From Saprospiraceae bacterium (GTDB lineage: Bacteria > Bacteroidota > Bacteroidia > Chitinophagales > Saprospiraceae), in contig JBGSKO010000116.1 in assembly GCA_041741155.1 (NCBI GenBank), positions 29,103-93,102 of the forward strand: DNA of 64,000 bases. Reading direction: 5' to 3'. The notes under the pieces are model-generated. The model searched no databases and was not told where the DNA came from. It worked only from the letters and a program-made list of their open reading frames with translations. Below are positions 1 to 64,000 of this stretch, one piece after another; the stretch's first letter is position 1; each line of letters begins with the position of its first letter. The position numbers and the translations under genes were made by a program.

Positions 1-1
1 T

Positions 2-1702
2 GCCGACCGGGCGCCCGGCGAATGGGGCTGGATAGACATCGAAAAAATCGAACGCGAAGGCGGCGCTGATTTGAGCGGCAATATGCGTTATGTCCAACCC
101 GACGACGGCAATGCCGCCGATCAATCGGTGCTGGAAGTGTCGCTCGACCGGCCCGTTTTGCCGGGCGAAACGGCTGTTTTTCACTTGAAATGGCGCGCCA
201 AAATGCCCAAAACAATTGTTCGCGCCGGCTACAGCCAGGATTTTTACCTGTTTTGCCACTGGTTTCCACAACTCGGTGTTTTTGAACAAAACAAGGCGGG
301 CGCCTGGGACTGGAACTGCCATCAATTCTTCTGGCACACCGAGTTTTTTGCCGATTTCGGCGTGTACGACGTGTACATTACCGCCGGCAACAAGTTTGTC
401 ATGGGAGCATCCGGTTGTTTGGTCAGCGAAAAAAACAACGGCAACGGCACAACCACCCGGCATTATCACGTGGAAGATGTGATTGATTTTGCGTGGGCTA
501 TTTACCCCCGTTTTATGGTGCAGGAAGACCGCTGGCGCGACGTGTACATCCGCCTGCTGATTCCGCCGGATCACGCCGATTTGGGGCCGCGATACCTGAA
601 CGCCCTGAAATTTGCCCTCGAATACCTCGAAAAACACGTCGGGAAGTATCCCTACCCAAGTATCACGGTAGTGGATCCGCCCTTTCACGGCCTGCTCTCC
701 GGGATGATGGAATACCCGACGCTGATTACCACAGGCACTTTTTACGGGATGCCGGCGGGCATCCGCACAATGGAATCCTTGGTGGTGCACGAGTTTGTAC
801 ATCAATATTTTATGGGCATGGTCGCCTCCAATGAAAAAGAGGAAGCATGGCTCGATGAGGGGTTTGTTACGTATTTTGAAGACCGGATCATGGACGCAGC
901 CTACGGCGAAAAGCAATCGCTGGTGGACGTTTTCGGCTATCGCTTCGACAACCGCGAACTTACCCGGCTGGAGTATACCACCATGCGAAATCCCCGGGAG
1001 GGTACAGTGGCGCGCCCGGGCTGGTTTTTTTCAAATTCAAATTTTAAACCCCTGATTTACAGCAAACCCGCCACGACCCTGCGTACGGTTGAAGCGCTCG
1101 TCGGCACGGAAAAAATGGACCGCATCATCCGGACCTATTTTGAAAAGTGGAAATTCCGGCATCCCCGGGGCGCTGATTTTATGGCCGTGTTGAAGGAAGA
1201 ATTGATGGCCGGGCCCGATACCGTTTTTGGCTTGCAGGTGTATGATCTGTTTGAAAAAAGCATTTACCACGCCGTCGTGCTGGATTACGCCGTCACCCGG
1301 ATTTCTAACGAGGAACTGCCCGCCGCACGAGGCTTTTTTGGAAAGAACAGTTCAACGTTTACGTACGACAAGGGGAGCGGCAACCGGCGATTGCTTTCCA
1401 AAGTCGAGGTGCAACGCAAAGGCGACTGGGTTTTTCCGGTGGAAATTTTGGTGACGTTTGAAGATGGAACCACCCTTACCCGGAACTGGTCGGGCGAGGA
1501 AGGCGTGCAGGTGTTCGAGTACTCGGGCACTTCCAAAATCGTTTCGGCGCACATTGATCCGCAGCAGAAAATCAGCCTGGATATAGACTGGAATAACAAC
1601 AGTCTTACCCTGCAACCCGAAAAAGCCCCGCTTTGGAAATACGCTGCAAAGGCCGTTTTCTGGATACAAAATCTATTGCAAATCACTAGTTTCCTGGTGT
1701 AA
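2..1702 (+). CDS. M1-family zinc metallopeptidase (aminopeptidase N-like), 5' end outside the window
   Basis: The frame is open from base 2 with no stop before the ATG at 71, so the gene is cut by the window edge. HEFVHQYF...WLDEGF matches the HExxH-(18)-E gluzincin/M1 signature. The stop at 1700-1702 overlaps the next ATG (TAATG). Confidence 0.85.
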   Translation, partial: ADRAPGEWGWIDIEKIEREGGADLSGNMRYVQPDDGNAADQSVLEVSLDRPVLPGETAVFHLKWRAKMPKTIVRAGYSQDFYLFCHWFPQLGVFEQNKAGAWDWNCHQFFWHTEFFADFGVYDVYITAGNKFVMGASGCLVSEKNNGNGTTTRHYHVEDVIDFAWAIYPRFMVQEDRWRDVYIRLLIPPDHADLGPRYLNALKFALEYLEKHVGKYPYPSITVVDPPFHGLLSGMMEYPTLITTGTFYGMPAGIRTMESLVVHEFVHQYFMGMVASNEKEEAWLDEGFVTYFEDRIMDAAYGEKQSLVDVFGYRFDNRELTRLEYTTMRNPREGTVARPGWFFSNSNFKPLIYSKPATTLRTVEALVGTEKMDRIIRTYFEKWKFRHPRGADFMAVLKEELMAGPDTVFGLQVYDLFEKSIYHAVVLDYAVTRISNEELPAARGFFGKNSSTFTYDKGSGNRRLLSKVEVQRKGDWVFPVEILVTFEDGTTLTRNWSGEEGVQVFEYSGTSKIVSAHIDPQQKISLDIDWNNNSLTLQPEKAPLWKYAAKAVFWIQNLLQITSFLV

Positions 1703-2580
1703 TGATGAAGATGCAGGACATTTTTATACATAGTTTTTCGGTCGGAATGCGCCAGTGGCGTATTGCTGCTATTGTTTATGTTTTTCAATTTTGTCTGGTG
1801 TTTACCCTGGGAATGCAGGTGTTCGGTATTTTAGAGGCTTCTATAGGGCATTCTCTGGAGATCAATAAATTGCTGCGAAACTATGACCACACCGTACTGA
1901 CGGACTTTCTGAAAGTGCACGGCGCCTCCATTACCCCGCTCATCGGTCAGTTGCGCTGGCTGATACTCGCGTGGCTGCTGTTTTCGGTATTTATTGACGC
2001 CGGGTTGTTGGTATGCGCCGCTTCGCCGGAAGAAAGCTCAGGCCGGGCATTCTGGAAAGGAGGGGCCGGGTATTTTTTTCCGTTTCTAAAAATTGGCCTG
2101 TTTTTTCTGGTGCTGGCTTTGATTTGGACGGCGGCGATTTGGACGCCGGTGGCTGTATATGTACAGCCGGCGTTGCAAGGCCTTCCTTCGGAAAAATATA
2201 CGGTCTGGCTCCTGTTGTGCGGGTTGTTGATGTACCTGATAGGCCTGGCGGTGTTGTTCGCCTGGTCGGTTGTCAGCCGGTTTGTCAAAATTAAAACCGA
2301 TGCATCTATTGCTGCGAGCCTCAAACGCGGCTTTCAAATTTTCCGGAAAAACAAATGGGGTTTTGCGGGTTTACTGTCGGGTTTCGCGGGCCTGCAGCTG
2401 GTATTGCTGGTGGTGTACTGGCAGCTGGAGGCGTTCGCCGGCATGACTTCGCCGGCATCCATTCTGGCGTTTTTTGTTGTGCAGCAGGCGTTTGTGTTTT
2501 TCAGGATACAGATTCGGCAAATGCTGTACGCCGGGGTTTGCGCGCTTGCAATACGGACGGGGGGCCAGGCAAACGCATAA
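1702..2580 (+). CDS. multi-pass membrane protein of unknown function
   Basis: 292-aa ORF whose ATG overlaps the upstream stop, suggesting translational coupling. It has several long hydrophobic segments (IAAIVYVFQFCLVFTLGMQVFGIL, WLILAWLLFSVFIDAGLLV, GLFFLVLALIWTAAIW). No catalytic motif recognised. Confidence 0.6.
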   Translation: MMKMQDIFIHSFSVGMRQWRIAAIVYVFQFCLVFTLGMQVFGILEASIGHSLEINKLLRNYDHTVLTDFLKVHGASITPLIGQLRWLILAWLLFSVFIDAGLLVCAASPEESSGRAFWKGGAGYFFPFLKIGLFFLVLALIWTAAIWTPVAVYVQPALQGLPSEKYTVWLLLCGLLMYLIGLAVLFAWSVVSRFVKIKTDASIAASLKRGFQIFRKNKWGFAGLLSGFAGLQLVLLVVYWQLEAFAGMTSPASILAFFVVQQAFVFFRIQIRQMLYAGVCALAIRTGGQANA

Positions 2581-2591
2581 AAACTGATTAC

Positions 2592-3034
2592 GACCTCGGT
2601 ACCGCTGAGCCTAAGCAGCGCATAGTTTCCATGCTCTACGTTTGTCATCCTGAAGGGAACTGTCCGCTCTACGGTCGAAACTGCGGGGTTTGCCATACGT
2701 AGAGCGGACAGTTCCCTTCGGGATGACAAACGTAGCGTACCCAAAATATGGGGATTGTTCAGAATATGCGAAGGGCGTGCTCGGCGGTATCGGGGTTCAC
2801 GAATGTACCATTATTTCCATGCTATAAACATATAGCCCTTTTACCGCCGAGCCTCGGCTCTGCATACAGTGCTATTGGTCAGACGACCTTCGGTCGTACA
2901 GACCAATGTGTCCTGCGGTCTGTACGACCGAAGGTCGTCTGACCGCTTTCCCTTTTTATGCGCAACCAATGCTCGGCGGTATCAGGGCTTGGCTTGAGAA
3001 TTATAAGTAATCAACGCTCGCCGGTACCGAGGTC
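2592..3034. repeat. nested modular palindromic intergenic element (REP/MITE-like)
   Basis: Outer inverted repeat 2592-2610 / 3016-3034 (17/19). Two internal units share TACCGCYGAGC-type arms (2600-2624 with 2765-2791; 2842-2866 with 2957-2983). Their cores differ: a 38-bp stem at 2636-2673/2698-2735 and a 28-bp perfect stem at 2877-2904/2917-2944. Confidence 0.7.
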
Positions 3035-3044
3035 ATTTGTACCC

Positions 3045-5456
3045 TCATAACCGCACCTTCATCAACTTCGCCAGCCGCTCGAAAACGGCCTTCCACTCGT
3101 CGTTCCAGAACTCCCAAAGTTCTTTCCGGTGCCCTTTCGTGACCAGGTAGAAAATATTTTGGCTGCGCCAGATATCGGGCACAAGCTGCATTTCCTGCAT
3201 GATTTCCAGCACGTCGGCCAGCCATTGCAAACGAGACAGCGAGGAGGTATCCTGCTGGATCTGTTTGATTTCCCGGTGGATGCGCTGGCCGGCGGCGTGG
3301 CGCACAGCTTCTTCGTCGGCGAGTTTGACTTTCCAGCTTTTCAGGTCGTCGGCTACACGGCGCAGGATCTGGATGTTGGGCGTTTGGCCGTTTCTGAAAA
3401 AATGCAGCAAGTCGTCGTTCAGCACGTATGAGGCGATGTTGCGCCAGGTATCGGGCAGGGGCAGGCCGGCTTCCTGGAGGCCGGTCATGAGCTGGTAGTT
3501 GTCGTTGAAAACGTTGCGAAAATTAGCCTCCGCGAGCAGCAGGCTGTTGGCGGTAATGGCGCGGATGATCTTGATTTTTTCGTCGGCAAAGAGTGTAGCC
3601 AGGGTGAACTTGTGCGGCCCGAAGTGCTCCTGCTGGATGCCGATGACCTCGCCGAGGTTGGCTTTTCGGAATGCGTCGGCTACGCGCAGGTGCACCTCGT
3701 CGTAGGTGGTGCGGTTCAACGTACCGCTGATGTTGCCGATGATGTGCTGCTGGCCGAGGTACAGCGCCGAAAAACTGTACGTATGCTCGGCATGCGTGAG
3801 GCGCGAGCGGATGCGCAGGCGGCCGATCGCGAGGCGCGGAGTGCCGGCCTCGATGCGCTCGAATGCTTCTACTTTGACGGTATAGTTGAACAGATCAAGT
3901 TGTGCCGGGTCGTCTTCGAACAGCGAGGCTACGGCAAAATGGGCCGCTACGCGCTCGAGGTCCACGCGGGCGGGCAGCACGTTTTGCAGGTAGCTGGCGG
4001 CGCCGTCGGCGTACTTGTTGCTGGGCGCGCTGCGCAGGCGTTTCTCAAATCCCGCGTGCAGCTCCAGTCCGCAGGAGTCCTGGGCATGGTCCATGGAGCG
4101 CAGGGCATACTGGAGAATCTGGTTGGTTTCGATGCCCGATATTTCATCGAAAAACCAGCCGCAACTGGTGTACATGAGTACGGCGTAGCGCTGCATTTCG
4201 AGCAGGCGCAGGGCGGTCACTTCTTCGAGTTTGCTGAGTTCGCGGCGGGCGTGTTTCTCAAAAAACGCGCGCACAGCCTCGTCGGAGCGGTTCAGCATGG
4301 CCTCGATGTAGTCGTTTCGAGCTTTCCAGGCGTCTTTGAAAAACCGGCCGGCCTCTTTTTCGTACGCGGGGGCGAGTTGGTCGCGCAGCCAGTCGAGCGC
4401 TGCGCGCAGGGGTTTGCGCCAGCGCTGATGCCAGCCGGGATTGCCGCCGGTGTTGCACCCGCAGTCGCTGCGCCAGCGCTCCACTCCGTGCACGCAGCTC
4501 CAGGAGGAGTCTTCGTGGATTTGCACTTCGTATTCCGGCGGAAACAGTTCGAGAAACTGGCCGTAATTGGTCAGGGTTGCGAGGTTGTTGTCCTCAATAT
4601 GGGTGAGGGCGGAAGCGAGGGCCATTTCGCCGAAGCGGTGGTGGTGGCCGTAGCTCTCGCCGTCGGTGGCGATGTGGGCGAGTTGGGGGGCGTCGGAGTC
4701 GTCGAGGATGCGGAGCAGGCGCTCGGCGAACAGCTGCCCGTTGTTGAGCAGGCCGTTGAAGGCAACCTCCTGCGCCAGTCTGCCGTGGTAAAAATACAGG
4801 GCAATGCGGCGTCCGCTGGGCAGCTGGCACCAGTACGGGTGGCGGGTATCTATGGAATCGGCGTCCACCGGTTTCCATGCGGTGTCGCCCGTTTTGCGCA
4901 CGGCCGCAGCCTGTCGGGGCGCCAGCACGGTGTACTGGAGGCCGTGTGCGGCCAGCACTTCGAGGGTTTCGGTATTTACGGCCGTTTCTGCCAGCCAGAT
5001 GCCCTCCGGGTAGCGGCCGAACCGGTGTTCAAAATCGCGCACCCCCCAATAGACCTGGGTTACTTTGTCGCGGTAATTGGCCAGCGGCAGGATGAGGTGG
5101 CTGTGCACTTGTGCCAGCGCGTTGCCGTGGCCGCCGTAGCGTTCCCGGCTGCGGTGGTCGGCCTGAATGACCAGCTCGTACGCTTCCGGGTCGTTGACCT
5201 CCAGCCAGGTAAGCAGGGTGGGGCCGAGGTTGTAGGAAATGCGGTTGTAGTTGTTTTTGATCTTGATGATCCAGCCTTCCCGATCGAGGATGCGGGCCGC
5301 CGCATTGGGGGCGTAGCATTCGAAGTTGATGCGCTCGTTCCAGTCGTGGTAGGGGCGGGCGCCCTCTTGTTGTTCCACTACTTCCAGCCAGGCGTTTTCG
5401 CGTGGAGGCTGGTAAAAGTGGCCGTGGACGCAGACGTATTTTTTCTTGTCGGACAT
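3045..5456 (-). CDS. glycoside hydrolase family 57 protein (alpha-glucan-active, with DUF3536-type C-terminal extension)
   Basis: 803-aa ORF. The N-terminal YVCVHGHFYQPPRENAW and HDWNERINFECYAPNA blocks are characteristic of GH57 enzymes. Confidence 0.9.
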   Translation of the reverse strand: MSDKKKYVCVHGHFYQPPRENAWLEVVEQQEGARPYHDWNERINFECYAPNAAARILDREGWIIKIKNNYNRISYNLGPTLLTWLEVNDPEAYELVIQADHRSRERYGGHGNALAQVHSHLILPLANYRDKVTQVYWGVRDFEHRFGRYPEGIWLAETAVNTETLEVLAAHGLQYTVLAPRQAAAVRKTGDTAWKPVDADSIDTRHPYWCQLPSGRRIALYFYHGRLAQEVAFNGLLNNGQLFAERLLRILDDSDAPQLAHIATDGESYGHHHRFGEMALASALTHIEDNNLATLTNYGQFLELFPPEYEVQIHEDSSWSCVHGVERWRSDCGCNTGGNPGWHQRWRKPLRAALDWLRDQLAPAYEKEAGRFFKDAWKARNDYIEAMLNRSDEAVRAFFEKHARRELSKLEEVTALRLLEMQRYAVLMYTSCGWFFDEISGIETNQILQYALRSMDHAQDSCGLELHAGFEKRLRSAPSNKYADGAASYLQNVLPARVDLERVAAHFAVASLFEDDPAQLDLFNYTVKVEAFERIEAGTPRLAIGRLRIRSRLTHAEHTYSFSALYLGQQHIIGNISGTLNRTTYDEVHLRVADAFRKANLGEVIGIQQEHFGPHKFTLATLFADEKIKIIRAITANSLLLAEANFRNVFNDNYQLMTGLQEAGLPLPDTWRNIASYVLNDDLLHFFRNGQTPNIQILRRVADDLKSWKVKLADEEAVRHAAGQRIHREIKQIQQDTSSLSRLQWLADVLEIMQEMQLVPDIWRSQNIFYLVTKGHRKELWEFWNDEWKAVFERLAKLMKVRL

Positions 5457-5601
5457 GTGTTGCGGTGGTCGGGTTGGTTGGGGGGCGGCGCAGGAGTGGC
5501 GGGGTGACTTTAAGGCACCCCGACACTTTTACACGCGCCGCTCTGTTGCGGCAAAAGTACAATTGCTAACCACCACTTGAGTCCTCTTTTGTCGGTGCGC
5601 T

Positions 5602-6003
5602 CTAAATATCGCGCCATGCCGTTACGGTGTAGTGCGAGCGTAATTGACTTTCCGCGCCGCCATAGATGAGCGTTTTGGAATGCACGTTTGCTCCGGCGAT
5701 ATTGGCAAAGTAGTCAAGCCCTTTAAAATGATTGGGCAGCACGGTTTCTGTAGATTTTATTTCAAGGATATCAAGCACGGCTCCCCGTTGTTGGAGCAGG
5801 TCAATTTCGTTGCCGTTGGAGTCGCGCCAGAACCAGTACTCCCGGAGTTGGTATTGGTGAAAATTTTGTTTGAAGAGTTCGGCGACGATAAGGTTCTCAA
5901 ACAGGCTGCCCGCAAGTGTCGGGTTGTCTAATTCTTGAACTTGTCGAATACCGAGTAAGAAGCAGACCAGAAACTTTGAAATTACATGATTGTTTTTTTG
6001 AAA
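5602..6003 (-). pseudogene. remnant (C-terminal part only) of an AAA-ATPase with a DUF4143 domain
   Basis: Hand translation of the minus strand gives ...GIRQVQELDNPTLAGSLFENLIVAELFKQNFHQYQLREYWFWRDSNGNEIDLLQQRGAVLDILEIKSTETVLPNHFKGLDYFANIAGANVHSKTLIYGGAESQLRSHYTVTAWRDI*. This has the layout of the C-terminus of ~390-aa DUF4143 ATPases. There is no ATG, no Walker region, and a stop lies just upstream (6004-6006). It is absent from the ORF track because it lacks a start codon. Confidence 0.6.
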
Positions 6004-6031
6004 TTACATAAATAATTTTTTGGAATTGCAT
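5975..6031. repeat. three phased 22-bp direct repeats (TTTGRAATTRCAT core)
   Basis: Cores lie at 5975-5987, 5997-6009 and 6019-6031 with exactly 22-bp spacing. The stretch is AT-rich and sits where the missing 5' part of the ATPase relic should be. Confidence 0.6.
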
Positions 6032-6074
6032 AAAAATGACTGTGTTGGGTTTCTGCACATCCTAAGCTAACCCA

Positions 6075-7241
6075 TTACATCAGCAGCCGCTCCAAATAGT
6101 GCTCCCCGATGCCGAACCCGGTCTTCAGCGCGGCTACTTTTTCCAGTGCAGCGGCTTTTTTCCGGGCGTCGCTGCGGGCGTCGCCGATGGCGGTGATCAT
6201 CACATTTTTGGCGGTATGCTCGGTGGAGACAAACTCAAACACGTTGGTTTTGTAACCGTTGGCTTCGAGCAGGAGCGCCCGGATACCGTCGGTCACGATC
6301 TCGGCCTGGCGCTCTTCGAGGATGCCGTGGCGGAGAATGGGCGCCAGTTCGTTGTGCGTGTCCATGTCGCGGCGGATCTGCTTGTGGCAGCAGGGCGCAG
6401 CCACGACGATGCCAGCCCGGGCGTGTATGCCGGTGGCCAGCGCAAGGTCGGTGGCGATGTCGCAGGCGTGCAGGGCGATGAGCATGTCGAGGCGCTCGGG
6501 TTGGTACGCGGCGATGTCCTGTGCGACAAATTGCAACCCCGCGAAGTTTGCTGCGCGGGCGGTTTGGTTGCAAAAGTCCACAAGATTCTGGCGCAGTTCG
6601 ATGCCGGTGATCTGTGGTTGCAGGCCGAGGTGGTTGGTCAGAAAATCGTACAGGGCGAACGTGAGGTAGCCTTTGCCGCTGCCCATGTCGGCGATGTGGG
6701 CATCCGGCGGCAGGGGGTGCGTGCGCAGCAGGCTCTCGATGATTTCGAGGTACTTGTTGATTTGTTTCCACTTGTCCTGCGCGGTGGGCAGCACCTGGCC
6801 TTGTTTGTTGGTGATGCCGAGGGCGTGCAACCACGGTGCTGCGGGGTCGAGCAGGCGGTGCTTTTCGCGGTCGTGCCGGGTGTCGGGTGGGGTGGTGCTG
6901 GTTGGTTTTTTTGTGGAAAAAGCAGCGGTACCGTTTTTGGAAAAGGCCAGTGAACTATCTGCTTCGGCGCTGAACAGTTCAGCGTTCAAAAACACCTTGC
7001 CGAGCAGGGCCTCCAGTTGCAGGGCAGCATCCACGGCGGTGAAATTCTTCACCTCGTCGCGGGTTTGGTAGCGGAATGTGAAGGCGATATGTGGTCCGGA
7101 TTTGAGTGTCACCGGGCGCAGATAAATGTTTTTCAGCCCTTCTGCCGCGGTAGCGGTGGGTTTGCTAAGGGTGCATTTTAGAAAATGTCCGGCGGAGCAG
7201 GCGCTGCGAAAGGCGTCGAGAAATTGTGTTTGTGGTTGCAT
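6075..7241 (-). CDS. class I SAM-dependent methyltransferase (Methyltransf_32-like)
   Basis: DMGSGKGYLTFAL provides the GxGxG motif I, and an ALHACD motif is present. 388-aa ORF. Confidence 0.8.
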   Translation of the reverse strand: MQPQTQFLDAFRSACSAGHFLKCTLSKPTATAAEGLKNIYLRPVTLKSGPHIAFTFRYQTRDEVKNFTAVDAALQLEALLGKVFLNAELFSAEADSSLAFSKNGTAAFSTKKPTSTTPPDTRHDREKHRLLDPAAPWLHALGITNKQGQVLPTAQDKWKQINKYLEIIESLLRTHPLPPDAHIADMGSGKGYLTFALYDFLTNHLGLQPQITGIELRQNLVDFCNQTARAANFAGLQFVAQDIAAYQPERLDMLIALHACDIATDLALATGIHARAGIVVAAPCCHKQIRRDMDTHNELAPILRHGILEERQAEIVTDGIRALLLEANGYKTNVFEFVSTEHTAKNVMITAIGDARSDARKKAAALEKVAALKTGFGIGEHYLERLLM

Positions 7242-7262
7242 AGGGTATAGAGGATGACGTAC

Positions 7263-7703
7263 TCAGAGCCGCGCACTCCGGCCTTTAAGCGCTGACCGTC
7301 GGCGCAGTTCGTCTTCAATGGTGCGCAGGGTGTATTCCAGTTCGCCGCGACTTTCGTATTTCCATTTCAACAGCCAGACCCCGGCAAGGAAACCGAGAAT
7401 GGCAATACCCATTATGGCAAATGCTACGCGGGCCAGAATGGGCCAGCCGATCAGCAGAAATGCGGCGCCGAGTAGCATCCAGCCGGCGGCAGTGGCGCCC
7501 ACGAGCAGGTTAAGGCGGTGCAAACGGTCAAATTGAGCCATACGCAGGCGCATCCGCTCGTGCAGTTCCAACAAGTGGGTGCCACCAAAGTACTCGGGAC
7601 CGAGATCTTCCAGCAGCAGGAAATCATCGTTGGCCTCGCGTTCGAGGCGATCGAGGGGCGACTCTTCAGACTTGCGAAACCACATGGCGCATTTTTTATG
7701 CAA
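7263..7703 (-). CDS. small membrane protein, unknown function
   Basis: 146-aa ORF with two adjacent hydrophobic helices (LLVGATAAGWMLLGAAFLLIGWPIL, VAFAIMGIAILGFLAGVWLL). It is 22 nt from the methyltransferase gene on the same strand. Confidence 0.55.
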   Translation of the reverse strand: MHKKCAMWFRKSEESPLDRLEREANDDFLLLEDLGPEYFGGTHLLELHERMRLRMAQFDRLHRLNLLVGATAAGWMLLGAAFLLIGWPILARVAFAIMGIAILGFLAGVWLLKWKYESRGELEYTLRTIEDELRRRSALKGRSARL

Positions 7704-7814
7704 AACTATAGAAGATGTGCGAGATAACGGGAACAGTAGCGGCGGGTTTTAACCCGCCGTATCAGAAACATTGACAAGAGCCACCGGGTTTTTACCTGCT
7801 GTATTTTCGTCCAT

Positions 7815-8405
7815 TTATTTAAAAACAGCATCTTCAGTAAGTACCCCCAACCGTTTCATTTCCCAAAAACATCTGGCCGTGGCGGCAATATCGGCTGCTG
7901 CGTTGTGGGAATCTTCGAAGGGCATGCGGAAAAGTTTATTGTGCAACTCGGATAGCTTGGGCCATTTGTAACCATAGCGGCCGGGAATGCGGCAGTAGGG
8001 CGTGGCGCTTTCCATGGTGCAGATTTTGGGTTTGCGTTCCAGCACATTCTCCTGCCCGCGCCGGATATATTCCGCGCCGATGATCTTCTCGTCAAAGTTC
8101 ATGTTGTGCGCCACAAGCACGGAGGCCTCGTCCACCAGTGCATCGAGCAGTTCCAGAATGAGGGTAAGGTCTTCGCCTTTTCCCAGGGCGATTTCGGTGG
8201 AAATACCGTGAAGTGCCGCAGCATCGCGGGGAATGGTGTAGCCCTCGGGGCGAATGATGTGGCTGTCGGATTCCACCAGCTTCCCGCCCGGGGTGTACAG
8301 CATCCAGGCAAGCTGCACCATGCGCGGCCAGTTGTCGGTATGCGTGATCGGGGCTTTCCAGCTGCGGGGTAGTCCGGTGGTTTCTGTGTCAAAAAAAAGG
8401 TACAT
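7815..8405 (-). CDS. DEDDh 3'-5' exonuclease (DNA polymerase III epsilon-like)
   Basis: Exo I is MYLFFDTETTGLP, Exo II is HNMNFDEKII and Exo III is HNAAADIAATARCF. I place the start at the ATG at 8405 (M53 of the 248-aa track ORF), immediately before the Exo I motif. Confidence 0.85.
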   Translation of the reverse strand: MYLFFDTETTGLPRSWKAPITHTDNWPRMVQLAWMLYTPGGKLVESDSHIIRPEGYTIPRDAAALHGISTEIALGKGEDLTLILELLDALVDEASVLVAHNMNFDEKIIGAEYIRRGQENVLERKPKICTMESATPYCRIPGRYGYKWPKLSELHNKLFRMPFEDSHNAAADIAATARCFWEMKRLGVLTEDAVFK

Positions 8406-8605
8406 TGCCTGTCGTTTGCGGACCTGGGGGCGGCACGAGCATGTCGTGTGTAGCTTGGCGGTAAGGGAGGGCGAAGGTACGCGACGTTTTGTATTGGATT
8501 GTACAAAATCACAAGAGAGCCCAAGATCACATGCTTCCCTGTTAACAATCATCGAAAACATCCGCAGGCATACAGGAAATTGTGCCTCAACAAAACGAAA
8601 CGATC

Positions 8606-9829
8606 ATGAGGAATACATTCGCATGGGTACTGTTGTGGCTACTTTTCCATACAGCAGACGCGCAGGTCAGTGCGCCTGTACTGGTGGATACGGTGCCGAG
8701 CCGGGTATTCAAACGCCTCGATATTTTCCCTGCAATCAGTTATGCGCCGGAAACAAAACTCACGCTCGGGGTTATTGGCATCAAGTATTTTGACTTGTCC
8801 CAAGGCGATTTTTCCACACCCATATCCAATCTGGAATTCCTCGGGGTGTACACCCTGAACAAGCAGATTGTGTTCGAAACGCGGTGGGAGGTTTTTACCC
8901 GGCAGCGGCAGTGGCGCACGCGCGGCGAAGCCTTTTTGCACCGCTATCCCGACCGTAACTACGGCGTCGGCAACGATGCCGCCGTGCTCGTGTTGAAGCA
9001 GAATGACGACGGCGGACAGGATACGGTCAACTATATGTTTTACACCTCCGGCCGGATCAAGGTTTCGCCGGTTGTGCTGCGCAAAATCCGGCCCAACCTG
9101 TATGCCGGCGTGCAATATGATATGGAGTACCTGTTCAACATGAAAACGCACACGGATGAATATTTTTACGTCCAGGCGGATTCGGTCAACATCCAGCGTC
9201 TGCCGGTAGCCGGTGTGCGTTCGGGTATTGGTTTTCAGGTGCTTTATGACAACCGCGAGCGGATGATCAATCCGCTGAAAGGCACAGTCATTGAGTTGAA
9301 CAACCTGAATTACGGCAAGTTCGTAGGCAGCGATTACCGGTTTACGCTGCTTTCCGTGGATGCCCGCCACTACATCAACACGTTTAAAAACCAAACCCTG
9401 GCGCTGCGTGCGGTCGGCATGCTGGAGTTCACGGACGACCAAATACCGATGCGGGCGCTGGGGCGGGTCGGCGGGCACAAGTTCATTCGAGGGTATTTCA
9501 AGGGGACCTACCAGGATTACAATATGCTTGCTTTTGAAACGGAGTACCGCTTGCCGTTCTGGCCGGAGGGCACAAAAGCCAAACTCTGGCAGGTATGGAA
9601 AAGGCTGGGCATCGTAGGTTTTGTCAGCGGGGCGCAAGTGTTTCACGAGGTATCCGACGTGCGGCTTGATGGTTTCAACCTGGCGGTTGGCGGCGGGCTG
9701 CGGGTTTTGTTCAATCCCCAGTCGCGGGTTAACCTGCGGTTTGACTACGCTTTTGGTCTGCGGAACGACTCGGACGGCCCCGGCAAACGACAGCGCGGAT
9801 TCTATTTTTTCCTGGGCGAGGCTTTTTAA
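8606..9829 (+). CDS. Omp85/BamA-superfamily outer-membrane beta-barrel protein (surface antigen D15 domain)
   Basis: Signal peptide MRNTFAWVLLWLLFHTADAQ. Contains the LGRVGGHKFIRGYF block and beta-strand repeats. The C-terminus ends in the aromatic residue typical of OMPs (FFLGEAF). Confidence 0.75.
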   Translation: MRNTFAWVLLWLLFHTADAQVSAPVLVDTVPSRVFKRLDIFPAISYAPETKLTLGVIGIKYFDLSQGDFSTPISNLEFLGVYTLNKQIVFETRWEVFTRQRQWRTRGEAFLHRYPDRNYGVGNDAAVLVLKQNDDGGQDTVNYMFYTSGRIKVSPVVLRKIRPNLYAGVQYDMEYLFNMKTHTDEYFYVQADSVNIQRLPVAGVRSGIGFQVLYDNRERMINPLKGTVIELNNLNYGKFVGSDYRFTLLSVDARHYINTFKNQTLALRAVGMLEFTDDQIPMRALGRVGGHKFIRGYFKGTYQDYNMLAFETEYRLPFWPEGTKAKLWQVWKRLGIVGFVSGAQVFHEVSDVRLDGFNLAVGGGLRVLFNPQSRVNLRFDYAFGLRNDSDGPGKRQRGFYFFLGEAF

Positions 9830-9841
9830 AACAATCACCAG

Positions 9842-11149
9842 ATGCAACAACCAACAATACCCGCCATCACCAAAAATGACCCTAAAATCATCAACGCGTG
9901 GGCCATGTACGATTGGGCCAACTCGGTGTACATGCTGGTGATCACTTCCGCTATTTTTCCGGCCTACTACAACTCGGTGACCCGCGTCAATGGCAGCACC
10001 CGGATCAATGTCCTGGGCTTTGACATCGAAAACACGGCAGCCTATTCCATCAACCTCGGTATTGCATTCGGGATTATCGCCCTGTTTTCGCCCATGCTGT
10101 CGTCTATTTCCGACTACTCCGGCAGCCACAAAAAATTCATGCGCTTCTTTTGCTACCTCGGCGCACTGGGGTGTATGCTGCTGTTTTTTTTTACCGGTAG
10201 CGACCGCGTTTTGCTGGGGCTTGGAGGCATGATGCTGGCCACCATTGGCTATGCCGGGAGTATTGTTTTTTACAATTCCTACCTGCCGGCTATTGCCACG
10301 GAAGACCGCCAGGACAAGGTGAGTGCGCGGGGCTACGCCTTGGGCTACCTCGGCGCCACAACCCTCCTGATCATCAACCTGATCGCTATTTTGAATCAAA
10401 AAGCGCTCGGTATCGCCGATGATTCCCTCCTGCCGCGCCTGTCTTTTTTGCTCACGGGATTGTGGTGGATCGGGTTTGCGCAAATCACGTTCAGCAAACT
10501 GCCCAGCCGCGTACACGGTAACCAACAAACCGGCAACTACCTGCTCAATGGCTACCGGGAACTACTGAAGGTGTGGCGTCGCCTGAAGTCCGAGCGAATG
10601 TTGCGCACCTTCCTGCTGAGTTTTTTCTTCTACATCATGGGTGTGCAGACGGTGATGTTTATGGCGGCGTCTTTTGGTGAAAAAGAAGTCCACCTGCCGA
10701 TGATGAACCTCATCATCACGATTCTTGTCCTGGAATATGTCGGCATCGGCGGTGCATTCCTGTTTGCCTGGCTATCGAAAAAACTGGGAAACACCCGCGG
10801 CCTGACTATCGCTATTGTGGTATGGATTCTGATTTGCCTCGGCAGCTATTTCATCACCACGGCGGTGCATTTCTACATTGCCGGTTTTTTCATCGGTATG
10901 GTGATGGGCGGTATCCAGTCGCTCTCGCGCTCCACGTACTCCAAGTTTATCCCGAAAACCGGAAACAACGCGGGGTACTTCAGTTTCTACGATGTGTGCG
11001 AAAAGGTCGCTATGATGTGCGGTCTCATCCTGTGGGGCTACCTCGACAACGTGACGGGCAGTATGCGCAATTCTATCCTGGTACTGGCTTTGTGGTTTAG
11101 CCTTGGCCTGATTTTGATGTTACGGGTGCAGGGGGAAAGCAAGCGATAG
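9842..11149 (+). CDS. MFS transporter, UMF1/Atg22-like family
   Basis: N-terminal INAWAMYDWANSVY motif of the UMF1 family and about 12 hydrophobic helices. Confidence 0.85.
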   Translation: MQQPTIPAITKNDPKIINAWAMYDWANSVYMLVITSAIFPAYYNSVTRVNGSTRINVLGFDIENTAAYSINLGIAFGIIALFSPMLSSISDYSGSHKKFMRFFCYLGALGCMLLFFFTGSDRVLLGLGGMMLATIGYAGSIVFYNSYLPAIATEDRQDKVSARGYALGYLGATTLLIINLIAILNQKALGIADDSLLPRLSFLLTGLWWIGFAQITFSKLPSRVHGNQQTGNYLLNGYRELLKVWRRLKSERMLRTFLLSFFFYIMGVQTVMFMAASFGEKEVHLPMMNLIITILVLEYVGIGGAFLFAWLSKKLGNTRGLTIAIVVWILICLGSYFITTAVHFYIAGFFIGMVMGGIQSLSRSTYSKFIPKTGNNAGYFSFYDVCEKVAMMCGLILWGYLDNVTGSMRNSILVLALWFSLGLILMLRVQGESKR

Positions 11150-11172
11150 GCACGTTTATGCGGAGCAAAAAA

Positions 11173-11216
11173 GCAAAAGGCAAAAAGCAAGGAGATCCTC
11201 ACTTTTTGCCTTTTGC
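11173..11216. terminator. bidirectional stem-loop between convergent genes
   Basis: GCAAAAGGCAAAAAG (11173-11187) pairs perfectly with CTTTTTGCCTTTTGC (11202-11216). A/T runs lie on both sides. Confidence 0.6.
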
Positions 11217-11237
11217 AAATGCACTTTTTGAAACCGC

Positions 11238-14200
11238 TTACTTCTTCACCACTTTCGCTACGCTGCTGCCTTTGCTGCTTTCAACCTGTATAATGTACAG
11301 GCCGGCGGGCAGTTGCTGGATGTCGAGCGGGAATACCTGGCCGGCAAACACATTGTTGAAGCGGTGCTGAGCGGCTATGCGGCCGTCTGCGCCGATGATC
11401 TGCACTTGCACGGGACCGTCGGCGGAAGCGCCAAACGACAGGGCCACCATATCGGTAGCCGGGTTGGGTTGTACGCGCAGTCCGAGGGCGTTGTCGGTTG
11501 GCTCGTCGGTACCGACCAGCGCTCCGGCGTCCACGATCACGCCGCGCTCGGGGGCACGGGCACAAGCCACGTCGCCGGCATCGGAGCGGATACAAGCTTC
11601 GGTGTCGTAGTTCAGCATGTCCATGATGTCCACCTGATCCACTACCCAGCCGCTATTGGCTGCTGCCGTATTGTCGTCGGTGCCGAAACGGAACTGGAAG
11701 GAAATTTCCTTGCCGGCATAGTCGCTCATATCGAAATAGGAGCGCACCCAGCCGTTGGAATTGCCGGAGAAACCGCTGAGGTACGGAATAGCGAAGGTGC
11801 CGTACTGGATACCGCCGCTATAGCCGCCGCGGATAACCTGGCTGCGATCGAAACGACGCCATTGCGATTCGCCATTAATTTGAACTTCCAGAAAACCGGC
11901 ATCAGCACCGGCTTCGGTGTTGTAGTTGTGCCAGAAACGCAGTACCGGTTGTGTGCCGTTGATGGCCACCGGCGAGTAGTTCAACAGCGCCTGATCGGTT
12001 TCGGTAGCCGGTGCATCAGCTCGCCATGCCTGGCTACCCGTTTTTACAGAGTCGCCTTGCAAGTAGAAGAGGTTGTTGCCTTTGTCGTTGTTGATGAGTG
12101 AAATCCAGCGGTCGCCTTCTTCTTCCATATCGTCGCGGAAGTACAGGAGGGAGGCGGCGGTCGGGTCTGATTTGGCGGTGTAGGTCAGGGTTATTTCCTG
12201 TAAGGAAGGCATGTCACCGATGTTCCAGGTAACAACGCCGCCCACGTTGGTGCCGCCATTGGAAGCCGACACCAAGGAGAGTCCGTTAGGCAGCGGGTCG
12301 GTTACAACCACGCCTTCCGCTGTTTCGTCCTTGTGGTTGATGATTTTGATGGTAAACTCGACGTTGTCGCCGGCCGTGATGATCGGCGTGGAGGTCGTTT
12401 TGCTGATTTTCAGCTCCTTCACGCAGGTCGGGATCGGGTCAAAACTCTCGACGCCGTCGCCGGAGTTGTCGCTGCTACCCTGGCTGGCAAAGACACCCAT
12501 GCCGCGGCGGGCGAATACGCCCATGATAAGGCAGGTATCCACACCGTCGTAGTTGAGCATATCGGCGGCGATGATAGCGTCGCGGCCGTCAATAAAGCCG
12601 GGGCTGCAGGGTTGCAGTTTCATGCCGTCCATGACGAGCTGGATGGCGCGGAAGTTACCGCTGCCGGTGTTGCTCAGGTCGGCGTCGAAGCCGTATTTTT
12701 CTACAAAAGCCCAGTACAGGTCCCAGGTTACGGTAGCCCAAATTTCGCCGATCGCGTGTACGCCCGTGCTGGCGGCTACGGTTGCGAAGGTGTGTGGGTT
12801 GACGGTCATATCCGTGGAATACGGGACGCGGCGGATACCAACGCCGTCGTTGGGTTGGCGGAAAACGAAGGTGCCAACGCCACGGCGCTGCGCAGCGACG
12901 TCGCTGGCTTTGACGGTGTTAATCAGTGAAAACCAGTCGCTCCAACCCTCGCCCATTTGTTCAGCGTTACCGAGGCAGCCTGCCTGGCTGGGGCCGCCGG
13001 TGAGGCGGTTGGAGATGCCGTGGCCATATTCGTGCGAAACGATACCATTATCGAGGGCGCCGTCGAGCAAGTTAGGACCAGTGATGGTCGGGCGTACCAA
13101 CGAAATATTCAGGCCGGTGCCGACGTACTGGCGCAACAGGTCGCAGGCCGGTTTGGTCATCATGACGGTCGGAATGGTAACCTGGCCGCCAACAGCGCCG
13201 CCATCCATACCGATTGTGGCATCTTCAAAATTGCAAATGATACAGCCGATGGCGCCATTTTGCTGGGCAGTGAGGGCTTTGCGGCCAAATTCGCAGACGC
13301 CCCGGTCAACCATAGCGATTTTGCCTTGCAGGCTGTTTGCCGGCGTCGTACAGTTTTTCGTGGCGTCATTGGATCCCGAGCCATCATCGGTGATAACCAC
13401 CTCGCCGGTAACCGGATCAGCATCAATCGCGGCGCCAAAACTGCCGGCCTGGGCATAATAGGTTCCTTGCACCAGCACCGGCGCATTTACCGTCACGATA
13501 TTGCCGCTTTGGCCGCTCCAGAGGAACATCTGCATCCGGCCACGGCCACCGTCGGCGGGCGTGGCGAAGTTGGCGTTGTTCTCGCCGCCGCCGTCGAGGG
13601 CTTCGGAGCGTACGCCATCAGCTGCAGCACCGCCGTTTCCGTAATTATTTTCCTGAAAGTTACCGGCCTGCTCGTCAAAACCAAAGCGGTAGGTGATGTC
13701 GTGCATCATGTTGTTCATGTAGAACAAGTTGGTGACGGATGCCTCCAGGTTGTCGGCAGGTTCGCCGTTGGGGTCGAACGGGAAGTCGAAGTTGGCATTG
13801 GCGCCGCCATCAACAGATTCATTGGCACTTGACGTGTTGTCGTTGGCGCGGTCTTCATACGCCCACACGTTGTTGCCGCGGGTGTAGGTGTAGTCGGCGC
13901 CGGGTTGGCCATTAACGTCCAGCCAGCCAAAGGGCGATGCGATCGGGTCGGCCGGGTTAACTACCAGTGTACGACTTCCGTGTGCGGGGCTTTCGACAGG
14001 CAGCGCGAAAACGTTGTACGTCTCGTCGGCCAAGCCGTTGCCGCCGGCGGTATTTTGCGTTTTGACGGTTGATTTTTGTGTTTCGGCGACTTCATCCGGG
14101 CACACTTCCCCGAGGCGGTGTGGGTGGCCGACTTTGCAATACACCGTGTGGTTGAATTGCGTGATGATCTGGCCGGTTTGAGCGTCCACGGTGATGGTCC

Positions 14201-14783
14201 ACATATCGGCCGAGTTGGCCTGGTCGAAGAACAATTTCCAGGCGAGGCGCGGTTTGCCGAGATCGTTGAGGTCGTAGCAAATCTCGACGGGTATTTCGGC
14301 GCGGGCGACGTTGCCGGCGTCAAACACCCAGCTGCGGTCGCTGATTTTGCGCTTCAGGCCAGGCGTTTCGGCAGCCGAAAAGCCGAGGTGCGTCACGGCG
14401 ATTTCCAGCGCGCGGGAGGCTGCTAAAGAGGGCAGGGTAGTGTTCACCTGCTGGTTCAGGTCAAGCACAAAGCGGTGGCCGAGGTGCATGACCTCGCCGT
14501 TGGGCTTCACGTGCAGACCGAACAGGGCATTGTACACCGGGATGCCGATGTGCTGCTGTTGCACCCACACGTGCGTGACGCCGTTGTGTTTGGACACGTA
14601 GGCATCCGTGATGCGGACATCCGACACATCTTGCCGGGAAAGATTAAACTGGGTAGGATTACTTTGCAGGAAACGCAGAGCGGTTTCCTTGGCAGGTGCA
14701 AGGTCTTGCGCTTGTACTGAAACGGCGAGGCCGATCAGTGCGCCTGCCAAAAGCCGGAAGCGGTGTAAAATTGTTTGACGCAT
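11238..14783 (-). CDS. secreted M36 (fungalysin-family) metallopeptidase with FTP propeptide, PA-type insert and T9SS C-terminal sorting domain
   Basis: HEYGHGISNRLTGGP is the fungalysin HExxH block. A signal peptide is present. The C-terminal LRVQPNPATDMVALSF...GLYIIQVESSKGSSVAKVVKK is a typical T9SS CTD. Confidence 0.9.
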   Translation of the reverse strand: MRQTILHRFRLLAGALIGLAVSVQAQDLAPAKETALRFLQSNPTQFNLSRQDVSDVRITDAYVSKHNGVTHVWVQQQHIGIPVYNALFGLHVKPNGEVMHLGHRFVLDLNQQVNTTLPSLAASRALEIAVTHLGFSAAETPGLKRKISDRSWVFDAGNVARAEIPVEICYDLNDLGKPRLAWKLFFDQANSADMWTITVDAQTGQIITQFNHTVYCKVGHPHRLGEVCPDEVAETQKSTVKTQNTAGGNGLADETYNVFALPVESPAHGSRTLVVNPADPIASPFGWLDVNGQPGADYTYTRGNNVWAYEDRANDNTSSANESVDGGANANFDFPFDPNGEPADNLEASVTNLFYMNNMMHDITYRFGFDEQAGNFQENNYGNGGAAADGVRSEALDGGGENNANFATPADGGRGRMQMFLWSGQSGNIVTVNAPVLVQGTYYAQAGSFGAAIDADPVTGEVVITDDGSGSNDATKNCTTPANSLQGKIAMVDRGVCEFGRKALTAQQNGAIGCIICNFEDATIGMDGGAVGGQVTIPTVMMTKPACDLLRQYVGTGLNISLVRPTITGPNLLDGALDNGIVSHEYGHGISNRLTGGPSQAGCLGNAEQMGEGWSDWFSLINTVKASDVAAQRRGVGTFVFRQPNDGVGIRRVPYSTDMTVNPHTFATVAASTGVHAIGEIWATVTWDLYWAFVEKYGFDADLSNTGSGNFRAIQLVMDGMKLQPCSPGFIDGRDAIIAADMLNYDGVDTCLIMGVFARRGMGVFASQGSSDNSGDGVESFDPIPTCVKELKISKTTSTPIITAGDNVEFTIKIINHKDETAEGVVVTDPLPNGLSLVSASNGGTNVGGVVTWNIGDMPSLQEITLTYTAKSDPTAASLLYFRDDMEEEGDRWISLINNDKGNNLFYLQGDSVKTGSQAWRADAPATETDQALLNYSPVAINGTQPVLRFWHNYNTEAGADAGFLEVQINGESQWRRFDRSQVIRGGYSGGIQYGTFAIPYLSGFSGNSNGWVRSYFDMSDYAGKEISFQFRFGTDDNTAAANSGWVVDQVDIMDMLNYDTEACIRSDAGDVACARAPERGVIVDAGALVGTDEPTDNALGLRVQPNPATDMVALSFGASADGPVQVQIIGADGRIAAQHRFNNVFAGQVFPLDIQQLPAGLYIIQVESSKGSSVAKVVKK

Positions 14784-15120
14784 TGTACAGAGAGTAATGA
14801 TTTAGTTAGAAAAACACGGAAAAGTCAACACAGTATTTTTGAGAAAGCGGCCAAAGGTAGTGCGTCCGGGCATTTGACAAGTAGTACCTTCGGGAAAATG
14901 CCCACGGTGGCAAAAGTTGGCGGGGCTGGATTCCTGGGATTTACATAGTTTATCGAGTTTAAAAGAGTCCGTGTAGCGGGCGCTATTCCTGTCTATCCAG
15001 TGAATTTTTACCGGGTGTACGCATTTTTTGTCGGCGTGCCGGTGCGCGGCGGAAGAAAAAACAAGACATTAGAGGCTTGTTTTAATAGAAGCAGCAGCAG
15101 CAATGGATATTTCCGGAACG

Positions 15121-15153
15121 AGACCTTCCAGGTTTGACAAACCTGGAAGGTCT
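15121..15153. repeat. 33-nt palindrome, copy 1 of a REP-like element
   Basis: AGACCTTCCAGGTTTGACAAACCTGGAAGGTCT. The same palindrome, with a single central difference, recurs with similar flanks at 26526-26558. Confidence 0.7.
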
Positions 15154-15219
15154 GGATACCCTGAAAACAAAATGTCCATTAGTTTGACAAAAGGCAACCG
15201 TTCACACTCTTAATTTTTA

Positions 15220-17805
15220 ATGATGAAGCGAATTTTACTCTTTTTCTTTTGCCTCGTTCTGGGCAGCAGCCTAACCGCACAACAAACCATCTACGTCAAA
15301 TCCGACGCAGCCGGAGCCAATAACGGCACTTCCTGGCAAAATGCCTACACCGCGCTTTCAGCCGCGCTGGCGGCCGCTGTCCCCGGCGATCAGGTGTGGG
15401 TAGCTGCCGGAACACACAAGCCCGCATCGGCTACGCCCAATGCTTCCTTCACCGTACAGGCCGGAGTGGCCCTTTATGGCGGATTCAACGGTAGCGAAAC
15501 CATGCTTTCGGCCCGAAATCCGGCAACCAACGTGACCATTCTGAGTGGCGACCTGACAGGCGACGACGTCGTCGGGAACTACGCTACCAACCGTACGGAC
15601 AACTCCACACACGTCGTGGAAGTGGTGGACGGTTTGGGTACGGGCGCACGCGCTATTGTGGATGGATTCACCATTTCCGGGGGACAAACCTTGATCGGAG
15701 CCGCCAATCCCGACCTCACCCGCCGGGGCGGCGGCTTGCTGACTACCGCTAAAGCGACGGTGCGCAACTGCCGTTTTACCGATAACAATGCCGAAACCGG
15801 CGGCGCGCTCGCGGCCGTCAACACGACTGCCAGCGGGCTTTTGCTGGACAATTGTTTGTTCGATAAAAACAACGCCACTCTGCTGGGCGCCGGCATTTTC
15901 TTCCGTGACCTGTCTGCCGGCAGCGAGGTAAACCGGTGCATTTTTCAGGAAAATAAAACCATCCGCGGCACATTCTACGTCATCACCTCCGGCAATATGG
16001 TGGTGGACAGCTGCCAGTTCCTGAACAATGACGCCGGCCTGAACCCTTGCTCCGGCCTGTACACCTGGCAAACAACGTTCACCCTGACCAACAGCATTTT
16101 CAAAGGCAACCGCTCGAACGACTATTCGGCGATGTACAACGACGGGCGAAACGGCGTGTTCCCGTTCACAATTGACAACTGCCTGTTCGAAGACAATGTA
16201 GCCGTAGATGCTACCAATACTTCCAACGTGGCCACCGGTGGCGCTATCTTCAACGCCACGACGACGTCGTTGATCAAAAACTGCATATTCAAAAACAACG
16301 CCGGCCACCTCGCCGGGGCCATTTACATGACCGGGAGCGTCCCCGGCAACAAAAATGTCATTGACAATTGCCTGTTCGAAGACAACCGCGCTGCGCCCGG
16401 CGCCAACACCACTGCCGCCCGCGGCGGTACCCTGTACAGCTTCAAGTCCAACTACGAAGTCAAAAACAGCATCTTTAAAAAAGGTAGCGCGACCACCAGC
16501 GGCGGCTATGTGCACAACGCCGACTCCACACTGTACCACTTCACCGACTGCCGGTTTGAGGCAGGTACAGCAGCTTTCGGTGCCGGCACCGCCAACTACA
16601 ATGCCGGTACCGTGGGCACCTACGAAAACTGTGTGTTTGCAGGCAATACTGCGGCTACCAGCGGCGGCGCGGTGTCCACCGCATTTACTGCCAATACCAC
16701 GATGAAAAACTGCACCATCGAGTCGAACAATGCCCGTTTCGGCGGCGGCTTGTTTGTGCAAAACACCAACTCTAAATTAACGGTGCAGGGTTGCTCGATT
16801 TTTGGCAACAATGCACAAGACAATGGCGGCGGGATCAACATTTCCGCGGGTGTTCCATTGCTGATCGAAAACAGCATTTTTGAGGTCAATGTGGCCAATA
16901 CCGGCGGCGCGATCAATTACACCGACGATACCTTCAATGTAGGCACGCTCATCATCCGCAACACGGCTATCCAGAACAACTTCGCCAACACCCAGGGAGC
17001 GGGTATCAATATTTCCAATGCTAATACAGAGCTGACCAACTGCCTGTTTTTCGCCAATCAAAACTTCGGCACAGGCGCCGGCGGCGCGATCATCAACAAT
17101 GCATCCGCTTCTACTTCGCCCTTAACCGCCATCAACTGTACGTTTGCCGACAACTCCGCACCCATTGGCGCCGGTATCGCCCAATGGCAGGATTCGCTCG
17201 GAGGACAAGCTACGCTGGTGCTGCAAAACTGCATTCTGTTCGGAAACTTCGGAACCGACTATGAAATCGAAGCGGGTACACCGACGGTAACCTCCATGGG
17301 GGGCAACCTCGGCGGCGACCAGACCCTGGCTGCCGTACTGGTACAAACCAACGACCAGATCGGCCTCGACCCGCTCTTCGTTGACCCGGTCGGCAGTTTC
17401 GACTACCGCCTGCAGGCCGGAAGCCCGTGCATTGACAAAGGAATCGCTGCCGGCGCGCCCACCACGGATATCGCGGGCAACCCGCGCGGCGGTATCCCTG
17501 ACCAGGGCTGCTACGAGTTCCAAACGATCGGAACCCACCAGCCCGGTACACAGGTTCAACCCCTGCGCCTGATGCCAAACCCCGCCGTCGAACGCTCCAT
17601 TTTGGTGCTGGAAGGCGACTGGTCGGGCCAGGTACAGGTAACGGTTGTCGCACAAAACGGCGCACAGGTTCGCGCGTTCACGGCGTACAAAACTGCCGGC
17701 CGCTGGGCACAGCCGCTGGATGTACACGACTTGCCCGCCGGAGTATATTCGGTGCAAGTAGCATCGGGTACAGAACGGTTCGAAGGCGGTTTGGTGAAGC
17801 AATAG
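15220..17805 (+). CDS. secreted right-handed beta-helix repeat protein (Pmp-like GGAI repeats) with T9SS sorting domain
   Basis: Signal peptide. Many GGA[ILV]/GGGL + NxxF(xxN) repeats (GGAIFNATTT, GGGLFVQNTN, GGAINYTDD, GGAIINNASA). C-terminal LRLMPNPAVERSILV...GVYSVQVASGTERFEGGLVKQ. Confidence 0.85.
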   Translation: MMKRILLFFFCLVLGSSLTAQQTIYVKSDAAGANNGTSWQNAYTALSAALAAAVPGDQVWVAAGTHKPASATPNASFTVQAGVALYGGFNGSETMLSARNPATNVTILSGDLTGDDVVGNYATNRTDNSTHVVEVVDGLGTGARAIVDGFTISGGQTLIGAANPDLTRRGGGLLTTAKATVRNCRFTDNNAETGGALAAVNTTASGLLLDNCLFDKNNATLLGAGIFFRDLSAGSEVNRCIFQENKTIRGTFYVITSGNMVVDSCQFLNNDAGLNPCSGLYTWQTTFTLTNSIFKGNRSNDYSAMYNDGRNGVFPFTIDNCLFEDNVAVDATNTSNVATGGAIFNATTTSLIKNCIFKNNAGHLAGAIYMTGSVPGNKNVIDNCLFEDNRAAPGANTTAARGGTLYSFKSNYEVKNSIFKKGSATTSGGYVHNADSTLYHFTDCRFEAGTAAFGAGTANYNAGTVGTYENCVFAGNTAATSGGAVSTAFTANTTMKNCTIESNNARFGGGLFVQNTNSKLTVQGCSIFGNNAQDNGGGINISAGVPLLIENSIFEVNVANTGGAINYTDDTFNVGTLIIRNTAIQNNFANTQGAGINISNANTELTNCLFFANQNFGTGAGGAIINNASASTSPLTAINCTFADNSAPIGAGIAQWQDSLGGQATLVLQNCILFGNFGTDYEIEAGTPTVTSMGGNLGGDQTLAAVLVQTNDQIGLDPLFVDPVGSFDYRLQAGSPCIDKGIAAGAPTTDIAGNPRGGIPDQGCYEFQTIGTHQPGTQVQPLRLMPNPAVERSILVLEGDWSGQVQVTVVAQNGAQVRAFTAYKTAGRWAQPLDVHDLPAGVYSVQVASGTERFEGGLVKQ

Positions 17806-17828
17806 TACTGTTGAAGTACTTCGCGATT

Positions 17829-17885
17829 AAAGGCACACAGGGTAGAGCAGGTTTACAGCTCGTCTTGTGTGCCTTTTTTGTTTTT
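17829..17885 (+). terminator. rho-independent terminator of the beta-helix protein gene
   Basis: AAAGGCACACA (17829-17839) pairs with TGTGTGCCTTT (17866-17876) and is followed by TTTGTTTTT. Confidence 0.65.
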
Positions 17886-17892
17886 AAATCCA

Positions 17893-18101
17893 GGCTTTTC
17901 GGGAGTGTTTAGAGAACTGTGTCAAACCTACCGAGAGATATTTTTTAACACAGACAAACGCAGACTGCTGCGCAGACAAAAACAGAGTGTAACTTATTTA
18001 AAATCAAATCTCTGTGTTTGTCTGCGCAGCAGTCTGCGTTTGTCTGTGTTAAATTTGCTCTCAACGGGCTGACACAGTTCTCTGAACACTCCCGGCTTTT
18101 C
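17893..18101. mobile_element. MITE-like non-autonomous element (193 bp) with 24-bp terminal inverted repeats and an 8-bp target-site duplication
   Basis: TIRs are GGGAGTGTTTAGAGAACTGTGTCA (17901-17924) and TGACACAGTTCTCTGAACACTCCC (18070-18093), 23/24. Both ends are flanked by the direct repeat GGCTTTTC (17893-17900 and 18094-18101). Internal 43-bp arms at 17945-17987 / 18010-18052 have 1 mismatch. No coding capacity. Confidence 0.65.
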
Positions 18102-18228
18102 CGGTGATAAATCGCCCGGCAAAACCAAAAATTAAAATCATCGTATTCGTTTCAATTTGTCATTTGGTAATTCAACGCCGTGTAGCATCTTTGCGCCCTA
18201 TTTTGATTTGATCCAAATAAGCATAAGT

Positions 18229-20673
18229 ATGAAACGTATTGTTTTCACGATCACTTTTATCTTTCTTTCACATTGCACGATCTGGAGCCAAACCATCCTC
18301 AAGGGCCGTGTGGAAGCTACCGGCCATGTCGTCGTTGGGGCTACGGTCGTGCTGAAACCCTCCGGAAATTCCACCACTACAGACAATCAGGGTATGTTCC
18401 GGTTTGAACAACTGGCAGCGGGAAATTACCTATTGGAAGTCCGTTCTGTGGACATAGAGCCACTGTCCTATTCAGTCGAGTTGGCTTCTGGCGAAACACT
18501 GGCACTTGTCCTCTCGGCGCAGCCGGCCCAAAAAAGTATAAGCGAAGTGACGGTGTACGGCAGCCGCGATTTTCGGGGTATCGGGCGTTTGCCGGAGGCC
18601 GGTGTTTTGCAGGTGAATGCCGGTAAAAAAATGGAGGTAGTGTCCATGAACAGCCTCGATGCCAACCTTGCCACCAACAACACCCGGCAGATTTTTGCCA
18701 AAGTACCCGGCACGCACGTCTGGGAAAGCGATGCCTCGGGCATTCAGGTTAGCGTAGCCACGCGTGGACTCAGTCCCAACCGCTCCTGGGAATACAACGT
18801 GCGCCAGAACGGCTACGACGTGAGCGCCGATCCGCTGGGCTACCCGGAAGCCTACTACAACCCGCCGATGGAAGCAGTGGACAAGGTCGAGGTGATACGG
18901 GGGGCCGCTTCCCTGCAGTGGGGCCCGCAGTTTGGCGGCTTGTTAAACTATCAACTGCGCCGGGCGCCCGAAGACCGCAAGATCAGCCTCGAAAGCCGTC
19001 AAACAGTGGGTAGCTATGGCCTGTTTAGTTCCTACAACGCCGTCGGCGGCACCATCGGCAAGTTTGATTATATCGGGCATTTCCACCACCGCGATGGGGC
19101 CGGCTGGCGCGAAAACAGCCGATACACCATCAACCACGGGTTCCTGCGGCTCGGCTATCAGTTTTCCCCCAAGTTCCGCGCCGAGGCCGAATACACCCGC
19201 ACCGACTACAAATCCCAACAGGCCGGAGGCCTCACCGATGCCCGGTTTGCTGCCGATGCCCGCCAGTCGGTTCGTTCCCGAAACTGGTTCAGCACGCCCT
19301 GGAACCTCGCCTCGGCTCGCCTGCAATACGATTTTTCTCTAAAAACACACCTCGAACTGAAAGTGTTTGGTCTGTTCAGCCAGCGCAACAGCATCGGTTT
19401 CGTACGCGCCATTAACATCCCGGACACGATAAACCTGGCTACCGGCGCATACAACCCGCGCCAACTCGACCGCGACCGCTATAACAACTGGGGCAGCGAA
19501 CTGCGCTTCCTGACCAACTACACCATCGGCGGACGCGAACAGACCCTCGCCGCCGGTTTGCGCTATTTCGATGGGCATACCCATCGCCTTCAATCGGGTC
19601 TGGGCGATACCGGCTCGGAGTTTAACACCGACCTGCGGGGCGAGCAGTACCCCCGCGACCTGAATTTTGGAACCCGAAACGCCGCCGCCTTCGCCGAACA
19701 CATTTTCCGGGTGGGGAAACGCTTCTCCCTCGTACCGGGCTTCCGTGTCGAAAACGTGCAGAACAATGCCGAGGGCCGCATCAATATCAACAGCGCCGGT
19801 GTGGAACAAAACATGACCCCGGAACAACGCACCCGTACTTTCCTGCTGGCCGGATTTGGCGCCGAGTACCATGCCACCGCTACCTCGGAAGTATATGCGA
19901 ATATCTCCCAGTCGTACCGCCCCGTAGGCTTTACCGACCTGACGCCGCCGGCCACTACTGCCGTCATTGATCCCGACCTGAAAGATGGCCGGGGTTGGGT
20001 GGCCGACCTCGGCTACCGGGGACGCTGGAAAAACGTGCTGAACTTCGATGTGAGCGTGTTTTACCTCCGCTACGCCGACCGTATCGGTACAATCGCCCGA
20101 CTGGCCGACGATGGTTCGGTGTACCAGTACCGTACCAACCTGAGCACGAGCATCCACCAGGGCGTGGAGTCCTACATGGAAATAAACCCGCTGGCGCTGA
20201 TCCCGACAGCCAAACGTTTGGGTGCGCTCAACCTGTTCGCGTCGCTGGCCTGGACGGATGCCCGTTTCACCGACCTGCCGGTAACCACCGTCAGCAATGG
20301 CGTGATCACCGAAACCAATTTGAAAGACAAATTCGTGGACAACGCCCCGCGCTATGTGCACCGCTACGGAGCTACTTTTGCCCGGAAAGGCTTCTCGGCT
20401 ACCTGGCAGCTCAGCAATGTCGGCGCGGTGTTTACCGATGCTGCCAATACGGATGCTCCATCCGCCAACGGCCAAACAGGGCGTATTCCCGGTTACGCGG
20501 TGCAAGACCTGTCTGCTACCTGGCATTTCCTCAGCAACTACTCCCTGCGGGCGGGCGTGAACAACCTCGCCGATGTGCGCTATGCTACCCGCCGCTCGGG
20601 CGGTTATCCCGGTCCGGGTTTGTTGCCGGGCGAGGGCCGGACGTGGTATGCCGGGCTGGGTGTGCGGTTTTGA
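18229..20673 (+). CDS. TonB-dependent receptor with CarboxypepD_reg-like N-terminal domain
   Basis: The start is taken at MKRIVFTITFIFL (signal peptide). Contains an ILKGRVEATGHVVVGATVVLK Ig-like domain, then plug and barrel. The C-terminus ends YAGLGVRF with a terminal Phe. Confidence 0.9.
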   Translation: MKRIVFTITFIFLSHCTIWSQTILKGRVEATGHVVVGATVVLKPSGNSTTTDNQGMFRFEQLAAGNYLLEVRSVDIEPLSYSVELASGETLALVLSAQPAQKSISEVTVYGSRDFRGIGRLPEAGVLQVNAGKKMEVVSMNSLDANLATNNTRQIFAKVPGTHVWESDASGIQVSVATRGLSPNRSWEYNVRQNGYDVSADPLGYPEAYYNPPMEAVDKVEVIRGAASLQWGPQFGGLLNYQLRRAPEDRKISLESRQTVGSYGLFSSYNAVGGTIGKFDYIGHFHHRDGAGWRENSRYTINHGFLRLGYQFSPKFRAEAEYTRTDYKSQQAGGLTDARFAADARQSVRSRNWFSTPWNLASARLQYDFSLKTHLELKVFGLFSQRNSIGFVRAINIPDTINLATGAYNPRQLDRDRYNNWGSELRFLTNYTIGGREQTLAAGLRYFDGHTHRLQSGLGDTGSEFNTDLRGEQYPRDLNFGTRNAAAFAEHIFRVGKRFSLVPGFRVENVQNNAEGRININSAGVEQNMTPEQRTRTFLLAGFGAEYHATATSEVYANISQSYRPVGFTDLTPPATTAVIDPDLKDGRGWVADLGYRGRWKNVLNFDVSVFYLRYADRIGTIARLADDGSVYQYRTNLSTSIHQGVESYMEINPLALIPTAKRLGALNLFASLAWTDARFTDLPVTTVSNGVITETNLKDKFVDNAPRYVHRYGATFARKGFSATWQLSNVGAVFTDAANTDAPSANGQTGRIPGYAVQDLSATWHFLSNYSLRAGVNNLADVRYATRRSGGYPGPGLLPGEGRTWYAGLGVRF

Positions 20674-20678
20674 AAATT

Positions 20679-21359
20679 CTAAAACAAGGTAGGTTGCTCC
20701 GGCACCTCCGTGTGCAGGCTCGGCTCGTCATAGCCGGGCCTGTTCAGTTTTTCGGAAACCCGATACAGCGCCAGCATCCCGTCGGGCGCCGGGAGCAGCA
20801 GCGCCAGCACGTCGTCCAACGGTAAGGGCGCGAGCCACGCCTGCTGCATTTCGGCGGTAGTGAGTATGGCCGGCATCCGATTGTGCAGGGCGGCTATGTC
20901 GTGGTTGGCGGCGGTAGTGATGATGGAAAACGTGCGTTTTCGTTCGTCGCCTTGCTGCCACTCGTCCCAGATACCGGCCAGAAACAGCAGTTCGCCATTC
21001 CTGGGCATGATACGGTAGGGCGCCTTTCGTCCGCCCGGTTCGGTGCGCCATTCGTAAAAACTGTCCGCCGGCACCAGGCACCTATGGTGTTGCACCGGCT
21101 CGCGAAAGGATGGTTTTTCTGCGATACCCTCGGCGCGGGCGTTGATCAGATTGCCTGCATTTTTGCCGTAGGCGCTCCAGTGTGGCACGAGGCCCCATTG
21201 CATGGTTTGCAACAGGCCCGGCGCGTCATTGGTCACCACGTATGCCCGGTGGGTCGGTGCGATATTGTAACTGATTTCCAACTCGGCGGGACGCTGCACG
21301 TCGGGCAGTTGGGCGTCGAGTTGCTGGGGTTTGGGGGCGAAAGAGTAGCGGCCGCACAT
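20679..21359 (-). CDS. SOS response-associated peptidase (SRAP/YedK-type abasic-site processing protein)
   Basis: N-terminal MCGRYS with the catalytic Cys2. The 226-aa size is typical of SRAP proteins. Confidence 0.9.
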   Translation of the reverse strand: MCGRYSFAPKPQQLDAQLPDVQRPAELEISYNIAPTHRAYVVTNDAPGLLQTMQWGLVPHWSAYGKNAGNLINARAEGIAEKPSFREPVQHHRCLVPADSFYEWRTEPGGRKAPYRIMPRNGELLFLAGIWDEWQQGDERKRTFSIITTAANHDIAALHNRMPAILTTAEMQQAWLAPLPLDDVLALLLPAPDGMLALYRVSEKLNRPGYDEPSLHTEVPEQPTLF

Positions 21360-21377
21360 GGAGGTTTCGAGTACTTT

Positions 21378-23195
21378 TTATTTCACAAACAAAATCCCGG
21401 TCAGGCGCTTCAACCGGAGTTTTTCTCTATCGAAATGAGCCTCCTGCAGGTACAAGCGGGCGACGGTTTTCCTGCCCTGCAGTGCCACCACGTCGAGGCT
21501 GTCGGGCAAATTGTAGTAGTCTTCCTTGCCGGCAGCAGTCCTCCAGACACGCATGGCAGCAGATAGGTCGAGGGAATCCGCGACGTTTTTGCCATCAGCG
21601 CTCAGCAGGAGCAACGCCTTTCGATCTTTTGAAAATACCGTTGTTTGGCCGGGGCGATTGTGGTTGGCAGTTTCGTCGCCGCCGTATAGTTGAATCCGGT
21701 GGAAGGTGCGGTACCCGGCGATATTGCCGCTCTGAATGGATCGCTGCTGAGGATATACCGTCACCATTTTCTTGTTGGATGGCGCCGTCCCCTTTGGCGC
21801 GGCGTTGAGCCACTTGGCGATGTACGTCGCCCGTTCATAGTGCCCGTATTGGGTGGTGTCCCTGGCAATGCTGTCCAACGGCACCGGGAACCACGATTCG
21901 ATGCGGCCCAGAGCATCCTGCTGACTGAGCAATACGAGGCTGGACTGAATGCGTCCGGCATCCGCTTCGGGTACTGCTGCGCCGCCGGTTTGGAGCAAGC
22001 CGCCCTCGAAGCGGTTATTTTTTTCGAATAAATCCTGCAAAATAGCGGTTTGGTTGCGTTGCGACACGTTGAACGCACTGAACGGCCCTACTACAGCCAC
22101 CAGCACAAACAGCCCCAGCGAGATGGGGATAAACTTGATGTTGTCGGTTTTTGACCACAAAAAATACCCGCACATAACCAGCAGCCATACCCCAGCATGG
22201 GCCACATAGTAGCGCTCGGGGGTGATGCCATAGTCGGAAATACGCCGGCCAATGGCTACGAAAAGTAGGCCCACCATAGGCAGCAGTACCCACCAAAACC
22301 ACTTGCGGTAGGCGTGTACGATTTTGATATCGGAGTACTGCGGGAGCAGGGAATTGATGAGGTAGGTAAAAATGCCGGCCACCGAAAAGCCCAGCACCAA
22401 CGAGGACACCCAGCCGTGCGGCAGGTTCCAGGTGACGAGGATCTTGACCGAGTAGGCGTATAGGATCAGGAAGTACAAGCCCACGATGGGTATGAGAATG
22501 TACTGGCAAAGGTTTTTGAAAACGACGTTGTAACTCCGGTCTTGCTCGTCGAACCCGAAGTGGCGGGGAAAATGGAACAGGAAAAACGCCGTTTGGAACA
22601 CCCCGGCCAACAGTACAAACAGGTGCGCGTACATTTTCCCGTCAATGTTCAGGTTGAACAGTTCATTCACGGCCAGCAGCGCGAGTGCCAGCCCGCCAAA
22701 CAGGATATGGGCATACACGGCGCCCACGACGAAATTGGCGAACAGTTGTTTGTTGTACTCCCAGAAATCGGCTATTGGCGTCCGGTTGAGGTACGGCGCC
22801 ACCGCTACCAACAGGTGCGCGCCGGCCAGAAAGCCCAGATACCGCGGGATATCCACACTTTCGAAGGCGAACGCATCCATGTCGAACAACACAAAATACA
22901 CTGCCAGTACGGCCAAGCCAACCGCCTGAATGCCCCAGGTGCGCAGCCGGTCCCAGCCCCGCGCCTCGGCAAAAACGGTGAGCCCGGTACACAGCGACAA
23001 CCCGAGCTGGGCGATAAGCCAGATCCGCACATAGTTGTCATTGTTGCTGCGGTCAAACTCGATAGCCGACATAACAGCTCCGGTACCGACGAAGGCACAG
23101 AGCATAGTTGCGGGGAAGCGGACGCAGGCATCCACGAAGGCTTGCGCGAGGAAAGAAAGGGAGGGCAGTTTCATAAATTGCGGTTCGTTAGACAA
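21378..23195 (-). CDS. large polytopic membrane protein (possibly DUF4153-type)
   Basis: 605-aa ORF with about 11 hydrophobic helices in the N-terminal 370 aa and a soluble C-terminal region. The family name comes from memory of the architecture only. Confidence 0.65.
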   Translation of the reverse strand: MSNEPQFMKLPSLSFLAQAFVDACVRFPATMLCAFVGTGAVMSAIEFDRSNNDNYVRIWLIAQLGLSLCTGLTVFAEARGWDRLRTWGIQAVGLAVLAVYFVLFDMDAFAFESVDIPRYLGFLAGAHLLVAVAPYLNRTPIADFWEYNKQLFANFVVGAVYAHILFGGLALALLAVNELFNLNIDGKMYAHLFVLLAGVFQTAFFLFHFPRHFGFDEQDRSYNVVFKNLCQYILIPIVGLYFLILYAYSVKILVTWNLPHGWVSSLVLGFSVAGIFTYLINSLLPQYSDIKIVHAYRKWFWWVLLPMVGLLFVAIGRRISDYGITPERYYVAHAGVWLLVMCGYFLWSKTDNIKFIPISLGLFVLVAVVGPFSAFNVSQRNQTAILQDLFEKNNRFEGGLLQTGGAAVPEADAGRIQSSLVLLSQQDALGRIESWFPVPLDSIARDTTQYGHYERATYIAKWLNAAPKGTAPSNKKMVTVYPQQRSIQSGNIAGYRTFHRIQLYGGDETANHNRPGQTTVFSKDRKALLLLSADGKNVADSLDLSAAMRVWRTAAGKEDYYNLPDSLDVVALQGRKTVARLYLQEAHFDREKLRLKRLTGILFVK

Positions 23196-23228
23196 CGGGA
23201 TAGTGGTACTTTTGCGGCCTAAAGATCA

Positions 23229-23783
23229 ATGCTTATGCAGAAATTATTGGTTTTGTGTGGATTTTTTCTCCTGTTCCACGCCGCCCTGCCGGGGCAAGCA
23301 GCCGACACGCTGGTATTCCCTGCATCCTGGGCAGGCACCTGGCAGGGAACCCTGGATATTTTCAACGGCGGCGGTAAAGTGCAGTCTGTGCCCATGTGGG
23401 TCGAAATCCAAAAAATAGACACCTCCACCACGGGGCGCTACACGTTTGGACTGGTTTATGGCTCCAAACAGCAGGACTGGCGGCCCTACGAACTGGTACC
23501 CGTGGAACCGCAATACGGCCTTTGGAAGGTGGACGAGAAAAACGGCATCGCCATGGAAAGCTACCTGTTCGGCCCCAAACTGCTGTGCTGGTTCACCGTA
23601 GAGACCAGCCGCGTCCTTTGCACCTACGAGAAACGCGGCGATGAAATGATCTTTGAGGTTTACTCGGGTATGGAGTCCGCGATCAGTACCACCGGCAATG
23701 GCACCCACAATGGAGAATCCATCCCGGAAGTGAAAACATTCCCGTTCAGTGTATTCCAGCGGGCGGTGTTGAAGCGGGGTTGA
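23229..23783 (+). CDS. secreted hypothetical protein
   Basis: 184-aa ORF with signal peptide MLMQKLLVLCGFFLLFHAALPGQA. The stop codon lies inside the first GTTGAG repeat. Confidence 0.6.
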   Translation: MLMQKLLVLCGFFLLFHAALPGQAADTLVFPASWAGTWQGTLDIFNGGGKVQSVPMWVEIQKIDTSTTGRYTFGLVYGSKQQDWRPYELVPVEPQYGLWKVDEKNGIAMESYLFGPKLLCWFTVETSRVLCTYEKRGDEMIFEVYSGMESAISTTGNGTHNGESIPEVKTFPFSVFQRAVLKRG

Positions 23784-24221
23784 GGGGAGTTGAGATAGTT
23801 GAGGGGGTTGAGATGGTTGAGGGGGTTGAGGGGAGTTGAGTAGGTTGAGAGGAGTTGAGGAGATTGAGAGGCGTTGAGGAGATTGAGCGTTAGATGCCGT
23901 TTGGGGCCTTGTTTTGGTTTAAAATTATTTGATAATCAAGCGGTTGGCGCGGGGTCAAAAGACCCACGCGCGGCGTTTCAGGGATAATCTCAACTCATCA
24001 ACGCCGCGCTTGGTGTTTTCACCAAGTGCACACCATGATGCACACGAAACTGTTTGGGCGTGGTAAAACACCAAGCACGTTTCAAAATATTTGACAATCA
24101 AGCGGTTGGCGCGGGGTCAAAAAGTTGGACGACAGTCGCCCAATTTCTCTCAACGCTCAACCCTCTCAACCCCCTCAACCATCTCAACCACTCTCAACCA
24201 CTCTCAACCATCCCTCAACCC
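23779..24221. repeat. GTTGAG/CTCAAC word-array inverted repeat filling an intergenic region
   Basis: There are 12 TTGAG words at 9-10 nt spacing (23779-23888) and 8 CTCAAC words (24149-24221). A 25-bp perfect complement exists between 23806-23830 and 24165-24189. The centre holds a ~40-nt direct repeat (23921-23961, 24083-24124) and small hairpins. Confidence 0.75.
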
Positions 24222-24230
24222 AACAAAAAA

Positions 24231-24545
24231 ATGCTCCTCTACAACGTCACTGTTACAATAGACCTCGATGTACACGAGGACTGGCTGCGCTGGATGCGCG
24301 AAACGCACATCCCCGATGTCATGGCTACCGGCATGTTCCGCTCTTACCGCATGAGCCGGATGATCGGCCACGAGCACGAAGACTCGGAAATTTACTCCAT
24401 GCAATACCTCGTGGAGGACATGGAACACCTGCGCCGCTACATGGACACGTTCGCGCCCGAACTGCAACGCCAACACCAGCAGCGGTACGAAGGCAAGTAC
24501 GCCGCGTTTCGGACGGTGATGGAAGTCGTGGGCGAGGGACAATAG
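24231..24545 (+). CDS. DUF4286-family protein
   Basis: The start is taken at MLLYNVTVTIDLDVHEDWLRWMRETHIPDVM, the characteristic DUF4286 N-terminus. The longer track ORF from 24054 runs through the repeat array. Confidence 0.7.
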   Translation: MLLYNVTVTIDLDVHEDWLRWMRETHIPDVMATGMFRSYRMSRMIGHEHEDSEIYSMQYLVEDMEHLRRYMDTFAPELQRQHQQRYEGKYAAFRTVMEVVGEGQ

Positions 24546-24616
24546 AAATCCGGGTATTGCCGGATACCGGGGCGATTGGCAGACGGGGAAGGCGCAGATT
24601 TTGCGACCTTTGCGCC

Positions 24617-26485
24617 ATGAATTTCCTTACGCTCGAAAACGTCACCAAGTCTTACGGCGAAAAACTGCTGTTTCGCAACATTACCCTGCACATAGACAAG
24701 GGCCAGAAAATCGGCCTCATCGCCAAAAACGGCACGGGCAAAACGACCCTCATGCGGGTCATCGCCGGGCGCGAAGGCTCCGAAGGCGAAAACGCCAAAA
24801 TCATCCTGCGCAAGGGCATCCGCATCGGCTGGCTCGATCAGGAGCCGGAGTTTAACCCCGAAATGGACGTGCTCGGCGCAGTGCTCGACCCCGGCAACCC
24901 GCTCGTGCAAGTCGTGCAACGCTACGAACACGCCCTCGCCCACCCCGAAAACACGTCCGACCTGCAAGACGCCATCGGCGAAATGGACCAGCTCAACGCC
25001 TGGTCGTTCGAGGCCAAAGTAAAAGAAACGCTGTTCCGGTTCCGCATGGAGGATTTCGAACAAAAGGTAAAAAACCTCTCCGGCGGCCAGCAAAAGCGCC
25101 TCGCTCTGGTGAAAATCCTGCTCGAAGAACCCGATTTCCTCATCCTCGACGAGCCGACCAACCACCTGGATGTCGAGATGATCGAATGGCTGGAGGAGTA
25201 TCTCCAGCAGCCGGGCATCACGCTGTTCATGGTCACGCACGACCGGTATTTCCTCGAAAACGTGTGCGACAGCATCATCGAACTTGAAGGCGGCCAACTA
25301 CGCCGCTACTCCGGCTCGTATTCGGATTATTTAGAAAAAAAGGCCATGCGCGAGGAGGTGGAATCCACGACCTACGAGCGCCAGAACAAACTGCTCAAAA
25401 ACGAGCTCGACTGGGTGCGCCGAAGTCCGCAGGCGCGTACCACCAAGGCGAAAGCCCGTGTGGACGCTTATTTTGACCGCAAGGAAACCAACGACGCGCT
25501 GAAAAAGAAGACGGACGAAATGACCATCGCCATCAAGGAAAACTGGATGGGCAGCAAGGTGGTGGAGCTGCACAACATCAGCAAGTCCTTCGGCGACAAA
25601 AAAATCCTGGACAATTTTTCCTACAAATTCAAACGCCGCGAGCGAGTGGGCATCGTCGGGCCAAACGGCTCCGGCAAATCCACTTTCCTGCAAATGATCA
25701 CCGGCCTGCTGCCACCCGACACCGGCAAGGTGGTCATTGGCGACACGATCCTGTTCGGCCACTACCGGCAGGAAGGCATCCAGCTTAAGGAAGACAAGCG
25801 GGTGATTGATGCCATTCGCGACATAGCCGACTACATCCCCCTCGAAAAAGGCAAGGAACTCAGTGCCGCGCAATTGCTGGAGCGTTTTCTGTTCAGCCGC
25901 CCGCAGCAGCAGGTGTACGTTAGCCAGCTCAGCGGGGGCGAGCGCCGCCGCCTCTACCTGCTCACGGTTTTGATGAAAAACCCCAACTTCCTCATCCTCG
26001 ACGAGCCGACGAACGACCTGGACGTACTCACCTTGCAGGTGCTGGAAGATTTTCTCGAAGACTACCCCGGCTGTCTCGTCGTGGTCACGCACGACCGATA
26101 TTTTATGGACCGCCTGGTGGACCACCTTTTTGTATTCGAAGGGGAGGGAAAAATCAAGGATTTCAACGGCACCTATGCCGAGTACCGCGCCGGCAAACGC
26201 AGCGGAAACCTTCCTGCGGCAACAACCGCTACGGGAGGGGGAGAAGTCGCCCAGCGCCCGCCGGCGCCCGCGCCCCGGCTGACGGGCGCCGAGCGCAACG
26301 AGATAAAAAAATTAGAAAAGGACATGGCCACGCTCGAGCGGCGAAAAAAGGAGATTCTGGAGCGTTTCAACGCCACCGACCTCGGTGCCGATGAAGCGGG
26401 CAAGCTGTCCACAGAACTGGGAAAAGTGCAGGGCGATCTGGACGAAAAGGAGATGCGCTGGCTGCAGTTGTCCGAGTTGACGTAA
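24617..26485 (+). CDS. ABC-F family ATPase (Uup/EttA-like, no membrane domain)
   Basis: The start is taken at MNFLTLENVTKSYG. It has two cassettes with Walker A GLIAKNGTGKTT and GIVGPNGSGKST and signatures LSGGQQKRLAL and LSGGERRRLYL. The tail is a C-terminal coiled coil. Confidence 0.9.
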   Translation: MNFLTLENVTKSYGEKLLFRNITLHIDKGQKIGLIAKNGTGKTTLMRVIAGREGSEGENAKIILRKGIRIGWLDQEPEFNPEMDVLGAVLDPGNPLVQVVQRYEHALAHPENTSDLQDAIGEMDQLNAWSFEAKVKETLFRFRMEDFEQKVKNLSGGQQKRLALVKILLEEPDFLILDEPTNHLDVEMIEWLEEYLQQPGITLFMVTHDRYFLENVCDSIIELEGGQLRRYSGSYSDYLEKKAMREEVESTTYERQNKLLKNELDWVRRSPQARTTKAKARVDAYFDRKETNDALKKKTDEMTIAIKENWMGSKVVELHNISKSFGDKKILDNFSYKFKRRERVGIVGPNGSGKSTFLQMITGLLPPDTGKVVIGDTILFGHYRQEGIQLKEDKRVIDAIRDIADYIPLEKGKELSAAQLLERFLFSRPQQQVYVSQLSGGERRRLYLLTVLMKNPNFLILDEPTNDLDVLTLQVLEDFLEDYPGCLVVVTHDRYFMDRLVDHLFVFEGEGKIKDFNGTYAEYRAGKRSGNLPAATTATGGGEVAQRPPAPAPRLTGAERNEIKKLEKDMATLERRKKEILERFNATDLGADEAGKLSTELGKVQGDLDEKEMRWLQLSELT

Positions 26486-26525
26486 AGGGTATCGCGACCG
26501 CACTAATGGTTGCTTTCGGAACGCG

Positions 26526-26558
26526 AGACCTTCCAGGTTTGTCAAACCTGGAAGGTCT
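26526..26558. repeat. 33-nt palindrome, copy 2 of the REP-like element
   Basis: AGACCTTCCAGGTTTGTCAAACCTGGAAGGTCT. The flanks CGGAACG(CG) and GGAT..AAAACAA..ATG.CC are shared with the copy at 15121-15153. Confidence 0.7.
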
Positions 26559-26620
26559 GGATGACCAAAAACAACGATGCCCAGTAGTGTGTATCGCGAC
26601 GAGTACGGCCGTTGCGCACC

Positions 26621-26665
26621 AAAAAGAAGGAGGCTCACAGACATGCTGTGAGCCTCCTTCTTTTT
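26621..26665. terminator. bidirectional rho-independent terminator
   Basis: Perfect 20-bp stem: AAAAAGAAGGAGGCTCACAG (26621-26640) with CTGTGAGCCTCCTTCTTTTT (26646-26665). It lies between the convergent ABC-F and mltA genes. Confidence 0.75.
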
Positions 26666-26681
26666 GGGTGTATCTGGCAGT

Positions 26682-27743
26682 TTATTGCTTCGGCAACAGC
26701 ACCCACAGTCGGCCAAATCCATTGATTTTGTATGCTTCCTGGAGGCCTTTCTGACCGATGCCGCTGTACAAATCCAACCGTTTGGTGGTGAGGATCGCGC
26801 CGCCGCGGTCTTGCGCGAAGAGGATGCGATAGGTATAACCTTTCAGGTTTCCGGCGGCATCCATATCAGGCAGTTCGGCCAAAAGCGTGGTACCGATCGG
26901 GATAAAACGCGGGTCAACGGCTACCGAATAACCGGCGGTAAGCGGGAAGTAACCGGAACCGATAACCTCTTCGTTGCTCATTTTTTGGAAAAACACATAT
27001 TTACCACCGGCGCCTTTCACGGAGCCACCGAAGCCAAATTGTTCGCGGCTGCCGTCAGCATACTCCACCCAGCAAGAACCTTGCAGTTGGGCATTGGCCA
27101 CCTCGCGTTTGGTACGTACCCAGGCCAGCTCGAGTCCTTTGCCGTTGAGGGCGCCCGATTCGATGGCTGCGGGCGAGGGAATGTGATCTTCGGGGCGACT
27201 CAGCAGGGGTACGGAAAATTCGGGGGTGCGCACCCGGCTTGCCTCCATCAGCGGCGTGTAATAGCCAGTGATACGCACCTTGTCTTTTTTGAGATCGGTT
27301 TTTACCTTGTAAAAATCAAAGCGGTCGAGCAGGGCTTCCGGCTGCAGCATTTGACAATCTTGCAGCAGTTCCACCGTACGCAACATTTCCGACTTGCTGA
27401 TTCCTTTTACGGGGTACTCTTTGACATCCGACCGGCGCAGGTAGTTGGACTGTTCGTACAGTGCCTGGAGCATAGGAGGGTCGAAAGGCAAGTATGGAAG
27501 CGTATCGGGGGTGGTGTAGTGCAAAACGGAGGGACGTACCTGGCGCTTCAGGATGAGAGGCTTGGTCCGCGATGGGGGAGCCATCATAGCCAACCTTGCC
27601 AATGCGTCGGTACTTAAGTCTGCAGCCGTAACAATATCCGCATTCGCCGCAGCACTCGGCGTAACGGACCTGCTTCCCCAATCCAGCATAAACACAAATG
27701 GAGAAAGCAACAGGCAGATGAAAATGGATATTTTATTTGTCAT
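26682..27743 (-). CDS. mltA: membrane-bound lytic murein transglycosylase A (MltA domain + 3D domain)
   Basis: N-terminal hydrophobic signal/anchor. An ITGYYTPL block precedes the 3D-domain blocks VAVDPRFIPIGT and FAQDRGGAI. Confidence 0.85.
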   Translation of the reverse strand: MTNKISIFICLLLSPFVFMLDWGSRSVTPSAAANADIVTAADLSTDALARLAMMAPPSRTKPLILKRQVRPSVLHYTTPDTLPYLPFDPPMLQALYEQSNYLRRSDVKEYPVKGISKSEMLRTVELLQDCQMLQPEALLDRFDFYKVKTDLKKDKVRITGYYTPLMEASRVRTPEFSVPLLSRPEDHIPSPAAIESGALNGKGLELAWVRTKREVANAQLQGSCWVEYADGSREQFGFGGSVKGAGGKYVFFQKMSNEEVIGSGYFPLTAGYSVAVDPRFIPIGTTLLAELPDMDAAGNLKGYTYRILFAQDRGGAILTTKRLDLYSGIGQKGLQEAYKINGFGRLWVLLPKQ

Positions 27744-28609
27744 GATAATCGAGTTCTTGGCTACAAGGAATGTTTCTGGGGAGTAGTTGTCGTTCTTTAG
27801 GGAACATGCTCAACTTCAGGAGCCTTATTTTATGGAAAAGAACAGCAAATGTATGCCGGTTTAAACCGCATTTTCTTTACATTTATTTTGGCTTTGCATT
27901 GCATTAACATTCAAGAGGCTATTTTTCAAGCAGTTGTAAAAACTGTTTTTTTTGAATAATTTAGTCATTTGAGGCTTTTGACGGTCAATCACTCCTGTCG
28001 TAACCATTTCTTGTTTTTGGGAGCGTATCCTGCATAAGTGCTTGCGATGCTGGATTTTCAGAGCCTTACATTTGCTTTACACACTGTCATTCACCTGACA
28101 AACGCCCATTGTTGCCTTTATATAGCTCGTCATTTCAGGGTGTTGTTTTGACATTCGCTATCTAAAGTGGTACTTTTGTCGAAAGTTAAAAGGGTCTTCC
28201 GTAATAACCCGACATTAGCACTACAATTGAACTGTCTTCAAGGCTACTTCTTTTGCTCCCCCAAGTGCTCTAATCTTTCCCCGTTTCCATTCTCTTCCCC
28301 TCATTTTCAAACAGAACCGTGAAGTTGGCTTGTATTGCTTCTTCCTTTTCTCGTTGATTAGTCTGTTTTCATTCGGTCTTTTATTTGATAGCCGTGATGA
28401 AAAGCATTGATTATTACGACCGGCAGTGATTTGAGGAAAGAGCGTCCTGCGCCAGCCAAAGATCAGCAATATGAGTAATAATTGACATAACACTAAAATC
28501 GGGCCACTTTTTGCTGGTCTTATTTTTTACCAATTACCGGTTAGATTTTTAATCCAAACAGTTACCTCCCGCCATGCTTTACTTTTGAGAAAACAAAAAA
28601 ATCTGGCGT

Positions 28610-30031
28610 ATGCTTAATTTGTACCGCTCACGTGTCCTTTGCTGGGCTTTGGCCCTTCTGCCTGCTGTACTAACGGCCCAATTGACCGTTTTGGTAAATT
28701 CCATACCGGCGAATACGCCGATGGGTACGTCAATATATATTGCCGGGACGTTTAACAACTGGAATCCGGGGGATGTACATGCCGTATTAACCCCTTTGGC
28801 AAATGGCAAATACGCCATCACTCTGAATCCGGCAGTTGGCCCGGTTCGGTTTAAGTTCACCCGGGGCGGCTGGTCCAATGCCGAGGGTAATGCTTCGGGT
28901 GGCTTCCAGCCTGACCATGTGGTAACCTATACGGGACTTCCGCAAACGGTAGAAACGGCCATCCTTTCCTGGGAAGACCTGCAAAATACAAGTCCTGATC
29001 CGGGCAATGGCAGCGTCATCATCTTGAGCAACAACTTCTATATGCCTCAGTTGAACCGGACTCGACGCATCTGGATGTACCTGCCGCCAGACTACCTGAC
29101 CACCTCGAAAAAATACCCCGTCCTCTACATGCAGGATGGCCAAAATCTGTTTGACTCGGCTACCAGCCTCTCCGGCGAATGGGAAATAGACGAAACACTG
29201 GACGAACTTTTTGCGGAAGGAGACCACGGTTGCATTGTGGTGGGTATTGACAACGGCGGGTTGCACCGCATAGATGAATATTCTCCCTGGGCAAACCCGC
29301 TGTATGGCGGCGGCGGCCAAGGTGCTGCGTACATGAGTTTTATTGTAAATACCCTGAAGCCGCACATTGATGCCAACTACCGAACCATGCCTGACCGGGA
29401 ACATACCGGCATCATGGGTAGTAGTATGGGCGCGCTGATTTCGACGTACGGTATCATGGAATACCAGCACGTTTTTTCAAAAGTAGGCGCGTTTTCTCCT
29501 TCGTTTTGGTTTGCCGGCAACAACTCGGCCAACCACATTCTGGGCATGGGCAAGCGCAACAACATCAAAGCATATATTCTTGCAGGCGGACAAGAGCCTG
29601 CTTACGTCCTGCAGGATGTGCAAAAGATAAATACAGCCATGCTTCAGGCCGGTTTCGACAGTTCCGAGATGACCATCAAAATTCCCCAGGATGGCCAGCA
29701 TGCAGAATGGTTCTGGCGCCGCGAATTTGCCGATGCTTATCAGTGGCTTTTCTCCGGATCGGTTACTTCCACAGGATCGGCAGTCTCAGACAACGAACTC
29801 GCCCTTGAGTTGTATCCCAACCCGGCTACCGACTGGATCCGGATATCCGGCATGGAAAACGAGGACAACCTGCAGGTTCAGATCCTTGGCCTGGACGGCT
29901 CGGTGCAGCGCGATGAACAAGTAAAACCCGGAGCAGCCATTCCCGTTTCCAACCTTTCCACAGGCTTTTATGTCGTGCGGGCACGCGCGGCAGGACAGTA
30001 CTGGCGGACCACTAAAATGATCCGGCGATAA
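28610..30031 (+). CDS. secreted esterase-fold alpha/beta hydrolase with N-terminal Ig/CBM-like domain and T9SS sorting domain
   Basis: Signal peptide. GIMGSSMGA provides the GxSxG nucleophile elbow and the layout matches the 'putative esterase' family. C-terminal LELYPNPATDWIRISG...GFYVVRARAAGQYWRTTKMIRR. Confidence 0.85.
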   Translation: MLNLYRSRVLCWALALLPAVLTAQLTVLVNSIPANTPMGTSIYIAGTFNNWNPGDVHAVLTPLANGKYAITLNPAVGPVRFKFTRGGWSNAEGNASGGFQPDHVVTYTGLPQTVETAILSWEDLQNTSPDPGNGSVIILSNNFYMPQLNRTRRIWMYLPPDYLTTSKKYPVLYMQDGQNLFDSATSLSGEWEIDETLDELFAEGDHGCIVVGIDNGGLHRIDEYSPWANPLYGGGGQGAAYMSFIVNTLKPHIDANYRTMPDREHTGIMGSSMGALISTYGIMEYQHVFSKVGAFSPSFWFAGNNSANHILGMGKRNNIKAYILAGGQEPAYVLQDVQKINTAMLQAGFDSSEMTIKIPQDGQHAEWFWRREFADAYQWLFSGSVTSTGSAVSDNELALELYPNPATDWIRISGMENEDNLQVQILGLDGSVQRDEQVKPGAAIPVSNLSTGFYVVRARAAGQYWRTTKMIRR

Positions 30032-30080
30032 ACAAAACTGACCTCTCGGGTTTTGAAAACCAGAAAGGTCAATTTCGATA

Positions 30081-30128
30081 AAAAAACAGGCGTCATCCCC
30101 GCAACTCCGGGATGACGCCTGTTTTTTT
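30081..30128. terminator. bidirectional rho-independent terminator
   Basis: CAGGCGTCATCCC (30087-30099) pairs with GGGATGACGCCTG (30109-30121). An A-run precedes it and a T-run follows. It lies between convergent genes. Confidence 0.75.
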
Positions 30129-30150
30129 ATGCGTTTTTGGCAACTGTAGG

Positions 30151-31299
30151 TTACCCGTTTATACTGAGGATTTTGATTTCGACGCGCTGGTTGCGCTTGC
30201 GCCCCTCCGGTGTCGTATTCGTGTCAACGGGATATTTCTTCCCATAACCTTTATACTGTACCCGTTCGGCAGAAATACCCTTTCCGATGAGCCAATCGGC
30301 CACAGACTTGGCCCGACTGGTAGAGAGCGTTTCGGCAAATTCCGGAGAAGCTCGGTTGTTGGTATGCCCTCCGACCTCCAGCACTACATCCGGGTTTTCT
30401 GCGAGAAAATCGTACACCACCATCAGCGCAGGGACACACTCATTTTTGATGACATATTTGTCTGCATCGAAATAGACATTCTCTAACCGGATCGTACTGC
30501 CGCGTTTCAGTCCTTCCCTACTGATCTTTTCAGCGGCAGCGGAAGGAGCTGGCGCTGGCGCTTTCAAAACAATAGGTGAAGTATCCGGCTTTTTGGTGGT
30601 GGTTGGCGTTGGTGGCTTGTCAGCAATTGGTGGCTCCGGCTCCTTCATGGGCTTCATGTTACAGTCAATCTGCTTGATCGGCGTCGCATTGTCCATCAAT
30701 ATGTTGCCGTTGTAGGGAAACAAGGTCGGTGTTTTGTAGTACGCTTCGATATACAGGAACGGGTATGTTCCTTTTTTGGGATTGAGCCGGAAGGTGTATG
30801 TCAACCAGCGAGTGGTAGTAATCAGCGGTGTTTCATAAAGCAGTTCGCGCTGATCGCAATATCCCATGCCGCCATAAATTCGAATTTTAGCCGGTGAAGC
30901 GTAATTGACCTCATCGCCAGTCGTACGGCTCAGGCTCAGGTAGAGTTCGGCACGGCACAAATCCAGCGAAAACTCGTAGCACTCATTGATTTCGAGCGGA
31001 CGGGGCAGCCGCTGTCCAATTGCCTCCCAGGTATCATTGTCCCGGACCACCAAACCCACGTATGTATCGCCATTGCTTGGAGCCTTGGTCACTTGAAAAA
31101 AGCCCGGTTGTATATCCGGTGGGCTTTCTTCAGATTTCCCGCAGTTATACCAACCAGACGGCGCTTCGCAGCATTTTGGAATCCCCTCAAACGAAGGGTT
31201 GGCAAAAGGAATCGGGGCATCCTTCTGCTGTGCGGAAAGGGAAAGTGGAATGGCCAACGCCACACCCACGATCCAGTACAGTTTGCTCATAATAGACAT
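30151..31299 (-). CDS. OmpA-family protein (C-terminal peptidoglycan-binding OmpA-like domain)
   Basis: The start is taken at MSIMSKLYWIVGVALAIPLSLSAQ (signal peptide). The C-terminal GHTNNRASPEFAETLSTSRAKSVADWL...RKRNQRVEIKI is an OmpA_C-like domain. Confidence 0.85.
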   Translation of the reverse strand: MSIMSKLYWIVGVALAIPLSLSAQQKDAPIPFANPSFEGIPKCCEAPSGWYNCGKSEESPPDIQPGFFQVTKAPSNGDTYVGLVVRDNDTWEAIGQRLPRPLEINECYEFSLDLCRAELYLSLSRTTGDEVNYASPAKIRIYGGMGYCDQRELLYETPLITTTRWLTYTFRLNPKKGTYPFLYIEAYYKTPTLFPYNGNILMDNATPIKQIDCNMKPMKEPEPPIADKPPTPTTTKKPDTSPIVLKAPAPAPSAAAEKISREGLKRGSTIRLENVYFDADKYVIKNECVPALMVVYDFLAENPDVVLEVGGHTNNRASPEFAETLSTSRAKSVADWLIGKGISAERVQYKGYGKKYPVDTNTTPEGRKRNQRVEIKILSING

Positions 31300-31491
31300 A
31301 GTCTGCTGCTGTTTTTTTGAAAATAAAGGCGCCATTAACCCACAAAACCATGCCGAAATGGCCGAATCATCAACCATAACGAACAACCAAATATTTATGG
31401 ATGCTGCGCAACACCTCAATAAACGCCCTGTATCCCCTTTTATGTCCTCATTTTCGATGAAAAACAGGCGTATCAGATCAAAGGGAATGTT

Positions 31492-31640
31492 GGAGGGTTA
31501 GAAGGTTTCTGGTTAGAAGGTTAGAAGGTTTCTGGTTGGAAGGTTTCTGGTTAAAGGTTAGAGGGTCCCTGGTTGGAGTAACCAGAAACCCTCTAACCAG
31601 AAACCTTCTAACCTTCCAACCCTCCTAACCAGAAACCCTG
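31492..31640. repeat. word-array inverted repeat (GGTTAGAAGG / GGTTTCTGGTT words and their complements)
   Basis: The left half consists of degenerate tandem words and the right half holds their reverse complements. The apex hairpin is CTGGTT-GGAGT-AACCAG (31569-31585). GGTTAGAGGGT (31556-31566) pairs with ACCCTCTAACC (31588-98). The array ends 5 nt from the gcdH stop. Confidence 0.7.
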
Positions 31641-31644
31641 AAAA

Positions 31645-32865
31645 CTATTTGTATGCCTCCAGGCCGGTTACGTCGTGGCCGGTAATGAGGAGGTGAATAT
31701 CGTGTGTGCCTTCGTAGGTGAGCACCGTTTCGAGGTTCATCAAATGGCGCATGACGGGATACTCATTGGTGATACCCATGCCGCCGTGTATTTGCCGGGC
31801 TTCGCGCGCGATTTCAAGCGCCATGTGGACGTTGTTCCGTTTAGCCATGGATACCTGGGCGGAAGTCATCGTGCCTGCGTTGGCCAGCGTGCCAAGGCGC
31901 CAGGTAAGTAATTGGGCTTTGGTGATCTCGGTGATCATTTCGGCCAGTTTTTTCTGTGTGAGCTGGAAAGCGCCAATGGGCTTGCCAAACTGAATGCGCT
32001 CTTTGGAATAGCGCAGGGCGGAGTCGTAACAATCCAGCGCTGCACCAATGGCGCCCCAAGCGATACCGTATCGAGCCTTCGTAAGGCAGGTCAGCGGGCC
32101 GCGCATACCCACCACACCAGGCAGGACATTGGCCTTCGGGACACGTACGTCCTCAAACACCAGTTCTCCGGTGATACTGGCGCGAAGTGACCATTTGCCG
32201 TGAATTTCCGGCGCTGAAAAGCCTTTCATTCCTTTTTCCACGATCATGCCCAGCACTTTACCATCTTCGCGTTTGGCCCAAACCACGGCAATATCGGCTA
32301 CGGGAGAATTCGTGATCCACATTTTGGCGCCGTTGAGGATGTAGGCATCGCCGTCGTCCTTCACATTGGTCACCATACCGCTGGGATTGGAGCCGTGGTC
32401 AGGTTCGGTGAGACCAAAACAGCCAATCAGTTCGCCTGCGGCGAGTTTGGGCAGGTAGCGGCGGCGATGCTCCTCCGAGCCGAATTTGTAAATAGGGTAC
32501 ATCACCAGGGATCACTGCACGGAGGCCATGGAGCGCACCCCGGAGTCGCCGCGTTCAAGTTCCTGCATGATGATACCATAAGCAATCTCGTCCATGCCGC
32601 CACAGCCGTATTCGGCAGGCAAAGATGGACCAAATGCACCTATTTCGGCCAAACCCTTGAACAGATGCGTAGGGCATTCAGCGCGGTTGGAGTAGTCTTC
32701 GATGATGGGGCTTACCTCTGCTTTTACCCATTCCCGAACGGCATCGCGGGCGAGCAAGTGCTCGGGAGCGAGCAGTTCATCCATGCCATAATAATCATGG
32801 TGTTGGTAGCGGTCTTCACGGGCAGTGCGGGGCTTGTGGGCAGTATCAGAACCGTTGGATTGCAT
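31645..32865 (-). pseudogene. gcdH: glutaryl-CoA dehydrogenase (acyl-CoA dehydrogenase family) interrupted by a single in-frame TGA
   Basis: Track ORFs 32512..32865 and 31645..32505 share one frame. The joined sequence reads ...[53 protein letters not shown]. Intact homologues, as I remember them (e.g. human GCDH), read SVQSSLVM at this position. Total length is 407 codons. Confidence 0.85.
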
Positions 32866-32990
32866 ATTCTGTCAAATATTTGGTTAAGTAAAATTACTGT
32901 TACGTCTTGGGCGGCAAAGGTACGGTGTTCCGGTGGCTCGCCACGCCCGACCGCCACCTCTACAACTCAAAATTCTAAACTCAAAACAGC

Positions 32991-33326
32991 CTACCATTCC
33001 CACCCCTCCATATCTTCCAGGGGTTTTGTTTTTATGGTGCGCTTCGTTTCGATGCGTTGTTTTTGGCGCTCCAGCACGAGCCGTGCGAGGCCCCAATTGG
33101 CTGGTTCCGGCGCATCGGGCTGCATGACTGGATGTATTTTCTTTTCCAGTACATCAAGCCGGTAGAGGAGGCTCATCAGATATTCCGGCTGTTTTTCCAG
33201 CATGTCGGCGATTCGGTCTGCCATCAGAGCGAGCAGTTCTTCCTCGTTGGCGGGTGGCAGCGTGTGCTCCAGTTCGAACGGCTCGCGGACAAGCGCAGTT
33301 GTTTGTTGTAAAAGATCGTCCGACAT
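32991..33326 (-). CDS. hypothetical protein
   Basis: The start is taken at MSDDLLQQTT (M47 of the track ORF), giving a 111-aa acidic helical protein. No motif recognised. Confidence 0.5.
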   Translation of the reverse strand: MSDDLLQQTTALVREPFELEHTLPPANEEELLALMADRIADMLEKQPEYLMSLLYRLDVLEKKIHPVMQPDAPEPANWGLARLVLERQKQRIETKRTIKTKPLEDMEGWEW

Positions 33327-33469
33327 GCTGATTGCGGGTTTTATGTTTTGAGTTGTAACCGATACTGCCCGTGGGCCACAGGTTGCTATCCAAATTTGTT
33401 TTTTCGTTTTGCCTACCTTCGCCACCCGAAAATCATCAACAGACACGTCCACCGTACTACCCACCCGAT

Positions 33470-33631
33470 ATGTTCCGACGACACAACCACAAACCGTTCC
33501 CCGTGCGCAACATCATCGCCCTTTTAGCTATCGCGTTGATCGTATTGTTGTTCATCGCGCAGCAGCTAAAAAAAGCGGAAACCAAAGCTACGGAACCCCC
33601 GCCGCCGATTATCATTGAGGGATCGAAATGA
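33470..33631 (+). CDS. possible small single-pass membrane protein
   Basis: 53-aa ORF MFRRHNHKPFPVRNIIALLAIALIVLLFIAQQLKK... with one clear hydrophobic helix. No other support. Confidence 0.3.
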   Translation: MFRRHNHKPFPVRNIIALLAIALIVLLFIAQQLKKAETKATEPPPPIIIEGSK

Positions 33632-33644
33632 ATATGTCCGAAAC

Positions 33645-35468
33645 TCACTGCACTTTGTCTCCTCTCAATATCCGGAAACGCTTGCGTGCTTCCACGGCAA
33701 ATACGGAGCCGGAGTAGTCCACAAAAATTTTCTCGTAAAGCTCCTTGGCCTTTTCGGCATTGTTGAGCCTTTCCTCGTTCAACATGGCCAGAGCATACAG
33801 GGAATTGTCGGCGCGAATATCTTCCGGAAATTTTTCCGCTACCTGCTGGTACAGTTCGGCAGCCTTGACGTAGTCGCGCTTTTTTTCGAAAATCTGCGCC
33901 TGAAGGTAGCCAATATCGTCCTGGAGACTGTTTTCCGGGTATGCAGCGCGCAGGCTGTCTAACCGGTCAAAGGCTTCCTGGAGCCGGTTTTGGAACATCA
34001 GCAGTTCGGCCTCGGCGTACAGCGCCATCGCATCAGTGGTGGTATCGGTATTCAGATTGTCCATGATAAACACCGACAAGTCGAGTGCATCGTTGGAAAT
34101 GAGTTTGGACGTAGAAGCTTTCAGCACGTTGAATTGCGCCTGTGCCCATTCGAAATCGCCGTTGAAATACGACAGTTTGGCATTTTTGTACCGCGCTTCC
34201 TGCCCCAGCATTTCCTCCCGAAACTCCTTGTCCACCTGGCTGTACAGCAGGGTACTTTCCCAGATTTCACCGCTCATGAGGTAAAAATCGGCGAGGTTTA
34301 TTTTGGCGCGAGCAATGACGCTGCGGTTGAGGCCAGGGGTATTGACGAGCTCGTTGAGCAAACGGACCGCCTTCTCCAGGTCGTTGATGTAAAACGCCTC
34401 CAGGTCGGCCAGTTGAATCACGATGTGGGCAGTATTGCGGCCCCGTTCATACTGGGCGAGAAAACTCTCGTACTCGGATTCAAGGATGCGTAAATCTTCA
34501 ATCGTATAGTCAAACCCTTCTGTGATTTTGCGGCGACGGCAATTCATCGCTTCGCGTTTGGCATCAAAAAAGAACGGATTTTGTGGGCCTTTCTCCTGAA
34601 TAATATACTCGTATCCGGCAATAGCAGTGTCGAAGTCCCGGGCATTGGTGGCATCGTTGGCCAATTTGAAAATACGCTGCCCGGGCTCGCCGAGGCGCTT
34701 GTCGAGTGCTTTGTACTGGCGCAGGGCATTTTTATAGTCTTTGCGCTGCACAAAAGACCATGCCAGTAGTTCGATATAATCCGGATTGTCTTTTTCCTGC
34801 AAACGGGTGTAGAGTTGGGCTTGCAACTCGGGGTACTCCGATTCGGCTAAGTAACGGGCCAGTTGGGTCTGGATGGTCACCAAACGCCCCGGCTCGGCAT
34901 CGAGGCTACTGAGGTAGTACTCGACCATTTTGGGGGTATTGCCTTTGCGGCGGTACAGTTCGGCGAGGTTGTAGGCGAAGCGCTTGGGGTCTTTGGATAG
35001 CGCCCCGCCGCGCTCGAAGGTTTTTATGGCAAAGTCGTACTTGGCGGTAGTGATAAAGGAATTAGCCAGCGTATTTACGGCCGCATAGTCGGCCGACATC
35101 TTGGATATTGCCAGTTCGTACTGCACGGTAGCCTCCTCGGTCTTGCCGAGGCGGTCGTACAGGTTGCCGTAAAACACATACAATTTGGTGTTTTCGGGCG
35201 ACTTTTTGAGTTGTTTTTTCAGCGACTTCTCAGCTTCGTCGTATTGGTCGAGATTGAGCAGGCAGGTCAGGTAACGCTCGAAATAATAGTCCGCCAAGCC
35301 GCGGTCGTTCTCCATCAACTGGGCATACAGTTCGCCCGCCTTTTCATACTCGCCATTCAGGAAGTACTGATTGGCGAGGTTGGGGTTGGGAACTTGCGCG
35401 TGCATCTCGGTGCAAAAACCAAGTACAGCGATCAACAAGGCGGCAATTCGCAGCATACTAATGTTCAT
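33645..35468 (-). CDS. secreted tetratricopeptide-repeat protein
   Basis: Signal peptide MNISMLRIAALLIAVLGFCTEMHAQ. TPR-like Y/A/L-rich 34-aa repeats run throughout the 607 aa. Confidence 0.8.
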   Translation of the reverse strand: MNISMLRIAALLIAVLGFCTEMHAQVPNPNLANQYFLNGEYEKAGELYAQLMENDRGLADYYFERYLTCLLNLDQYDEAEKSLKKQLKKSPENTKLYVFYGNLYDRLGKTEEATVQYELAISKMSADYAAVNTLANSFITTAKYDFAIKTFERGGALSKDPKRFAYNLAELYRRKGNTPKMVEYYLSSLDAEPGRLVTIQTQLARYLAESEYPELQAQLYTRLQEKDNPDYIELLAWSFVQRKDYKNALRQYKALDKRLGEPGQRIFKLANDATNARDFDTAIAGYEYIIQEKGPQNPFFFDAKREAMNCRRRKITEGFDYTIEDLRILESEYESFLAQYERGRNTAHIVIQLADLEAFYINDLEKAVRLLNELVNTPGLNRSVIARAKINLADFYLMSGEIWESTLLYSQVDKEFREEMLGQEARYKNAKLSYFNGDFEWAQAQFNVLKASTSKLISNDALDLSVFIMDNLNTDTTTDAMALYAEAELLMFQNRLQEAFDRLDSLRAAYPENSLQDDIGYLQAQIFEKKRDYVKAAELYQQVAEKFPEDIRADNSLYALAMLNEERLNNAEKAKELYEKIFVDYSGSVFAVEARKRFRILRGDKVQ

Positions 35469-35717
35469 GTGTTTAAATATTTGGCCTAAAAAAAGCGGCT
35501 ACAAAGGTAGGGAAATATGCCGTTGGCGGTTGGCCGACGACAATTGGCTCGGGGGATTACTGAAATTTTAAAAACGACCTATAAACGCAACGGGGCATGG
35601 TTGTGTTTTGGATACTGCCGGCGGCGGCAAATACCGCTCACCCCCCGATTCCAAAAACCTCGTACGTTTGTCGCTCCAATCAGAAACCATCTAACCCAAA
35701 ACCCTCCTGCAGCTCTT

Positions 35718-36464
35718 ATGCGCCGGAAACAAGAAAAATATAAGGCCGGCATTACGGTCAGTGGACAAGAATTGCCTGTGGATGTTGTCTTCGAACATCG
35801 CCGGGGGCATCGGTTTTCCATTACGCGCAAACGCATTATCATGCGTTTGCCCCTGGGCTTGAACCCTTCGGAAGTGCAAGCGCGACTTCTCGAACTTCAG
35901 GAATGGGTCGGCAAGGTGACCGCCCAAAAAACCGCCCTGCTCACGCCGTTTACCCCAAAGGAATACCGCACGGGCGACGTGTTGACGGTGGGTACACGGC
36001 AGTATATCCTGGACATTGCAGAGGAAGACCGCGGCTCGCACACCGGCAAATTAGTCGGCAACACCATCGCGCTGCAACTCAGTAACCGCGCCACCCCGGC
36101 CAATCGAATAAAAGCCATCAAAACCCTGCTCTCACGCATTGTAGCCGCCGATTTTCAAAGTGAAATCGAGCAACGTGTACACTTCTGGAACCGCCATGCT
36201 TTCGAAAAGCCCATCAAAGGCATTTTTTTGAAATACAACCATTCCAACTGGGGCAGCTGCTCCCACAACGGAAATATAAACCTGTCTACCCGACTGCTAT
36301 TCGCCCCGCAAGACGTGCAAGACTATGTGATCCTGCACGAACTGGCCCACCTCGTGGAACACAACCACTCCGACCGTTTCTGGGCGCTCGTGGAACGCCA
36401 TATCCCCGACTACACGGAAAAAGAGAAGTGGCTCAAACAACACGGGGGAACCTGTGATTTTTAA
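35718..36464 (+). CDS. YgjP-like (DUF45/M48-type) metal-dependent hydrolase
   Basis: The start is taken at MRRKQEKY. The C-terminal VILHELAHLVEHNHSDRFW is the DUF45 HExxH block. Confidence 0.85.
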   Translation: MRRKQEKYKAGITVSGQELPVDVVFEHRRGHRFSITRKRIIMRLPLGLNPSEVQARLLELQEWVGKVTAQKTALLTPFTPKEYRTGDVLTVGTRQYILDIAEEDRGSHTGKLVGNTIALQLSNRATPANRIKAIKTLLSRIVAADFQSEIEQRVHFWNRHAFEKPIKGIFLKYNHSNWGSCSHNGNINLSTRLLFAPQDVQDYVILHELAHLVEHNHSDRFWALVERHIPDYTEKEKWLKQHGGTCDF

Positions 36465-36470
36465 AAAAAC

Positions 36471-36878
36471 ATGAAACCGGACATCGCTTTCCGCGCCGAC
36501 ATCGAGCGCTTGATCAATACCTTCTACGACAAGGTGAAGGCCGACCCCGTCATCGGCTATATTTTCAACGACATCGCCCACGTGGATTGGCCCAAACACC
36601 TGCCTGTCATGTACGACTTCTGGGAATTTCTGCTGCTCGGAGGCACCCGGTACCAGGGCAATCCCATCCAGAAGCACTTCGACCTGCACGCCACACATCC
36701 GCTGACGGCCGAGCACTTCGACCGCTGGCTGCTACTGTTCCAGTCCTCGGTGGATGAGTTGTTCGCCGGCACTGTGGCCGAGGATGCCAAGTTTCGGGCG
36801 TTCGCTATTTCAGAGACCTGGAAACCAAAATTTACGGGCGGGCACGGGGTTGGGTTGCCCAGGCAGGAAACGCCCTGA
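36471..36878 (+). CDS. group III truncated haemoglobin
   Basis: 135 aa with the FYDKVKADPVIGYIF...MYDFWEFLLLGGTRYQGNPIQKHFDLH pattern of group III 2/2 globins. Confidence 0.8.
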   Translation: MKPDIAFRADIERLINTFYDKVKADPVIGYIFNDIAHVDWPKHLPVMYDFWEFLLLGGTRYQGNPIQKHFDLHATHPLTAEHFDRWLLLFQSSVDELFAGTVAEDAKFRAFAISETWKPKFTGGHGVGLPRQETP

Positions 36879-36881
36879 ACG

Positions 36882-38537
36882 CTACCGCATTAATTGTTGA
36901 ATAATACTCCCGGTACTGCCATTCGGCCGCATAATGCGCAGCATGGCCGCCAGTGTAGGTGCAATATCGGTAATGCTTACGGGCGCAAATGTTTCCCCGG
37001 ACGGAATTTTCCAGCCGTACCAAATCAGTGGAACATGCGCATCGTAGGGATATGGGGAACCATGCGTGGTGCCCCCGAGGCTGAATAACTTGTCGTCGGC
37101 ATGCCAGGCAGGTTCGAGTTGAAACAGTACGTCGCCGGATCGGCGGGGATGCAAACCACGGCGAATTTCCGGTGCGAATGGATACTCGGACGGCAAGGCC
37201 AACATATCGGCCGGCGTATAGGCATCGTAAACTCCGGGCTGTTTGCGAAGGAATGTTTTTAGCGCCTCGCAGGCATGCTCCAATTCGATTCCAGCAGCAT
37301 GAAGCGCCTCGTGGTCCAGCCAAATCTGCTGATTGGCCACATCGAGTACAAACGTTCCGGGACGGCCGAATTTTTCAGTCAGTGCCTGGTTGAACTGCCC
37401 CACGCTGGTGCTTTCCGGAAACACCCCGGCGGGGATTTCCAGGTCGTGCAGGTGTGCGGGCGTTTCGCCACCGCCGTGGTCGGCAGTCAGAAAAACCAGC
37501 ACATTGTTTTTTCCAAATTTTTCATCCAGGGCACGCAGCAAGCGGGTGATCTGGCCATCAAGCCGCAGATACATATCCTGCGTTTCTTCGGCATGGATAC
37601 CGAACTGGTGCCCGCAGTAATCCGGCCCGGAAAAACTCAGACACAACACGTCGGGGTACTCATCCTGCCCCAACTCCATTTTGTCAATGGTTTCCAGCGC
37701 AAAGTCCACGGTGAACATATTGCCCCCGGGTGTGAAGCGCAGGAGCGTGTAGCCTGTTTTTTGTTTGATGGCAGGCAGGTCGTAGGGGAAATTCTCGGGG
37801 ATTGCCAGGTATTTGCCGTCGTCGTATTTGTCCCAGGCTTCGCCAAAACTTTCCTCGTAGGGCTCGGGACGGAGTTTGCTCCAGGGCTGGGAGAGGTAAG
37901 TATCAGGCAAGCGCCGGGCATTAAAATCCTGCACCCACTGGGGCAGGCCAAGGGAATCGGGGTAATACGTGGACGTGATCCAGTTGCCGGTTTTGTCGTC
38001 AAACCAGTACGCAGCATTGGGAATATGCCCGGCGGGCAGGATACTGCCGCGGTCTTTGAGGCACACGCCGACAACTTTGGAGCGGAAATTATTGGACAGG
38101 CGCAGCTCGTCGGTGATGGTAGTGCTGAGCAATGCGCGGGGCGAATGCCGGCCGGCGCGTTGGGCATCAGTGCCTACCGGGTATTCGGTGGTATCGGCAG
38201 TTACGTATCGGCTGCGACGCCAGGAACGATCGTACCAGTCGTTGCCTATGATGCCGTTGACGGCGGGGGTAGTGCCGGTATAAATGGCCGCGTGTCCCGG
38301 CCCGGTGTAGGTAGGCACGTAATTGAACTGAGCATTTTCACAAGAAAATCCCTCGCGCAACAGGCGCTTGAAACCACCGGGGCCGTACTTGGACTGATAG
38401 CGGTAGAGGTAGTCGTAGCGCATTTGGTCCACCACAATACCGACGATGAGTTTGGGCCGATCGGGCACGGTTTGGGCAGAGAGTACGGCCGAAAGGAAAA
38501 TGCAGAGACAGATTGTCAGTGGCAGGCGTTGAAGCAT
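36882..38537 (-). CDS. alkaline-phosphatase-superfamily phosphatase (PafA-like)
   Basis: The start is taken at MLQRLPLTICLCIFLSAVLSAQ (signal peptide). Contains the IVGIVVDQMRYDYLYRY N-terminal block and the LTADHGGGE metal-site block. Confidence 0.85.
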   Translation of the reverse strand: MLQRLPLTICLCIFLSAVLSAQTVPDRPKLIVGIVVDQMRYDYLYRYQSKYGPGGFKRLLREGFSCENAQFNYVPTYTGPGHAAIYTGTTPAVNGIIGNDWYDRSWRRSRYVTADTTEYPVGTDAQRAGRHSPRALLSTTITDELRLSNNFRSKVVGVCLKDRGSILPAGHIPNAAYWFDDKTGNWITSTYYPDSLGLPQWVQDFNARRLPDTYLSQPWSKLRPEPYEESFGEAWDKYDDGKYLAIPENFPYDLPAIKQKTGYTLLRFTPGGNMFTVDFALETIDKMELGQDEYPDVLCLSFSGPDYCGHQFGIHAEETQDMYLRLDGQITRLLRALDEKFGKNNVLVFLTADHGGGETPAHLHDLEIPAGVFPESTSVGQFNQALTEKFGRPGTFVLDVANQQIWLDHEALHAAGIELEHACEALKTFLRKQPGVYDAYTPADMLALPSEYPFAPEIRRGLHPRRSGDVLFQLEPAWHADDKLFSLGGTTHGSPYPYDAHVPLIWYGWKIPSGETFAPVSITDIAPTLAAMLRIMRPNGSTGSIIQQLMR

Positions 38538-38679
38538 CGTATCGATAGGTTTGTTCAAACTGTAATTGCGCAAAGATGGAGATTCCGTAGTAAACAGACA
38601 GCGAAGGAATCCCCACGGGCGGAAACCAATGGCCAATATTTCTGTTCCTTTGCAGCCCAAAATTTGAACAGCACCCGAC

Positions 38680-39555
38680 ATGTCCAACCGCCCGCCTGCC
38701 ACCCTCGATTGGGTTTTGCTTTTCCTGCTAAGCCTGATCTGGGGCGCTTCGTTTATTTTCATCAAACGATCGGTAGCGATTTTCGACCCCATGCAAATGG
38801 CCATGTGGCGCATGGTACTCGCATTGGTGGTTTATCTGCCGATAGCAGCAATTTTCTGGTCCAAAATTGACTGGAAACGCTGGAAATCGCTCCTGGTCGT
38901 GGCATTTTGCGGGTCGGCGATTCCCAATTTCTTTTTTGCCGTAGCGCAGCAACACGTGAGCAGCAGCCTTGCCGGCGTACTGAATTCGCTGACGCCTTTA
39001 TTCACGCTCTTGCTTGGTGTGGTGTTTTTTCAAATGGTTTTTAATAAAAATAAAATACTGGGCGTGGTGCTGGGCCTGGCTGGAGCGGCCATACTCATTC
39101 TGTTCAACAGCAGCAGCGCTGTACAGGGCAACTGGTTTTACGCGACCCTCTGCGCCGGGGCTACGGTGTGTTACGCCATCAATGCCAATGTGGTAAACCG
39201 CGACCTGCGCGACCTGCATCCGGCAGCTATTGCCTCCTCGGCATTCGTGATCACCGGAGCCATTTTCCTGGTCGGCTTGTGGTGGTCGGGCGGCTGGAGC
39301 ACGGCATTTCAGCATCCCGAGGGCTTGAACGGTCTCGGCTACATTTTTTACCTCTCGGCAGTGGGTACCGTAGGCGGATCTATCCTGTACTTCTGGCTCC
39401 TGCAACGCACCAGCGCCCTCTTTGCCACGTCCGTCACCTACCTGCTGCCCGTAGCAGCACTGGCCCTTGGCGCTTTGGACGGAGAGGCCGTTGGCATGAC
39501 AGACCTGATCGGCACGGGTGTTATCCTGCTCGGGGTGTATTTGGCGCGCAAATAA
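38680..39555 (+). CDS. DMT-superfamily transporter (two EamA domains)
   Basis: 291 aa with about 10 hydrophobic helices in two homologous halves. Confidence 0.85.
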   Translation: MSNRPPATLDWVLLFLLSLIWGASFIFIKRSVAIFDPMQMAMWRMVLALVVYLPIAAIFWSKIDWKRWKSLLVVAFCGSAIPNFFFAVAQQHVSSSLAGVLNSLTPLFTLLLGVVFFQMVFNKNKILGVVLGLAGAAILILFNSSSAVQGNWFYATLCAGATVCYAINANVVNRDLRDLHPAAIASSAFVITGAIFLVGLWWSGGWSTAFQHPEGLNGLGYIFYLSAVGTVGGSILYFWLLQRTSALFATSVTYLLPVAALALGALDGEAVGMTDLIGTGVILLGVYLARK

Positions 39556-39566
39556 TCGGGCCAAGA

Positions 39567-42428
39567 TTACCCCCGTCCCATCCCCGGCATCCACTCGCCG
39601 CTGCCCTGGCGGTCCGAACGGGGAGATGGTTCTTTCTTTGTCTTGAAATGCCGCAGATTGTAGGTGAACGACAACATTACGAACCGTTGCAACGCATTGG
39701 TTTGCAGGTCCTCAATGTAGGATTCGGTGATATTCCGGCTGATGCTGCGGTTTTGGCCAAGCACGTCGTTGAGGGCCAATGCAATCTCGCCGCGCTCGTT
39801 TTTGAATACTTTTTTACCGATGGCGAGGTTCCAGAGCCAAAAATTTTGGTTGAAGCCGTCGGATAAACCGGAGTTGAACGTATGGCTCACATCAGTGCGC
39901 AACACGAACCCTTCATAGATGATCCAGTTGAACTTGAGTCGCGATGTTTGGCTGAGATACTCGGTGTTGCCGGCGGTTTGCAGGGTGTTTTTTACCGTGT
40001 TGTAACTGGGTCTGGCAGACAGGGTAAAATCCACCCGTTCGCTGATATTACTGGCGAACGTGAGACCAAATCCGACGATGTTGTTGTTGGCATAGTTCGG
40101 CACGTCATTGACAAGGCCCGGGGTACGGGAATAGTTGTACGAAATATCCACATTAACATTGGTTTTCAGCCCTTTAACCGGTAATCCGTACGACAAAAAA
40201 GAACGTGCGTTCCGGTACCCGTTGAGGTTGACCGGGCGGGAAATACGGGCGCCCGGCGGCACATTGTACTCCTGCAGGATGGGGTGATCGCTGCTGGCCA
40301 GGTAGGTGGCATTGGCAATGTAGGCATCGGTAAGGCCACCGCCGGCCATGACGAAGAAGGTGCTGCCTTTTTCGGGGTTGGAGCCCTGGTACCGCATAAA
40401 CAGGTTTTGCTGAAACGACTGACGCAGGTTTGGATTACCTACGCTGAGCTGCAGCGGGTTGGTGTTGTTCAGCACATCCTGCAACTGCTCCACAGAGGGC
40501 AATTGTGTACTGGTGCGGTAATTCAACCGAATGTTGCGGTTTTTGTCCAGGCTGTAACGAAACATAGCCGAGGGCAGCACATTGAAAAATGTCTGGTTGA
40601 TGGTGGCCGGCTGCGGAAAGGTTTTTTCATTGGCCAGATCAGCCCATTGTACGTTGGTGCGAATATTGAAATTCACGTCGCGCCCTTTGCTATAGTTATA
40701 GCCCGCTCCGGTTTGGTGGGTCACATAATCATTGGAAAAAACGTTCGTCAGCGGTTCATTGAGCAGGGTGTAGCCCTCGTCGGGGGTAAAAAAATCGTAG
40801 GTGTATTTATCGGATGCCTCCTGCTGGTAACTGAGGCGGTAGTTGAACAACAGTTGGGCATTCTCGCTCACCGGTTCGGTGTACTCCATATTGCCGGCAG
40901 CGTTCCAGCTGTTCAGATCAAGGGTGGAATACTGGTCGAGATTGCTTTGGATGGGCTGCCCGGTATAGTACACATCCTGGGATTGCAGGGTGCTGTTGCC
41001 GTTTTTGGGTGCATAGCCGGAACTCAGGTTGATCGAGAAGGTGCGCCCTTTTTTGGCCAGTCGGTGGCGCCACAGCAGGTCGCTGTTCAGGCTGACACCG
41101 GTGAGGTCGGAGCGGAAGATATTGTCTGTTTGGCTCAGGAGGTTGTTGTCGAAACTGGTTTGTCCGAGCGTAGTGGAGTTGCCGTCATTTTGCTGGATAC
41201 TCAGGCGGGGCCGGAACAACAGGGTGTTCATGCTGTCGAGCTTAAACTCGATGCGGGCATTGAACCGGTGGTTGATGTTGTCCGTATTGGAGTTGTTTTC
41301 CTCGCCGTAAAGTTCGGCCAGGCCGCCGTCGCTGTTGAGAAACTGGCGGAAGGTATTGGACTCGGAGAAACTATTGCTTTTGTTGAAAAAATAGCTGGCG
41401 CTCGCTTCGGTTTTGCTGCCCCACTTATCGGAATAGTTGATGCCCACGGCTGTCGTGGTAGCAATACCGCCTTGTGGGCGCACCAAAAAATCGCCACCAC
41501 CGCCGCCGCCGGTCGGGCGCCCGCCGCCGCCGCGTCCGCCCATCATACCACTTGGGCGCCCGCCACCACCGCCGCCCATGACACCGAGCAAGTCATCGGA
41601 GGAAAAATTCTGGACGTTAATGTTGTTGGTCATCCCGATGAACGAGATACGCCGGTCGCCGTCGAAATAATTGATGTTGCCGCCGCCCTGGTACTTATCC
41701 TCGTAACCATAGCCGGCGTACACCTTTCCAAACTGGCCACTGCGCATATTGGTTTTGGTGACGATATTGATCGTTTTGGTGGTATTTCCGTCCTGAAATC
41801 CAGTAAACTGCGCCTGCTCACTCTGCTGGTCGAATATTTGCACCTTGTCAATAACCTCGGCAGGCAGGTTGCGCAACGCAGCGGCTGGATCATTGCCGAA
41901 GAAGGGTTTGCCGTCCACCAGCACCTGCGTAACATTTTCGCCCTGAGCCTTGATCGCGCCGTTTTCTACCGTCACCGAAGGTAGTTTTTCGATAAGATCC
42001 GACGCGTCTGCATCTTTCATCACTTTAACGGCATTGGCATTGAACTCTGTGGTATCACCTTTTTGCTGGGAAATGGGCACTGTGGCTTTAATATCCACCC
42101 CGCTGAGAACAACCGGATCGGGTTCCAGGGTCAACGTCCCCAACTGCACGTCGGCATTAGACACCGTGACCTCACGTTTTAGCGCACTGAAACCAATGGC
42201 CGTGACGACCAGGCGGTAGCCGCCTTTGCCAATTCCGCTGAGTACAAATGCCCCGTCCGCGCCGGTGGCGGTATTTTTCACCGCATCGCCCCAAGGATGC
42301 TGCAAACTGATCGTTGCGCCGGGCAGCGTGCTATTCGCATCATCAACGATTCTGCCTTTGATAGAAAACGTTTGGGCGCTCAGCAGGTTGGCGAGCAGCA
42401 GAAAAAGAGCGAGGGCGAGATTTTTCAT
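39567..42428 (-). CDS. outer-membrane beta-barrel protein with CarboxypepD_reg-like domain (TonB-dependent-receptor-like)
   Basis: Signal peptide. FSIKGRIVDDANSTLPGATISL is an Ig-like domain. There is a plug-like region and a Gly-rich insert (GGGGGRPSGMMGGRGGGGRPTGGGGGG). The rest is a long beta-strand-rich barrel. Confidence 0.85.
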   Translation of the reverse strand: MKNLALALFLLLANLLSAQTFSIKGRIVDDANSTLPGATISLQHPWGDAVKNTATGADGAFVLSGIGKGGYRLVVTAIGFSALKREVTVSNADVQLGTLTLEPDPVVLSGVDIKATVPISQQKGDTTEFNANAVKVMKDADASDLIEKLPSVTVENGAIKAQGENVTQVLVDGKPFFGNDPAAALRNLPAEVIDKVQIFDQQSEQAQFTGFQDGNTTKTINIVTKTNMRSGQFGKVYAGYGYEDKYQGGGNINYFDGDRRISFIGMTNNINVQNFSSDDLLGVMGGGGGGRPSGMMGGRGGGGRPTGGGGGGDFLVRPQGGIATTTAVGINYSDKWGSKTEASASYFFNKSNSFSESNTFRQFLNSDGGLAELYGEENNSNTDNINHRFNARIEFKLDSMNTLLFRPRLSIQQNDGNSTTLGQTSFDNNLLSQTDNIFRSDLTGVSLNSDLLWRHRLAKKGRTFSINLSSGYAPKNGNSTLQSQDVYYTGQPIQSNLDQYSTLDLNSWNAAGNMEYTEPVSENAQLLFNYRLSYQQEASDKYTYDFFTPDEGYTLLNEPLTNVFSNDYVTHQTGAGYNYSKGRDVNFNIRTNVQWADLANEKTFPQPATINQTFFNVLPSAMFRYSLDKNRNIRLNYRTSTQLPSVEQLQDVLNNTNPLQLSVGNPNLRQSFQQNLFMRYQGSNPEKGSTFFVMAGGGLTDAYIANATYLASSDHPILQEYNVPPGARISRPVNLNGYRNARSFLSYGLPVKGLKTNVNVDISYNYSRTPGLVNDVPNYANNNIVGFGLTFASNISERVDFTLSARPSYNTVKNTLQTAGNTEYLSQTSRLKFNWIIYEGFVLRTDVSHTFNSGLSDGFNQNFWLWNLAIGKKVFKNERGEIALALNDVLGQNRSISRNITESYIEDLQTNALQRFVMLSFTYNLRHFKTKKEPSPRSDRQGSGEWMPGMGRG

Positions 42429-42529
42429 ACATTGAAGTTTACAGGGTTTTGGGGTTTATGAATGTTGAGCCTGTATTGCTCAACACCCATAAACCCCTTG
42501 AACCATTTTGAAATAGTAATTACGTACGC

Positions 42530-43021
42530 TTACTGTTTGTCATCAGAGTCCGGCGTACTCTTTTTGGCTTTTTTGCCTTTCTTATCCTTCTTGCCTGTTT
42601 CGGCAGGCGGACCGGCTTTCGGGCGGTTTCCATCGCCCCAGTTGCCGCGGTTGGCGCGTTGTTCTTCGCGGAATGCGGTCCATTTCTGCCACTGTTCCTG
42701 CGTCACGATGGTTTGCAATTCCTTATCCTGTTCCTGGCGCATAGCGGTCATTTTCCCCCGCATGGATTCCCAGTCGCCGTCGGCGTTTTCACGCGCCGCC
42801 TGCGCTTGTTTGGCGTACTTAAGGTTGATTTCCTGCACCTTGCCGGCTTGCGCCTCGGAGAGGGAAAGCTGCTCCGTCATTTGAGCAGTTTGCTGTTTAG
42901 CCCTTTGTTCGGGGTTCATGTCGCGGCCACCGCCGCCGGGTTGAGCGTAGAGTACTCCGCCGACCAGAAGGAACAAAGCCACTATGGAATACTGAAGCGA
43001 TTGAAACATGTACTTTTTCAT
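42530..43021 (-). CDS. secreted helical protein (Spy/CpxP- or DUF4890-like)
   Basis: The start is taken at MKKYMFQSLQYSIVALFLLVGGVLYAQ (signal peptide). The body is Q/E/K-rich helical repeats and the tail is lysine-rich. The family assignment is tentative. Confidence 0.55.
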   Translation of the reverse strand: MKKYMFQSLQYSIVALFLLVGGVLYAQPGGGGRDMNPEQRAKQQTAQMTEQLSLSEAQAGKVQEINLKYAKQAQAARENADGDWESMRGKMTAMRQEQDKELQTIVTQEQWQKWTAFREEQRANRGNWGDGNRPKAGPPAETGKKDKKGKKAKKSTPDSDDKQ

Positions 43022-43257
43022 AATCGTGTGTTTTTGTATTTGAATAAGCAGTCGCAAAGGTGCAACAAGTGCTTTCCTGCTTTTATAAAATTCAATGAAC
43101 ACCGCAGATTCACCCATAAACACCCGCTTTATCTCATAAACCCAATTTCTTGCAAAAATCAGCCGGACATTGAGCCGATCCCGGGGTTGAAAGGCAACAC
43201 ACCGGTGTTGGTTGAGAATAATTGGGCAGATGCAAGACGTTTGGCACCTTTGCAACT

Positions 43258-44322
43258 ATGCATTTACCGCGTCGAAATACCTGGTTACAAATTCTATTCT
43301 GGGGTGCCCTGTGGGTACTGGTGCCGGTGGCCCTCGCCGGCAACTGGGAAAACACCGAGCGGCTCGTCGTGCGGAGCGCCGTAGTGCTCACAGGCATCGC
43401 CCTCGTCGTGTGGGCTAATGTGGAAATTTTGCTCCCCAGACTTTATTTTAACAAAAAACAGGTCGCTTACATCCTGGCGGGACTGGCGCTTCTGGTGGGC
43501 ATTGTTTTGCTGGTGGACTGGGATGCGGCGCCCTGGGCCGAACATTTTACCCGGCCACGCACCAATGACAGTACCGGCCGCGGCGGCAATCCACATAACA
43601 ATCCGGGGTACCGCAGCATGAAATATATCGGTATGGCCATGCCTTATTTCACGGCATTGATCGGTAGCGCCCTGTTTGAAGTGGCCAGTTTTGCCAACCG
43701 CAAGGAGCGCGAGGCCACGGAGTTTCGCAGCGAAAAACTGGAGGCTGAACTAAAGTTTCTCAAATCCCAAATCAACCCGCACTTCCTGTTCAACGCCCTG
43801 AACAACATTTATACCCTGACGGTCATCAAGTCTGATCAGGCGCCCGACAACCTGCTCAAACTATCCGGTATGCTGCGCTATATGTTGTACGACTGCAAAG
43901 CCGACCGTGTACCACTGGGCAAAGAAATTGAATACTTGCGGCACTTCATTGATCTGAACCTGCTCAAAGACAGCCGGGGACTCAATGTGACGGTAAGCCT
44001 TGATGAATCGCGGCCGGCGCTGTCCATCGCTCCAATGCTTCTGATTCCTTTCGTGGAAAACGCATTCAAACACAGCAAAATTGAGGATCGCGCACACGGC
44101 TGGATCCGCATCGAATTGCAAACTGCCGCCGGTCATATTCAATTTACTGTGGAAAACAGCGTGCCAGAAACCGCCCACACCAAGGACCAATCCGGCGGCA
44201 TCGGCCTGAAAAACGTGCGCCGCCAACTCGAACTCCTCTACCCCGACCAACACGAACTAACCATTGAACCCGGACCAGATACTTTCCGCGTCCGACTGAA
44301 ATTGTTGGTTGAGAACGGTTGA
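43258..44322 (+). CDS. LytS/YehU-type sensor histidine kinase
   Basis: N-terminal membrane helices. The QINPHFLFNALNNIY block is the His_kinase (PF06580-type) H-box. A C-terminal ATPase-like GGIGLKNV block is present. Confidence 0.85.
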   Translation: MHLPRRNTWLQILFWGALWVLVPVALAGNWENTERLVVRSAVVLTGIALVVWANVEILLPRLYFNKKQVAYILAGLALLVGIVLLVDWDAAPWAEHFTRPRTNDSTGRGGNPHNNPGYRSMKYIGMAMPYFTALIGSALFEVASFANRKEREATEFRSEKLEAELKFLKSQINPHFLFNALNNIYTLTVIKSDQAPDNLLKLSGMLRYMLYDCKADRVPLGKEIEYLRHFIDLNLLKDSRGLNVTVSLDESRPALSIAPMLLIPFVENAFKHSKIEDRAHGWIRIELQTAAGHIQFTVENSVPETAHTKDQSGGIGLKNVRRQLELLYPDQHELTIEPGPDTFRVRLKLLVENG

Positions 44323-44468
44323 GAAAAGTTGAGAGGGTTGAGACGGTTGAGTTGAGAGCCCGGCTGCTGCTTAAGACTGTTCAGAAAGCTCTGAACTTTC
44401 CCAACATCCCTCCTCAACCCTCTCAACTTTTCTCAACCTTTCTCAACTTTTCTCAACCTTTCTCAACC
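44308..44468. repeat. GTTGAG/CTCAAC word-array hairpin between the kinase and regulator genes
   Basis: Six GTTGAG words lie at 44308-44356 and six CTCAAC words at 44413-44467. A 25-bp perfect complement links 44318-44342 and 44413-44437, extending to about 35 bp with 1 mismatch. The array starts inside the HK stop codon region and ends 9 nt before the RR ATG. Confidence 0.8.
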
Positions 44469-44476
44469 ATAACACA

Positions 44477-45190
44477 ATGAAACCCATCCGTTGCCTTGTC
44501 GTGGACGACGAAGAACTCGCCCGCACCCTGCTCCAGAACTACATTGGGCGGCTGCCCCATCTGGAACTCGTCGCTTCCTGCGCCAACCCGCTCGAAGCTA
44601 TGAGTGTACTCCAGCAGCAGCCCATTGACCTGTTGTTTCTCGATATCCAAATGCCCGAACTTACCGGAATTGAGTTTCTCCGCACCCTGACGTACAAGCC
44701 GCTGGTCATTTTCACCACAGCTTATACCGAATATGCGCTGGACGGTTATGCGCTGGATGTAACCGATTACCTGCTCAAACCTTTTTCCTTTGAACGGTTC
44801 CTGCAAGCCGTGAACAAAGCGGGAACACTCTTGCAGTCCCGTAACGGAAATACCCCGATCGTTCTGGAAACCGAAACGCCCGTCAAGGACTACATTTTGG
44901 TAAAAGCCGACCACAAGGTACATCGGCTCAAAATGGACGATATTCTCTACATCCAAAGTATGCGGGAATATGTAGCCTTCCACACGTCGTCCGGCCGTTT
45001 ACTTTCCCTCAATGCACTGAAAAACCTGGATGAAGAATTACCCCCGGAGCGATTTATCCGAATCCACAAATCCTATATTGTGGCGATAGACAAGATAGAT
45101 ACGCTCGAAGGAAACCTCGTACACGTAGGCAAGGAAAAACTGCCCATCGGAGCAAGCTACCGGGACGCGGTGGTGCGCAGGGTATTTTAA
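44477..45190 (+). CDS. LytR/AlgR-family response regulator (receiver + LytTR DNA-binding domain)
   Basis: The receiver domain has VVDDE...LLFLDIQMPELTGIEF. The C-terminal LytTR domain has ILYIQSMREYVAFHT...FIRIHKSYIV. Confidence 0.9.
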   Translation: MKPIRCLVVDDEELARTLLQNYIGRLPHLELVASCANPLEAMSVLQQQPIDLLFLDIQMPELTGIEFLRTLTYKPLVIFTTAYTEYALDGYALDVTDYLLKPFSFERFLQAVNKAGTLLQSRNGNTPIVLETETPVKDYILVKADHKVHRLKMDDILYIQSMREYVAFHTSSGRLLSLNALKNLDEELPPERFIRIHKSYIVAIDKIDTLEGNLVHVGKEKLPIGASYRDAVVRRVF

Positions 45191-45254
45191 AAACCAAAGC
45201 ACTAAAACACAAAACCCCAAAGCCCCAAAGCCCCATAACACGCACAAACGATGC

Positions 45255-46964
45255 ATGATGAATAGATTTTTCTACCCGATTTTCGCACTTCTTTTCCTGC
45301 TGCCGCTCGTTTCTTTTGCTCAGGACCGCATCACGGGCCGGCCATGGGCTACCCGCAGCGAGGTAATTGCCCAAAACGGCATGGCCTGTACCAGCCACCC
45401 GCTCGCCACTCAGGTTGCCCTCGATATTTTGAAAAAAGGCGGCTCGGCCATTGATGCAGCCATCGCAGCCAATGCCTGCCTCGGCCTAATGGAACCCACC
45501 GGCAGCGGTATCGGCGGCGACCTGTTCGCAATCGTGTGGGATGCCAAATCCCAAAAATTGTACGGCCTGAACGCCAGCGGGCGCAGTCCCAAGGCGCTCA
45601 CCCGCGCGTACTTTTTAGAAAAAGGCCTGACGAGCATCCCGTCCTACGGTCCGTTGCCCGTGACGGTACCCGGCTGCGTGGACGGGTGGTTCGAACTGCA
45701 CCGTCGGTTTGGCAAATTAGGAATGGGCGAAATCCTCCAGCCCGCCATTGGATATGCCGAGCAGGGATTTCCCGTAACCGAACTCATCGCCTACTACCTG
45801 CAAGCCAGTACCCGCCGCTTTGCGGAATATCAGAATTTCACGGAAACGTATACCCTTCAGGGCAAAGCCCTCGAAAAGGGTAGTATTTTTAAAAACCCCG
45901 CCCTGGCCAAGACGTACCGCCTGTTGGCTGAAAAAGGCCGTGATGAATTTTACAAGGGCAGTATTGCCCGCACCATCGCCACATTTATGCAGGAACAGGG
46001 CGGTTTTCTGGCGCTCAACGATCTCGCCGAACACCGCAGCGAGTGGGTGGACCCTGTCAGCGTCAATTACCGCGGATACGATGTGTGGGAACTGCCGCCC
46101 AACGGCCAGGGCATCGCCGCCCTGCAAATGTTGAATATCCTCGAAGGTTTTGATTTCAAACCGGAAGACTACGGCACGGCGCGACACATTCACCTGTTTT
46201 CTGAAGCCAAAAAACTGGTTTTTGAGGACCGGGCCAGGTACTATGCCGACCCTGCGTTTTCCAAAACGCCCGTGCAGGAACTGCTCAGTAAGGAATACGC
46301 CGCCCGACGCAGGGCACTGATCAATCCCGACCGGGCCGGCACCCGTGTAGCCGCCGGCGACCCGTTCGCCAACAACACGATTTACATGACCGTAGCCGAC
46401 CGGGAAGGCAATATGGTCAGCCTCATTCAGAGCAACTACCGGGGTATGGGCAGCGGTATGGTGCCGACCGGGTTAGGTTTTATGCTGCACGACCGGGGCG
46501 AGTTGTTCAGTTTGGATACTGCGCACGCTAATGTTTTTGCTCCCGGCAAACGCCCGTTCCACACCATCATTCCGGCGTTTATTACCAAAGACGGGCAGCC
46601 ATTCCTCAGTTTTGGCGTCATGGGCGGCGATTTTCAGCCGCTCGGCCACGTCCAGATTGTCCAGAACATCATTGATTTTCAGATGAACATCCAGGAGGCC
46701 GGCGATGCTCCGCGCATAGATCACCAGGGCGGCAACAGCGACCCCACCGGCGCGGCCACCGGCGGCAGTACCGGCGGCGGCCAAATCCTGCTCGAAAGCG
46801 GCATTCCTTACGAAACCATCCGCGAGCTCCTGCAAAAAGGCCACCGGGTTGGCTACGGACTCGGCGGCTATGGCGGCTATCAGGCTATCCGTTGGGATCC
46901 CGTGCGGAAGGTATATTTCGGCGCCAGCGAAAGCCGAAAGGATGGCGGAGCGGCAGGTTTTTGA
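45255..46964 (+). CDS. ggt: gamma-glutamyltransferase
   Basis: Signal peptide. GGSAIDAA and PTGSGIGGD blocks. The autoprocessing/nucleophile region is NNTIYMTVADREGN. An MGGDFQP block is present. Confidence 0.9.
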   Translation: MMNRFFYPIFALLFLLPLVSFAQDRITGRPWATRSEVIAQNGMACTSHPLATQVALDILKKGGSAIDAAIAANACLGLMEPTGSGIGGDLFAIVWDAKSQKLYGLNASGRSPKALTRAYFLEKGLTSIPSYGPLPVTVPGCVDGWFELHRRFGKLGMGEILQPAIGYAEQGFPVTELIAYYLQASTRRFAEYQNFTETYTLQGKALEKGSIFKNPALAKTYRLLAEKGRDEFYKGSIARTIATFMQEQGGFLALNDLAEHRSEWVDPVSVNYRGYDVWELPPNGQGIAALQMLNILEGFDFKPEDYGTARHIHLFSEAKKLVFEDRARYYADPAFSKTPVQELLSKEYAARRRALINPDRAGTRVAAGDPFANNTIYMTVADREGNMVSLIQSNYRGMGSGMVPTGLGFMLHDRGELFSLDTAHANVFAPGKRPFHTIIPAFITKDGQPFLSFGVMGGDFQPLGHVQIVQNIIDFQMNIQEAGDAPRIDHQGGNSDPTGAATGGSTGGGQILLESGIPYETIRELLQKGHRVGYGLGGYGGYQAIRWDPVRKVYFGASESRKDGGAAGF

Positions 46965-47036
46965 AATGGCTACCTTTGCAACCCTTTTGCCCCCGGGGCG
47001 TTCTTACTGGCCCCAATACACCAACATCAACCGCCC

Positions 47037-48824
47037 ATGCAGCACCTCGCCTACCTCAACAAGTTTTTCTGGAAATATCGCTGGCGCTTCCTCCTCGGGA
47101 TCGTGTTTGTTGGCTTTGCCAACTGGTTCCGCGTGTGGCAACCCAAGATTATCCGGGAAGCACTGGACACGGTGGTCACGCAGGTGCAGCACTACAAAGA
47201 CACCGGCGGCATTTCGGCGCACCCGGAAGCATACGAGGAACTGGGCACACAGATTGCCTGGTTTGGAGGAGCAGTCATCGTGCTGGCTTTTCTGATGGGC
47301 CTGTTCATGTTTTTTATGCGCCAGACCATTATTGTGATGAGCCGACTCATTGAGTACGATATGCGCAAGGAACTCTTTGCGCACTACACAAAACTGGATC
47401 TGGCTTTTTTTAAACGAAACAGCACGGGCGACCTTATGTCGCGCATTTCGGAGGACGTGTCCAAGGTGCGGATGTTCCTTGGCCCTACCATTTTGTACGG
47501 CCTCGACCTGATTTTTTTGTTCGTACTGACCATCTCGTCCATGCTGCGCGTGAGTGTGCCGCTCACGCTGTGGTCGTTGTTACCACTGCCGTTTCTCAGT
47601 ATTTCGATTTACTGGGTGAGTAGTGTGATGAACAGGCGCAGCGAAAAAATCCAGCAGCAACTGGCCGTGCTCACCAGTACCGCCCAAGAGGTGTACAGCG
47701 GTATCCGGGTAGTGAAGAGTTATGCGCAAGAGGATGCTATGGGTCGCCATTTTGCCGAACAAAGCGAGGTGTATCGCCAAAAAACGCTGGGACTCACCCG
47801 GGTGGATGCCTTCTTTTACCCGCTCATGATACTCATGGTAGGCGCCAGCACCATCATCACCGTCTATGTCGGGGGGCTGCAAGTCGTGCAGGGCAATATA
47901 ACCACCGGCAACATCGCCGAGTTTGTGATTTATATTAATATGCTCACCTGGCCCGTGACCGCTATCGGCTGGATTGCCTCCCTGACCCAGCAAGCCGCTG
48001 CTTCGCAAAAACGCATCAACGAATTTCTCGCCACCAAACCGACGGTAGAAAACGACCACCACCTCCCGGCAACCACCTTCCGAGGCCATATTGTTTTTGA
48101 AAATGTAGGCTTCGTATATCCCGATACGGGTATCCGGGCGCTGGAAAATGTGTCGTTCGAAGTGTTGCCCGGTCAAAAAATGGCCATCGTGGGCCGCACA
48201 GGGTCGGGCAAGACAACCATTGCCGACCTGTTACTCCGTATGTACGATGTAACGGAAGGCCGTATCCTGCTCGACGGCAAGGATTTGCGCGAACATGACC
48301 TGTACCAGTTACGCCGCCGCATCGGGTATGTCCCGCAAGATGTGTTTCTGTTTTCGGACACCGTACAGGGAAATATTGCCTTCGGTAACGCTGACATTGC
48401 CCGCGAACAGGCCGAGTTTTTTGCCAAAAGCGCCGCAGTGCATAGTGACATCATGGGCTTGCCCAAAAACTACGAAACCCTGGTGGGCGAACGGGGTGTA
48501 ACCCTCTCCGGCGGTCAAAAACAACGCATCAGCATTGCGCGGGCATTTGCCAAACAGCCCGATATCGTGCTGCTCGACGACTGTTTATCTGCGGTGGACA
48601 CGCATACGGAAAGCCAGATTTTGGGCTACCTGAGCCAGGCACTGGCTGACAAAACAGCCATTATCATTACCCACCGGATTTACGGGATGCTGGAGTTTGA
48701 CAAAATTATTGTGCTGGAAGACCACCGGATTGCCGACTCCGGCACACACGAAGAACTGCTTGCCAAAGGCGGTTACTACGCCGAGTTGTTCGAAAAACAA
48801 TCCGCAGGGGGACTTGTCGAATAA
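47037..48824 (+). CDS. ABC exporter, fused permease/ATPase (MsbA-like); no N-terminal C39 peptidase domain
   Basis: Six N-terminal TM helices begin at the N-terminus. Walker A is GRTGSGKTT, the signature is LSGGQKQRISIARA and Walker B is IVLLDD. Confidence 0.9.
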   Translation: MQHLAYLNKFFWKYRWRFLLGIVFVGFANWFRVWQPKIIREALDTVVTQVQHYKDTGGISAHPEAYEELGTQIAWFGGAVIVLAFLMGLFMFFMRQTIIVMSRLIEYDMRKELFAHYTKLDLAFFKRNSTGDLMSRISEDVSKVRMFLGPTILYGLDLIFLFVLTISSMLRVSVPLTLWSLLPLPFLSISIYWVSSVMNRRSEKIQQQLAVLTSTAQEVYSGIRVVKSYAQEDAMGRHFAEQSEVYRQKTLGLTRVDAFFYPLMILMVGASTIITVYVGGLQVVQGNITTGNIAEFVIYINMLTWPVTAIGWIASLTQQAAASQKRINEFLATKPTVENDHHLPATTFRGHIVFENVGFVYPDTGIRALENVSFEVLPGQKMAIVGRTGSGKTTIADLLLRMYDVTEGRILLDGKDLREHDLYQLRRRIGYVPQDVFLFSDTVQGNIAFGNADIAREQAEFFAKSAAVHSDIMGLPKNYETLVGERGVTLSGGQKQRISIARAFAKQPDIVLLDDCLSAVDTHTESQILGYLSQALADKTAIIITHRIYGMLEFDKIIVLEDHRIADSGTHEELLAKGGYYAELFEKQSAGGLVE

Positions 48825-48831
48825 ACGTCTG

Positions 48832-50469
48832 CTATTGCCCGTTGGGGCGGAGCGCTTGTATTGCCGGCTGGAGTCTGAGTACTTTCACATTCGCTCCGGC
48901 TTTTGCCGCGGATTTAATGGTTTGCAACGCCCTGGCTGTATCGCCCTTTTGCATTTGGGCATCCACGGCTATTTGTACGGCTTCCACATTTGTTGGATCA
49001 CGTCTCAAAACTTCTTTCGCCTGCGTTTCTGCGCTGGTTGCATCGCCCAGGCCAAGGTTTGCCTTCGCTGCTCCGATGCGGGCGTCAAGGTTGTTTTTGC
49101 TGGAAGCGACAATACGCTCCATTTTGTCGCGTCGCCGCTCAAGTGCCGAAGTACTGTCTTGCACCTGCCGTGCTTTATCCTCTATCCAGGTACTGTCCAG
49201 GTCGCCGTATTGTTTGGCTGTTTGAAGTTCCTGATTGGCTTTTTCCGGCTGACTACTGCCCAAAAACGCCTTGATGCGCGCCTCGCGCAAAGCCGGCTCC
49301 ACCGTTTTATTTGAAGGGGATACTGCCTCCAAATCGCGCGCTGCGGCCCGGTAATCCTTGAGCTGAAGCAGCAGGGCGCCGCGTTTGGTGTGTGCTGTGG
49401 CATTATCCGGGAAATGCTCCAGCACTTTATCATACTCGGCAATTGCCTTTTCGGGCTCGTTCTGCACAAAATAACGGTCGGCCATAATGAAACTGGTGGT
49501 CGTGTCCACCGGATGGGCCTCCGCGCCCGGATCATCGCTTTTGAGGGCAGCAAGGTCCGCGTCCATGGCTCGCAGTGCATTGGCAGCAATGGGCGATCGT
49601 TTGTAGTTGGCCAGTACCATGTACAACATCCGGCTCACGGCTTTTACGTCACTTGTCAGAGCGGCTTCCTCCGTTACAGAGAGCAGGCGGTTAATGGTCG
49701 TATCTCCGCCGAAGCGAACGCCGCCGCCATCGAGCAGGCGGTAGCGCACGTCAATGGTATAGCTGTTGTTTTCGCGTTTCCGGACTTTGCCCCAAACCAG
49801 CATTTGTGCGCTGCAATTGCGCGCTATGTCAACGGCTTGCGCGGAATTGGGGTAGTTTTGATCAATATCGTAGCGCTTGTGTACGTCTGCGATCGTCTTG
49901 GTACGTAATTCCGGTGTCTGATCAATCCAGTCATTCAGCTCATCCATGATGTCAATGGCCGGATTTTCGCCGCGCTGTGCCCCCATAAAAGGAAGAATCA
50001 TCACGCGCGTTTCAGCCTCTTCGCTAAACGAGGGGCAATCCTCGGACTGGTATAAAAATACAAACCACAACACAGCGGCGATGATCAATGCAGCTCCACC
50101 GCCAATGGCGTAGTAACGCCACACTTTGGTACGGCTTGGTTCGGACTCTTGCTCGAAGGAAACTTTTCCGGACTCCAGCAGTCGTACGATTTTGAGGGCA
50201 TTATCAGCCAGTTGATTGGTCGTACGGCGCGCCTCGTCTCCAGAGATCGTGCCTTTCAGATTCTGGGCCTTCAACTGATACAGATCGCCCTGGTTGACTC
50301 GGGCAATATTGGCCAATTCAGCGTATTCCTCCGAAGATTCCAATAGTATGACCAACTGGTCGTAGCCCTCCTCCAGATTACCCTGGCTGACGAGCTGTTT
50401 TATTTGAGCAAGCGCCTTTTTGATCTCCATGGTTTCGATTGATTTCGAATAATGCAATTGTCCTGCCAA
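48832..50469 (-). CDS. single-pass membrane protein: N-terminal cytoplasmic helical module, periplasmic domain + TPR repeats
   Basis: 545-aa ORF. The TM helix YYAIGGGAALIIAAVLWFVFLY lies around residue 120 and C-terminal TPR-like repeats follow. The start could instead be M14. Confidence 0.7.
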   Translation of the reverse strand: MAGQLHYSKSIETMEIKKALAQIKQLVSQGNLEEGYDQLVILLESSEEYAELANIARVNQGDLYQLKAQNLKGTISGDEARRTTNQLADNALKIVRLLESGKVSFEQESEPSRTKVWRYYAIGGGAALIIAAVLWFVFLYQSEDCPSFSEEAETRVMILPFMGAQRGENPAIDIMDELNDWIDQTPELRTKTIADVHKRYDIDQNYPNSAQAVDIARNCSAQMLVWGKVRKRENNSYTIDVRYRLLDGGGVRFGGDTTINRLLSVTEEAALTSDVKAVSRMLYMVLANYKRSPIAANALRAMDADLAALKSDDPGAEAHPVDTTTSFIMADRYFVQNEPEKAIAEYDKVLEHFPDNATAHTKRGALLLQLKDYRAAARDLEAVSPSNKTVEPALREARIKAFLGSSQPEKANQELQTAKQYGDLDSTWIEDKARQVQDSTSALERRRDKMERIVASSKNNLDARIGAAKANLGLGDATSAETQAKEVLRRDPTNVEAVQIAVDAQMQKGDTARALQTIKSAAKAGANVKVLRLQPAIQALRPNGQ

Positions 50470-50472
50470 GCC

Positions 50473-51159
50473 CTAAAGCAGGGGTTTCAGCACTTTCCAC
50501 ACGGTTTCAGCTACGATCCGGTGGCCGGTTTCATTGGGGTGGATACCGTCGGGGAGGTTAAGGTTTGGCTCACCGCCCACCCCTTCCAGCAGGAACGGTA
50601 TGAGCGCAGCGCCGTTGGCTTTGGCCAGGTCAGGGTACATTCGGGCAAAGGTTTTGGTGTATGTCGGCCCGAGGTTGGGAGGCGCCAACATGCCGGCCAC
50701 CACGATTTTACAATCGGGGTATTTAGCTTTTACCCGGTCTATAATTTCCTGAAGATTTTTTTTCGATTCGTCTAACGGCAGACCGCGCAAGGCGTCGTTT
50801 CCGCCGAGTTCCAGCACGAAAACATCCACGGGTTGGGAAAGAATCCAGTCAATCCGGTTTTTGCCGCCGGCGGTGGTTTCGCCGCTGTTGCCGGCGTTCA
50901 CACACAGGTAGGGCAAACCGAGACTGTCTATTTTTTTTTGGATCAGCGCCGGGAAGCCCATTTCGGGCGACAGTTGGTAGGCGGCTGTGAGGCTATTCCC
51001 AAAAAAAACAATGGTTTTGCGCGACGTTGCGGTAACTTCGGCAGGCGCAGCATTTGCACTGCCGGCGTCGGCAGATTTCTCGGGAGTGGACTGATTTTGG
51101 CAAGCGCCAAAAGCGGCTACGAGAAGGGCGGAGAAAAAAACAGTACGGATTAGAAACAT
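50473..51159 (-). CDS. SGNH/GDSL hydrolase (TesA-like arylesterase)
   Basis: The start is taken at MFLIRTVFFSALLVAAFGAC (signal peptide). Block I is FFGNSLT, block III is GGNDALRG and block V is DGIHPN. Confidence 0.85.
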   Translation of the reverse strand: MFLIRTVFFSALLVAAFGACQNQSTPEKSADAGSANAAPAEVTATSRKTIVFFGNSLTAAYQLSPEMGFPALIQKKIDSLGLPYLCVNAGNSGETTAGGKNRIDWILSQPVDVFVLELGGNDALRGLPLDESKKNLQEIIDRVKAKYPDCKIVVAGMLAPPNLGPTYTKTFARMYPDLAKANGAALIPFLLEGVGGEPNLNLPDGIHPNETGHRIVAETVWKVLKPLL

Positions 51160-51349
51160 GGCGGAATCGCGCTTTTGAGCAAAGGTACAATAAGTGTTGC
51201 TTTGACGGCGTGAGAAGCCAAACAGCGTTTTCGGCCCCAGGATGGCAAATAAACCTGTTTTTTTAAAAACTTTAACCCATTGCACCGTCAGACCGGTGTG
51301 CAATTGGGCAATCTGCCGCACATTTGCCCCAAGCCTGACACACTCAAAT

Positions 51350-52384
51350 ATGCCACGTCCACAACGTTCCGCAGAAGAATACGTCCGGGGTATCCGCGCC
51401 GGCGACCGCGTCGTGCTCGCCCAGGCGATCACGCTGGTGGAAAGCACTCGCCCGGCACATCAGGCGTTGGCGCAAACGGTCATCCAGCAAATCCTGAACA
51501 CTCCGGTACCACCCGAGTCAAAACTCAAAACCTTGCGCATCGGTGTTACAGGGGCGCCGGGGGCCGGTAAAAGCACCTTCATCGAGGCACTCGGAATGCA
51601 CCTGGTGGAGCAGGGCAGGCGGGTGGCCGTGTTGGCGATAGACCCGTCAAGCTCCGTTAGCCGGGGCAGTATTTTGGGCGACAAAACGCGTATGGAGCGG
51701 CTTTCATCCTCGGAACAGGCATTTATCCGGCCCTCTCCGGCGGGCGATTCGCTGGGCGGTGTGGCGCGTAAAACCCGCGAAACAATCCTGCTCGTAGAAG
51801 CGGCGGGCTACGACACGGTATTCGTGGAAACGGTCGGCGTGGGACAGTCGGAAACCGCCGTACACCGCATGACCGATGTGTTTGTGCTGCTGTTACTGCC
51901 GGGCGCCGGCGATGAGTTGCAGGGCATCAAACGTGGTATTGTGGAAATGGCGGATGTACTCGTTGTAAACAAAGCCGACGGTGACCGCATCAAACTCGCC
52001 AACCAGGCCCGCGCACACTACTTGAATGCAACCCACTTGCTCCCGCCAAACGCCAGCGGTTGGGCGCCACACGTGCTGTCCTGTAGCAGCCAGGAAGACA
52101 CCGGAATAGCCGAAGTATGGGGCGCCATCGAGGAATACCGGGAAAAGACACAGGCAAACGGCTTCTTTGCCGAAAACCGCCGCCAACAGGCACAATACTG
52201 GCTACAGGAAACGCTGGAGGCGGGGCTACGAGCAGCTTTTTATGGACACCCGGAGGTTAAACGCCAACTTGCGGCACTGGAGCCGGAGGTTTTGGCCGGG
52301 CAGATGTCGCCGTTTGCAGCAGCAGAGCAGGTGCTGCGGGCGTATGCTCCGGCGGAATTTGCCCCGCCGCCACCGGGTACTTGA
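51350..52384 (+). CDS. meaB: methylmalonyl-CoA mutase-associated GTPase MeaB/ArgK
   Basis: The start is taken at MPRPQRSAEEY. The P-loop is GVTGAPGAGKST and the G4 motif is VVNKADG. Confidence 0.9.
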   Translation: MPRPQRSAEEYVRGIRAGDRVVLAQAITLVESTRPAHQALAQTVIQQILNTPVPPESKLKTLRIGVTGAPGAGKSTFIEALGMHLVEQGRRVAVLAIDPSSSVSRGSILGDKTRMERLSSSEQAFIRPSPAGDSLGGVARKTRETILLVEAAGYDTVFVETVGVGQSETAVHRMTDVFVLLLLPGAGDELQGIKRGIVEMADVLVVNKADGDRIKLANQARAHYLNATHLLPPNASGWAPHVLSCSSQEDTGIAEVWGAIEEYREKTQANGFFAENRRQQAQYWLQETLEAGLRAAFYGHPEVKRQLAALEPEVLAGQMSPFAAAEQVLRAYAPAEFAPPPPGT

Positions 52385-52401
52385 TTGATTGGTACATAGT
52401 C

Positions 52402-52441
52402 AAAACAAAAAAACGCCGAGCGAGTCGTTCCTCGCCCGGCG
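52402..52441 (-). terminator. rho-independent terminator (minus strand)
   Basis: The stem 52414-52424 / 52431-52441 pairs at 10/11 positions and is followed on the minus strand by TTTTTTTTGTTTTG. It lies about 125 nt downstream of the LytTR gene stop. Confidence 0.6.
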
Positions 52442-52564
52442 CCAAACCAAAACCCTAATTGCTTATTTGTTTGGGTACTACACGGGTGTGTATGCTGAAT
52501 TCGAAATCATTAGTAGTATGTGCAACAACTTAACAACTCATCACTTATCGCTCATAGTTCATCA

Positions 52565-53041
52565 CTATTCCGAGTGATCGAAATACTGCGCCAAGGCTTC
52601 CAGGAAGATATCTTTCTGACCGGCAGAAACAGTAAGCGTTGCGCTGTTTTGGAGTACAACATGTCCCCCTTTTCCTTTCACATATTTTTTGATGTGCCGC
52701 AAATGGATCGTGTGTGAGCGGTGGATGCGCACAAATGCCGAGACCGGCAGCATGAGTTCCACCTCGCGCAGCGTGCGGCACACCAGGATTTGCCGGCCAT
52801 CCAGAAAATGCAGCACCGTGTAATTACCGCTCGCTTCGAGGTACGCGATATGCTTGACCTTCTCAAAACACAGGCCGTCCATCGTGGGCAAAACTACCTT
52901 GCTGGACTTCCCCGGGTCGTATGGTTGCGTACGACCCGGGGCTGGCGTCCGGTAATGGTCGGTGGTTAATGGCAGCGCGCGGGCACTGCGCACGGGTTCG
53001 GAGAATTCGGCAGCGGTCGGGTACGGTAAAGCGGTCATCAT
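52565..53041 (-). CDS. stand-alone LytTR DNA-binding protein (no receiver domain)
   Basis: The start is taken at MMTALPYP. A Pro-rich linker of about 50 aa precedes the LytTR domain (VKHIAYLEASGNYTVLHFLDGRQILVCRTLREVELML...FVRIHRSHTIHLRHI). Confidence 0.8.
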   Translation of the reverse strand: MMTALPYPTAAEFSEPVRSARALPLTTDHYRTPAPGRTQPYDPGKSSKVVLPTMDGLCFEKVKHIAYLEASGNYTVLHFLDGRQILVCRTLREVELMLPVSAFVRIHRSHTIHLRHIKKYVKGKGGHVVLQNSATLTVSAGQKDIFLEALAQYFDHSE

Positions 53042-53170
53042 AGCAGTGCAATTTGAAATAAATGATGGGACAAAAGTATCGGCACGTCCAACCGTGACCA
53101 ACCCAAGTTTGGCGGATAAGTCAGGTTTCAAAGGCTTCTTTTGCATTTGGCCGGCCGGCAAAAAACCGGC

Positions 53171-53200
53171 ACTTTTGTCCAATCAAAAACAACTTTTGCC
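53171..53200 (+). promoter_or_regulatory. candidate LytTR operator: 9-bp direct repeats with a 12-bp spacer
   Basis: ACTTTTGTC (53171-53179), spacer caatcaaaaaca, then ACTTTTGCC (53192-53200), ending 44 bp upstream of the ATG at 53244. A third exact ACTTTTGTC lies inverted at 53069-53077, 28 bp upstream of the LytTR gene ATG. Confidence 0.45.
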
Positions 53201-53243
53201 GATCCGCCGTCGGCATTCGGGGTATCAGGCACCAAACCCAAAC

Positions 53244-54788
53244 ATGTCCAAGACACCTTCCGACAAACTCTTTCGCCTCATTCGCGGGCTCACGCCTGTG
53301 GAGAAGCGGTATTTTCATGTTTTTGTGGGCGGCAAAGTCGGACAGACCAGTAAGTATGTGCAATTGTTTGATGCCATTTCGGAGGTGGACTCCTTCGACG
53401 ACGAAGCGTTGCGCCGGAAAATCTACCAGAACAATCCGGTGGAAAGCAAGAAATTCTCGGAGCTTAAGGCATATCTGTATGACCTTATCCTGAAGAGTTT
53501 GCAGGCCTTTGATGAGCAGCATTCCGTAGATTTTCGGATAAACCACCAGTTACAAAGTGTGGCTGTTCTGTTCAAACGCGGGCATTACGACGCCTGTCAG
53601 GAATTACTCCGCAAAGCCGCCAAGACGGCACGCCACTACGAATGTTTTACTCATCTGCTGGAGATTGTACGCTGGGAAAAACACCTCGCGTACACCCGCA
53701 TGGATGTAGATTTTTTACACAAGCAATTTGATCAGTTGCAATTCACCGAAAAACGCGCAATGGAGCAATTGCACAATGTGGCCCAGTATCGCAACCTCTT
53801 TTTCCAGGTCTATACCACCATCAAGCGCGATGCCCTGCACCGCGGCGAGGAGCGTATGGAGCGCCTGCAAAATATTGTACAACACGACCTGCTCCGCGAC
53901 CTCGAACACGCACAATCGCACACCGCGCGGGTACTGTACTACCGCACGCTCAACCTGTACTTTTATGCCGCATCCGAACGCGAGCAGTTTTACGACACCG
54001 GCCTAAAAATGATTGAGCTTCTGGAGTCGCAACCCCACTTTTTGACAGAAAACCTGGCCGATTACATTGCTGCACTCAGTAATTTTATCCTCTCCTGCGG
54101 TCTGCTGGAGCGCTATGACGAAGTGCGCATCGCACTGGATAAACTACAGAAAATCAAACCATTAACTGCGGACGACCGTTTAAAAATTCACCGGCAATAC
54201 TATACCAACAAGTTTGTCCTGTGCATTTTTACCGGTGATTTTGAAGAAGGACGCCGGGAAATGGATCGTTGCCAATCGGAGGCCGGCCGGCTCGATCCGC
54301 ACGACTACGAGACGGCCAGTTTTTACTTTCAGTATTGTTGTATTTGTTTCGGCTGCGGTGACTACAACGGGGCGCTCGGCTACCTGAACGAGTGGCTCAA
54401 CCAACCGCGCACCGTGGAGCGCGAAGACCTGCAAAGCCTCGCCCGAATCCTTGCACTCATCATCCATTTTGAAATGGGAAACACCCTTTTGATTGAATCC
54501 CTGATGCGCTCGGCAACACGATTTTTACAAAAGAAAAACCGCCTCTACGATCTGGAGCGGCGGTTCTTTCATTTTATATCCGAACTGATGCGCGTGCCCA
54601 CGGAGCGGGAGCGGCAACATGCATTTCAAAAAATGCGCGACGACCTCGCGCAACTGTCTGATTGGCCGGGTGCCCGGGCGCTATTGCAAACGTTTGACCT
54701 GGACGCCTGGCTGGATGCCAAAATCAACAACCGGGCCTTTGCTGATTCCGTGAAAACCAAATGGGATCAAAAGAGACCGTTAACCTAA
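53244..54788 (+). CDS. 514-aa all-helical (TPR-like) hypothetical protein
   Basis: The start is taken at MSKTPSDKLFRLIRGLTPVEKRYFHVF. The ORF is long, uninterrupted and helix-rich. It has no signal peptide, TM segment or catalytic motif. Confidence 0.7.
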   Translation: MSKTPSDKLFRLIRGLTPVEKRYFHVFVGGKVGQTSKYVQLFDAISEVDSFDDEALRRKIYQNNPVESKKFSELKAYLYDLILKSLQAFDEQHSVDFRINHQLQSVAVLFKRGHYDACQELLRKAAKTARHYECFTHLLEIVRWEKHLAYTRMDVDFLHKQFDQLQFTEKRAMEQLHNVAQYRNLFFQVYTTIKRDALHRGEERMERLQNIVQHDLLRDLEHAQSHTARVLYYRTLNLYFYAASEREQFYDTGLKMIELLESQPHFLTENLADYIAALSNFILSCGLLERYDEVRIALDKLQKIKPLTADDRLKIHRQYYTNKFVLCIFTGDFEEGRREMDRCQSEAGRLDPHDYETASFYFQYCCICFGCGDYNGALGYLNEWLNQPRTVEREDLQSLARILALIIHFEMGNTLLIESLMRSATRFLQKKNRLYDLERRFFHFISELMRVPTERERQHAFQKMRDDLAQLSDWPGARALLQTFDLDAWLDAKINNRAFADSVKTKWDQKRPLT

Positions 54789-54994
54789 AAGATGCTGGTC
54801 TTGTCACCGGGACGCGTGATTGCCTCGCTCTCATCCGAGCGCGTATCTACGGAAGTCCAGCGGGTACGGTAGGTGAAGCGACGGCCGCGAATGATGTAGA
54901 AACCACCCTTAATGTGGTTCATTTCAGTTTCGTCCAGCGTGGTGACGAAGCTCTTGATCTTGAGATCGGTAAGTGAAAGTTTAGATTTTGCCAT
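54785..54994 (-). CDS. 69-aa peptide with a double-glycine (bacteriocin/RiPP-type) leader
   Basis: MAKSKLSLTDLKIKSFVTTLDETEMNHIKGG | FYIIRGRRFTYRTRWTSVDTRSDESEAITRPGDKTSIF. The leader resembles Bacteroidota GG-type natural-product precursors. Codon usage is GC3-rich like neighbouring genes. The stop overlaps the convergent 514-aa gene stop by 4 nt. Confidence 0.55.
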   Translation of the reverse strand: MAKSKLSLTDLKIKSFVTTLDETEMNHIKGGFYIIRGRRFTYRTRWTSVDTRSDESEAITRPGDKTSIF

Positions 54995-55163
54995 AAGATA
55001 CAGAAGTTTGAATTGAGCAGAATGAAGATTAACAGTGCTAATGTAACCGAAATATAGACACCCTGTTCGGAGGCGCACTTACCAGTTTTTTGGAAAAGTC
55101 AGGTTTCAGAAGGTTGATTTTTTGAGCGTGATCGAAAAGATGGATGCGATTACGCGCAGAAAA

Positions 55164-55628
55164 TTACAGATTTTGGAAAACCAATTCCGGCTCAAAGCCT
55201 GCGCGGATGAGTGCTGCGGCGATCTTGGCTCGGGCATTGGGGTCACTGCGGTACTGCCTGCGTTTTTTTTCCAAAATATCCTGCAGTACGGTAAGGTACT
55301 CCGTTTCGTCAATGGTATCAAGCGCCTGTACGATCAGATCAGACGCTATGGCACGCTGCCGCAGTTCCAGCCGGATGCGCACACGCCCCCAGTGGTTTAC
55401 CCGAAACTTGCCGCCGGCAAAAGCGTGGGCGAAACGCTCCTCGTTCACAAAACCCTCGCCCATCAGCACCTGCCAAATTTGCTCGGCGGTTTCGCCTTCC
55501 AGTCCTAACTCGGCCATTTTGCGGTGTACCTCTTGCGGACAACGCTCCCGGTAGGCGCAGTAGTTTTCCATCTTGGCCAATGCCTCATCCGTGGTAAGGG
55601 GCTTGGCCGGTTGTTTTTGAAATGCCAT
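55164..55628 (-). CDS. recX: regulatory protein RecX
   Basis: 154 aa. The N-terminal ...ALAKMENYCAYRERCPQEV... is followed by repeated three-helix modules typical of RecX. Confidence 0.75.
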   Translation of the reverse strand: MAFQKQPAKPLTTDEALAKMENYCAYRERCPQEVHRKMAELGLEGETAEQIWQVLMGEGFVNEERFAHAFAGGKFRVNHWGRVRIRLELRQRAIASDLIVQALDTIDETEYLTVLQDILEKKRRQYRSDPNARAKIAAALIRAGFEPELVFQNL

Positions 55629-55669
55629 ACCGGGGCAAAATTGGGCATGTTTGAAGAAAAGAACAAGCG

Positions 55670-55702
55670 AAAGGCAAGAAGCAAATCTTGCTCCTTGCCC
55701 TT
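55670..55702 (-). terminator. stem-loop terminator downstream of the giant T9SS protein gene
   Basis: AAAGGCAAGAAGCAA (55670-55684) pairs with TTGCTCCTTGCCCTT (55688-55702) with 1 mismatch. A T-rich tract follows on the minus strand. Confidence 0.6.
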
Positions 55703-55718
55703 TACTAACTTGCGGGAC

Positions 55719-58700
55719 TTACCGTTGCACCACGACCAAACGCCGAACCACAGCTTCCCGGGTTCGGATGAGCACCGAGTACATACCCGGTGGAAGGCGA
55801 TCACAAGCCAGCATCACGTCAGGCATAGCGCGTCCATAGTGCTCCAGCACCGTCCGCCCTGTAGCATCAAGGAGAAATACTTGCACCTCGGGCTGATCCG
55901 GGCCGAGGTAACGCAGATACAGCTGCCCGCATGTCGGGTTTGGGTAAAGGACCCATTTGTTGTCCTTTGAAATATCCGGGGCCGAAACGCCAGTGTCCAT
56001 CACGGGCACCACCTGTGCGTTGGTGCAGCCATTGGAGCCGGTCACAATCACCGTGTAATCTCCCGCCGTCAGGCCGTTTATATTTTCCAGATTGGAAATA
56101 AACTGTCCGTTGAAAAACCACTCCACCGTGTACGCCCCCGAATGGGAAACTGCAACAGAAATAGAACCAAGCCCCTGCCCAAAAGTGTCATGCACAACTT
56201 GAAGCACACCGATTTGTGGTATCTCTACGTCCTGCTGCACTGTGATGGTGACCGTACTCGTGCAGCCGTTCGCCGGGTTGACCACCTCCAGGGTATAGAT
56301 GCCAGGCAGGGTAACCTCCGGGTTGAGCAGGTTGGAGAAAAAACCATTGGGACCACTCCAGGCATACACCAGGCCGGGCATATTGGCGGTGGCTTGTAGC
56401 ACAATGGAGGGATTGGCACAAGTCAGTTTTCCCGACGATGTAATCAGCACAAGTGGCATTTGCTGGTCTATGTACACGGTAGCCGTAGCCACAGTGGAAC
56501 ATCCGTTACCGGGATTTGTAACGGCAACGGAGTAAATACCAGCCTCGTTTACGACAGGGTTTTGCTCCATAGAGATAAAGCCGCCCGGCCCAGACCAGGC
56601 AAAAATGGCGTTTGGCGTTACTGTTTCTGCTTGTAAAACAACACCGGGCTGGTTGCAGCGCAACGTATCGTCTGCTACGCTGACACTGGGCGCATTGCTA
56701 TCCTGATAAATCTGAACGGTCGCTGTATTGGTGCAGCCATTTGGCGCCGTGGCCACCACCATATAGCAAAACCCGACAGGATTTTCCACACAAATACACT
56801 CCGACATGGGAATATCCACTTCGCAAGTGATCGTTGTGGTCTGGTTGTAACAATTAATGGTATCGGCAGAAACAGTGATGATCGGTATTTGAAAATCAGC
56901 GACAACCGTCATTTCGGCGGTTGTCGTGCAGCCGTTGGCTCCTGTAACGGTCAGCAGAAAAACACCGGGGCTGTCCACGATCGGGTTGGGGCCCGGAACA
57001 ATGATGCCCGGCCCGGACCAGCTGCAAGTGCCTTGCGCGAATGGAGGGCACGGCAACACCAGATCAGGGTTGGTGCAGTTGATGACGGCATTGGCCGGGA
57101 TGGAAATAGCTGGTGTGACCAGATCGGCCAGTACCAGTGCAGTGGTCTGGGCCGTACAACCTGTTGCCGGATCGGTTACTACAAGGATGTAGGCGCCAGG
57201 CTGATCTACAACCGGATCTTCCTCGCTGGAGAAAAACCCGCCTGGCCCCGTCCAGACAAACGACAAGCCTGCCGGAGTGGCGTTGGCGTCCAATTGCACC
57301 ATAGGCTGGGCACAAGTAATGATTCCGTCTTGAACGGCCACCTGTGGAGGCGTCCCGCCAAATTGAACGGTAATGGTATCGGACGCTTCGCAGGTTTTCC
57401 CGCCGGCCATTGAGGTAGCTACCAAAATGTATGTCCCCGAACTGGAAACAGTTGCCGAGTTGCCCGTGGCAATGGTATCCCCGTCCAGCATTTTCCAGAT
57501 TTTGGCACCCGGAGACGGGACGGCGTTCAATACAAGCGGCGGTTCGGTACAAAGCGGGTGCGGGATCGGTTCAATTTGTGCCAGCGGTTCGAGTACAGCT
57601 ACTATGGGCAAAAAAACGGTGGAATCACATCCCAGATAGGATTCACAAACTTTACTGTGGTTGCCCACATCGCCGAATGCCTCTCCACAGATAACGATGG
57701 AATCGCCGGCACACAAGATTTGTGCAGCGTAGAAAAATCGTATCGGCGCCCGGATATTCACTTGCTGGCAAACAACACTATCGCAGCCTAAATAACTGGT
57801 GTAGGTGAAGCAGTAGGTTCCCGGAACCGGGCATTCTTCCCCCCAAGGAGTATAGTACGGGGCATCTTCGGCGCAGATGGTGACCGGGGGCAGGTTGGTG
57901 ACCGGGATGGGCGTTACGGTTATTTGCTTACACCTCAGTGTGCCGATATAGCAGGAGTTGAGTGGTTGGACACAAACCTGACCTGAATTTGTGCCGAAGG
58001 TAATTTGAGCAAAATTGCTGCCGGCGCCGACCAATGTCGCCGGAGCAGGAAGGCCATTTATTAAACTACCAGGTGGAGCAGTCCAAGTGTATGCACCCGC
58101 TCCAGCTACAGTTAGTGTAGAATAATCAAATGTGCCGCCCGGACAAATGGCGGAAGGACCAAAGATTGGGCCGGTGATCCCTATCGGATTGGGAACTGCC
58201 GCACCAGGCGGAACTGCTGACAGTTGAAAATCGCACTGATCGCCGGCGTATCCATCAATCAACAGGAAGTATGTGGTGCCGGGTACCAATGATGCCTTGA
58301 TGGATACCGGTGTGTCGCCGTAGCCCTGACCGCCCTCGTTGCAGGCAATCGGGTCATAATCGTTACATGACGGGTACAGCGCAATCTGAATGCCATTTCC
58401 ATTCTCACAATTATACGGTGTTGCGGTAAACGTAGCAGACGCGGCACCTGCTACAAAGCCGATCCATTGCTCATTTTCGATGGTGCCACAAAACCCCGAG
58501 GGCGTTTGGCCGGTATAGCCGTAAGTAGAACCAGTGTATCCGTTGAAGTTGCACAACACGCAGGCGTCGTAACACAAGTCTGCGGGGAAATAATTGTCTT
58601 CCGGGCAAGGTGGCGGAAGAAATTCAGTTCCAATTGAAAAAAACAAACAAGATTCGGCGCCTTGCGAACAGGCGTTGATCGGCGTGACACAAAGACTACC

Positions 58701-59402
58701 GTTCTGACTACCAAGCGTCACGGTTACCTTGGTGCCTGCCGGCGCCGGGATGATCACGGGAGATGCCTGCCCATTGATCAGGATGTCGTTCGGCCCCGTC
58801 CAGCGGTAGGCCGTTGCCCCGGGAACAGCAGCCACCGAGTATTCCTGCACGCTGAACGGAGCGACTACCCACGGTCCTCCTATCGGTCCCGCTGAATCTA
58901 CCGGCGGCGGCGCCACAGCATCGGCCGGCCCGGTCGCTATCTGAAAGGAGCACAAATCCCCGTCATAACCATCTACCATCAGGTAATATGTCTCTCCCGG
59001 AATAACATTCGCCGCTATGTCTCGCGCTACGTTTCCATCGCCGGGTTGTCCGGCGGCGCAAGCAATCGGCGCATCCGAGCAATTCCGATACAGGGCAATT
59101 TCGATGCCGTCGCCTGTTTGGCAATTCGACGGCATCACACTGATGGCAATACCATCCGCTCCAGCCACAAATGCAAACCATTGGTTGTTTTCCACCGCAC
59201 CGCAAAAACCAGGTGCAGGGTTGGCCGTAAAACCATTTGTCTGCCCGATGCGCCCATTAAGGAAACAATGCAGGCACGCATCCGCACAGGCACTGGCGCC
59301 AGGCGTTTGGGCTGTCGTGCAAACGATGGGATTTTGACTCCAGAGAGAACCTGAGAAAAGGAGCAGGAAAAAGAGCGAAAGCAGGGGGTAATTTTTTTTC
59401 AT
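55719..59402 (-). CDS. 1227-aa secreted repeat protein (two Cys-rich N-terminal modules, PKD/Ig-like repeats, T9SS sorting domain)
   Basis: Signal peptide MKKNYPLLSLFFLLLFSGSLWSQ. A ~135-aa module is duplicated (C..AC..C...FCG..EN.QW..FVAG...DGY.GD.C.FQ). About 7 tandem repeats carry W(S/T)GPGGF.S...NP.V...G.Y...V...NGC. C-terminal LYPNPTCGQLYLRY...GMYSVLIRTREAVVRRLVVVQR. Confidence 0.85.
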   Translation of the reverse strand: MKKNYPLLSLFFLLLFSGSLWSQNPIVCTTAQTPGASACADACLHCFLNGRIGQTNGFTANPAPGFCGAVENNQWFAFVAGADGIAISVMPSNCQTGDGIEIALYRNCSDAPIACAAGQPGDGNVARDIAANVIPGETYYLMVDGYDGDLCSFQIATGPADAVAPPPVDSAGPIGGPWVVAPFSVQEYSVAAVPGATAYRWTGPNDILINGQASPVIIPAPAGTKVTVTLGSQNGSLCVTPINACSQGAESCLFFSIGTEFLPPPCPEDNYFPADLCYDACVLCNFNGYTGSTYGYTGQTPSGFCGTIENEQWIGFVAGAASATFTATPYNCENGNGIQIALYPSCNDYDPIACNEGGQGYGDTPVSIKASLVPGTTYFLLIDGYAGDQCDFQLSAVPPGAAVPNPIGITGPIFGPSAICPGGTFDYSTLTVAGAGAYTWTAPPGSLINGLPAPATLVGAGSNFAQITFGTNSGQVCVQPLNSCYIGTLRCKQITVTPIPVTNLPPVTICAEDAPYYTPWGEECPVPGTYCFTYTSYLGCDSVVCQQVNIRAPIRFFYAAQILCAGDSIVICGEAFGDVGNHSKVCESYLGCDSTVFLPIVAVLEPLAQIEPIPHPLCTEPPLVLNAVPSPGAKIWKMLDGDTIATGNSATVSSSGTYILVATSMAGGKTCEASDTITVQFGGTPPQVAVQDGIITCAQPMVQLDANATPAGLSFVWTGPGGFFSSEEDPVVDQPGAYILVVTDPATGCTAQTTALVLADLVTPAISIPANAVINCTNPDLVLPCPPFAQGTCSWSGPGIIVPGPNPIVDSPGVFLLTVTGANGCTTTAEMTVVADFQIPIITVSADTINCYNQTTTITCEVDIPMSECICVENPVGFCYMVVATAPNGCTNTATVQIYQDSNAPSVSVADDTLRCNQPGVVLQAETVTPNAIFAWSGPGGFISMEQNPVVNEAGIYSVAVTNPGNGCSTVATATVYIDQQMPLVLITSSGKLTCANPSIVLQATANMPGLVYAWSGPNGFFSNLLNPEVTLPGIYTLEVVNPANGCTSTVTITVQQDVEIPQIGVLQVVHDTFGQGLGSISVAVSHSGAYTVEWFFNGQFISNLENINGLTAGDYTVIVTGSNGCTNAQVVPVMDTGVSAPDISKDNKWVLYPNPTCGQLYLRYLGPDQPEVQVFLLDATGRTVLEHYGRAMPDVMLACDRLPPGMYSVLIRTREAVVRRLVVVQR

Positions 59403-59572
59403 GGTAAAATTTTCGTTGGTTATCGAACGTAGAAAAGAGGATGCGACACCAAAAATCGCTGCCTAAAAAAATATTTCCAATGTTTCACTAAAATACCCGC
59501 ACCTTTGCGGGCTATTCTCACCGTCCGATTAGACCCCAAAACGGATTTTTTTTATTTGACGCAACTATTTTA

Positions 59573-61285
59573 ATGACTGCTTTTCAAGAAATGGGCCTCG
59601 ATGAAGCCCTCCTACAAGGTATTGCTGCCTTGGGTTTCGACACCCCCACCCCCGTCCAACAACAAGTCATACCGGTCGCATTGCAATCTGACGAAGATTT
59701 CATAGCTCTGGCCCAGACGGGCACCGGAAAAACCGCTGCATTTGGCCTTCCGCTGCTTCAGCGCATCAATCCCGCTGAAAAAAATGTGCAGGGACTTGTC
59801 CTGTGCCCCACCCGCGAACTGTGCGTACAGGTAGCCAACGATTTGGCGAACTATTCCAAGTTTTCGCACCACCTCAAAATTGTGGCCGTCTATGGTGGCG
59901 CCAGCATTGAGACCCAAATACGCCAGATCAAAGCCGGCGCTCAAATCATCGTGGCCACTCCGGGCCGACTCGTGGACCTGCTGGTTCGCCAGGTAGCCCA
60001 CTTGGAGAAAGTGGAACGCGTGGTGCTGGATGAGGCCGACGAGATGCTCAACATGGGCTTTAAAGAGGCCGTTGACATCATCCTGGAGGCCGTCGAGAAC
60101 CGCAAGTCTATCTGGCTGTTCTCCGCAACCATGCCACATGAGGTGCGGGCCATTGCATCCACCTACATGCAAAATCCGCGCGAGATCAGCACGGCCAACC
60201 GGAACGAGGCGCACGCCAACATTGAGCACCTCTATTATCTGTGCCACTCTGAAAACCGCTTCGCTACGCTCAAACGCGTGGTAGATGCCAATCCCGGTAT
60301 CTACGGCCTCATCTTCTGCCGCACCCGTATAGATGCCAAGGAGATCGCCGAACAGATGATCCGCGACGGCTACAACGCCGATGCCCTGCACGGCGACCTG
60401 GCGCAGAGCGACCGTGACCGCGTGATGCAGCGCTTCCGCGAGCGCAACCTTCAACTGCTTATCGCCACCGACGTGGCAGCCCGTGGTATTGACGTTAGCG
60501 ATATCTCGCACGTCATCAACTATGGCTTGCCCGATGAACCGGAAGTATATACCCACCGCAGCGGCCGTACCGGCCGAGCAGGCCGTACCGGTATTTCGAT
60601 CAGTATTATTACGCCCAAGTTTGAGGAGAAAATCCGACAGATCGAGCGGCGCACCAAGTCCACGTTCACCCGGATGCCAATTCCCACAGGCAGCGAAGTG
60701 TGCGAAAAACAGTTGTTCCACATCGTGCAGAGCATCCACGACCAGGAGGTGCAGCACGACCAGATTGAACCGTTCCTGCCGCGCATTTTAGAAGCGCTTA
60801 AAGACATCACCAAGGAAGAACTCATCAAACGCTTCGCGAGTGTGGAGTTCAACCGCTTCCTGGCCTACTACCGCGACGCTCCGGATATCAACATCTACCC
60901 GCGCAGCCGCAGCAGCGAGCGGGACGGAGGACGGCCCGAACGCAGCAGCGGTGCAACAAACAGCGCTCATCAGCGCTTGTTCGTCAACATCGGTCTGATG
61001 GATGGTGTGAACAAAAAGGACTTCATCGAACTCCTGACCGGCGAATTCCGCGTACCCAAACCCGCTATCGGCGATATTGATATCCAAAAATCTTTCATGC
61101 ACTTCGACGTCGAACCGGCTTTCACCCGTGAGGTGCGCCGTGGCCTGGAAGAATTCAATATCAACGGCCGACGCGTAAAAGTGAGCGACGCTATGGCTCG
61201 TCCCGACAAGCCTAAAAAAGACAAGAAGTTCCCATTTGCAAAAAGCGGCGGCGGCGACAAGGGCAAGAAAAGGCCACGGTACTAG
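59573..61285 (+). CDS. deaD: DEAD-box ATP-dependent RNA helicase (DeaD/CsdA-like with DbpA-type C-terminal RNA-binding domain)
   Basis: AQTGTGKT, VLDEADEML, SAT and HRSGRTGRAG motifs. The C-terminal tail is basic. Confidence 0.9.
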   Translation: MTAFQEMGLDEALLQGIAALGFDTPTPVQQQVIPVALQSDEDFIALAQTGTGKTAAFGLPLLQRINPAEKNVQGLVLCPTRELCVQVANDLANYSKFSHHLKIVAVYGGASIETQIRQIKAGAQIIVATPGRLVDLLVRQVAHLEKVERVVLDEADEMLNMGFKEAVDIILEAVENRKSIWLFSATMPHEVRAIASTYMQNPREISTANRNEAHANIEHLYYLCHSENRFATLKRVVDANPGIYGLIFCRTRIDAKEIAEQMIRDGYNADALHGDLAQSDRDRVMQRFRERNLQLLIATDVAARGIDVSDISHVINYGLPDEPEVYTHRSGRTGRAGRTGISISIITPKFEEKIRQIERRTKSTFTRMPIPTGSEVCEKQLFHIVQSIHDQEVQHDQIEPFLPRILEALKDITKEELIKRFASVEFNRFLAYYRDAPDINIYPRSRSSERDGGRPERSSGATNSAHQRLFVNIGLMDGVNKKDFIELLTGEFRVPKPAIGDIDIQKSFMHFDVEPAFTREVRRGLEEFNINGRRVKVSDAMARPDKPKKDKKFPFAKSGGGDKGKKRPRY

Positions 61286-61333
61286 AAACTGCCTGACCTA
61301 ATAGAATAGCGGGATATGAGCGGCTTTTGCTGT

Positions 61334-62521
61334 TTATATCCCGCTTTCATTGAGACCATCCAAAATTACGGTACACGCTACTTGTATTTCTGCCGCCCCA
61401 ATCGTTAGTGGCGGCGCAATGCGCAAGCAACGGTCATTGAACAAAAACCAGTCGGTGATCACGCCCTGGCGCAGACAGTGCTGAATGACGCGTTGCACCC
61501 GTTCGGCATCATCCAAATCCACCGCCATCCACAGCCCGGCACTACGCACCTCTATGATGGCGGGGTGCACCAAAATATCCCGGAACAGGCGCTCTTTCAC
61601 ACGGACCTGTGCGATCAAATCCGTTTCCAGCAACACCCGCAAGGTAGCCAACGCAGCAGCGGCACTCACCGGATGCCCTCCAAAAGTGGTGATATGCCCC
61701 AATGGCGGATCAAACGACAATACTTGCATGACAGCACGCGGCGCAAGAAATGCTCCAATAGGCATGCCCCCGCCAAAGCCCTTGGCCAATAATAAAATAT
61801 CCGGACAGATACCGTACTGCTCAAAGGCAAACAACGTACCCGTACGGCCATAACCGGCCTGCACTTCGTCAAGAATCAGTAATGCACCGGTTTCGTCGCA
61901 CCTCCGACGAAGTGCCTGGAGCCATTCGGGGCGCGGCAGGCATATCCCGGATTCGGCTTGCACCGTTTCCACAATAACCGCAGCGGTGCGCCGATCAATT
62001 TTTTCCAAACAATGGTCGCAGTTGAAATCAATATGCCGAATACCAGGCAGCAACGGATGATAGGGCAACGTGAAATCGTCGGGTGCCATAAGGCTGGCCG
62101 CGCCCTGTGTGCTGCCGTGGTACGCCCGGCGGCAGGCGACGATGTCCGGCCTGCCCGTGTAGCGTTTGGCCAGTTTCATGGCGCCCTCGGTGGCCTCGGT
62201 GCCGGAATTGACAAAATACACCGCGTCGAGACCCGGCAGTACTTCTGCCAACAGGGTAGCGAGTTCTACCTGCGGCGCCAGCACATATTCCCCATAAACC
62301 AGCGTATGCCAATAACGCCCCAGTTGATCGCGCACGGCAGCCTCCACCTGCGGGTGCCTGTGCCCCAGAGCACTCACACCAATACCGGCGATCAGGTCGA
62401 GATATGCCTTGCCTGACGTGTCGTACAGGTAAAGTCCTTCAGCGTGCGCGATTTCCAGCGCGAGTGGCGCAGGCGAGGTCTGGGCGATGTGTTGCAAAAA
62501 CAATTGTCGCTGGCTGAGCAT
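61334..62521 (-). CDS. class-III PLP-dependent aminotransferase (acetylornithine/ornithine aminotransferase-like)
   Basis: The start is taken at MLSQRQLFLQHIA. GVSALGHRHPQV, DEVQAGYGRTG and LLLAKGFGGGMP blocks are present. Confidence 0.85.
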   Translation of the reverse strand: MLSQRQLFLQHIAQTSPAPLALEIAHAEGLYLYDTSGKAYLDLIAGIGVSALGHRHPQVEAAVRDQLGRYWHTLVYGEYVLAPQVELATLLAEVLPGLDAVYFVNSGTEATEGAMKLAKRYTGRPDIVACRRAYHGSTQGAASLMAPDDFTLPYHPLLPGIRHIDFNCDHCLEKIDRRTAAVIVETVQAESGICLPRPEWLQALRRRCDETGALLILDEVQAGYGRTGTLFAFEQYGICPDILLLAKGFGGGMPIGAFLAPRAVMQVLSFDPPLGHITTFGGHPVSAAAALATLRVLLETDLIAQVRVKERLFRDILVHPAIIEVRSAGLWMAVDLDDAERVQRVIQHCLRQGVITDWFLFNDRCLRIAPPLTIGAAEIQVACTVILDGLNESGI

Positions 62522-62751
62522 GATTTGTTTGCTGGTAAAAATAATTGGGCAAATATTTGTGCCGTCCGTTAGATCCCGGGCGTCTAATGAACGATGTCTC
62601 AATATTGTGGCACCGTTCCTAATCATCCAAATGCGTTTTTTTTTGTTCAACCGGTAACCCTTTTGTAGAACGCCCGAAAAGTCGCTGTTTTTTTCAATTT
62701 GCACGGGAAATGCCCCGCACGAGCCAAACAAAGTATCCAGACTATTTTTTT

Positions 62752-63414
62752 ATGACAGCCCAATCGCTCATCGCCTACGATATCCCAGCGCTCAGTACCG
62801 AGCAAACAGGGAAAGATGCCTTCCACGCGTTGAATGACCACCACGTGCGGCACCTCCCCGTCGTGGAAGGCCAGCGCCTGGTGGGCATCATCTCCGAAGA
62901 AGATATTTTCAACCACAAACTATACGAACCCATCCGGGAATACGATTTTTCGATGATGCGCCGGTTTGCCGTGCGCAACACCGATCACGTTTTCGAGGTC
63001 ATGCGCGTCATGGGCGAGAACCGCCTGACAGTCATCCCGGTCGTGGACGAGCATGGAAACTATCAAGGCCTGATTACCCTGAGTGACCTGCTACGCTTTT
63101 TTGCAAATTCGGCCTCGTTTACCGAGCCGGGCGGTGTGCTCGTACTTGAAATGAGCCGCCGCGACTATGCACTCGCGACGATCGCCCGTATTATTGAAGA
63201 TGAAAACGCCAAAATCCTGAGCACCTTCGTCACCTCCGTCCCAGACGCCGAAGTCGTTGAGCTGACCATAAAGGTCAACCGCCAGGACCTTAGCCGGGTC
63301 GTAGCAGCGCTTCAACGGTACGAATATGACGTAAAAGAAACCTTTGCCGAGGTGGACTATGCCGATTCCCTTCAGGAGCGGTACGACTCGTTGATGAGTT
63401 ACTTGAGTGTTTAA
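62752..63414 (+). CDS. CBS-domain protein
   Basis: The start is taken at MTAQSLIAYD. Two CBS-like units carry HLPVVEGQRLVGIISEEDI and LTVIPVVDEHGNYQGLITLSDL. A C-terminal ACT-like region follows. Confidence 0.75.
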   Translation: MTAQSLIAYDIPALSTEQTGKDAFHALNDHHVRHLPVVEGQRLVGIISEEDIFNHKLYEPIREYDFSMMRRFAVRNTDHVFEVMRVMGENRLTVIPVVDEHGNYQGLITLSDLLRFFANSASFTEPGGVLVLEMSRRDYALATIARIIEDENAKILSTFVTSVPDAEVVELTIKVNRQDLSRVVAALQRYEYDVKETFAEVDYADSLQERYDSLMSYLSV

Positions 63415-63556
63415 TTTCCCGGCTTCTGGAGTATCTCGTTGAAGCAAATGCAAGGTAATGGCGTGTCGGGTGTAGCGGCTTCACAACACATGCGGCTCTG
63501 CGTGCCTACTTTCCTCCACAACCCCTACATTTGCCCGCAAACAACCGCTCCTGCCC

Positions 63557-64000
63557 ATGCAGCAATTTGTCCTTCGCCTCCTCGCCCTCGCTTTGTGCGT
63601 GGCGCCCCTCGCTCTTTTTGCGCAGCAAACCTACCCACAAGCAGCCCCTTCCGATGTGCGGGATCGCGCGTATGCATTCACCAATGCCACCATTTTTATG
63701 GACTACCAAACCCGGCTTGATAGCGCCACGCTGGTTGTGCGCAAGGGCAAAGTGGAAGCCTGCGGAAAGGTAGTTTCGGTGCCAAAAGATGCTGTGGTGA
63801 TAAACTGTACCGGAAAATCTATTTATCCGGGACTGATTGACCTGTATGCCACCGGATATGGCCTGCCGGCACAACGAACGGAGACCCGGGCGTTTGGCCA
63901 GCAAGCCCCACAGCCGTACACCAGCAAAAAAGGCGCATACTCCTGGAATGAGGCGCTTCGACCCGAATTCAGTGCAGCAGAGGTGTTCTCCAACGATGAA
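63557..64000 (+). CDS. secreted amidohydrolase-family protein, 3' end outside the window
   Basis: Hand translation from ATG 63557 gives MQQFVLRLLALALCVAPLALFAQ... (signal peptide). It is open to base 64000 (148 codons). GKSIYPGLIDLY matches the N-terminal beta-sandwich block of amidohydrolases. It is not in the ORF track because it has no stop. Confidence 0.7.
   Translation, partial: MQQFVLRLLALALCVAPLALFAQQTYPQAAPSDVRDRAYAFTNATIFMDYQTRLDSATLVVRKGKVEACGKVVSVPKDAVVINCTGKSIYPGLIDLYATGYGLPAQRTETRAFGQQAPQPYTSKKGAYSWNEALRPEFSAAEVFSNDE

What the first reader, a model, noticed from the sequence alone, without database searches (positions are those of the whole stretch)
23779..24221. GTTGAG word array and its complement bracket a 440-bp structured spacer running from a stop codon to a start codon
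Twelve TTGAG words at 9-10 nt spacing begin inside the stop codon of the upstream gene (the TGA at 23781-23783 is part of GGTTGAGG). Eight CTCAAC words end 10 nt before the DUF4286 ATG. The two arrays are complementary, including a 25-bp perfect match between 23806-23830 and 24165-24189. If transcribed, the RNA would fold so that the stop and the next start lie at the base of one long stem.

The 260-nt interior is also organised:
- A ~40-nt direct repeat AAAAT(T)ATTTGAYAATCAAGCGGTTGGCGCGGGGTCAAAAG lies at 23921-23961 and 24083-24124.
- A 10-bp stem GCGCGGCGTT/AACGCCGCGC lies at 23968-23977 / 24000-24009.
- The segment CTTGGTG (24009-24015) can pair with CACCAAG (24020-24026) or with the downstream ACACCAAG (24069-24076). 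This is an alternative-pairing arrangement like an attenuator.

The same word-array architecture recurs at 44308-44468. I know of no described element class with this design.
Basis: partly seen in the sequence, partly recalled or inferred. Interest (0 to 1): 0.6.

Follow-up and report, generated by a model that had tools for sequence, protein, structure and literature searches.

The report
Hypervariable intergenic foldback word-array repeat
The GTTGAG/CTCAAC arrays are real, but they are one fast-changing copy of a hairpin-forming repeat family that fills gaps between genes in Saprospiraceae bacteria, not a conserved switch for the neighbouring genes.

Summary
Observation confirmed: 12 TTGAG words (23780-23887) start in the stop codon of a conserved 184-aa gene, 8 CTCAAC words (24149-24219) end 11 nt before the DUF4286 ATG, and the arms pair (RNA MFE -240 kcal/mol, z -14.8).

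The attenuator reading is not supported. A strain with an identical DUF4286 protein has only the CTCAAC leader. The closest genome has other words after the 184-aa gene and a different downstream gene. The 260-nt interior consists largely of fragments of a second, multi-copy palindromic repeat. Rfam gives nothing.

The architecture is a lineage trait. Saprospiraceae-like loci hold 27-47 inverted word-array pairs per Mb. Other Bacteroidota loci hold none in 752 kb. The G-rich, C-free arm nearly always comes first, so it lies next to stop codons and the G-free arm next to start codons.

At the window's second copy (kinase/regulator junction), a near-identical strain carries a different word family at the same site. 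Sense and antisense folds are equally stable (15 vs 16), so complementarity looks DNA-made.

Best reading: a dispersed, hypervariable foldback repeat, REP/MITE-like, tolerated because the hairpin loops out of the mRNA. No published description was found. Its way of spreading is unknown.

The parts
23229..23783 (+). Conserved hypothetical gene (184 aa). Its stop codon TGA (23781-23783) is supplied by the first GGTTGAG word.
   Evidence: The ORF list gives the ORF. It has 276 homologues, nearly all about 180 aa and from Saprospiraceae. The same GGGGTTGAGG stop word is present in the closest genome, L363.
23776..23887 (+). 5' arm: 12 (N3-4)TTGAG words with a 9-10 nt period. It has 59 G and 1 C and carries stop codons in shifting frames.
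   Evidence: Contig depth here is about 10 times that of the flanks in the source metagenome.
23888..24148 (+). Interior (loop). It is a mosaic and is not conserved as a unit.
   Evidence: Alignment A2. Positions 23917-23995 are orthologous to the L363 spacer, and 23996-24148 has no counterpart in either L363 or L081.
23917..23995 (+). Fragment 1 of a dispersed palindromic repeat (AAAATTATTTGATAATCAAGCGGTTGGCGCGGGGTCAAAAGACCCACGCGCGGCGTTTCAGGG...). It contains the local hairpin GCGCGGGGTC-AAAA-GACCCaCGCGC.
   Evidence: The 27-mer has 7 exact hits in 3 related MAGs, where it sits inside a roughly 175-nt nested palindromic unit. Depth is 41-87 against about 6 on the flanks in runs X1-X3 (9.3 in X4).
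24079..24124 (+). Fragment 2 of the same dispersed repeat, truncated after GGGGTCAAAA.
   Evidence: the repeat finder family D2, 93% identity. Depth is 60-92 in X1 and 14-23 in X3; X2 shows little or no excess.
23964..24079 (+). Local stems 23964-23977/24000-24013 and 24005-24019/24065-24079, plus the small hairpin 24009-24026.
   Evidence: There is no conservation in relatives.
24149..24220 (+). 3' arm: 8 CTCAAC words with 38 C and 1 G, so almost free of start codons. It is orthologous to the stand-alone 5' leader array of DUF4286 in strain L081.
   Evidence: Homology to L081 starts at 24174 at 97% identity. In L081 and L014 a TACTTTTG box lies upstream of the array, directly abutting it in L081. 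A 32-nt stretch (24158-24189) is identical to the leader of another gene.
24231..24545 (+). DUF4286 gene.
   Evidence: Pfam PF14114, E 9e-36.
24617..26485 (+). ABC-F ATPase gene.
   Evidence: Pfam ABC_tran x2, ABC_tran_Xtn and ABC_tran_CTD. The start codon was read.
44307..44468 (+). Second copy. GTTGAG x6 (44307-44356) and CTCAAC x6 (44413-44468) lie between the LytS-type histidine kinase (its stop at 44320-44322 is in word 2) and the LytTR response regulator (ATG 44477).
   Evidence: A different word family sits at the same site in strains L287 and L288. An independent 3230-nt contig matches with no differences.
31485..31639 (.). Third copy, built from other words (GGTTAGAAGGTTTCT / AACCAGAAACCTTCT). 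It lies 5 nt from the stop of the minus-strand acyl-CoA dehydrogenase gene and about 185 nt upstream of the OmpA-family gene start (31299).
45210..45235 (+). Single G-poor array, CAAAGCCC x3, just before the ATG at 45255. It shows in-situ unit expansion.
   Evidence: TRF. Strains L287 and L288 have a single copy.

Best explanation
**What it is.** Window 23776-24220 is one composite copy of a lineage-specific family of dispersed, hypervariable intergenic foldback repeats found in Saprospiraceae, Lewinellaceae and Haliscomenobacter.
- Each element is a pair of inverted arms built from tandem 7-10-nt words. Here the words are GGTTGAG-type; elsewhere they are GGTTAGA/GGTTTCT and others.
- The arms surround a variable centre. 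In this copy the centre has trapped fragments of a second dispersed palindromic repeat.

**Shown.**
- The family is multi-copy and enriched in this lineage.
- Its members sit against gene ends.
- There is a polarity rule. The C-free, stop-codon-rich arm is always the 5' arm, so it abuts stop codons. The G-free arm, which therefore has no start codons, abuts start codons.
- Copies turn over between near-identical strains, by unit-number change and by replacement of whole word sets at the same site.
- This particular locus is a recent mosaic. It joins the 3' flank of the 184-aa gene to the leader array of DUF4286.

**Inferred: how it arises.** The arms are made and kept complementary by DNA-level processes, not by selection on an RNA fold. 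These would be replication slippage within arrays, plus copying of one arm from the other (template switching in a quasi-palindrome) and/or ectopic conversion between copies.

**Inferred: why it persists.** The elements persist because they are nearly harmless.
- In a transcript the arms zip up and loop the insert out, so the upstream stop and the downstream start stay side by side as in the ancestral compact junction.
- The G-first order avoids read-through tails, upstream start codons and an exposed C-rich Rho-loading stretch.

**Likely side effects.** Effects on mRNA are probably generic by-products. Candidates are a 3' exonuclease barrier, an RNase III substrate, and ribosome stalling at a stop codon buried in a stem, as described for REP elements. 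I do not read the element as a dedicated switch for DUF4286/ABC-F.
For: **The family is real and lineage-specific.**
- Among loci not chosen for arrays, Saprospiraceae-like DNA holds 12 inverted array pairs in 435 kb. Other Bacteroidota loci hold 0 in 752 kb.
- A genome-collection scan for three spaced GTTGAG words gave eight loci with matches on both strands. All eight were in Saprospiraceae or Chitinophagales MAGs, and all had GTTGAG first.
- Ten or so copies from several genera share a conserved core hairpin, GGCTACCGCGAGCGA...TCGCTCGCGGTAGCC, between the arrays.
- Contig depth on the arrays and on the interior repeat is up to about 10 times flank depth in the source metagenome runs, highest in X1.

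**Polarity.** The 5' arm has more G than C in 11 of 13 unbiased pairs and in about 40 of 46 overall.

**Position.**
- By crude gene calls, 31 elements lie between co-directional genes, 7 between convergent genes and 3 between divergent genes.
- Arrays mostly lie within about 12 nt of a stop codon.

**Turnover.**
- L287 and L288 have a 100% identical response regulator and identical flanks, but carry GGTTAGAAGGTTTCT words where the window has GTTGAG.
- L081 has a 100% identical DUF4286 protein but lacks the 5' arm and the interior.
- L363, the closest genome, has other words after the 184-aa gene, then a YdjM-family gene.
- CAAAGCCC is present three times in the window and once in L287.

**An insertion, not an ancestral spacer.** In relatives the kinase stop and regulator start overlap or abut. 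In L364 and L365 the next gene abuts the 184-aa gene.

**Complementarity looks DNA-level.**
- Sense versus antisense MFE is 15 against 16 across 31 elements, Wilcoxon p 0.73.
- Arms of one element match each other better than arms of other elements do, 0.73 against 0.63, p 0.003.
- The 5' arm is an exact inverted copy of a unit order that is specific to the window and not shared with L081.

**No known-family or enzyme signal.**
- No Rfam family matches.
- No Bacteroidetes -7 box (TAnnTTTG) lies anywhere in 23700-24300, and the boxes are not enriched in loops.
- No transposase, integrase or RAYT was found among 38 window ORFs.

**Probably transcribed.** Metatranscriptome contigs cover 23864-24056, 23954-24158 and 23965-24192.
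Against: - No mechanism of spread was demonstrated. I found no clean empty site, no target-site duplication and no associated enzyme.
- Arm-to-arm templating is inferred from patterns, not observed.
- The same 15-nt compound word recurs at unrelated loci and in different species. That fits a mobile element or a selected word at least as well as in-situ evolution.
- A first, cruder count gave G.U 53 against A.C 33 in the sense strand. This would hint at RNA-level selection, but it did not hold in the fold-based test.
- Gene contexts rest on crude ORF calls.
- RNA evidence is only assembled contigs that may include DNA. No 5' or 3' ends could be mapped.
- Linkage of the two arms at this locus depends on assembly through repeats.
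Confidence: 0.55

Rival explanations
1. It is a true non-autonomous transposable element, a bacterial foldback or MITE-type element. Its terminal inverted repeats are arrays of transposase-binding words. An enzyme encoded elsewhere in the genome mobilises it, and it prefers to insert at gene ends or into the loops of existing hairpins.
For: - The family is dispersed and multi-copy, with words and a core hairpin shared across genera.
- A 32-nt stretch is identical at two loci.
- Palindromes are nested within palindromes (window 23776-24220; L201 and L206; window 17900-18094).
- A different family member sits at exactly the same site in near-identical strains.
- The element is an insertion into an otherwise compact operon junction.
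Against: - No target-site duplication or conserved termini were seen in 12 copies inspected.
- Flanks often simply extend the palindrome.
- Copies are not collinear: spacer order differs in every copy.
- No transposase is present in the window.
- Single arrays grow in situ.
Confidence: 0.2
2. It is a selected RNA device. The long intercistronic stem is kept because it does something useful. Options are coupling translation of neighbouring cistrons by bringing stop and start together, shielding a C-rich Rho-loading site, acting as an RNase III processing site that frees a G-less leader, or stabilising the upstream mRNA.
For: - The folds are very stable: z -14.8, -10.5 and -10.3.
- The stop codon lies inside the 5' arm base, and the start codon lies 9-11 nt past the 3' arm base at two window loci.
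- The polarity rule makes sense for translation and for Rho.
- G-poor word arrays also stand alone as 5' leaders upstream of start codons, with a promoter-like box in front of them in L081, L014 and a second locus. This parallels the TAACTGA arrays of PMC4679880.
- The elements appear in metatranscriptome assemblies.
Against: - There is no conservation at orthologous loci.
- Seven of 41 elements lie between convergent genes, where no start codon is involved.
- The third window copy lies about 185 nt from the next start.
- Stability shows no sense-strand bias.
- The closest relative's version of this very locus has non-complementary arms.
Confidence: 0.17
3. It is a locus-specific attenuator or riboswitch-like leader. 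It would control DUF4286/ABC-F through the alternative pairings in the interior.
For: Alternative stems exist at 24005-24019, pairing either with 24020-24026 or with 24065-24079.
Against: - The segment is absent from L363, L081 and L014 and from the other DUF4286 loci examined. In the 80 genome loci no GTTGAG/CTCAAC pair lies upstream of the gene.
- No + strand terminator was found.
- No Rfam match was found.
- The interior is made of dispersed-repeat fragments.
Confidence: 0.03
4. It is an assembly chimera. The 184-aa gene flank and the DUF4286 leader would have been joined wrongly through shared CTCAAC/GTTGAG words, so the two arms would not bracket one spacer in any real molecule.
For: - Synteny breaks exactly inside the arrays when compared with L081, L014 and L363.
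- The joining k-mers are multi-copy and branch.
Against: - Unitigs from three independent runs tile the whole path. One covers the unique interior through to 24210 (X3).
- RNA-run contigs from other samples span 23864-24192.
- The same architecture is spanned cleanly at 44307-44468 and occurs in long-read MAGs.
Confidence: 0.05

Closest known systems
REP / BIME / REPIN elements of Proteobacteria (PMC3733652, PMC3116915)
   Same: - Both are high-copy extragenic palindromes placed after stop codons, between co-directional or convergent genes, and rare between divergent genes.
- Both are transcribed as part of mRNAs.
- Both form mosaics with other repeats.
- From my own knowledge, REP elements act as 3' exonuclease barriers. 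They also stall ribosomes when they lie within about 15 nt of a stop codon.
   Different: - REPs are 20-40-nt units with a fixed sequence and a GTAG or CGTC tag, and are tied to RAYT transposases.
- Here the arms are 30-140 nt of tandem words with variable spacers.
- No tag was found in the window copies.
- No RAYT was seen.
- Turnover between strains is far faster.
Bacterial MITEs, e.g. BrickBuilt of Porphyromonas gingivalis (PMC4596501); Correia/NEMIS, RUP, ERIC (own knowledge)
   Same: - Both are short, non-coding, dispersed and intergenic, with inverted ends.
- BrickBuilt is a Bacteroidota element that contains a tandem minisatellite.
   Different: - BrickBuilt has direct 23-nt repeats between small inverted ends.
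- Here the tandem repeats are themselves the inverted arms.
- No target duplication and no parent IS were found.
Foldback (FB) transposons of Drosophila and other eukaryotes (own knowledge; context in PMC3169594)
   Same: - Both have long terminal inverted repeats composed of short tandem subrepeats.
- Arm length varies from copy to copy.
- The middle domain is variable or absent.
- Both are associated with rearrangement breakpoints.
   Different: - FB elements are eukaryotic and kilobase-scale, with 9-bp target duplications and a known transposase lineage.
- No homology is implied.
Intergenic heptamer / long simple-sequence repeat arrays: TAACTGA repeats of Beggiatoaceae, cyanobacteria and some Bacteroidetes (PMC4679880); cyanobacterial STRR (own knowledge)
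   Same: - Both are tandem 7-10-nt words.
- Both are mostly intergenic, in forward orientation and ending a few nucleotides before start codons.
- The words contain stop codons, so arrays can end the upstream ORF.
- Distribution is patchy across lineages.
- Arrays are absent from orthologous spacers of relatives.
   Different: - Those arrays are direct only. Just one inverted case was found among 170 sets.
- Here about a quarter of the arrays come as complementary inverted pairs that form long hairpins.
Quasi-palindrome template-switch mutagenesis in E. coli (own knowledge: Ripley; Lovett and co-workers)
   Same: It is a known DNA-level process that copies one arm of an imperfect palindrome onto the other. 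That could explain arms that mirror each other's spacer order without any RNA-level selection.
   Different: - It is known from point and short-patch mutations in single reporter loci.
- It is not known as a generator of a genome-wide repeat family.
Integron attC sites
   Same: - Both are variable-sequence palindromes lying between the stop of one gene and the start of the next.
- GTTGAGC fits the attC core site GTTRRRY, and GCTCAAC fits the inverse core RYYYAAC.
   Different: - The order is reversed: attC reads RYYYAAC...GTTRRRY, while here GTTGAG comes first.
- The words are tandemly repeated.
- Other word families do not fit the core.
- The neighbouring genes are ordinary housekeeping genes in mixed orientations.
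- No integrase was found.

Membership tests
REP/BIME (REPIN) | Short (20-40 nt) imperfect palindrome of conserved sequence with a GTAG or CGTC tetranucleotide at its 5' foot | tested here: not met
   The window arms are 72-112 nt of tandem words with no GTAG or CGTC tag. The related core-bearing copies have CTAC...GTAG inside the stem, which is the opposite placement.
REP/BIME (REPIN) | High-copy and extragenic, preferentially after gene 3' ends, and rare between divergent genes | tested here: met
   27-47 pairs per Mb. Contexts are 31 co-directional, 7 convergent and 3 divergent, by crude gene calls.
REP/BIME (REPIN) | Cognate RAYT (Y1 transposase) gene flanked by the repeats | not testable with these tools
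   None of the 38 window ORFs scanned is a RAYT. The whole genome was not available.
MITE | Defined terminal inverted repeats with conserved termini | tested here: inconclusive
   Inverted arms are present, but the ends are fuzzy. The flanks often extend the palindrome, and the first and last words differ among copies.
MITE | Target-site duplication flanking each copy | tested here: not met
   No consistent direct repeat was seen at the borders of 12 copies. One possible ATAT was seen in L123.
MITE | Presence/absence polymorphism with a clean empty site | tested here: inconclusive
   I saw replacement by another family member at the same site and the absence of one arm together with a synteny break. 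I saw no clean empty site.
MITE | Parent autonomous element with the same ends | not testable with these tools
There is no transposase in the window.
Foldback-type element (architecture only) | Inverted arms composed of tandem subrepeats, with variable arm length and a variable or absent middle | tested here: met
   Arms range from 27 to 172 nt and centres from 4 to 476 nt.
Direct heptamer/LSSR arrays (TAACTGA type) | Tandem direct repeats of one 5-11-nt unit, intergenic, in forward orientation just upstream of start codons | tested here: met
   This holds for the 3' arm (24149-24220, ending 11 nt before the ATG), for 45210-45235, and for the L005, L014 and L081 leaders.
Direct heptamer/LSSR arrays (TAACTGA type) | Arrays occur singly, without a complementary partner array | tested here: not met
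   Three of three main window arrays are inverted pairs, as are 46, later 50, in the fetched loci.
Attenuator / riboswitch leader | Structure conserved at orthologous loci with compensatory changes | tested here: not met
   The element is absent or different upstream of DUF4286 in the 80 genome loci examined in detail (metagenome loci only scanned with TRF), and in L081 and L363.
Attenuator / riboswitch leader | Terminator/antiterminator alternative with a U-tract, or a known aptamer | tested here: not met
   No + strand terminator-like site lies in 23200-24700. No Rfam match was found at E<=5 other than chance hits to miRNA and viral models.
Integron attC | 5'-RYYYAAC ... GTTRRRY-3' order relative to the cassette gene, single copy of each, intI nearby | tested here: not met
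   The order is GTTGAG...CTCAAC, the words are tandem, and no integrase is present in the window.
Intrinsic terminator | GC-rich stem directly followed by a U-run | tested here: not met
   The 3' arm is followed by CCAACAAAAAAATG at this locus and by ATAACACAATG at the 44307-44468 copy. The elements also sit inside an operon junction.

The most novel reading that the evidence does not exclude
Saprospiraceae genomes may carry a previously undescribed class of interspersed repeat. Each genome would hold on the order of a hundred or more foldback elements whose arms are arrays of short words.

Three features would define the class:
- An active DNA-level process keeps the arms complementary, through arm-to-arm copying and exchange between copies.
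- The elements obey a strict polarity. The C-free, stop-rich arm lies next to stop codons. The G-free arm, which lacks start codons, lies next to start codons.
- They are swapped at the same site between near-identical strains and mark rearrangement breakpoints.

This would be either a new kind of bacterial mobile element or a new mutational mechanism that builds hairpins out of minisatellites.
Probability: 0.35. Interest if true: 0.7.

Novelty: new variant of a known kind. Interest (0 to 1): 0.52.

Why it matters
**If the family is what it appears to be.**
- It adds a distinct architecture to the short list of bacterial interspersed repeats (REP, MITE, BOX, ERIC, Correia): hairpins whose arms are minisatellites.
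- It comes from a phylum where such elements are little studied.
- The strict arm polarity offers a natural experiment on what an insertion between two cistrons must look like to be tolerated in bacteria that do not use Shine-Dalgarno sites.
- Strain-level replacement at fixed sites, and the synteny break inside this very element, suggest the repeats drive micro-rearrangements.
- The repeats break short-read assemblies of these abundant wastewater and hot-spring bacteria.

**For annotation.** These spacers should not be read as gene-specific regulatory RNAs.

Tried and rejected
**Checks that found nothing.**
- Rfam at gathering and E-value thresholds found nothing on the window, on the locus or on 8 related loci.
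- No tRNA or tmRNA was found.
- BLAST of the interior against the plasmid and phage collections gave no match.
- The sigma-70 promoter and terminator scan found no + strand sites.
- The Bacteroidetes -7 box TAnnTTTG is not enriched in loops, and none lies in 23700-24300. This rejected the idea that a promoter sits in the loop so that only read-through transcripts form the hairpin.
- A Pfam scan of 38 window ORFs for a transposase, RAYT or integrase found none.

**Ideas tested and dropped.**
- Orthologous conservation of the element upstream of DUF4286 was rejected using 80 genome loci and 73 metagenome loci.
- G.U against A.C counting on local arm alignments suggested a sense-strand bias, 53 against 33. 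Whole-element folds of both strands did not confirm it, 15 against 16, p 0.73, so I dropped it.
- attC membership was rejected because the order of the core sites is reversed.
- REP membership was rejected because there is no GTAG or CGTC tag.

**Attempts that failed or gave no new information.**
- Strain variants of the 31485 element: the only contig found breaks inside the array.
- The response-regulator search found no close orthologue; the best was 65% identical.
- The metatranscriptome runs do not cover the kinase/regulator genes of this organism.
- Literature searches found no description of inverted paired word arrays in bacteria.
Full report
**1. The observation**

- Twelve TTGAG words, ten of them GTTGAG, start at 23780-23883 with spacings of 9-10 nt.
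- The first word contains the TGA (23781-23783) that ends ORF 23229-23783.
- Eight CTCAAC words start at 24149-24214. The DUF4286 ATG is at 24231, 11 nt after the last word.
- The 5' arm has 59 G and 1 C. The 3' arm has 38 C and 1 G.
- The arms are complementary: 28 nt at 96%, and 49 nt at 86%.
- As RNA, 23765-24235 folds to -240 kcal/mol, z -14.8.
- The interior direct repeat and the local stems are all present.
- GTTGAG occurs 61 times in the window against 27 expected, with 0 of 100 shuffles reaching 61.
- The element at 44307-44468 has the same design.
- A third copy at 31485-31639 is built from different words, GGTTAGAAGGTTTCT.

**2. The organism and the neighbours**

The window comes from a Saprospiraceae/Lewinellaceae bacterium (Bacteroidota). 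The closest public genome is the MAG JADJYW, and the sequence is best represented in hot-spring metagenomes.
- The upstream ORF is a real, conserved 184-aa hypothetical protein with 276 homologues.
- Downstream lie DUF4286 and an ABC-F ATPase.
- The rest of the window is ordinary chromosome. It encodes T9SS-sorted proteases, TonB receptors, transporters and similar genes, with no transposase, integrase or RAYT.

**3. Not a conserved leader**

None of the DUF4286 loci examined in other genomes carries a GTTGAG/CTCAAC pair upstream of the gene (80 genome loci; the 73 metagenome loci, best 86% identical, were only scanned for arrays).

*Strain L081* is the most telling comparison.
- Its DUF4286 protein is identical, and its DNA is 97% identical from window position 24174 onwards.
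- It has only a CTCAAC array of five or six words, directly preceded by a Bacteroidetes -7-like box, TACTTTTG. So the array is the 5' UTR there.
- Its upstream gene is different.
- L014, at 96% protein identity, has the same promoter-like box and an AAACTCA array instead.

*The closest genome, L363*, shows the other half.
- The 184-aa gene ends in the same GGGGTTGAGG stop word.
- It is followed by GGTTTCT/GGTTAGA/GGTTGGA words.
- Next comes an interior homologous to window 23917-23995, then two CTCAAC words, an A-run and the ATG of a YdjM-family gene.

*More distant relatives* have the next gene abutting the 184-aa gene with no array.

Alignment A2 therefore shows the window locus as a mosaic.
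- The left part, up to about 23995, comes from the 184-aa gene's own 3' spacer.
- The right part, from about 24174, comes from the DUF4286 leader.
- The segment 23996-24173 is unique. It contains the proposed attenuator-like pairings.

No + strand terminator-like site, -7 box or Rfam match supports a regulatory leader.

**4. The interior is made of another repeat**

Contig depth in the source metagenome is about 6 on the genes. In runs X1-X3 it reaches 40-87 on the 5' start of the arrays and on 23929-23978, and 14-92 on 24079-24128 in X1 and X3.

The 27-mer AATCAAGCGGTTGGCGCGGGGTCAAAA has seven exact hits in three related MAGs. There it is part of a nested palindromic unit of about 175 nt, with outer arms GGGAGTGTTCAGAAAACTGTGTCA / TGACACAGTTTTTTGAACACTCCC. 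In two of the seven hits (L201, L206) that unit sits between G-rich and complementary C-rich word arrays, as it does here; a third (L205) has word arrays on both sides that do not pair. The same outer arms occur in the window at 17900-18094.

**5. A lineage-wide family**

*Frequency.* TRF plus arm alignment on all fetched DNA found 46 inverted array pairs, later 50.
- In loci that were not chosen for arrays, Saprospiraceae-like DNA has 166-233 short-period arrays per Mb and 27-47 inverted pairs per Mb.
- That is 12 pairs in 435 kb.
- Other Bacteroidota loci have no pairs in 752 kb.

It returned eight loci with matches on both strands. All eight were in Saprospiraceae or Chitinophagales MAGs, and all had GTTGAG first.

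*Shared core.* Many copies from several genera share a conserved central hairpin, GGCTACCGCGAGCGA-loop-TCGCTCGCGGTAGCC, between GGTTGAG/GGTTTAG arrays and CCTCAACC/CCTAAACC arrays. The same core is seen in the source metagenome next to CTCAAC words.

*Size range.* Arms range from 27 to 172 nt and centres from 4 to 476 nt.

**6. Polarity and position**

The 5' arm is G-rich and C-poor in 11 of 13 unbiased pairs and in about 40 of 46 overall.

An inverted repeat reads the same on both strands. So this polarity means that every gene 3' end facing an element meets the C-free arm, which is rich in TGA and TAG. Every gene 5' end facing an element meets the G-free arm, which cannot contain ATG, GTG or TTG.

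With crude gene calls, 31 elements lie between co-directional genes, 7 between convergent genes and 3 between divergent genes. The arrays usually lie within about 12 nt of a stop codon and often supply it. This is the distribution known for REP elements.

**7. Turnover**

*The kinase/regulator junction.* Strains L287 and L288 have an identical regulator protein and identical flanks. They carry a GGTTAGAAGGTTTCT / CCAGAAACCTTCTAACC foldback where the window has GTTGAG/CTCAAC.
- Only ttggttga...tctcaaccataacac is shared.
- The kinase tail changes from ..LLVENG* to ..LLVEKVAG*.
- L289 and a 3230-nt contig of run X1 confirm the window allele.
- In relatives the kinase stop and the regulator start overlap or abut, so the element is an insertion into an operon junction.

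*In-situ expansion.* Just downstream, CAAAGCCC is present three times in the window and once in L287.

**8. DNA or RNA?**

- If the pairing were kept by selection on the mRNA, G.U pairs should favour the sense strand. A first count hinted at this, 53 against 33.
- Folding both strands of 31 co-directional elements gave 15 against 16, p 0.73. There is no strand signal.
- Arms of one element match each other better than arms of other elements do, 0.73 against 0.63, p 0.003.
- In L092 the inner 55 nt of the arms mirror each other exactly, spacers included.
- In the window, the 5' arm is an exact inverted copy of a unit order (CCCC, CAT) that differs from the leader of strain L081. So the complementarity is younger than the split between these strains.
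- A 32-nt stretch of the 3' arm is identical to the leader of another gene, which has its own TACTTTTG box.

These patterns point to DNA-level copying, both between the arms and between copies.

**9. Transcription**

Metatranscriptome assemblies from four runs contain contigs covering 23472-23784, 23864-24056 (one mismatch), 23954-24158 and 23965-24192. They also contain other word-array elements.

These are assembled contigs that may include DNA. No raw reads were available, so ends could not be mapped. With no promoter box anywhere in 23700-24300, DUF4286 in this genome is most simply co-transcribed through the element.

**10. Interpretation**

The finding is a member of a dispersed, hypervariable family of foldback repeats with word-array arms.

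The best-supported account has two parts.
- DNA-level origin and maintenance: slippage, arm-to-arm templating and exchange between copies.
- Persistence by harmlessness: the hairpin loops the insert out of the mRNA, the first arm ends the upstream ORF at once, and the second arm offers a leader free of G and of start codons.

Generic effects on mRNA are likely, as with REP elements, but they were not shown.

The main rivals are a true transposable foldback or MITE element, and a selected generic RNA device. The locus-specific attenuator is contradicted by the comparative data. A small risk remains that this particular junction is an assembly artefact.

**11. Comparison with known elements, and novelty**

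The closest known elements or processes are:
- REP/BIME/REPIN;
- bacterial MITEs, including BrickBuilt of P. gingivalis;
- the architecture of eukaryotic Foldback elements;
- the direct TAACTGA and STRR heptamer arrays (PMC4679880), which share placement in front of start codons and patchy distribution across lineages but are not paired;
- quasi-palindrome template switching.

The defining features of REP (tag, RAYT), MITE (target duplication, parent IS), attC (site order) and attenuators (conservation, terminator) were either not met or not testable.

Five literature searches found no description of this design. I rate it a new variant of a known kind, namely bacterial interspersed palindromic repeats, with moderate interest.

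Noticed in passing
window 17900-18094: Nested palindromic MITE-like unit. Its outer 25-nt arms are CGGGAGTGTTTAGAGAACTGTGTCA / TGACACAGTTCTCTGAACACTCCCG. The same outer arms flank the AATCAAGCGGTTGG... units in L200-L206. They enclose a 44-nt, 98% complementary hairpin (17944-18053) built of CAGAC words.
   Followed up: partly
window 15117-15160 and 26524-26565; L014 5284-5368: Another dispersed palindrome, GAGACCTTCCAGGTTTGNCAAACCTGGAAGGTCTGGAT. It is present twice in the window and once in the closest genome.
   Followed up: no
window 2621-2989: One 470-nt spacer holds three long palindromes: 2621-2750 (53-nt arms), and 2834-2989, which encloses a perfect 28-bp stem at 2877-2944.
   Followed up: no
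window 45210-45235: The G-poor array CAAAGCCC x3 lies directly before the ATG (45255) of a gamma-glutamyltranspeptidase gene. Near-identical strains L287 and L288 have one copy, so this is an in-situ expansion.
   Followed up: yes
window 32512-32514 (minus strand): The acyl-CoA dehydrogenase gene (about 31645-32784, minus strand) has an in-frame TGA (..SVQ*SLVMYPI..). It could be a pseudogene, a sequencing error or recoding; this was not resolved.
   Followed up: no
runs X1/X2, contigs overlapping window 24158-24189: A second gene in the source community has a TACTTTTG promoter-like box, then 32 nt identical to the DUF4286 3' arm, then GTCAAAAC and ATGACCATC... So CTCAAC-word leaders serve more than one gene.
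   Followed up: partly
window 11168-11216 and 42451-42497: Two smaller hairpins have the same flavour: GCAAAAG-word arms at the first site, and GGGGTTTATGAATGTTGAGC / GCTCAACACCCATAAACCCC, G-rich arm first, at the second.
   Followed up: no
window 26619-26667 and 30078-30130: Two perfect 22-bp stems are flanked by A and T runs. They look like bidirectional intrinsic terminators, so this genome does have conventional terminators distinct from the word-array elements.
   Followed up: no
L201 (about 3915-4114): A 16-nt direct repeat, AAAACCACCGGCCCTT, lies on both sides of the MITE-like unit that sits between the word arrays. It may be a target duplication or part of that unit.
   Followed up: no
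L092 6755-7061; L155 2680-3414: These are very large versions. L092 has arms of 137 and 120 nt (GGTTGATGA / TATCAACCC). L155 has arms of 172 and 87 nt (GGGTTGAGC/GGGTTTAAC) around a 476-nt centre.
   Followed up: no
L115 6391-6662 (Ignavibacteria MAG); L100 3158-3828 (deltaproteobacterial MAG): Long 9-nt word arrays (AGTTCGTTG x19; GGTTGAGCC with GACCCAACA x20) occur outside Bacteroidota. The phenomenon, or something like it, is therefore not confined to Saprospiraceae.
   Followed up: no
L006, L009, L020, L026, L030, L036, L298-L300, at about 3308 (2308 in L298-L300): In many Saprospiraceae the DUF4286 ORF runs into a C-free array, ATGAAGTG / ATGAACG / GTGATGG, with up to about 200 nt of array (TRF counts 13.7 copies of a 15-nt compound unit in L036). 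The array replaces the native C-terminal residues and supplies the stop codon, without an obvious complementary partner.
   Followed up: partly
window 5975-6034: An AT-rich 22-nt tandem repeat, TTTGAAATTACATAAATAATTT x2.7, lies in a spacer. It is unlike the word arrays.
   Followed up: no

Follow-up and report, generated by a model that had tools for sequence, protein, structure and literature searches.

The hairpin between a histidine kinase gene and its response-regulator gene in the window (the whole 64,000-nt stretch of Saprospiraceae DNA that was analysed) is rather probably one copy of a lineage-restricted, fast-turnover family of repeats, the word-array foldbacks, which is tolerated as a selfish or neutral and possibly modulating repeat and is no dedicated regulator. 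In a word-array foldback, a short word, which is GTTGAG with a spacer of 3-4 nt in the present case, is repeated in tandem and faces its inverted complement. The arrays are genome-wide and polar: the near-G-free CTCAACYYY strand is the sense strand and lies just 5′ of a start codon. Where arrays are paired, the GTTGAG arm comes after the stop codon of a gene that precedes it in the same direction. Since the junction hairpin is one copy of a genome-wide family, a purpose-built operon switch is probably not what it represents. The family, its insertion and its turnover are the well-supported parts of this explanation, while translational coupling across the hairpin is a plausible step of the model.

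Structure of the kinase-regulator junction

The junction foldback is composed of two arms and a core (Table 1). The GTTGAG words of the purine-rich 5′ arm, which contains TGA in one frame, start at positions 44308, 44318, 44328, 44337, 44346 and 44351. The CTCAAC words of the 3′ arm start at positions 44413, 44422, 44432, 44442, 44452 and 44462; this arm, G-free on the sense strand, serves as the leader of the regulator gene and includes four copies, in register, of the 10-nt TCTCAACYTT tandem. Positions 44308-44342 and 44413-44447 (35 nt each) are 97% complementary with one mismatch, and 44318-44342 and 44413-44437 are exact complements over 25 nt. The core has a 7-bp stem of its own (GTTCAGA/TCTGAAC, 44379-44396), which is present in the MFE fold. 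The word arrays, the perfect and one-mismatch arms, the 9-nt gap before the regulator ATG and the inner stem were thus all found where the original prediction had placed them. The loop of about 70 nt that it described does contain the GTTCAG/CTGAAC stem, but it also holds two further words, the unique core being shorter.

Table 1 Features of the kinase-regulator junction and related elements in the window
Feature	Coordinates	Strand	Remarks
Histidine kinase gene (HK), LytS-type	43222..44322	+	Pfam PF06580, E 6e-22, His_kinase domain
5′ arm	44308..44356	+	six GTTGAG words, spacing 10, 10, 9, 9, 5 nt
Unique core, 56 nt	44357..44412	+	single match in genome
3′ arm	44413..44467	+	six CTCAAC words, spacing 9-10 nt, TCTCAACYTT tandem included
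Linker CATAACACA, 9 nt	44468..44476	+	last CTCAAC (ends 44467) to regulator ATG
Response regulator gene (RR), receiver + LytTR	44477..45190	+	PF00072 E 7.5e-21; PF04397 E 1.2e-18
Second foldback of GTTGAG family	23779..24219	+	10 + 8 words, 270-nt core
Minimal one-word foldback GGGGTTTATGaatGTTGAGC...GCTCAACaccCATAAACCCC	42451..42500	+	joins two of the genome's words

The kinase ORF ends in ...TTG GTT GAG AAC GGT TGA, with the stop at 44320-44322 inside the second GTTGAG word, and its last four codons (VENG) and the TGA stop are supplied by the array. The C-terminus of the kinase is ...RLKLLVENG here, and in congeners, where the stop overlaps the next start, it is ...RL(K/T)x(D)V(S/P); the ancestral last two codons (GTG NCN) correspond to the position of the first GTTGAG.

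The RNA of the junction has an MFE of −84.3 kcal/mol, compared with −43.7 ± 4.1 for dinucleotide shuffles (z = −9.9), and none of 200 shuffles was as stable, which bears out the expected stability of the structure. In the MFE fold, 89% of the regulator region from −25 to +3 is paired, and the outermost helix takes in the A and U of the regulator start codon. A structure of this stability, positioned exactly between two cistrons, might be a dedicated post-transcriptional regulator. Its stem would then set the ratio of kinase to regulator by terminating part of the transcripts, by attracting an RNase or by protecting the upstream 3′ end in the manner of REP hairpins. The terminator scan of the junction, however, detected no short GC stem followed by a T-run, which argues against the partial termination originally suggested; the stem of about 35 bp surrounds the 56-nt core and is followed only by TTTT and then C. 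Nor did the junction match any Rfam 15 family at its gathering score, the only matches being sub-threshold miRNA-precursor models of the kind that generic long hairpins produce. No sigma-70 or Bacteroidota-type promoter consensus was found within the junction.

Genome-wide arrays and their polarity

The genome under study (G000) is a fragmented MAG of 5.86 Mb in 223 contigs, of Saprospiraceae/Lewinellaceae type to judge by the relatives of its regulator, in which gene starts and ends were called by simple ORF rules without a gene finder. GTTGAG arrays of at least three words number 143 at 114 loci in the whole genome, and their period is mostly 9, less often 10. The window contains 61 GTTGAG words, against 27.5 ± 5.1 expected, and nearly all of this excess lies in the junction array and in the array at 23779-24219. 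The latter is a foldback of the same family, as the original prediction had read for 23779-24221; it extends from the stop of the upstream gene to 11 nt before the next ATG, and its core is composed of other nested repeats. The small GTTGAGC/GCTCAAC hairpin noticed at 42451-42500 is present as well, at 42464-42484, within a longer GGGGTTTATG...CATAAACCCC palindrome.

Paired arrays always have the order GTTGAG array, core, CTCAAC array (about 25 pairs, none in the reverse order), and inverted pairs account for about a fifth of the loci. With CTCAAC as the sense strand, an outward ATG-initiated ORF was found near 80 of 136 arrays (59%), compared with 13% for the mirror image and 17% for random positions, by a crude criterion (ATG start, at least 80 aa, at most 60 nt from the array). 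The commonest distance between array and ATG is 8-12 nt, and 41% of the arrays have no start nearby that this crude ORF criterion detects. The sense strands of the arrays contain 0.8% G, 49% C, 26% T and 25% A. Ordinary leaders of this genome are already G-poor, with 17% G at −20 to −1 versus 27% genome-wide.

Fifteen of the 20 internal foldback pairs fill gaps between co-directional genes, and only three pairs lie between divergent genes. In the co-directional cases, the upstream stop lies between −14 and +15 relative to where the GTTGAG arm has its outer edge, and the downstream ATG is usually within about 10-50 nt of the CTCAAC arm. The stem begins at or before the stop in 15 of 15 and closes near the ATG in most. 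Stop and start are therefore juxtaposed at the stem base in most of these 15 foldbacks, as had been supposed for the kinase-regulator pair, and the exact stop-to-start fit of the junction foldback reflects a normal habit of the family. Co-directional gaps also hold single arrays, suggesting that a foldback is not necessary for tolerance.

Two spacers are identical in 33% of cases when they are neighbours, in 47% when they are next-but-one and in 8% when they come from different arrays, a signature of slippage. Over more than 100 loci, per-site conservation of the hexamer is about 98%, amid variable spacers. The two arms of a locus resemble each other modestly more than arms of different loci do (similarity 0.65 versus 0.55, p = 0.015). 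Five palindromes are perfect, but four of them are situated at contig ends and may be assembly artefacts. Copy-and-paste of an array with its core was considered for contigs C53 and C121 and discarded, because their identity most likely reflects one locus split at contig ends; the perfect palindrome of C53 is probably a fold-back artefact of the assembler. A 29-nt core fragment beside the CTCAAC arm is common to two loci.

Other words in the same genome

Tandem Repeats Finder detected 416 arrays (period 6-21, at least three copies) in this genome, only 80 of which are of the GTTGAG type. The other words include CATTCAT, AGTGATG, AACCTTCT/GGTTAGAA, CAATCGAAT and the 15-mer TCCAACCAGAAACCC. Where just one flank of an array has a gene start, G makes up less than 8% of the sense strand in 46 of 48 arrays of the GTTGAG type and in 87 of 138 arrays of other words, and the opposite polarity occurs in two and six, respectively. 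Words with periods of 7, 8, 9-10 and 15 thus follow the same polarity rule. GTTGAG is indeed a word of the family, as originally read, but it is one of several, and the vocabulary comes with a polarity upstream of starts.

So tightly placed at 8-12 nt from the ATG, and strictly polar in both species, the arrays could be functional leader modules. The G-free arrays would then be initiation enhancers, or platforms for a word-specific trans factor such as an S1- or Csp-type RNA-binding protein, that replace Shine-Dalgarno sites, and the complementary arm would make use of the leader conditional. The conservation of the hexamer against variable spacers and the restricted, species-specific vocabulary are in keeping with this possibility, as is the similar placement of the TAACTGA repeats, for which a post-transcriptional regulator has been proposed (PMC4679880). 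However, several unrelated words and periods obey the same rule, which suggests that composition matters rather than a specific site, and most genes have no array. Isolated CTCAAC words are not enriched before starts: the idea that single words there act as seeds was rejected at 11.9%, versus 9-16% for control words. Pairing of CUCAAC with the 16S 3′ tail was rejected too, the word having no complementarity to it; the tail of the genus (GGCUGGAAUACCUCCUUU) lacks GUUGAG, and the G000 assembly contains no 16S. Because arrays are also absent from all nine orthologous genes compared (see below), we consider leader modules unlikely. We hold to be equally unlikely an extended form of this reading, in which this Saprospiraceae genus has genome-wide, species-specific "word leaders" that are read by a word-specific factor that recognises the G-free words 8-12 nt before starts in place of Shine-Dalgarno pairing, the inverted arm makes downstream translation conditional on upstream translation, and the switch of words between sister species results from co-evolution of the factor or from active copying, not from drift.

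LytTR operators are paired 9-bp direct repeats with a 12-13-bp spacer and a 21-nt phase, located at LytTR-regulated promoters. The junction array abuts a LytTR regulator gene and GTTGAG fits GTTN[AG][TG], which we take to be the LytTR consensus half-site; the arrays might accordingly be DNA-level iterons that bind protein, for example an operator array for the adjacent regulator. This is extremely improbable, as only one of eight LytTR loci is near an array, compared with about 0.5 by chance, and more than 100 arrays adjoin unrelated genes. Their period of 9-10 nt also disagrees with the 21-nt LytTR phase, and the periods of other words range from 7 to 15.

Distribution among relatives and history of the junction

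Matches to a three-word GTTGAG pattern number 342 in G000, 176 in the congener G009 and 4-8 each in G011, G014 and G017, whereas 13 further congeners and 12 genomes from other families of the order had no match. The reversed pattern, used as a control, gave no match in G000 and at most two in any other genome. The polarity is the same in G009 (16 of 35 arrays with an outward ORF versus three with an inward one), and the spacers differ from those of G000. At the G009 orthologues of nine G000 array sites, no array was found. The 15-mer word has a different distribution, with counts of 154 in G017, 132 in G000, 20 in G002 and seven in G005. The genome-specific element family that had been postulated is thus real, with 114 loci in the census, and it is more exactly lineage-specific.

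The junction was compared in 12 congeners with an orthologous regulator. In seven of them (G067, G005, G038, G032, G052, G007 and G014), the kinase stop overlaps the regulator start as NTGA (ATGA, GTGA or TTGA). Two others have short plain gaps, two have lost the kinase gene upstream, and one, G017, has an element. G017 is the closest relative examined, with a kinase that is 84-90% identical, and its junction reads ctgttgGTTGAGcaggttgctggttag...(ccagaaaccYtccaa)x3 cctgCTCAACcataacacgATG. This foldback has the same termini as that of G000, with 1+1 words instead of 6+6 and a different inner array, made of a 15-mer, and the linker is kept as CATAACACG. It folds at −35 kcal/mol, the kinase end pairing with the regulator leader. 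Likewise, at the G000 junctions C62:149867 and C215:14844, G017 carries foldbacks at the same places, with the words GGTTAGAA and GGTTTCTGG. In six more distant congeners, the genes at the site of C215:14844 are closely spaced, only 5-12 nt separating the stop from the ATG.

The plain junctions of congeners, together with a G017 element that has the same termini and other contents, indicate that the foldback is derived and predates the split. The comparison shows that the kinase-regulator junction was ancestrally a 4-nt stop/start overlap (NTGA), that the foldback entered before G000 and G017 diverged, and that the number and type of words appear to have changed in place since then. Simple sequence repeats at contingency loci (phase variation) vary in copy number within a population and thereby switch expression; for the foldback, a change of copy number is shown between species (G000 versus G017). 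The comparison of array copy number that had been proposed yielded 6+6 versus 1+1 for these two genomes; in other assemblies it gave nothing, as the unique core was unmatched in metagenome and species-genome collections.

This history weighs on the reading of the junction stem as a dedicated regulator. Although G017 keeps a weaker foldback with the same outer stem, which speaks for such a regulator, most congeners have a plain NTGA overlap, the contents differ even in the closest relative examined, and the same architecture is found at 14 other unrelated co-directional junctions. A dedicated regulator is therefore quite unlikely in our view. For the same reasons (plain NTGA in seven of 12 congeners, different words in G017 and no arrays at nine orthologous sites), we do not retain the idea of a device tuned to this operon.

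Comparison with described repeats

REP, BIME and REPIN elements of Proteobacteria are co-transcribed and have a known effect on mRNA stability. Like the foldbacks, they are abundant intergenic hairpin repeats that often lie within operons between stop and start. The unit here, however, is a tandem array of 9-10-nt direct words that become palindromic only through pairing, in contrast to a conserved imperfect palindrome of 20-40 nt, and there is no co-variation with Y1 transposases. Genes for the latter (PF01797; Y1, RAYT) are present in array-free congeners (six in G007) and absent from G017, and the RAYT gene of G000 has a classical REP hairpin of its own at its flanks, without any relation to the arrays. 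Assignment to REP/REPIN was rejected on these grounds.

The Correia/NEMIS elements of Neisseria and the pneumococcal BOX elements, with their variable number of boxB units, are bacterial MITEs that fold in mRNA. They share with the foldbacks inverted ends, a modular interior of variable copy number, a gene-adjacent location, co-transcription and possible effects on the expression of neighbours. Unlike them, the foldbacks have no target-site duplication or consensus element, and their 9-10-nt words change number in place. A typical MITE was rejected, since no duplicated flank was found when the filled junction was set against empty ones, and so was a shared MITE interior, the HK-RR core being unique and larger cores consisting of other repeat families.

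The foldbacks could still be non-autonomous mobile elements (MITE- or REPIN-like), preformed and moved by a transposase, with the junction copy as a simple insertion. Inverted repeats in many intergenic copies, patchily distributed among congeners, would be expected of such an element, and the 29-nt core fragment present in two loci and a Lewinellaceae MAG having two near-identical foldbacks with conserved flanks are compatible with it. Yet no target-site duplication is visible at the filled junction, the cores are unique or made of other repeats, no two loci have arms with the same word number and spacers, and G000 and G017 differ by a change of copy number in place. Because RAYT genes do not co-vary with the arrays either, and that of G000 has its own REP hairpin, a mobile element of this kind is very unlikely.

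Upstream translation unmasks the downstream start in the coat-replicase pair of phage MS2 and in E. coli atpH-atpA. The resemblance is that the upstream stop is part of a strand which base-pairs with the region where downstream initiation takes place. In the present case, by contrast, coupling is suggested by geometry, and the stem is about 35-45 bp long and made of recently arrived repeat DNA.

Comparable start-proximal repeats are the STRR heptamers of cyanobacteria. The nearest described phenomenon is that of start-proximal direct repeats of TAACTGA-type oligomers (PMC4679880), the likeness being one of kind and not of sequence family. These heptamer repeats occur in Beggiatoaceae, Cyanobacteria and a few Bacteroidetes (MacGregor 2015, PMC4679880); their function is unproven, and a post-transcriptional role has been proposed (PMC4679880). 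As in our genome, there are more than 100 mostly intergenic sets of tandem short words per genome, pointing "forward" to a start codon a few nucleotides downstream and in some cases overlapping the end of the upstream ORF (PMC4679880). Their distribution across lineages is also patchy, with shorter and repeat-free intergenic regions in relatives (PMC4679880). For the family, which the original prediction could not assign to a described class, this class comes close. There are differences: the word here is a CTCAAC hexamer with a variable 3-4-nt spacer and a period of 9-10, whereas TAACTGA is a fixed heptamer with a period of 7, and the almost G-free sense strand has no counterpart in the TAACTGA repeats. 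Long hairpins bridging stop and start are found at about a fifth of the loci here, compared with a single inverted repeat in the TAACTGA study (PMC4679880). Several words co-exist here and differ between sister species, unlike the TAACTGA repeats. We found no mention of GTTGAG arrays in the literature.

A model for tolerance of the foldback

A word-array foldback that is tolerated as a selfish or neutral repeat can be modelled as follows. The arrays would grow and shrink by replication slippage, the arms might be held alike by hairpin-templated repair, and only the observed polarity would survive selection. With its TGA, the GTTGAG arm soon ends an upstream frame, as it ends that of the kinase here after a few codons. 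A G-free CTCAAC arm can bring neither ATG, GTG nor TTG and cannot fold on itself, and its word has no stop in any frame. Bacteroidota initiate translation without Shine-Dalgarno pairing and tune it by mRNA structure (PMC6847099, PMC7797042), and polarity of the arrays would matter for this reason.

Conservation of the hexamer at about 98% amid variable spacers is not accounted for by slippage alone. It also leaves unexplained the small vocabulary and the different words at the same junctions of sister species. Given hexamer conservation, small vocabulary and word switch, a trans factor specific to the word or some mechanism of copying may be at work.

For the kinase-regulator pair, we infer that the two genes are co-transcribed and that the hairpin forms in vivo. 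In the HK-RR mRNA, the arms would pair (−84 kcal/mol) and thereby mask about 89% of the regulator leader together with the start codon. A ribosome that terminates at the kinase stop, which is part of the 5′ strand, would have to open the outer stem, of which it would melt about 30 bp as estimated from the usual ribosome footprint. The opening would expose the regulator start and its G-free leader. The insertion would in effect be looped out by the foldback, so that the translational coupling of the ATGA overlap should persist, and the foldback would be tolerated because its stem sets stop and start at its base. From this geometry, translation of the regulator likely still depends on that of the kinase.

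Implications

The arrays break short-read assemblies, many of them being found at contig ends, and in annotation they give rise to spurious "regulatory hairpins" and to changed ends of genes. Species-specific word arrays also provide a tractable system for the genome-wide spread and homogenisation of short repeats. The same can be said of the hundreds of polar, G-free and start-proximal arrays with regard to what makes the leaders of Bacteroidota work. If coupling holds, the locus is a natural experiment, in which 154 nt of repeat DNA cost a two-component operon its stop/start overlap, and the operon may nevertheless stay coupled through the folding of that DNA's transcript.

Word families and nested repeats in the source genome

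Foldbacks, in which an array of short tandem words is followed by a core and the inverted array, are also built by a second word family, a 15-mer (TCCAACCAGAAACCC) and its complement (GGTTTCTGGTTGGAG). Besides the example in the window, this family was found at about 130 further places in the source genome (G000), and its abundance was limited to G000 and three congeners (G002, G005 and G017). A further 336 short-period arrays with words other than GTTGAG were detected genome-wide, including CATTCAT, AGTGATG, AACCTTCT, GATTGATTC/CAATCGAAT and CATAAACCC. In the majority of these other-word arrays, the sense strand before the start codon was the G-poor strand.

The cores of some foldbacks contained a nested 33-nt near-perfect palindrome, AGACTTTCCAGGTTTGACAAACCTGGAAAGTCT, which is scattered across G000 (the tabulated site and about 67 more). 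Another repeat, about 130 nt long and including TTGACAATCAAGCGGTTGGCGCGGGGTCAAAAG, was present at 15–35 places, and two occurrences of it lie in the core of the window's other GTTGAG/CTCAAC foldback (23779-24219). The Y1 (RAYT-type) transposase gene of G000 has a REP hairpin of its own, ACAAACGTGCGACCTCTGRCGAGGTCG, on either side. Gene and hairpins form a classical REP-RAYT pair, which has no relation to the word arrays.

Many word arrays terminate contigs. The ends of contigs C53, C60, C75 and C212 coincided exactly with perfect word-array palindromes; in C53, the left arm was the exact reverse complement of the right arm, and C121 ends in a sequence identical to that right arm. These contig-end perfect palindromes are probably assembler fold-back artefacts.

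Coordinates of repeat elements and related genes
Feature	Coordinates	Remark
15-mer foldback	window 31496-31639	C116:60598-60741
Other-word arrays	C120:72135-72522; C104:95812-96225	examples
33-nt palindrome	C68:9751-9783	
Repeat of about 130 nt	window 23928-23980 and 24092-24125	also on G000 contigs C208, C83, C75, C131, C193
RAYT-type transposase gene and REP hairpins	C174:8450-9250	
Split kinase alignment	L086:2830-2860	G017
Lewinellaceae foldback pair	L158:1440-1650 and 6220-6430	copies 4.8 kb apart

Kinase-regulator locus in congeners

The kinase-regulator junction of G017, the closest relative examined, was filled by the same 15-mer. Alignment of its kinase orthologue split into two overlapping pieces in different frames, which may reflect either a frameshift in G017 or an error in its assembly. 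In G002 (L085) and G039 (L249), the regulator orthologue had no upstream kinase gene and was preceded by other hairpin repeats, such as gcagagacgcagagacgcggag...ctctgcgtctccgcgcctctgcggtg.

GTTGAG/CTCAAC arrays in other lineages

Several Ignavibacteria MAGs (L141, L162 and L180) carry tandem arrays of GTTGAG/CTCAAC whose spacers (TTC, TAA and AA) are AT-rich, and none of the 11 arrays in Ignavibacteria MAGs adjoined a start codon. Two near-identical GTTGAG/CTCAAC foldbacks, each followed by a GC-rich hairpin, were found with conserved flanks in the Lewinellaceae MAG HK-STAS-BACT-32 (L158). This pair hints that an array and its flank can duplicate as one unit.

Follow-up and report, generated by a model that had tools for sequence, protein, structure and literature searches.

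A RusR-superfamily TPR protein, a GG-leader peptide gene and a common promoter box form a conserved, apparently undescribed regulatory locus in Bacteroidota

In more than 100 species of Bacteroidota, a gene for a large all-helical regulator and a gene for a small peptide with a double-glycine (GG) leader travel together under a common promoter box, accompanied in the lineage studied here by a gene for a LytTR DNA-binding protein. The window, i.e., the whole stretch of Saprospiraceae DNA that was analysed (64 kb), carries one such locus, and it appears to be a so far undescribed regulatory circuit linked to a peptide, and no accidental proximity of genes. We hold it very likely that the genes are functionally linked, and likely that they are co-regulated through the box. 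The locus had been singled out by a reading of the sequence alone, which proposed a linked and co-regulated module of four elements, namely a LytTR regulator, an operator repeat, a helical protein and a GG-leader peptide; all four are present in the sequence as it described them, and its central proposal is upheld by the comparisons reported below. Its statement that a comparable circuit has not been described in Bacteroidota also agrees with the literature, in which we found no such regulator-peptide circuit.

Peptide-based cell-cell signalling is essentially undescribed in Bacteroidota, a phylum whose Saprospiraceae abound in activated sludge, in lakes and in the sea. With only one box, one peptide and two or three proteins to consider, a conserved module found once per genome is a concrete and easily testable signalling candidate. 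Its features, in the coordinates of the window, are the following.

52412–52443, minus strand: intrinsic-terminator-like hairpin and T-run 3' of the LytTR gene (13-pair stem, 9 G-C, then TTTTTGTTTT)
52565–53041, minus strand: receiver-less LytTR DNA-binding protein, 158 aa (Pfam LytTR, E 6e-14)
53071–53078, minus strand: LytTR-gene -7 element TACTTTTG, of the Bacteroidota TAnnTTTG type (+46 to +48 from CCTGAC in 66/70 loci)
53114–53129, minus strand: box 1, GAAACCTGACTTATCC (extended similarity 53106–53142)
53146–53177, plus strand: helical-gene promoter, with -33 TTTG (53146–53149), a 20-nt spacer and the -7-like CACTTTTG (53170–53177)
53192–53200, plus strand: second 9-mer of a 9-12-9 repeat, ACTTTTGCC, unconserved
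53244–54788, plus strand: RusR (BT2802)-superfamily protein, 514 aa (NF058569 full-length match, E 3e-50)
54785–54994, minus strand: GG-leader peptide gene, 69 aa (NF038180 leader_pinensin; 363 homologous clusters)
55049–55056, minus strand: peptide-gene -7-like element TATATTTC (TA.CTTT at +47 from CCTGAC in 55/75 loci)
55092–55107, minus strand: box 2, GAAACCTGACTTTTCC (extended similarity 55084–55120)
55164–55628, minus strand: recX (Pfam RecX_HTH1/2/3)

Linkage of the genes comes from a genome scan, in which a relative was found encoded in 223 species and the best 80 loci, at species level from Saprospiraceae/Lewinellaceae, were retained. Among these 80, the LytTR gene stands divergent from the helical gene in 78 and the peptide gene is present in 79 (78 by phmmer, and locus L086 by eye), with the gaps falling at contig ends only. 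The outer flanks vary from locus to locus while the triad is constant, and, apart from the helical and LytTR genes, recX alone recurs as a neighbour; it is often found upstream but is no constant part of the module. The pairing of regulator and peptide occurs once per genome, in a housekeeping-like manner, and the peptide gene is always single-copy. NCBI gene calls give the same three proteins with identical lengths, none of which matches a PADLOC anti-phage defence model. The recurrence of triad and box in about 80 species-level genomes is more than chance would give.

The box itself had been noted as a stretch of about 35 nt upstream of both minus-strand genes, and it holds up well: the two extended regions are 76% identical over 37 nt and have in common a perfect 16-mer, GAAACCTGACTTWTCC, whose two occurrences are the sole perfect copies in the window. 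Across loci the conserved cis-element is a 15-nt box, AGAAACCTGACTT(A/T)T, also given as AGAAnnCTGACTT(A/T)T, which is conserved in 67/72 divergent LytTR-helical regions and, as CTGACT, in 71/78 peptide upstream regions. About 120 strict matches were obtained from 886 kb of related loci, all of them at these two promoter positions. Moreover, the geometry is conserved. Box 1, always in one orientation, sits in the divergent region at about -60 from both the LytTR and the helical promoter, and box 2 has the same orientation and the same distance to its -7 element, so that CCTGAC stands 47 nt upstream of the -7 element in the LytTR and peptide promoters alike. The helical promoter, TTTGG-N19/20-(G)ACA(C/A)TTTTG, is conserved across loci, and the peptide promoter looks activator-dependent because it has no properly spaced -33 TTG.

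The sequence-only reading had placed the operator elsewhere, in a direct repeat with the 9-12-9 spacing used by LytTR regulators. Such a repeat does exist in the window (ACTTTTGTC at 53171–53179, a 12-nt spacer, then ACTTTTGCC, with an inverted copy at 53069–53077), but its second direct copy occurs only here and in L007, the closest relative. The -7 element of the helical promoter accounts for the first copy, and that of the LytTR promoter for most of the inverted one; this candidate operator is not supported, and the second 9-mer is probably non-functional as a half-site. Around the box, no second repeat at the 21-nt register is conserved; the element is a single asymmetric 15-mer.

The genes could also be held together by inherited synteny alone, with no functional link and with the box a chance or generic promoter feature, and recX, likewise syntenic in 50 of the 80 loci and with no obvious functional tie, speaks for this. 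It is difficult to fit to this account flanks that change while the triad stays, a box confined to two promoter positions in 886 kb and lacking in all 45 superfamily members without the peptide, and box variants that change together at both promoters of a locus. It is already strongly disfavoured, and we consider it barely credible.

Regarding the 514-aa protein, the description as large, all-helical and TPR-like is supported by an AlphaFold2 model (mean pLDDT 85, no TM segments), in which a conserved four-helix N-terminal domain of about 60 aa is followed by a TPR-like solenoid. The accompanying view that it has no known function needs revising, because it has a relative of known role: over its full length it is distantly homologous to RusR (BT2802, NF058569), the genetically defined activator of the ribose-utilisation PUL of Bacteroides thetaiotaomicron, with which it has size and all-helical architecture in common. 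The match covers residues 1–501 against profile positions 1–500 and reaches 171.5 bits; as this is far under the RusR family cutoff of 550, the protein is a superfamily member in a paralogous subfamily and not an ortholog. RusR is needed for ligand-induced transcription of adjacent genes; its context is one of ribokinases and SusC/D, that of the present protein a GG-peptide gene with or without the LytTR gene; no ribokinase or SusC/D gene lies near the 514-aa gene, i.e., the RusR-type ribose context is absent. Ribose-induced transcription of rus depends on RusR, which itself is not induced (bioRxiv 10.1101/574913; PMC12596196). A sugar derivative, and not a peptide, is taken to be its ligand, and RusR acts as an activator without a known LytTR partner (bioRxiv 10.1101/574913).

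The RusR superfamily comprises more than 8,000 clusters (8,229 representative clusters at 50% identity), with diverse gene contexts and no constant partner, and only one member has been studied genetically; in the present locus a conserved operator candidate adjoins the gene. A Foldseek search with the whole model returned generic TPR proteins only, RapH being among the weak matches (E 1.6e-3, TMq 0.26, rmsd 14 Å), and a PDB sequence search with the 514-aa protein returned no match. The N-terminal domain matched nothing in Foldseek or Pfam and has no recognisable DNA-binding fold. Pfam and NCBIfam gave no match to the RRNPP families (Rap/NprR/PlcR/PrgX/Rgg/AimR), and neither the sequence nor the fold places the protein among them.

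Which protein binds the box can be approached through the RusR-superfamily relatives, divided into a 'near' clade and a 'far' group, with denominators that differ per feature. The box lies upstream of the helical gene in 20/23 near and 0/45 far loci, a convergent GG peptide is present in 26/29 versus 1/53, and an adjacent LytTR gene in 12/23 versus 0/45. Box, helical gene and convergent peptide gene therefore form the core of the module, because they persist without an adjacent LytTR in distant relatives, where a LytTR gene could lie outside the compared loci; the LytTR is a non-constant partner. In the LytTR-less loci the box variants are common to the helical and peptide promoters and co-vary within a locus. 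This persistence favours the helical protein as the factor that binds the box, a role that we regard as evenly balanced between true and false.

The LytTR protein is the obvious competitor for that role. It would then be the box-binding, autoregulating activator, like the receiver-less HdrR/BrsR of streptococci, and the RusR-like TPR protein a modulator that does not bind DNA and acts by protein contact (Rap/ComA-like or HdrM-like), possibly via the variable N-terminal tail of the LytTR protein, with the peptide relieving or triggering this control. The presence of the box upstream of the helical and peptide genes in 11/23 near loci without an adjacent LytTR argues against this arrangement, as do the single, asymmetric box, in which no direct repeat is conserved at the 21-nt register that LytTR dimers typically use, the lack of conservation of the 9-12-9 repeat, and the fact that RusR activates with no known LytTR partner. 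It draws its strength from the fact that LytTR is the sole recognisable DNA-binding domain in the locus, while the helical N-terminal domain matches no such fold; from the gene always being adjacent in the clade of the window, with the box in its own promoter as in autoregulated LytTR regulators; and from RapH among the weak structural matches and the short conserved motifs that an alignment reveals in the otherwise variable LytTR tail. On this evidence we find it unlikely.

The peptide ORF is a real coding gene under purifying selection: it is conserved in relatives, its invariant G/R/T/D codons vary synonymously, and pN/pS is about 0.33, with pS saturated, for leader and core alike. The 69-aa ORF with its double-glycine leader was correctly recognised from the sequence, as was its 4-nt overlap with the stop of the convergent 514-aa gene, an arrangement that is conserved across loci with -4 nt as the commonest form. 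The leader (residues 1–31, 54902–54994) ends in ...IKGG at residue 31, the canonical [IVL]-K-G-G, and the predicted core has 38 aa (FYIIRGRRFTYRTRWTSVDTRSDESEAITRPGDKTSIF, 54788–54901). The core is nearly invariant among homologues, with an invariant RWTxVDTR motif; for the core module as a whole the motif reads W-x-x-V/I-D/E-T/I-R. Of two GG-type leader models, NF038180 (leader_pinensin) recognises the leader well (45.6 bits against a cutoff of 24), whereas TIGR04149, the model of GG-leader RiPP precursors of Bacteroidota, gives 20.1 against 25 and so falls below its cutoff.

NCBI names the homologues 'pinensin family lanthipeptide'. The leader is indeed like that of the pinensin-type class I lanthipeptides, but the core has its own conserved W-x-x-V-D-T-R motif and no Cys, which is absent from all of about 100 homologous cores too, and no LanB/LanC, dehydratase, cyclase, radical-SAM or transporter gene recurs in the flanks. 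A lanthipeptide identity was therefore rejected; the label is an artefact of the leader, since the core lacks Cys, and several hundred database entries so named, with no Cys and with no lanthipeptide enzymes in their vicinity, represent a distinct peptide family. In addition, no C39-peptidase exporter, importer (including Opp), modification enzyme or immunity gene is linked in about 80–100 loci. Except for the importer, the absence of such genes beside the module had been remarked on already, and so had the lack of a C39 domain in the ABC exporter at 47037–48824, in which only ABC_membrane and ABC_tran domains are present. A peptidase-ABC transporter (PCAT) may be encoded elsewhere in the genome.

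The product may be an exported effector and not a signal, namely a bacteriocin of class II type that stays unmodified, or the precursor of a RiPP whose enzymes and transporter are unlinked, its production being set by the RusR-like and LytTR regulators in response to another cue, metabolic or stress-related. In Bacteroidota, a peptide with a GG leader is typically an antimicrobial peptide or the precursor of a RiPP, and LytTR regulators are classical controllers of bacteriocins. The pinensin/TIGR04149 likeness of the leader (TIGR04149 being below cutoff) agrees with this, as do the cationic, amphipathic N-terminal half of the core (pI 11.7) with its acidic tail, the sugar-derived cue of RusR, and a constancy of the core that is more in keeping with a conserved target or enzyme than with a pheromone that diversifies. 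Yet immunity, transporter and modification genes are unlinked in all of about 100 loci, the gene is always single-copy, and the lack of Cys excludes lanthionine or disulfide chemistry; the one-per-genome pairing, with a 3' overlap kept over deep divergence while the core changes, is rather that of cognate regulator-peptide pairs. We rate the effector as rather unlikely.

A further possibility is that the 69-aa protein stays in the cell, its leader-like N-terminus serving as a helix that docks on the TPR domain, and acts as co-regulator or anti-activator of the RusR-like protein or the LytTR. Short peptides, helical or extended, are ligands of TPR domains, no exporter is linked, leader and core are similarly constrained, and so tight a convergent overlap points to stoichiometric or antisense coupling. 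We consider this quite improbable, as the leader passes the curated cutoff of a model for GG-leader export and processing and ends in [IVL]-K-G-G, and GG leaders are, to our knowledge, specific to peptidase-ABC export in all characterised cases.

The reading that we prefer, tentatively and at somewhat less than an even chance, is that Bacteroidota of the Saprospiraceae type have here a self-contained module of regulator and peptide which regulates itself and in which the peptide is the ligand of the TPR protein. The RusR-like protein would either act on the box itself or be an indispensable partner of the protein that binds it, and from this box, centred about -60 from sigma-A-type promoters, would activate three genes, namely the LytTR gene, the peptide gene and its own. 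The peptide would be cut after GG and exported via an unlinked peptidase-ABC transporter, and it or its precursor would be the cognate ligand of the TPR domain, closing a feedback; the LytTR would be a box-driven output regulator with further targets. Here we infer the identity of the box binder, the export of the peptide and its binding to the TPR domain; what the analysis shows is the linkage of the genes, that the peptide gene is coding, the conserved common box with its promoter geometry, the homology to RusR and the TPR fold. That the peptide is the signal of the helical protein is possible, though we lean against it: the 38-aa core is far longer than RRNPP signals, is strongly conserved instead of diversified into pherotypes, and would need to cross two membranes each way. 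The full proposal, of a RusR-superfamily TPR regulator that senses its own GG-leader peptide with a positive-feedback box at the helical, peptide and LytTR promoters, and that would constitute the first cytoplasmic-receptor peptide signalling in Bacteroidota, RRNPP-like in function and independent in origin, is rather unlikely as a whole. If true, it would make the RusR superfamily a new class of one-component TPR regulators, with a novel DNA-binding N-terminal domain and ligands ranging from sugar phosphates to peptides.

The RRNPP systems of Firmicutes (Rap/Phr, NprR/NprX, PlcR/PapR, PrgX/cCF10, Rgg/SHP, ComR/XIP, AimR/AimP) likewise place a cytoplasmic TPR-type protein beside a small peptide gene, preceded by an autoregulatory operator to which the candidate box may correspond. 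The convergent, overlapping genes recall prgX/prgQ, and Rap proteins, too, have no HTH and work through a separate regulator that binds DNA. Unlike them, the present protein has generic TPR fold similarity only and no sequence homology, its propeptide has a GG leader where theirs are Sec-type or leaderless, the conserved core is about 38 aa long as against a C-terminal signal of 5–10 aa, and the hosts are diderm Bacteroidota with no Opp importer linked.

The other comparison is with the ComCDE, BlpRH/BlpC, PlnABCD and AgrA circuits, which also have a GG-leader peptide gene beside a LytTR regulator gene, a common box before both, and an exporter that can be unlinked (comAB). They differ in their operators, 9-bp direct repeats 12 bp apart as opposed to a single asymmetric 15-mer, and in that the module here has neither histidine kinase nor receiver domain and can dispense with the LytTR gene in the locus architecture of related lineages. 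A canonical HK/RR pair, separate from the module, lies at 43222–45190. HdrRM/BrsRM of Streptococcus mutans resemble the module in having a receiver-less, apparently autoregulated LytTR with a non-kinase partner, tied to GG-leader peptide production; that partner is a co-transcribed membrane inhibitor, whereas here it is a soluble TPR-like protein, divergently transcribed, and no membrane protein recurs near the module in the compared loci.

The LytTR protein is indeed a stand-alone regulator, as had been read from the sequence, with LytTR as its only Pfam domain (residues 58–150), a variable, Pro-rich N-terminus of about 50 aa and the LytTR domain 3d6w as the nearest solved structure. The ATG at 53041 is supported as its start because the -7 element falls inside the longer, TTG-started ORF. 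The terminator-like hairpin beyond its 3' end lies between the LytTR gene and the convergent meaB gene.

The locus holds three open reading frames (ORFs) and several repeats, all of which were recovered from the ORF list and the raw sequence as the sequence-only reading had described them, including the box of about 35 nt shared by two upstream regions:

52565–53041, minus strand: LytTR ORF, 158 aa
53244–54788, plus strand: helical ORF, 514 aa
54785–54994, minus strand: peptide ORF, 69 aa, whose stop overlaps that of the 514-aa gene by 4 nt
53171–53179 and 53192–53200: 9-12-9 direct repeat, ACTTTTGTC and ACTTTTGCC, separated by a 12-nt spacer, with an inverted copy at 53069–53077
53106–53142 and 55084–55120: 37-nt shared similarity, 76% identity
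53114–53129 and 55092–55107, both minus strand: perfect 16-mer, GAAACCTGACTTWTCC, the only two copies in the 64-kb window

The NCBI annotation of the 101.5-kb contig lists proteins with exactly the same three lengths, and the ABC exporter at 47037 is indeed devoid of a C39 peptidase domain. Rfam returned no structured-RNA match anywhere in the window, and PADLOC no defence-system match for any of the three proteins, for which reason a defence-system reading was dropped. The evidence for the module is wholly comparative and derives mostly from metagenome-assembled genomes (MAGs).

Three long contigs present the same order, namely recX, the peptide gene, the convergent helical gene, and the divergent LytTR gene, with different outer flanks. 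When one genome of each GTDB species was scanned with the helical protein, 223 species proved to encode relatives; the best 80 loci were kept, and all come from Saprospiraceae/Lewinellaceae-type MAGs, with 48–84% identity. The LytTR gene is found in 78 of these 80 loci, both exceptions being contig ends, and the peptide was detected by phmmer in 78 as well, the other two being L086, in which a divergent GG-leader peptide is visible by eye, and L054, whose contig ends at the helical gene. The three genes therefore do co-occur in relatives. Regarding the flanks, recX adjoins the module in 50/80 loci, and clustering of the flanking ORFs revealed no further recurrent gene; exporter, immunity, and modification genes are all absent, in keeping with what had been noted for the window. 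The three genes are very probably linked in function, and pure synteny with no functional link is essentially excluded. Two features of these surroundings deserve mention: the window encodes at 55719–59402 (minus strand) a secreted 1227-aa protein that has Cys-rich modules in repeat and, at its C-terminus, a T9SS sorting domain, and whose relatives (PKD_6 + Por_Secre_tail) are found beside recX in several related loci, and one locus, L049, has the LytTR and helical pair tandemly duplicated (186–4132), each copy with its own upstream box.

The small ORF is a real, coding gene: across species, its invariant Gly, Arg, Thr, and Asp positions are written with two to four synonymous codons, and its pN/pS is about 0.33 in leader and core alike, with pS saturated at about 0.7. 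Its product scores above the cutoff of the NCBIfam pinensin leader model (45.6 against 24 bits) and below that of TIGR04149, so that of the double-glycine precursor models proposed for the peptide only the former recognizes it. The predicted 38-aa core, with a calculated monoisotopic mass in the window of 4583.34 Da if unmodified, is cysteine-free, and the homologues (52 close ones with a single query, 363 clusters with a profile) are all of the same type, with a consensus after the GG of x2-4-[VI][KR]GRRx[ST]Yx[TV]RWTx[VI]DTR and then a variable tail. Many of them carry the NCBI name “pinensin family lanthipeptide” (database proteins P0008, P0016, P0017, P0030, P0046, P0049, P0052, and others). 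This label is an over-annotation based on the leader only, because none of about 100 cores examined contains cysteine and no lanthipeptide enzymes lie nearby; these same features, together with the TIGR04149 score, led us to discard a lanthipeptide or rSAM RiPP precursor. The helical and peptide genes converge very closely: in 36 of 79 loci they overlap at their stop regions, most commonly by 4 nt (24 loci), and no terminator fits between the two genes, so full-length transcripts must overlap. Speculatively, this conserved 3' overlap implies overlapping convergent transcripts, possibly with antisense interference.

Phylogenetic footprinting was applied to the divergent LytTR/helical intergenic region and to the 220 nt that precede the peptide gene. 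It gave a single outstanding motif, (A/G)GAAACCTGACTT(A/T)T, which occurs in 71/78 of the regions upstream of the peptide gene and in 67/72 of the divergent ones, in constant orientation relative to the peptide and LytTR genes. When these promoters are anchored on CCTGAC, a second conserved block appears 46–48 nt downstream, reading TACTTTTG for LytTR and TA.CTTT for the peptide. The sigma-A −7 element of Bacteroidota is TAnnTTTG, which this block matches by its sequence. In the LytTR promoter, a TTG lies 20 nt before the −7 and forms a −33 element; the peptide promoter has none, which suggests that it depends on an activator. The helical gene has a conserved promoter of its own, TTTGG-N19/20-(G)ACA(C/A)TTTTG, so that the single box of the divergent region lies at about −60 from both divergent start sites. 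A strict search of the 80 loci yielded about 120 matches to the box, all at the two promoter positions and none elsewhere in 886 kb. The LytTR and peptide genes share one conserved box, which by its position serves the helical gene as well. The fixed promoter geometry bears out the co-regulation first proposed from the shared box, and we regard it as probable with good confidence. The 9-12-9 repeat, taken at first for a LytTR operator, failed the same footprinting: its first 9-mer is the −7 element of the helical gene, its inverted copy is that of the LytTR gene, and the second direct copy is limited to the window and its closest relative, L007, and for these reasons the operator was discarded. 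In a subclade of loci (e.g., L009, L012, and L014–L017), the spacer of the peptide promoter between box and −7 contains a partly conserved short palindrome, CC(C/T)(G/A)CTGGC(G/A)GG, whose version in the window, CGCCTCCGAACAGGGTG at 55058–55076, had been flagged as a hairpin; it could be a second operator.

The 514-aa protein, which has no Pfam family and no solved relative by sequence, aligns end to end with NF058569, the “BT2802 family ribose utilization protein” (E 3e-50, 171 bits). It is thus a distant, full-length homologue of RusR, the regulator of ribose utilization in Bacteroides thetaiotaomicron, so that the protein first described as having no known function does have a relative whose role is known. 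Deletion of rusR abolishes growth on ribose and lowers induction of the rus locus to about 10% (bioRxiv 10.1101/574913; also PMC8121099, PMC12596196), and the authors describe RusR as a candidate regulator that is not related to any known regulator of PULs (bioRxiv 10.1101/574913). The other part of the original description, an all-helical TPR-like protein, agrees with a confident AlphaFold2 model (37-sequence alignment, pLDDT 85) in which four short N-terminal helices (residues 5–60) precede a TPR-like solenoid. In short, the helical protein is TPR-like and homologous to an activator defined by genetics. Foldseek matched the model in the PDB to generic TPR proteins only (Ski3, CNOT10, RapH, MalT domain III, LGN), with E of about 1e-3 and low TM-scores; the N-terminal 68 aa, modeled separately (pLDDT 80) in search of a canonical HTH, gave no Foldseek match in the PDB, and their weak Pfam hits were not consistent.

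An exhaustive profile search returned 8,229 clusters at E ≤ 1e-3 and 2,916 at E ≤ 1e-30, counted as representatives at 50% identity, with nearly all members of about 510 aa. All eight representatives tested match NF058569 over their full length (110–220 bits), and the helical protein belongs to a large superfamily of which RusR is one branch. The surroundings of distant representatives vary, and some have nothing related nearby (T9SS protein, GH65, housekeeping genes). Within the window's clade, the helical proteins share seven invariant or nearly invariant cysteines, C118, C285, C327, C343, and C365/C368/C371, the last three forming a CxxCxxC motif (FQYCCICFGCGDY, residues 365–371). In more distant family members these are replaced by Y, F, or A, and their conservation is confined to this clade, for which they may form a specific metal (Fe-S or Zn) or redox site.

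What stays with the helical gene at greater distance was examined with a metagenome scan seeded with a seven-sequence alignment of distant members, headed by P0267, a distant family representative that has the full triad in its locus L091. The scan added 80 loci, and these relatives were grouped by identity to P0267 as near (35–42%, n = 29) or far (≤30%, n = 57), with only loci whose contig spans the region concerned entering each count. Within the 300 nt that precede the helical gene, a box is found in 20/23 near and 0/45 far loci, against a background for the degenerate box of 3 hits in 811 kb; a convergent GG-leader peptide in 26/29 and 1/53, detection by leader HMM and regular expressions having a false-positive rate of 1/53 in the control group; and an adjacent divergent LytTR gene in 12/23 and 0/45. 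Every near peptide promoter has AGAAnnCTGACTTWT about 95–130 nt before the ATG, and this includes loci without LytTR (L088, L094, L098, L104–106, L108, L115). At LytTR-less near loci the upstream neighbor codes not for a DNA-binding protein but for an MFS transporter or a hydrolase, or is hpt. GCA_964508975.1 is an example of a LytTR-less MAG. In L088, for example, a 67-aa GG-leader ORF with an unrelated core overlaps the helical stop by 4 nt, and a variant box, TCAGACTCCTG, precedes both genes. The distant cores diverge; most keep the signature W-x-x-[VIE]-[DKE]-[TIS]-[RQ], and none has cysteine. Because box and GG peptide accompany near helical genes even where no LytTR is adjacent, the invariant core of the module consists of the box and two convergent genes, one for the RusR-like protein and one for the GG peptide, with LytTR as an accessory fixed in the window's clade. 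In some lineages the box may have further outputs under its control: in L092, which lacks both LytTR and peptide, three tandem copies of GAA(A/T)CCTGACT(T/A)AT lie at 3790–3915 between the helical-family gene and a divergent glycosyltransferase and ECF-sigma operon. An ECF-sigma promoter reading of the box (GAAAC...) was judged less likely, given the fixed sigma-A-type −7 at 47 nt downstream and these three tandem boxes.

The mechanism that we propose, tentatively and at somewhat less than even confidence as a whole, begins with the RusR-like protein, which would act at the box because it is the sole regulator always found with it and no DNA-binding partner is constant across its superfamily; we give it about an even chance of being the box factor. 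Alternatively, LytTR binds the box and the TPR protein modulates LytTR in a Rap- or HdrM-like manner, a reading that draws on the lack of a recognizable DNA-binding fold in the helical protein but is weakened by the LytTR-less loci, and that we consider unlikely. The 158-aa protein has a LytTR domain (E 6e-14; nearest solved relative 3d6w) and no other; this domain is highly conserved among orthologs and follows a variable, Pro-rich N-terminal tail of about 50 aa. If the RusR-like protein is the box factor, it would activate the helical, LytTR, and peptide genes, with LytTR as an output regulator driven by the box. The peptide would be cut after the GG, and an unlinked peptidase-ABC transporter would export it; pneumococcal comCDE and comAB are likewise unlinked. 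The TPR domain would have the peptide or its precursor as its ligand, which would close a feedback loop. That the peptide is a signal is possible, if doubtful. It is rather unlikely to be an exported effector instead, a role that would suit both what GG-leader peptides usually do in Bacteroidota and a core that is conserved and cationic, but that sits poorly with the absence of linked immunity and transporter genes and with the one-to-one pairing of peptide and regulator. Action of the small protein inside the cell, with no export, is improbable.

In its apparent working, the module seems to resemble RRNPP receptor-peptide pairs and GG-pheromone/LytTR circuits, but it differs from each known system compared. 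Its helical protein has no homology to RRNPP receptors and scores below the threshold of the RusR model (550 bits); there is no receiver domain, kinase, or conserved direct-repeat operator, unlike in two-component LytTR regulators, no membrane inhibitor as in HdrRM/BrsRM, no Cys in the peptide and no enzymes as for lanthipeptides, and no linked C39-peptidase ABC transporter as in GG loci with a dedicated exporter. The overlapping transcripts that the conserved 3' overlap of the convergent genes would yield recall prgX/prgQ of pCF10. The module is best described as a new combination: a distinct family of GG-leader peptides goes with a paralogous RusR-superfamily branch, joined in Saprospiraceae by a LytTR that lacks a receiver. 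No description of such a module came up in literature searches (LytTR with double-glycine in Bacteroidetes; RRNPP in Bacteroidetes; LytTR in Saprospiraceae), in agreement with the initial impression that no comparable circuit had been described in Bacteroidota.

Two further loci of the window may be noted. About 8 kb from the module, at 43222–45190 (plus strand), the gene for a canonical LytS-type histidine kinase (Pfam His_kinase PF06580) precedes that for a response regulator with receiver and LytTR domains, an ordinary and separate two-component pair. The 545-aa protein encoded at 48832–50469 (minus strand) has Effector-associated domain 11 (PF19964, E 9e-10) at its N-terminus and TPRs at its C-terminus, as well as what looks like a TM segment; EAD domains are tied to conflict and signaling systems.
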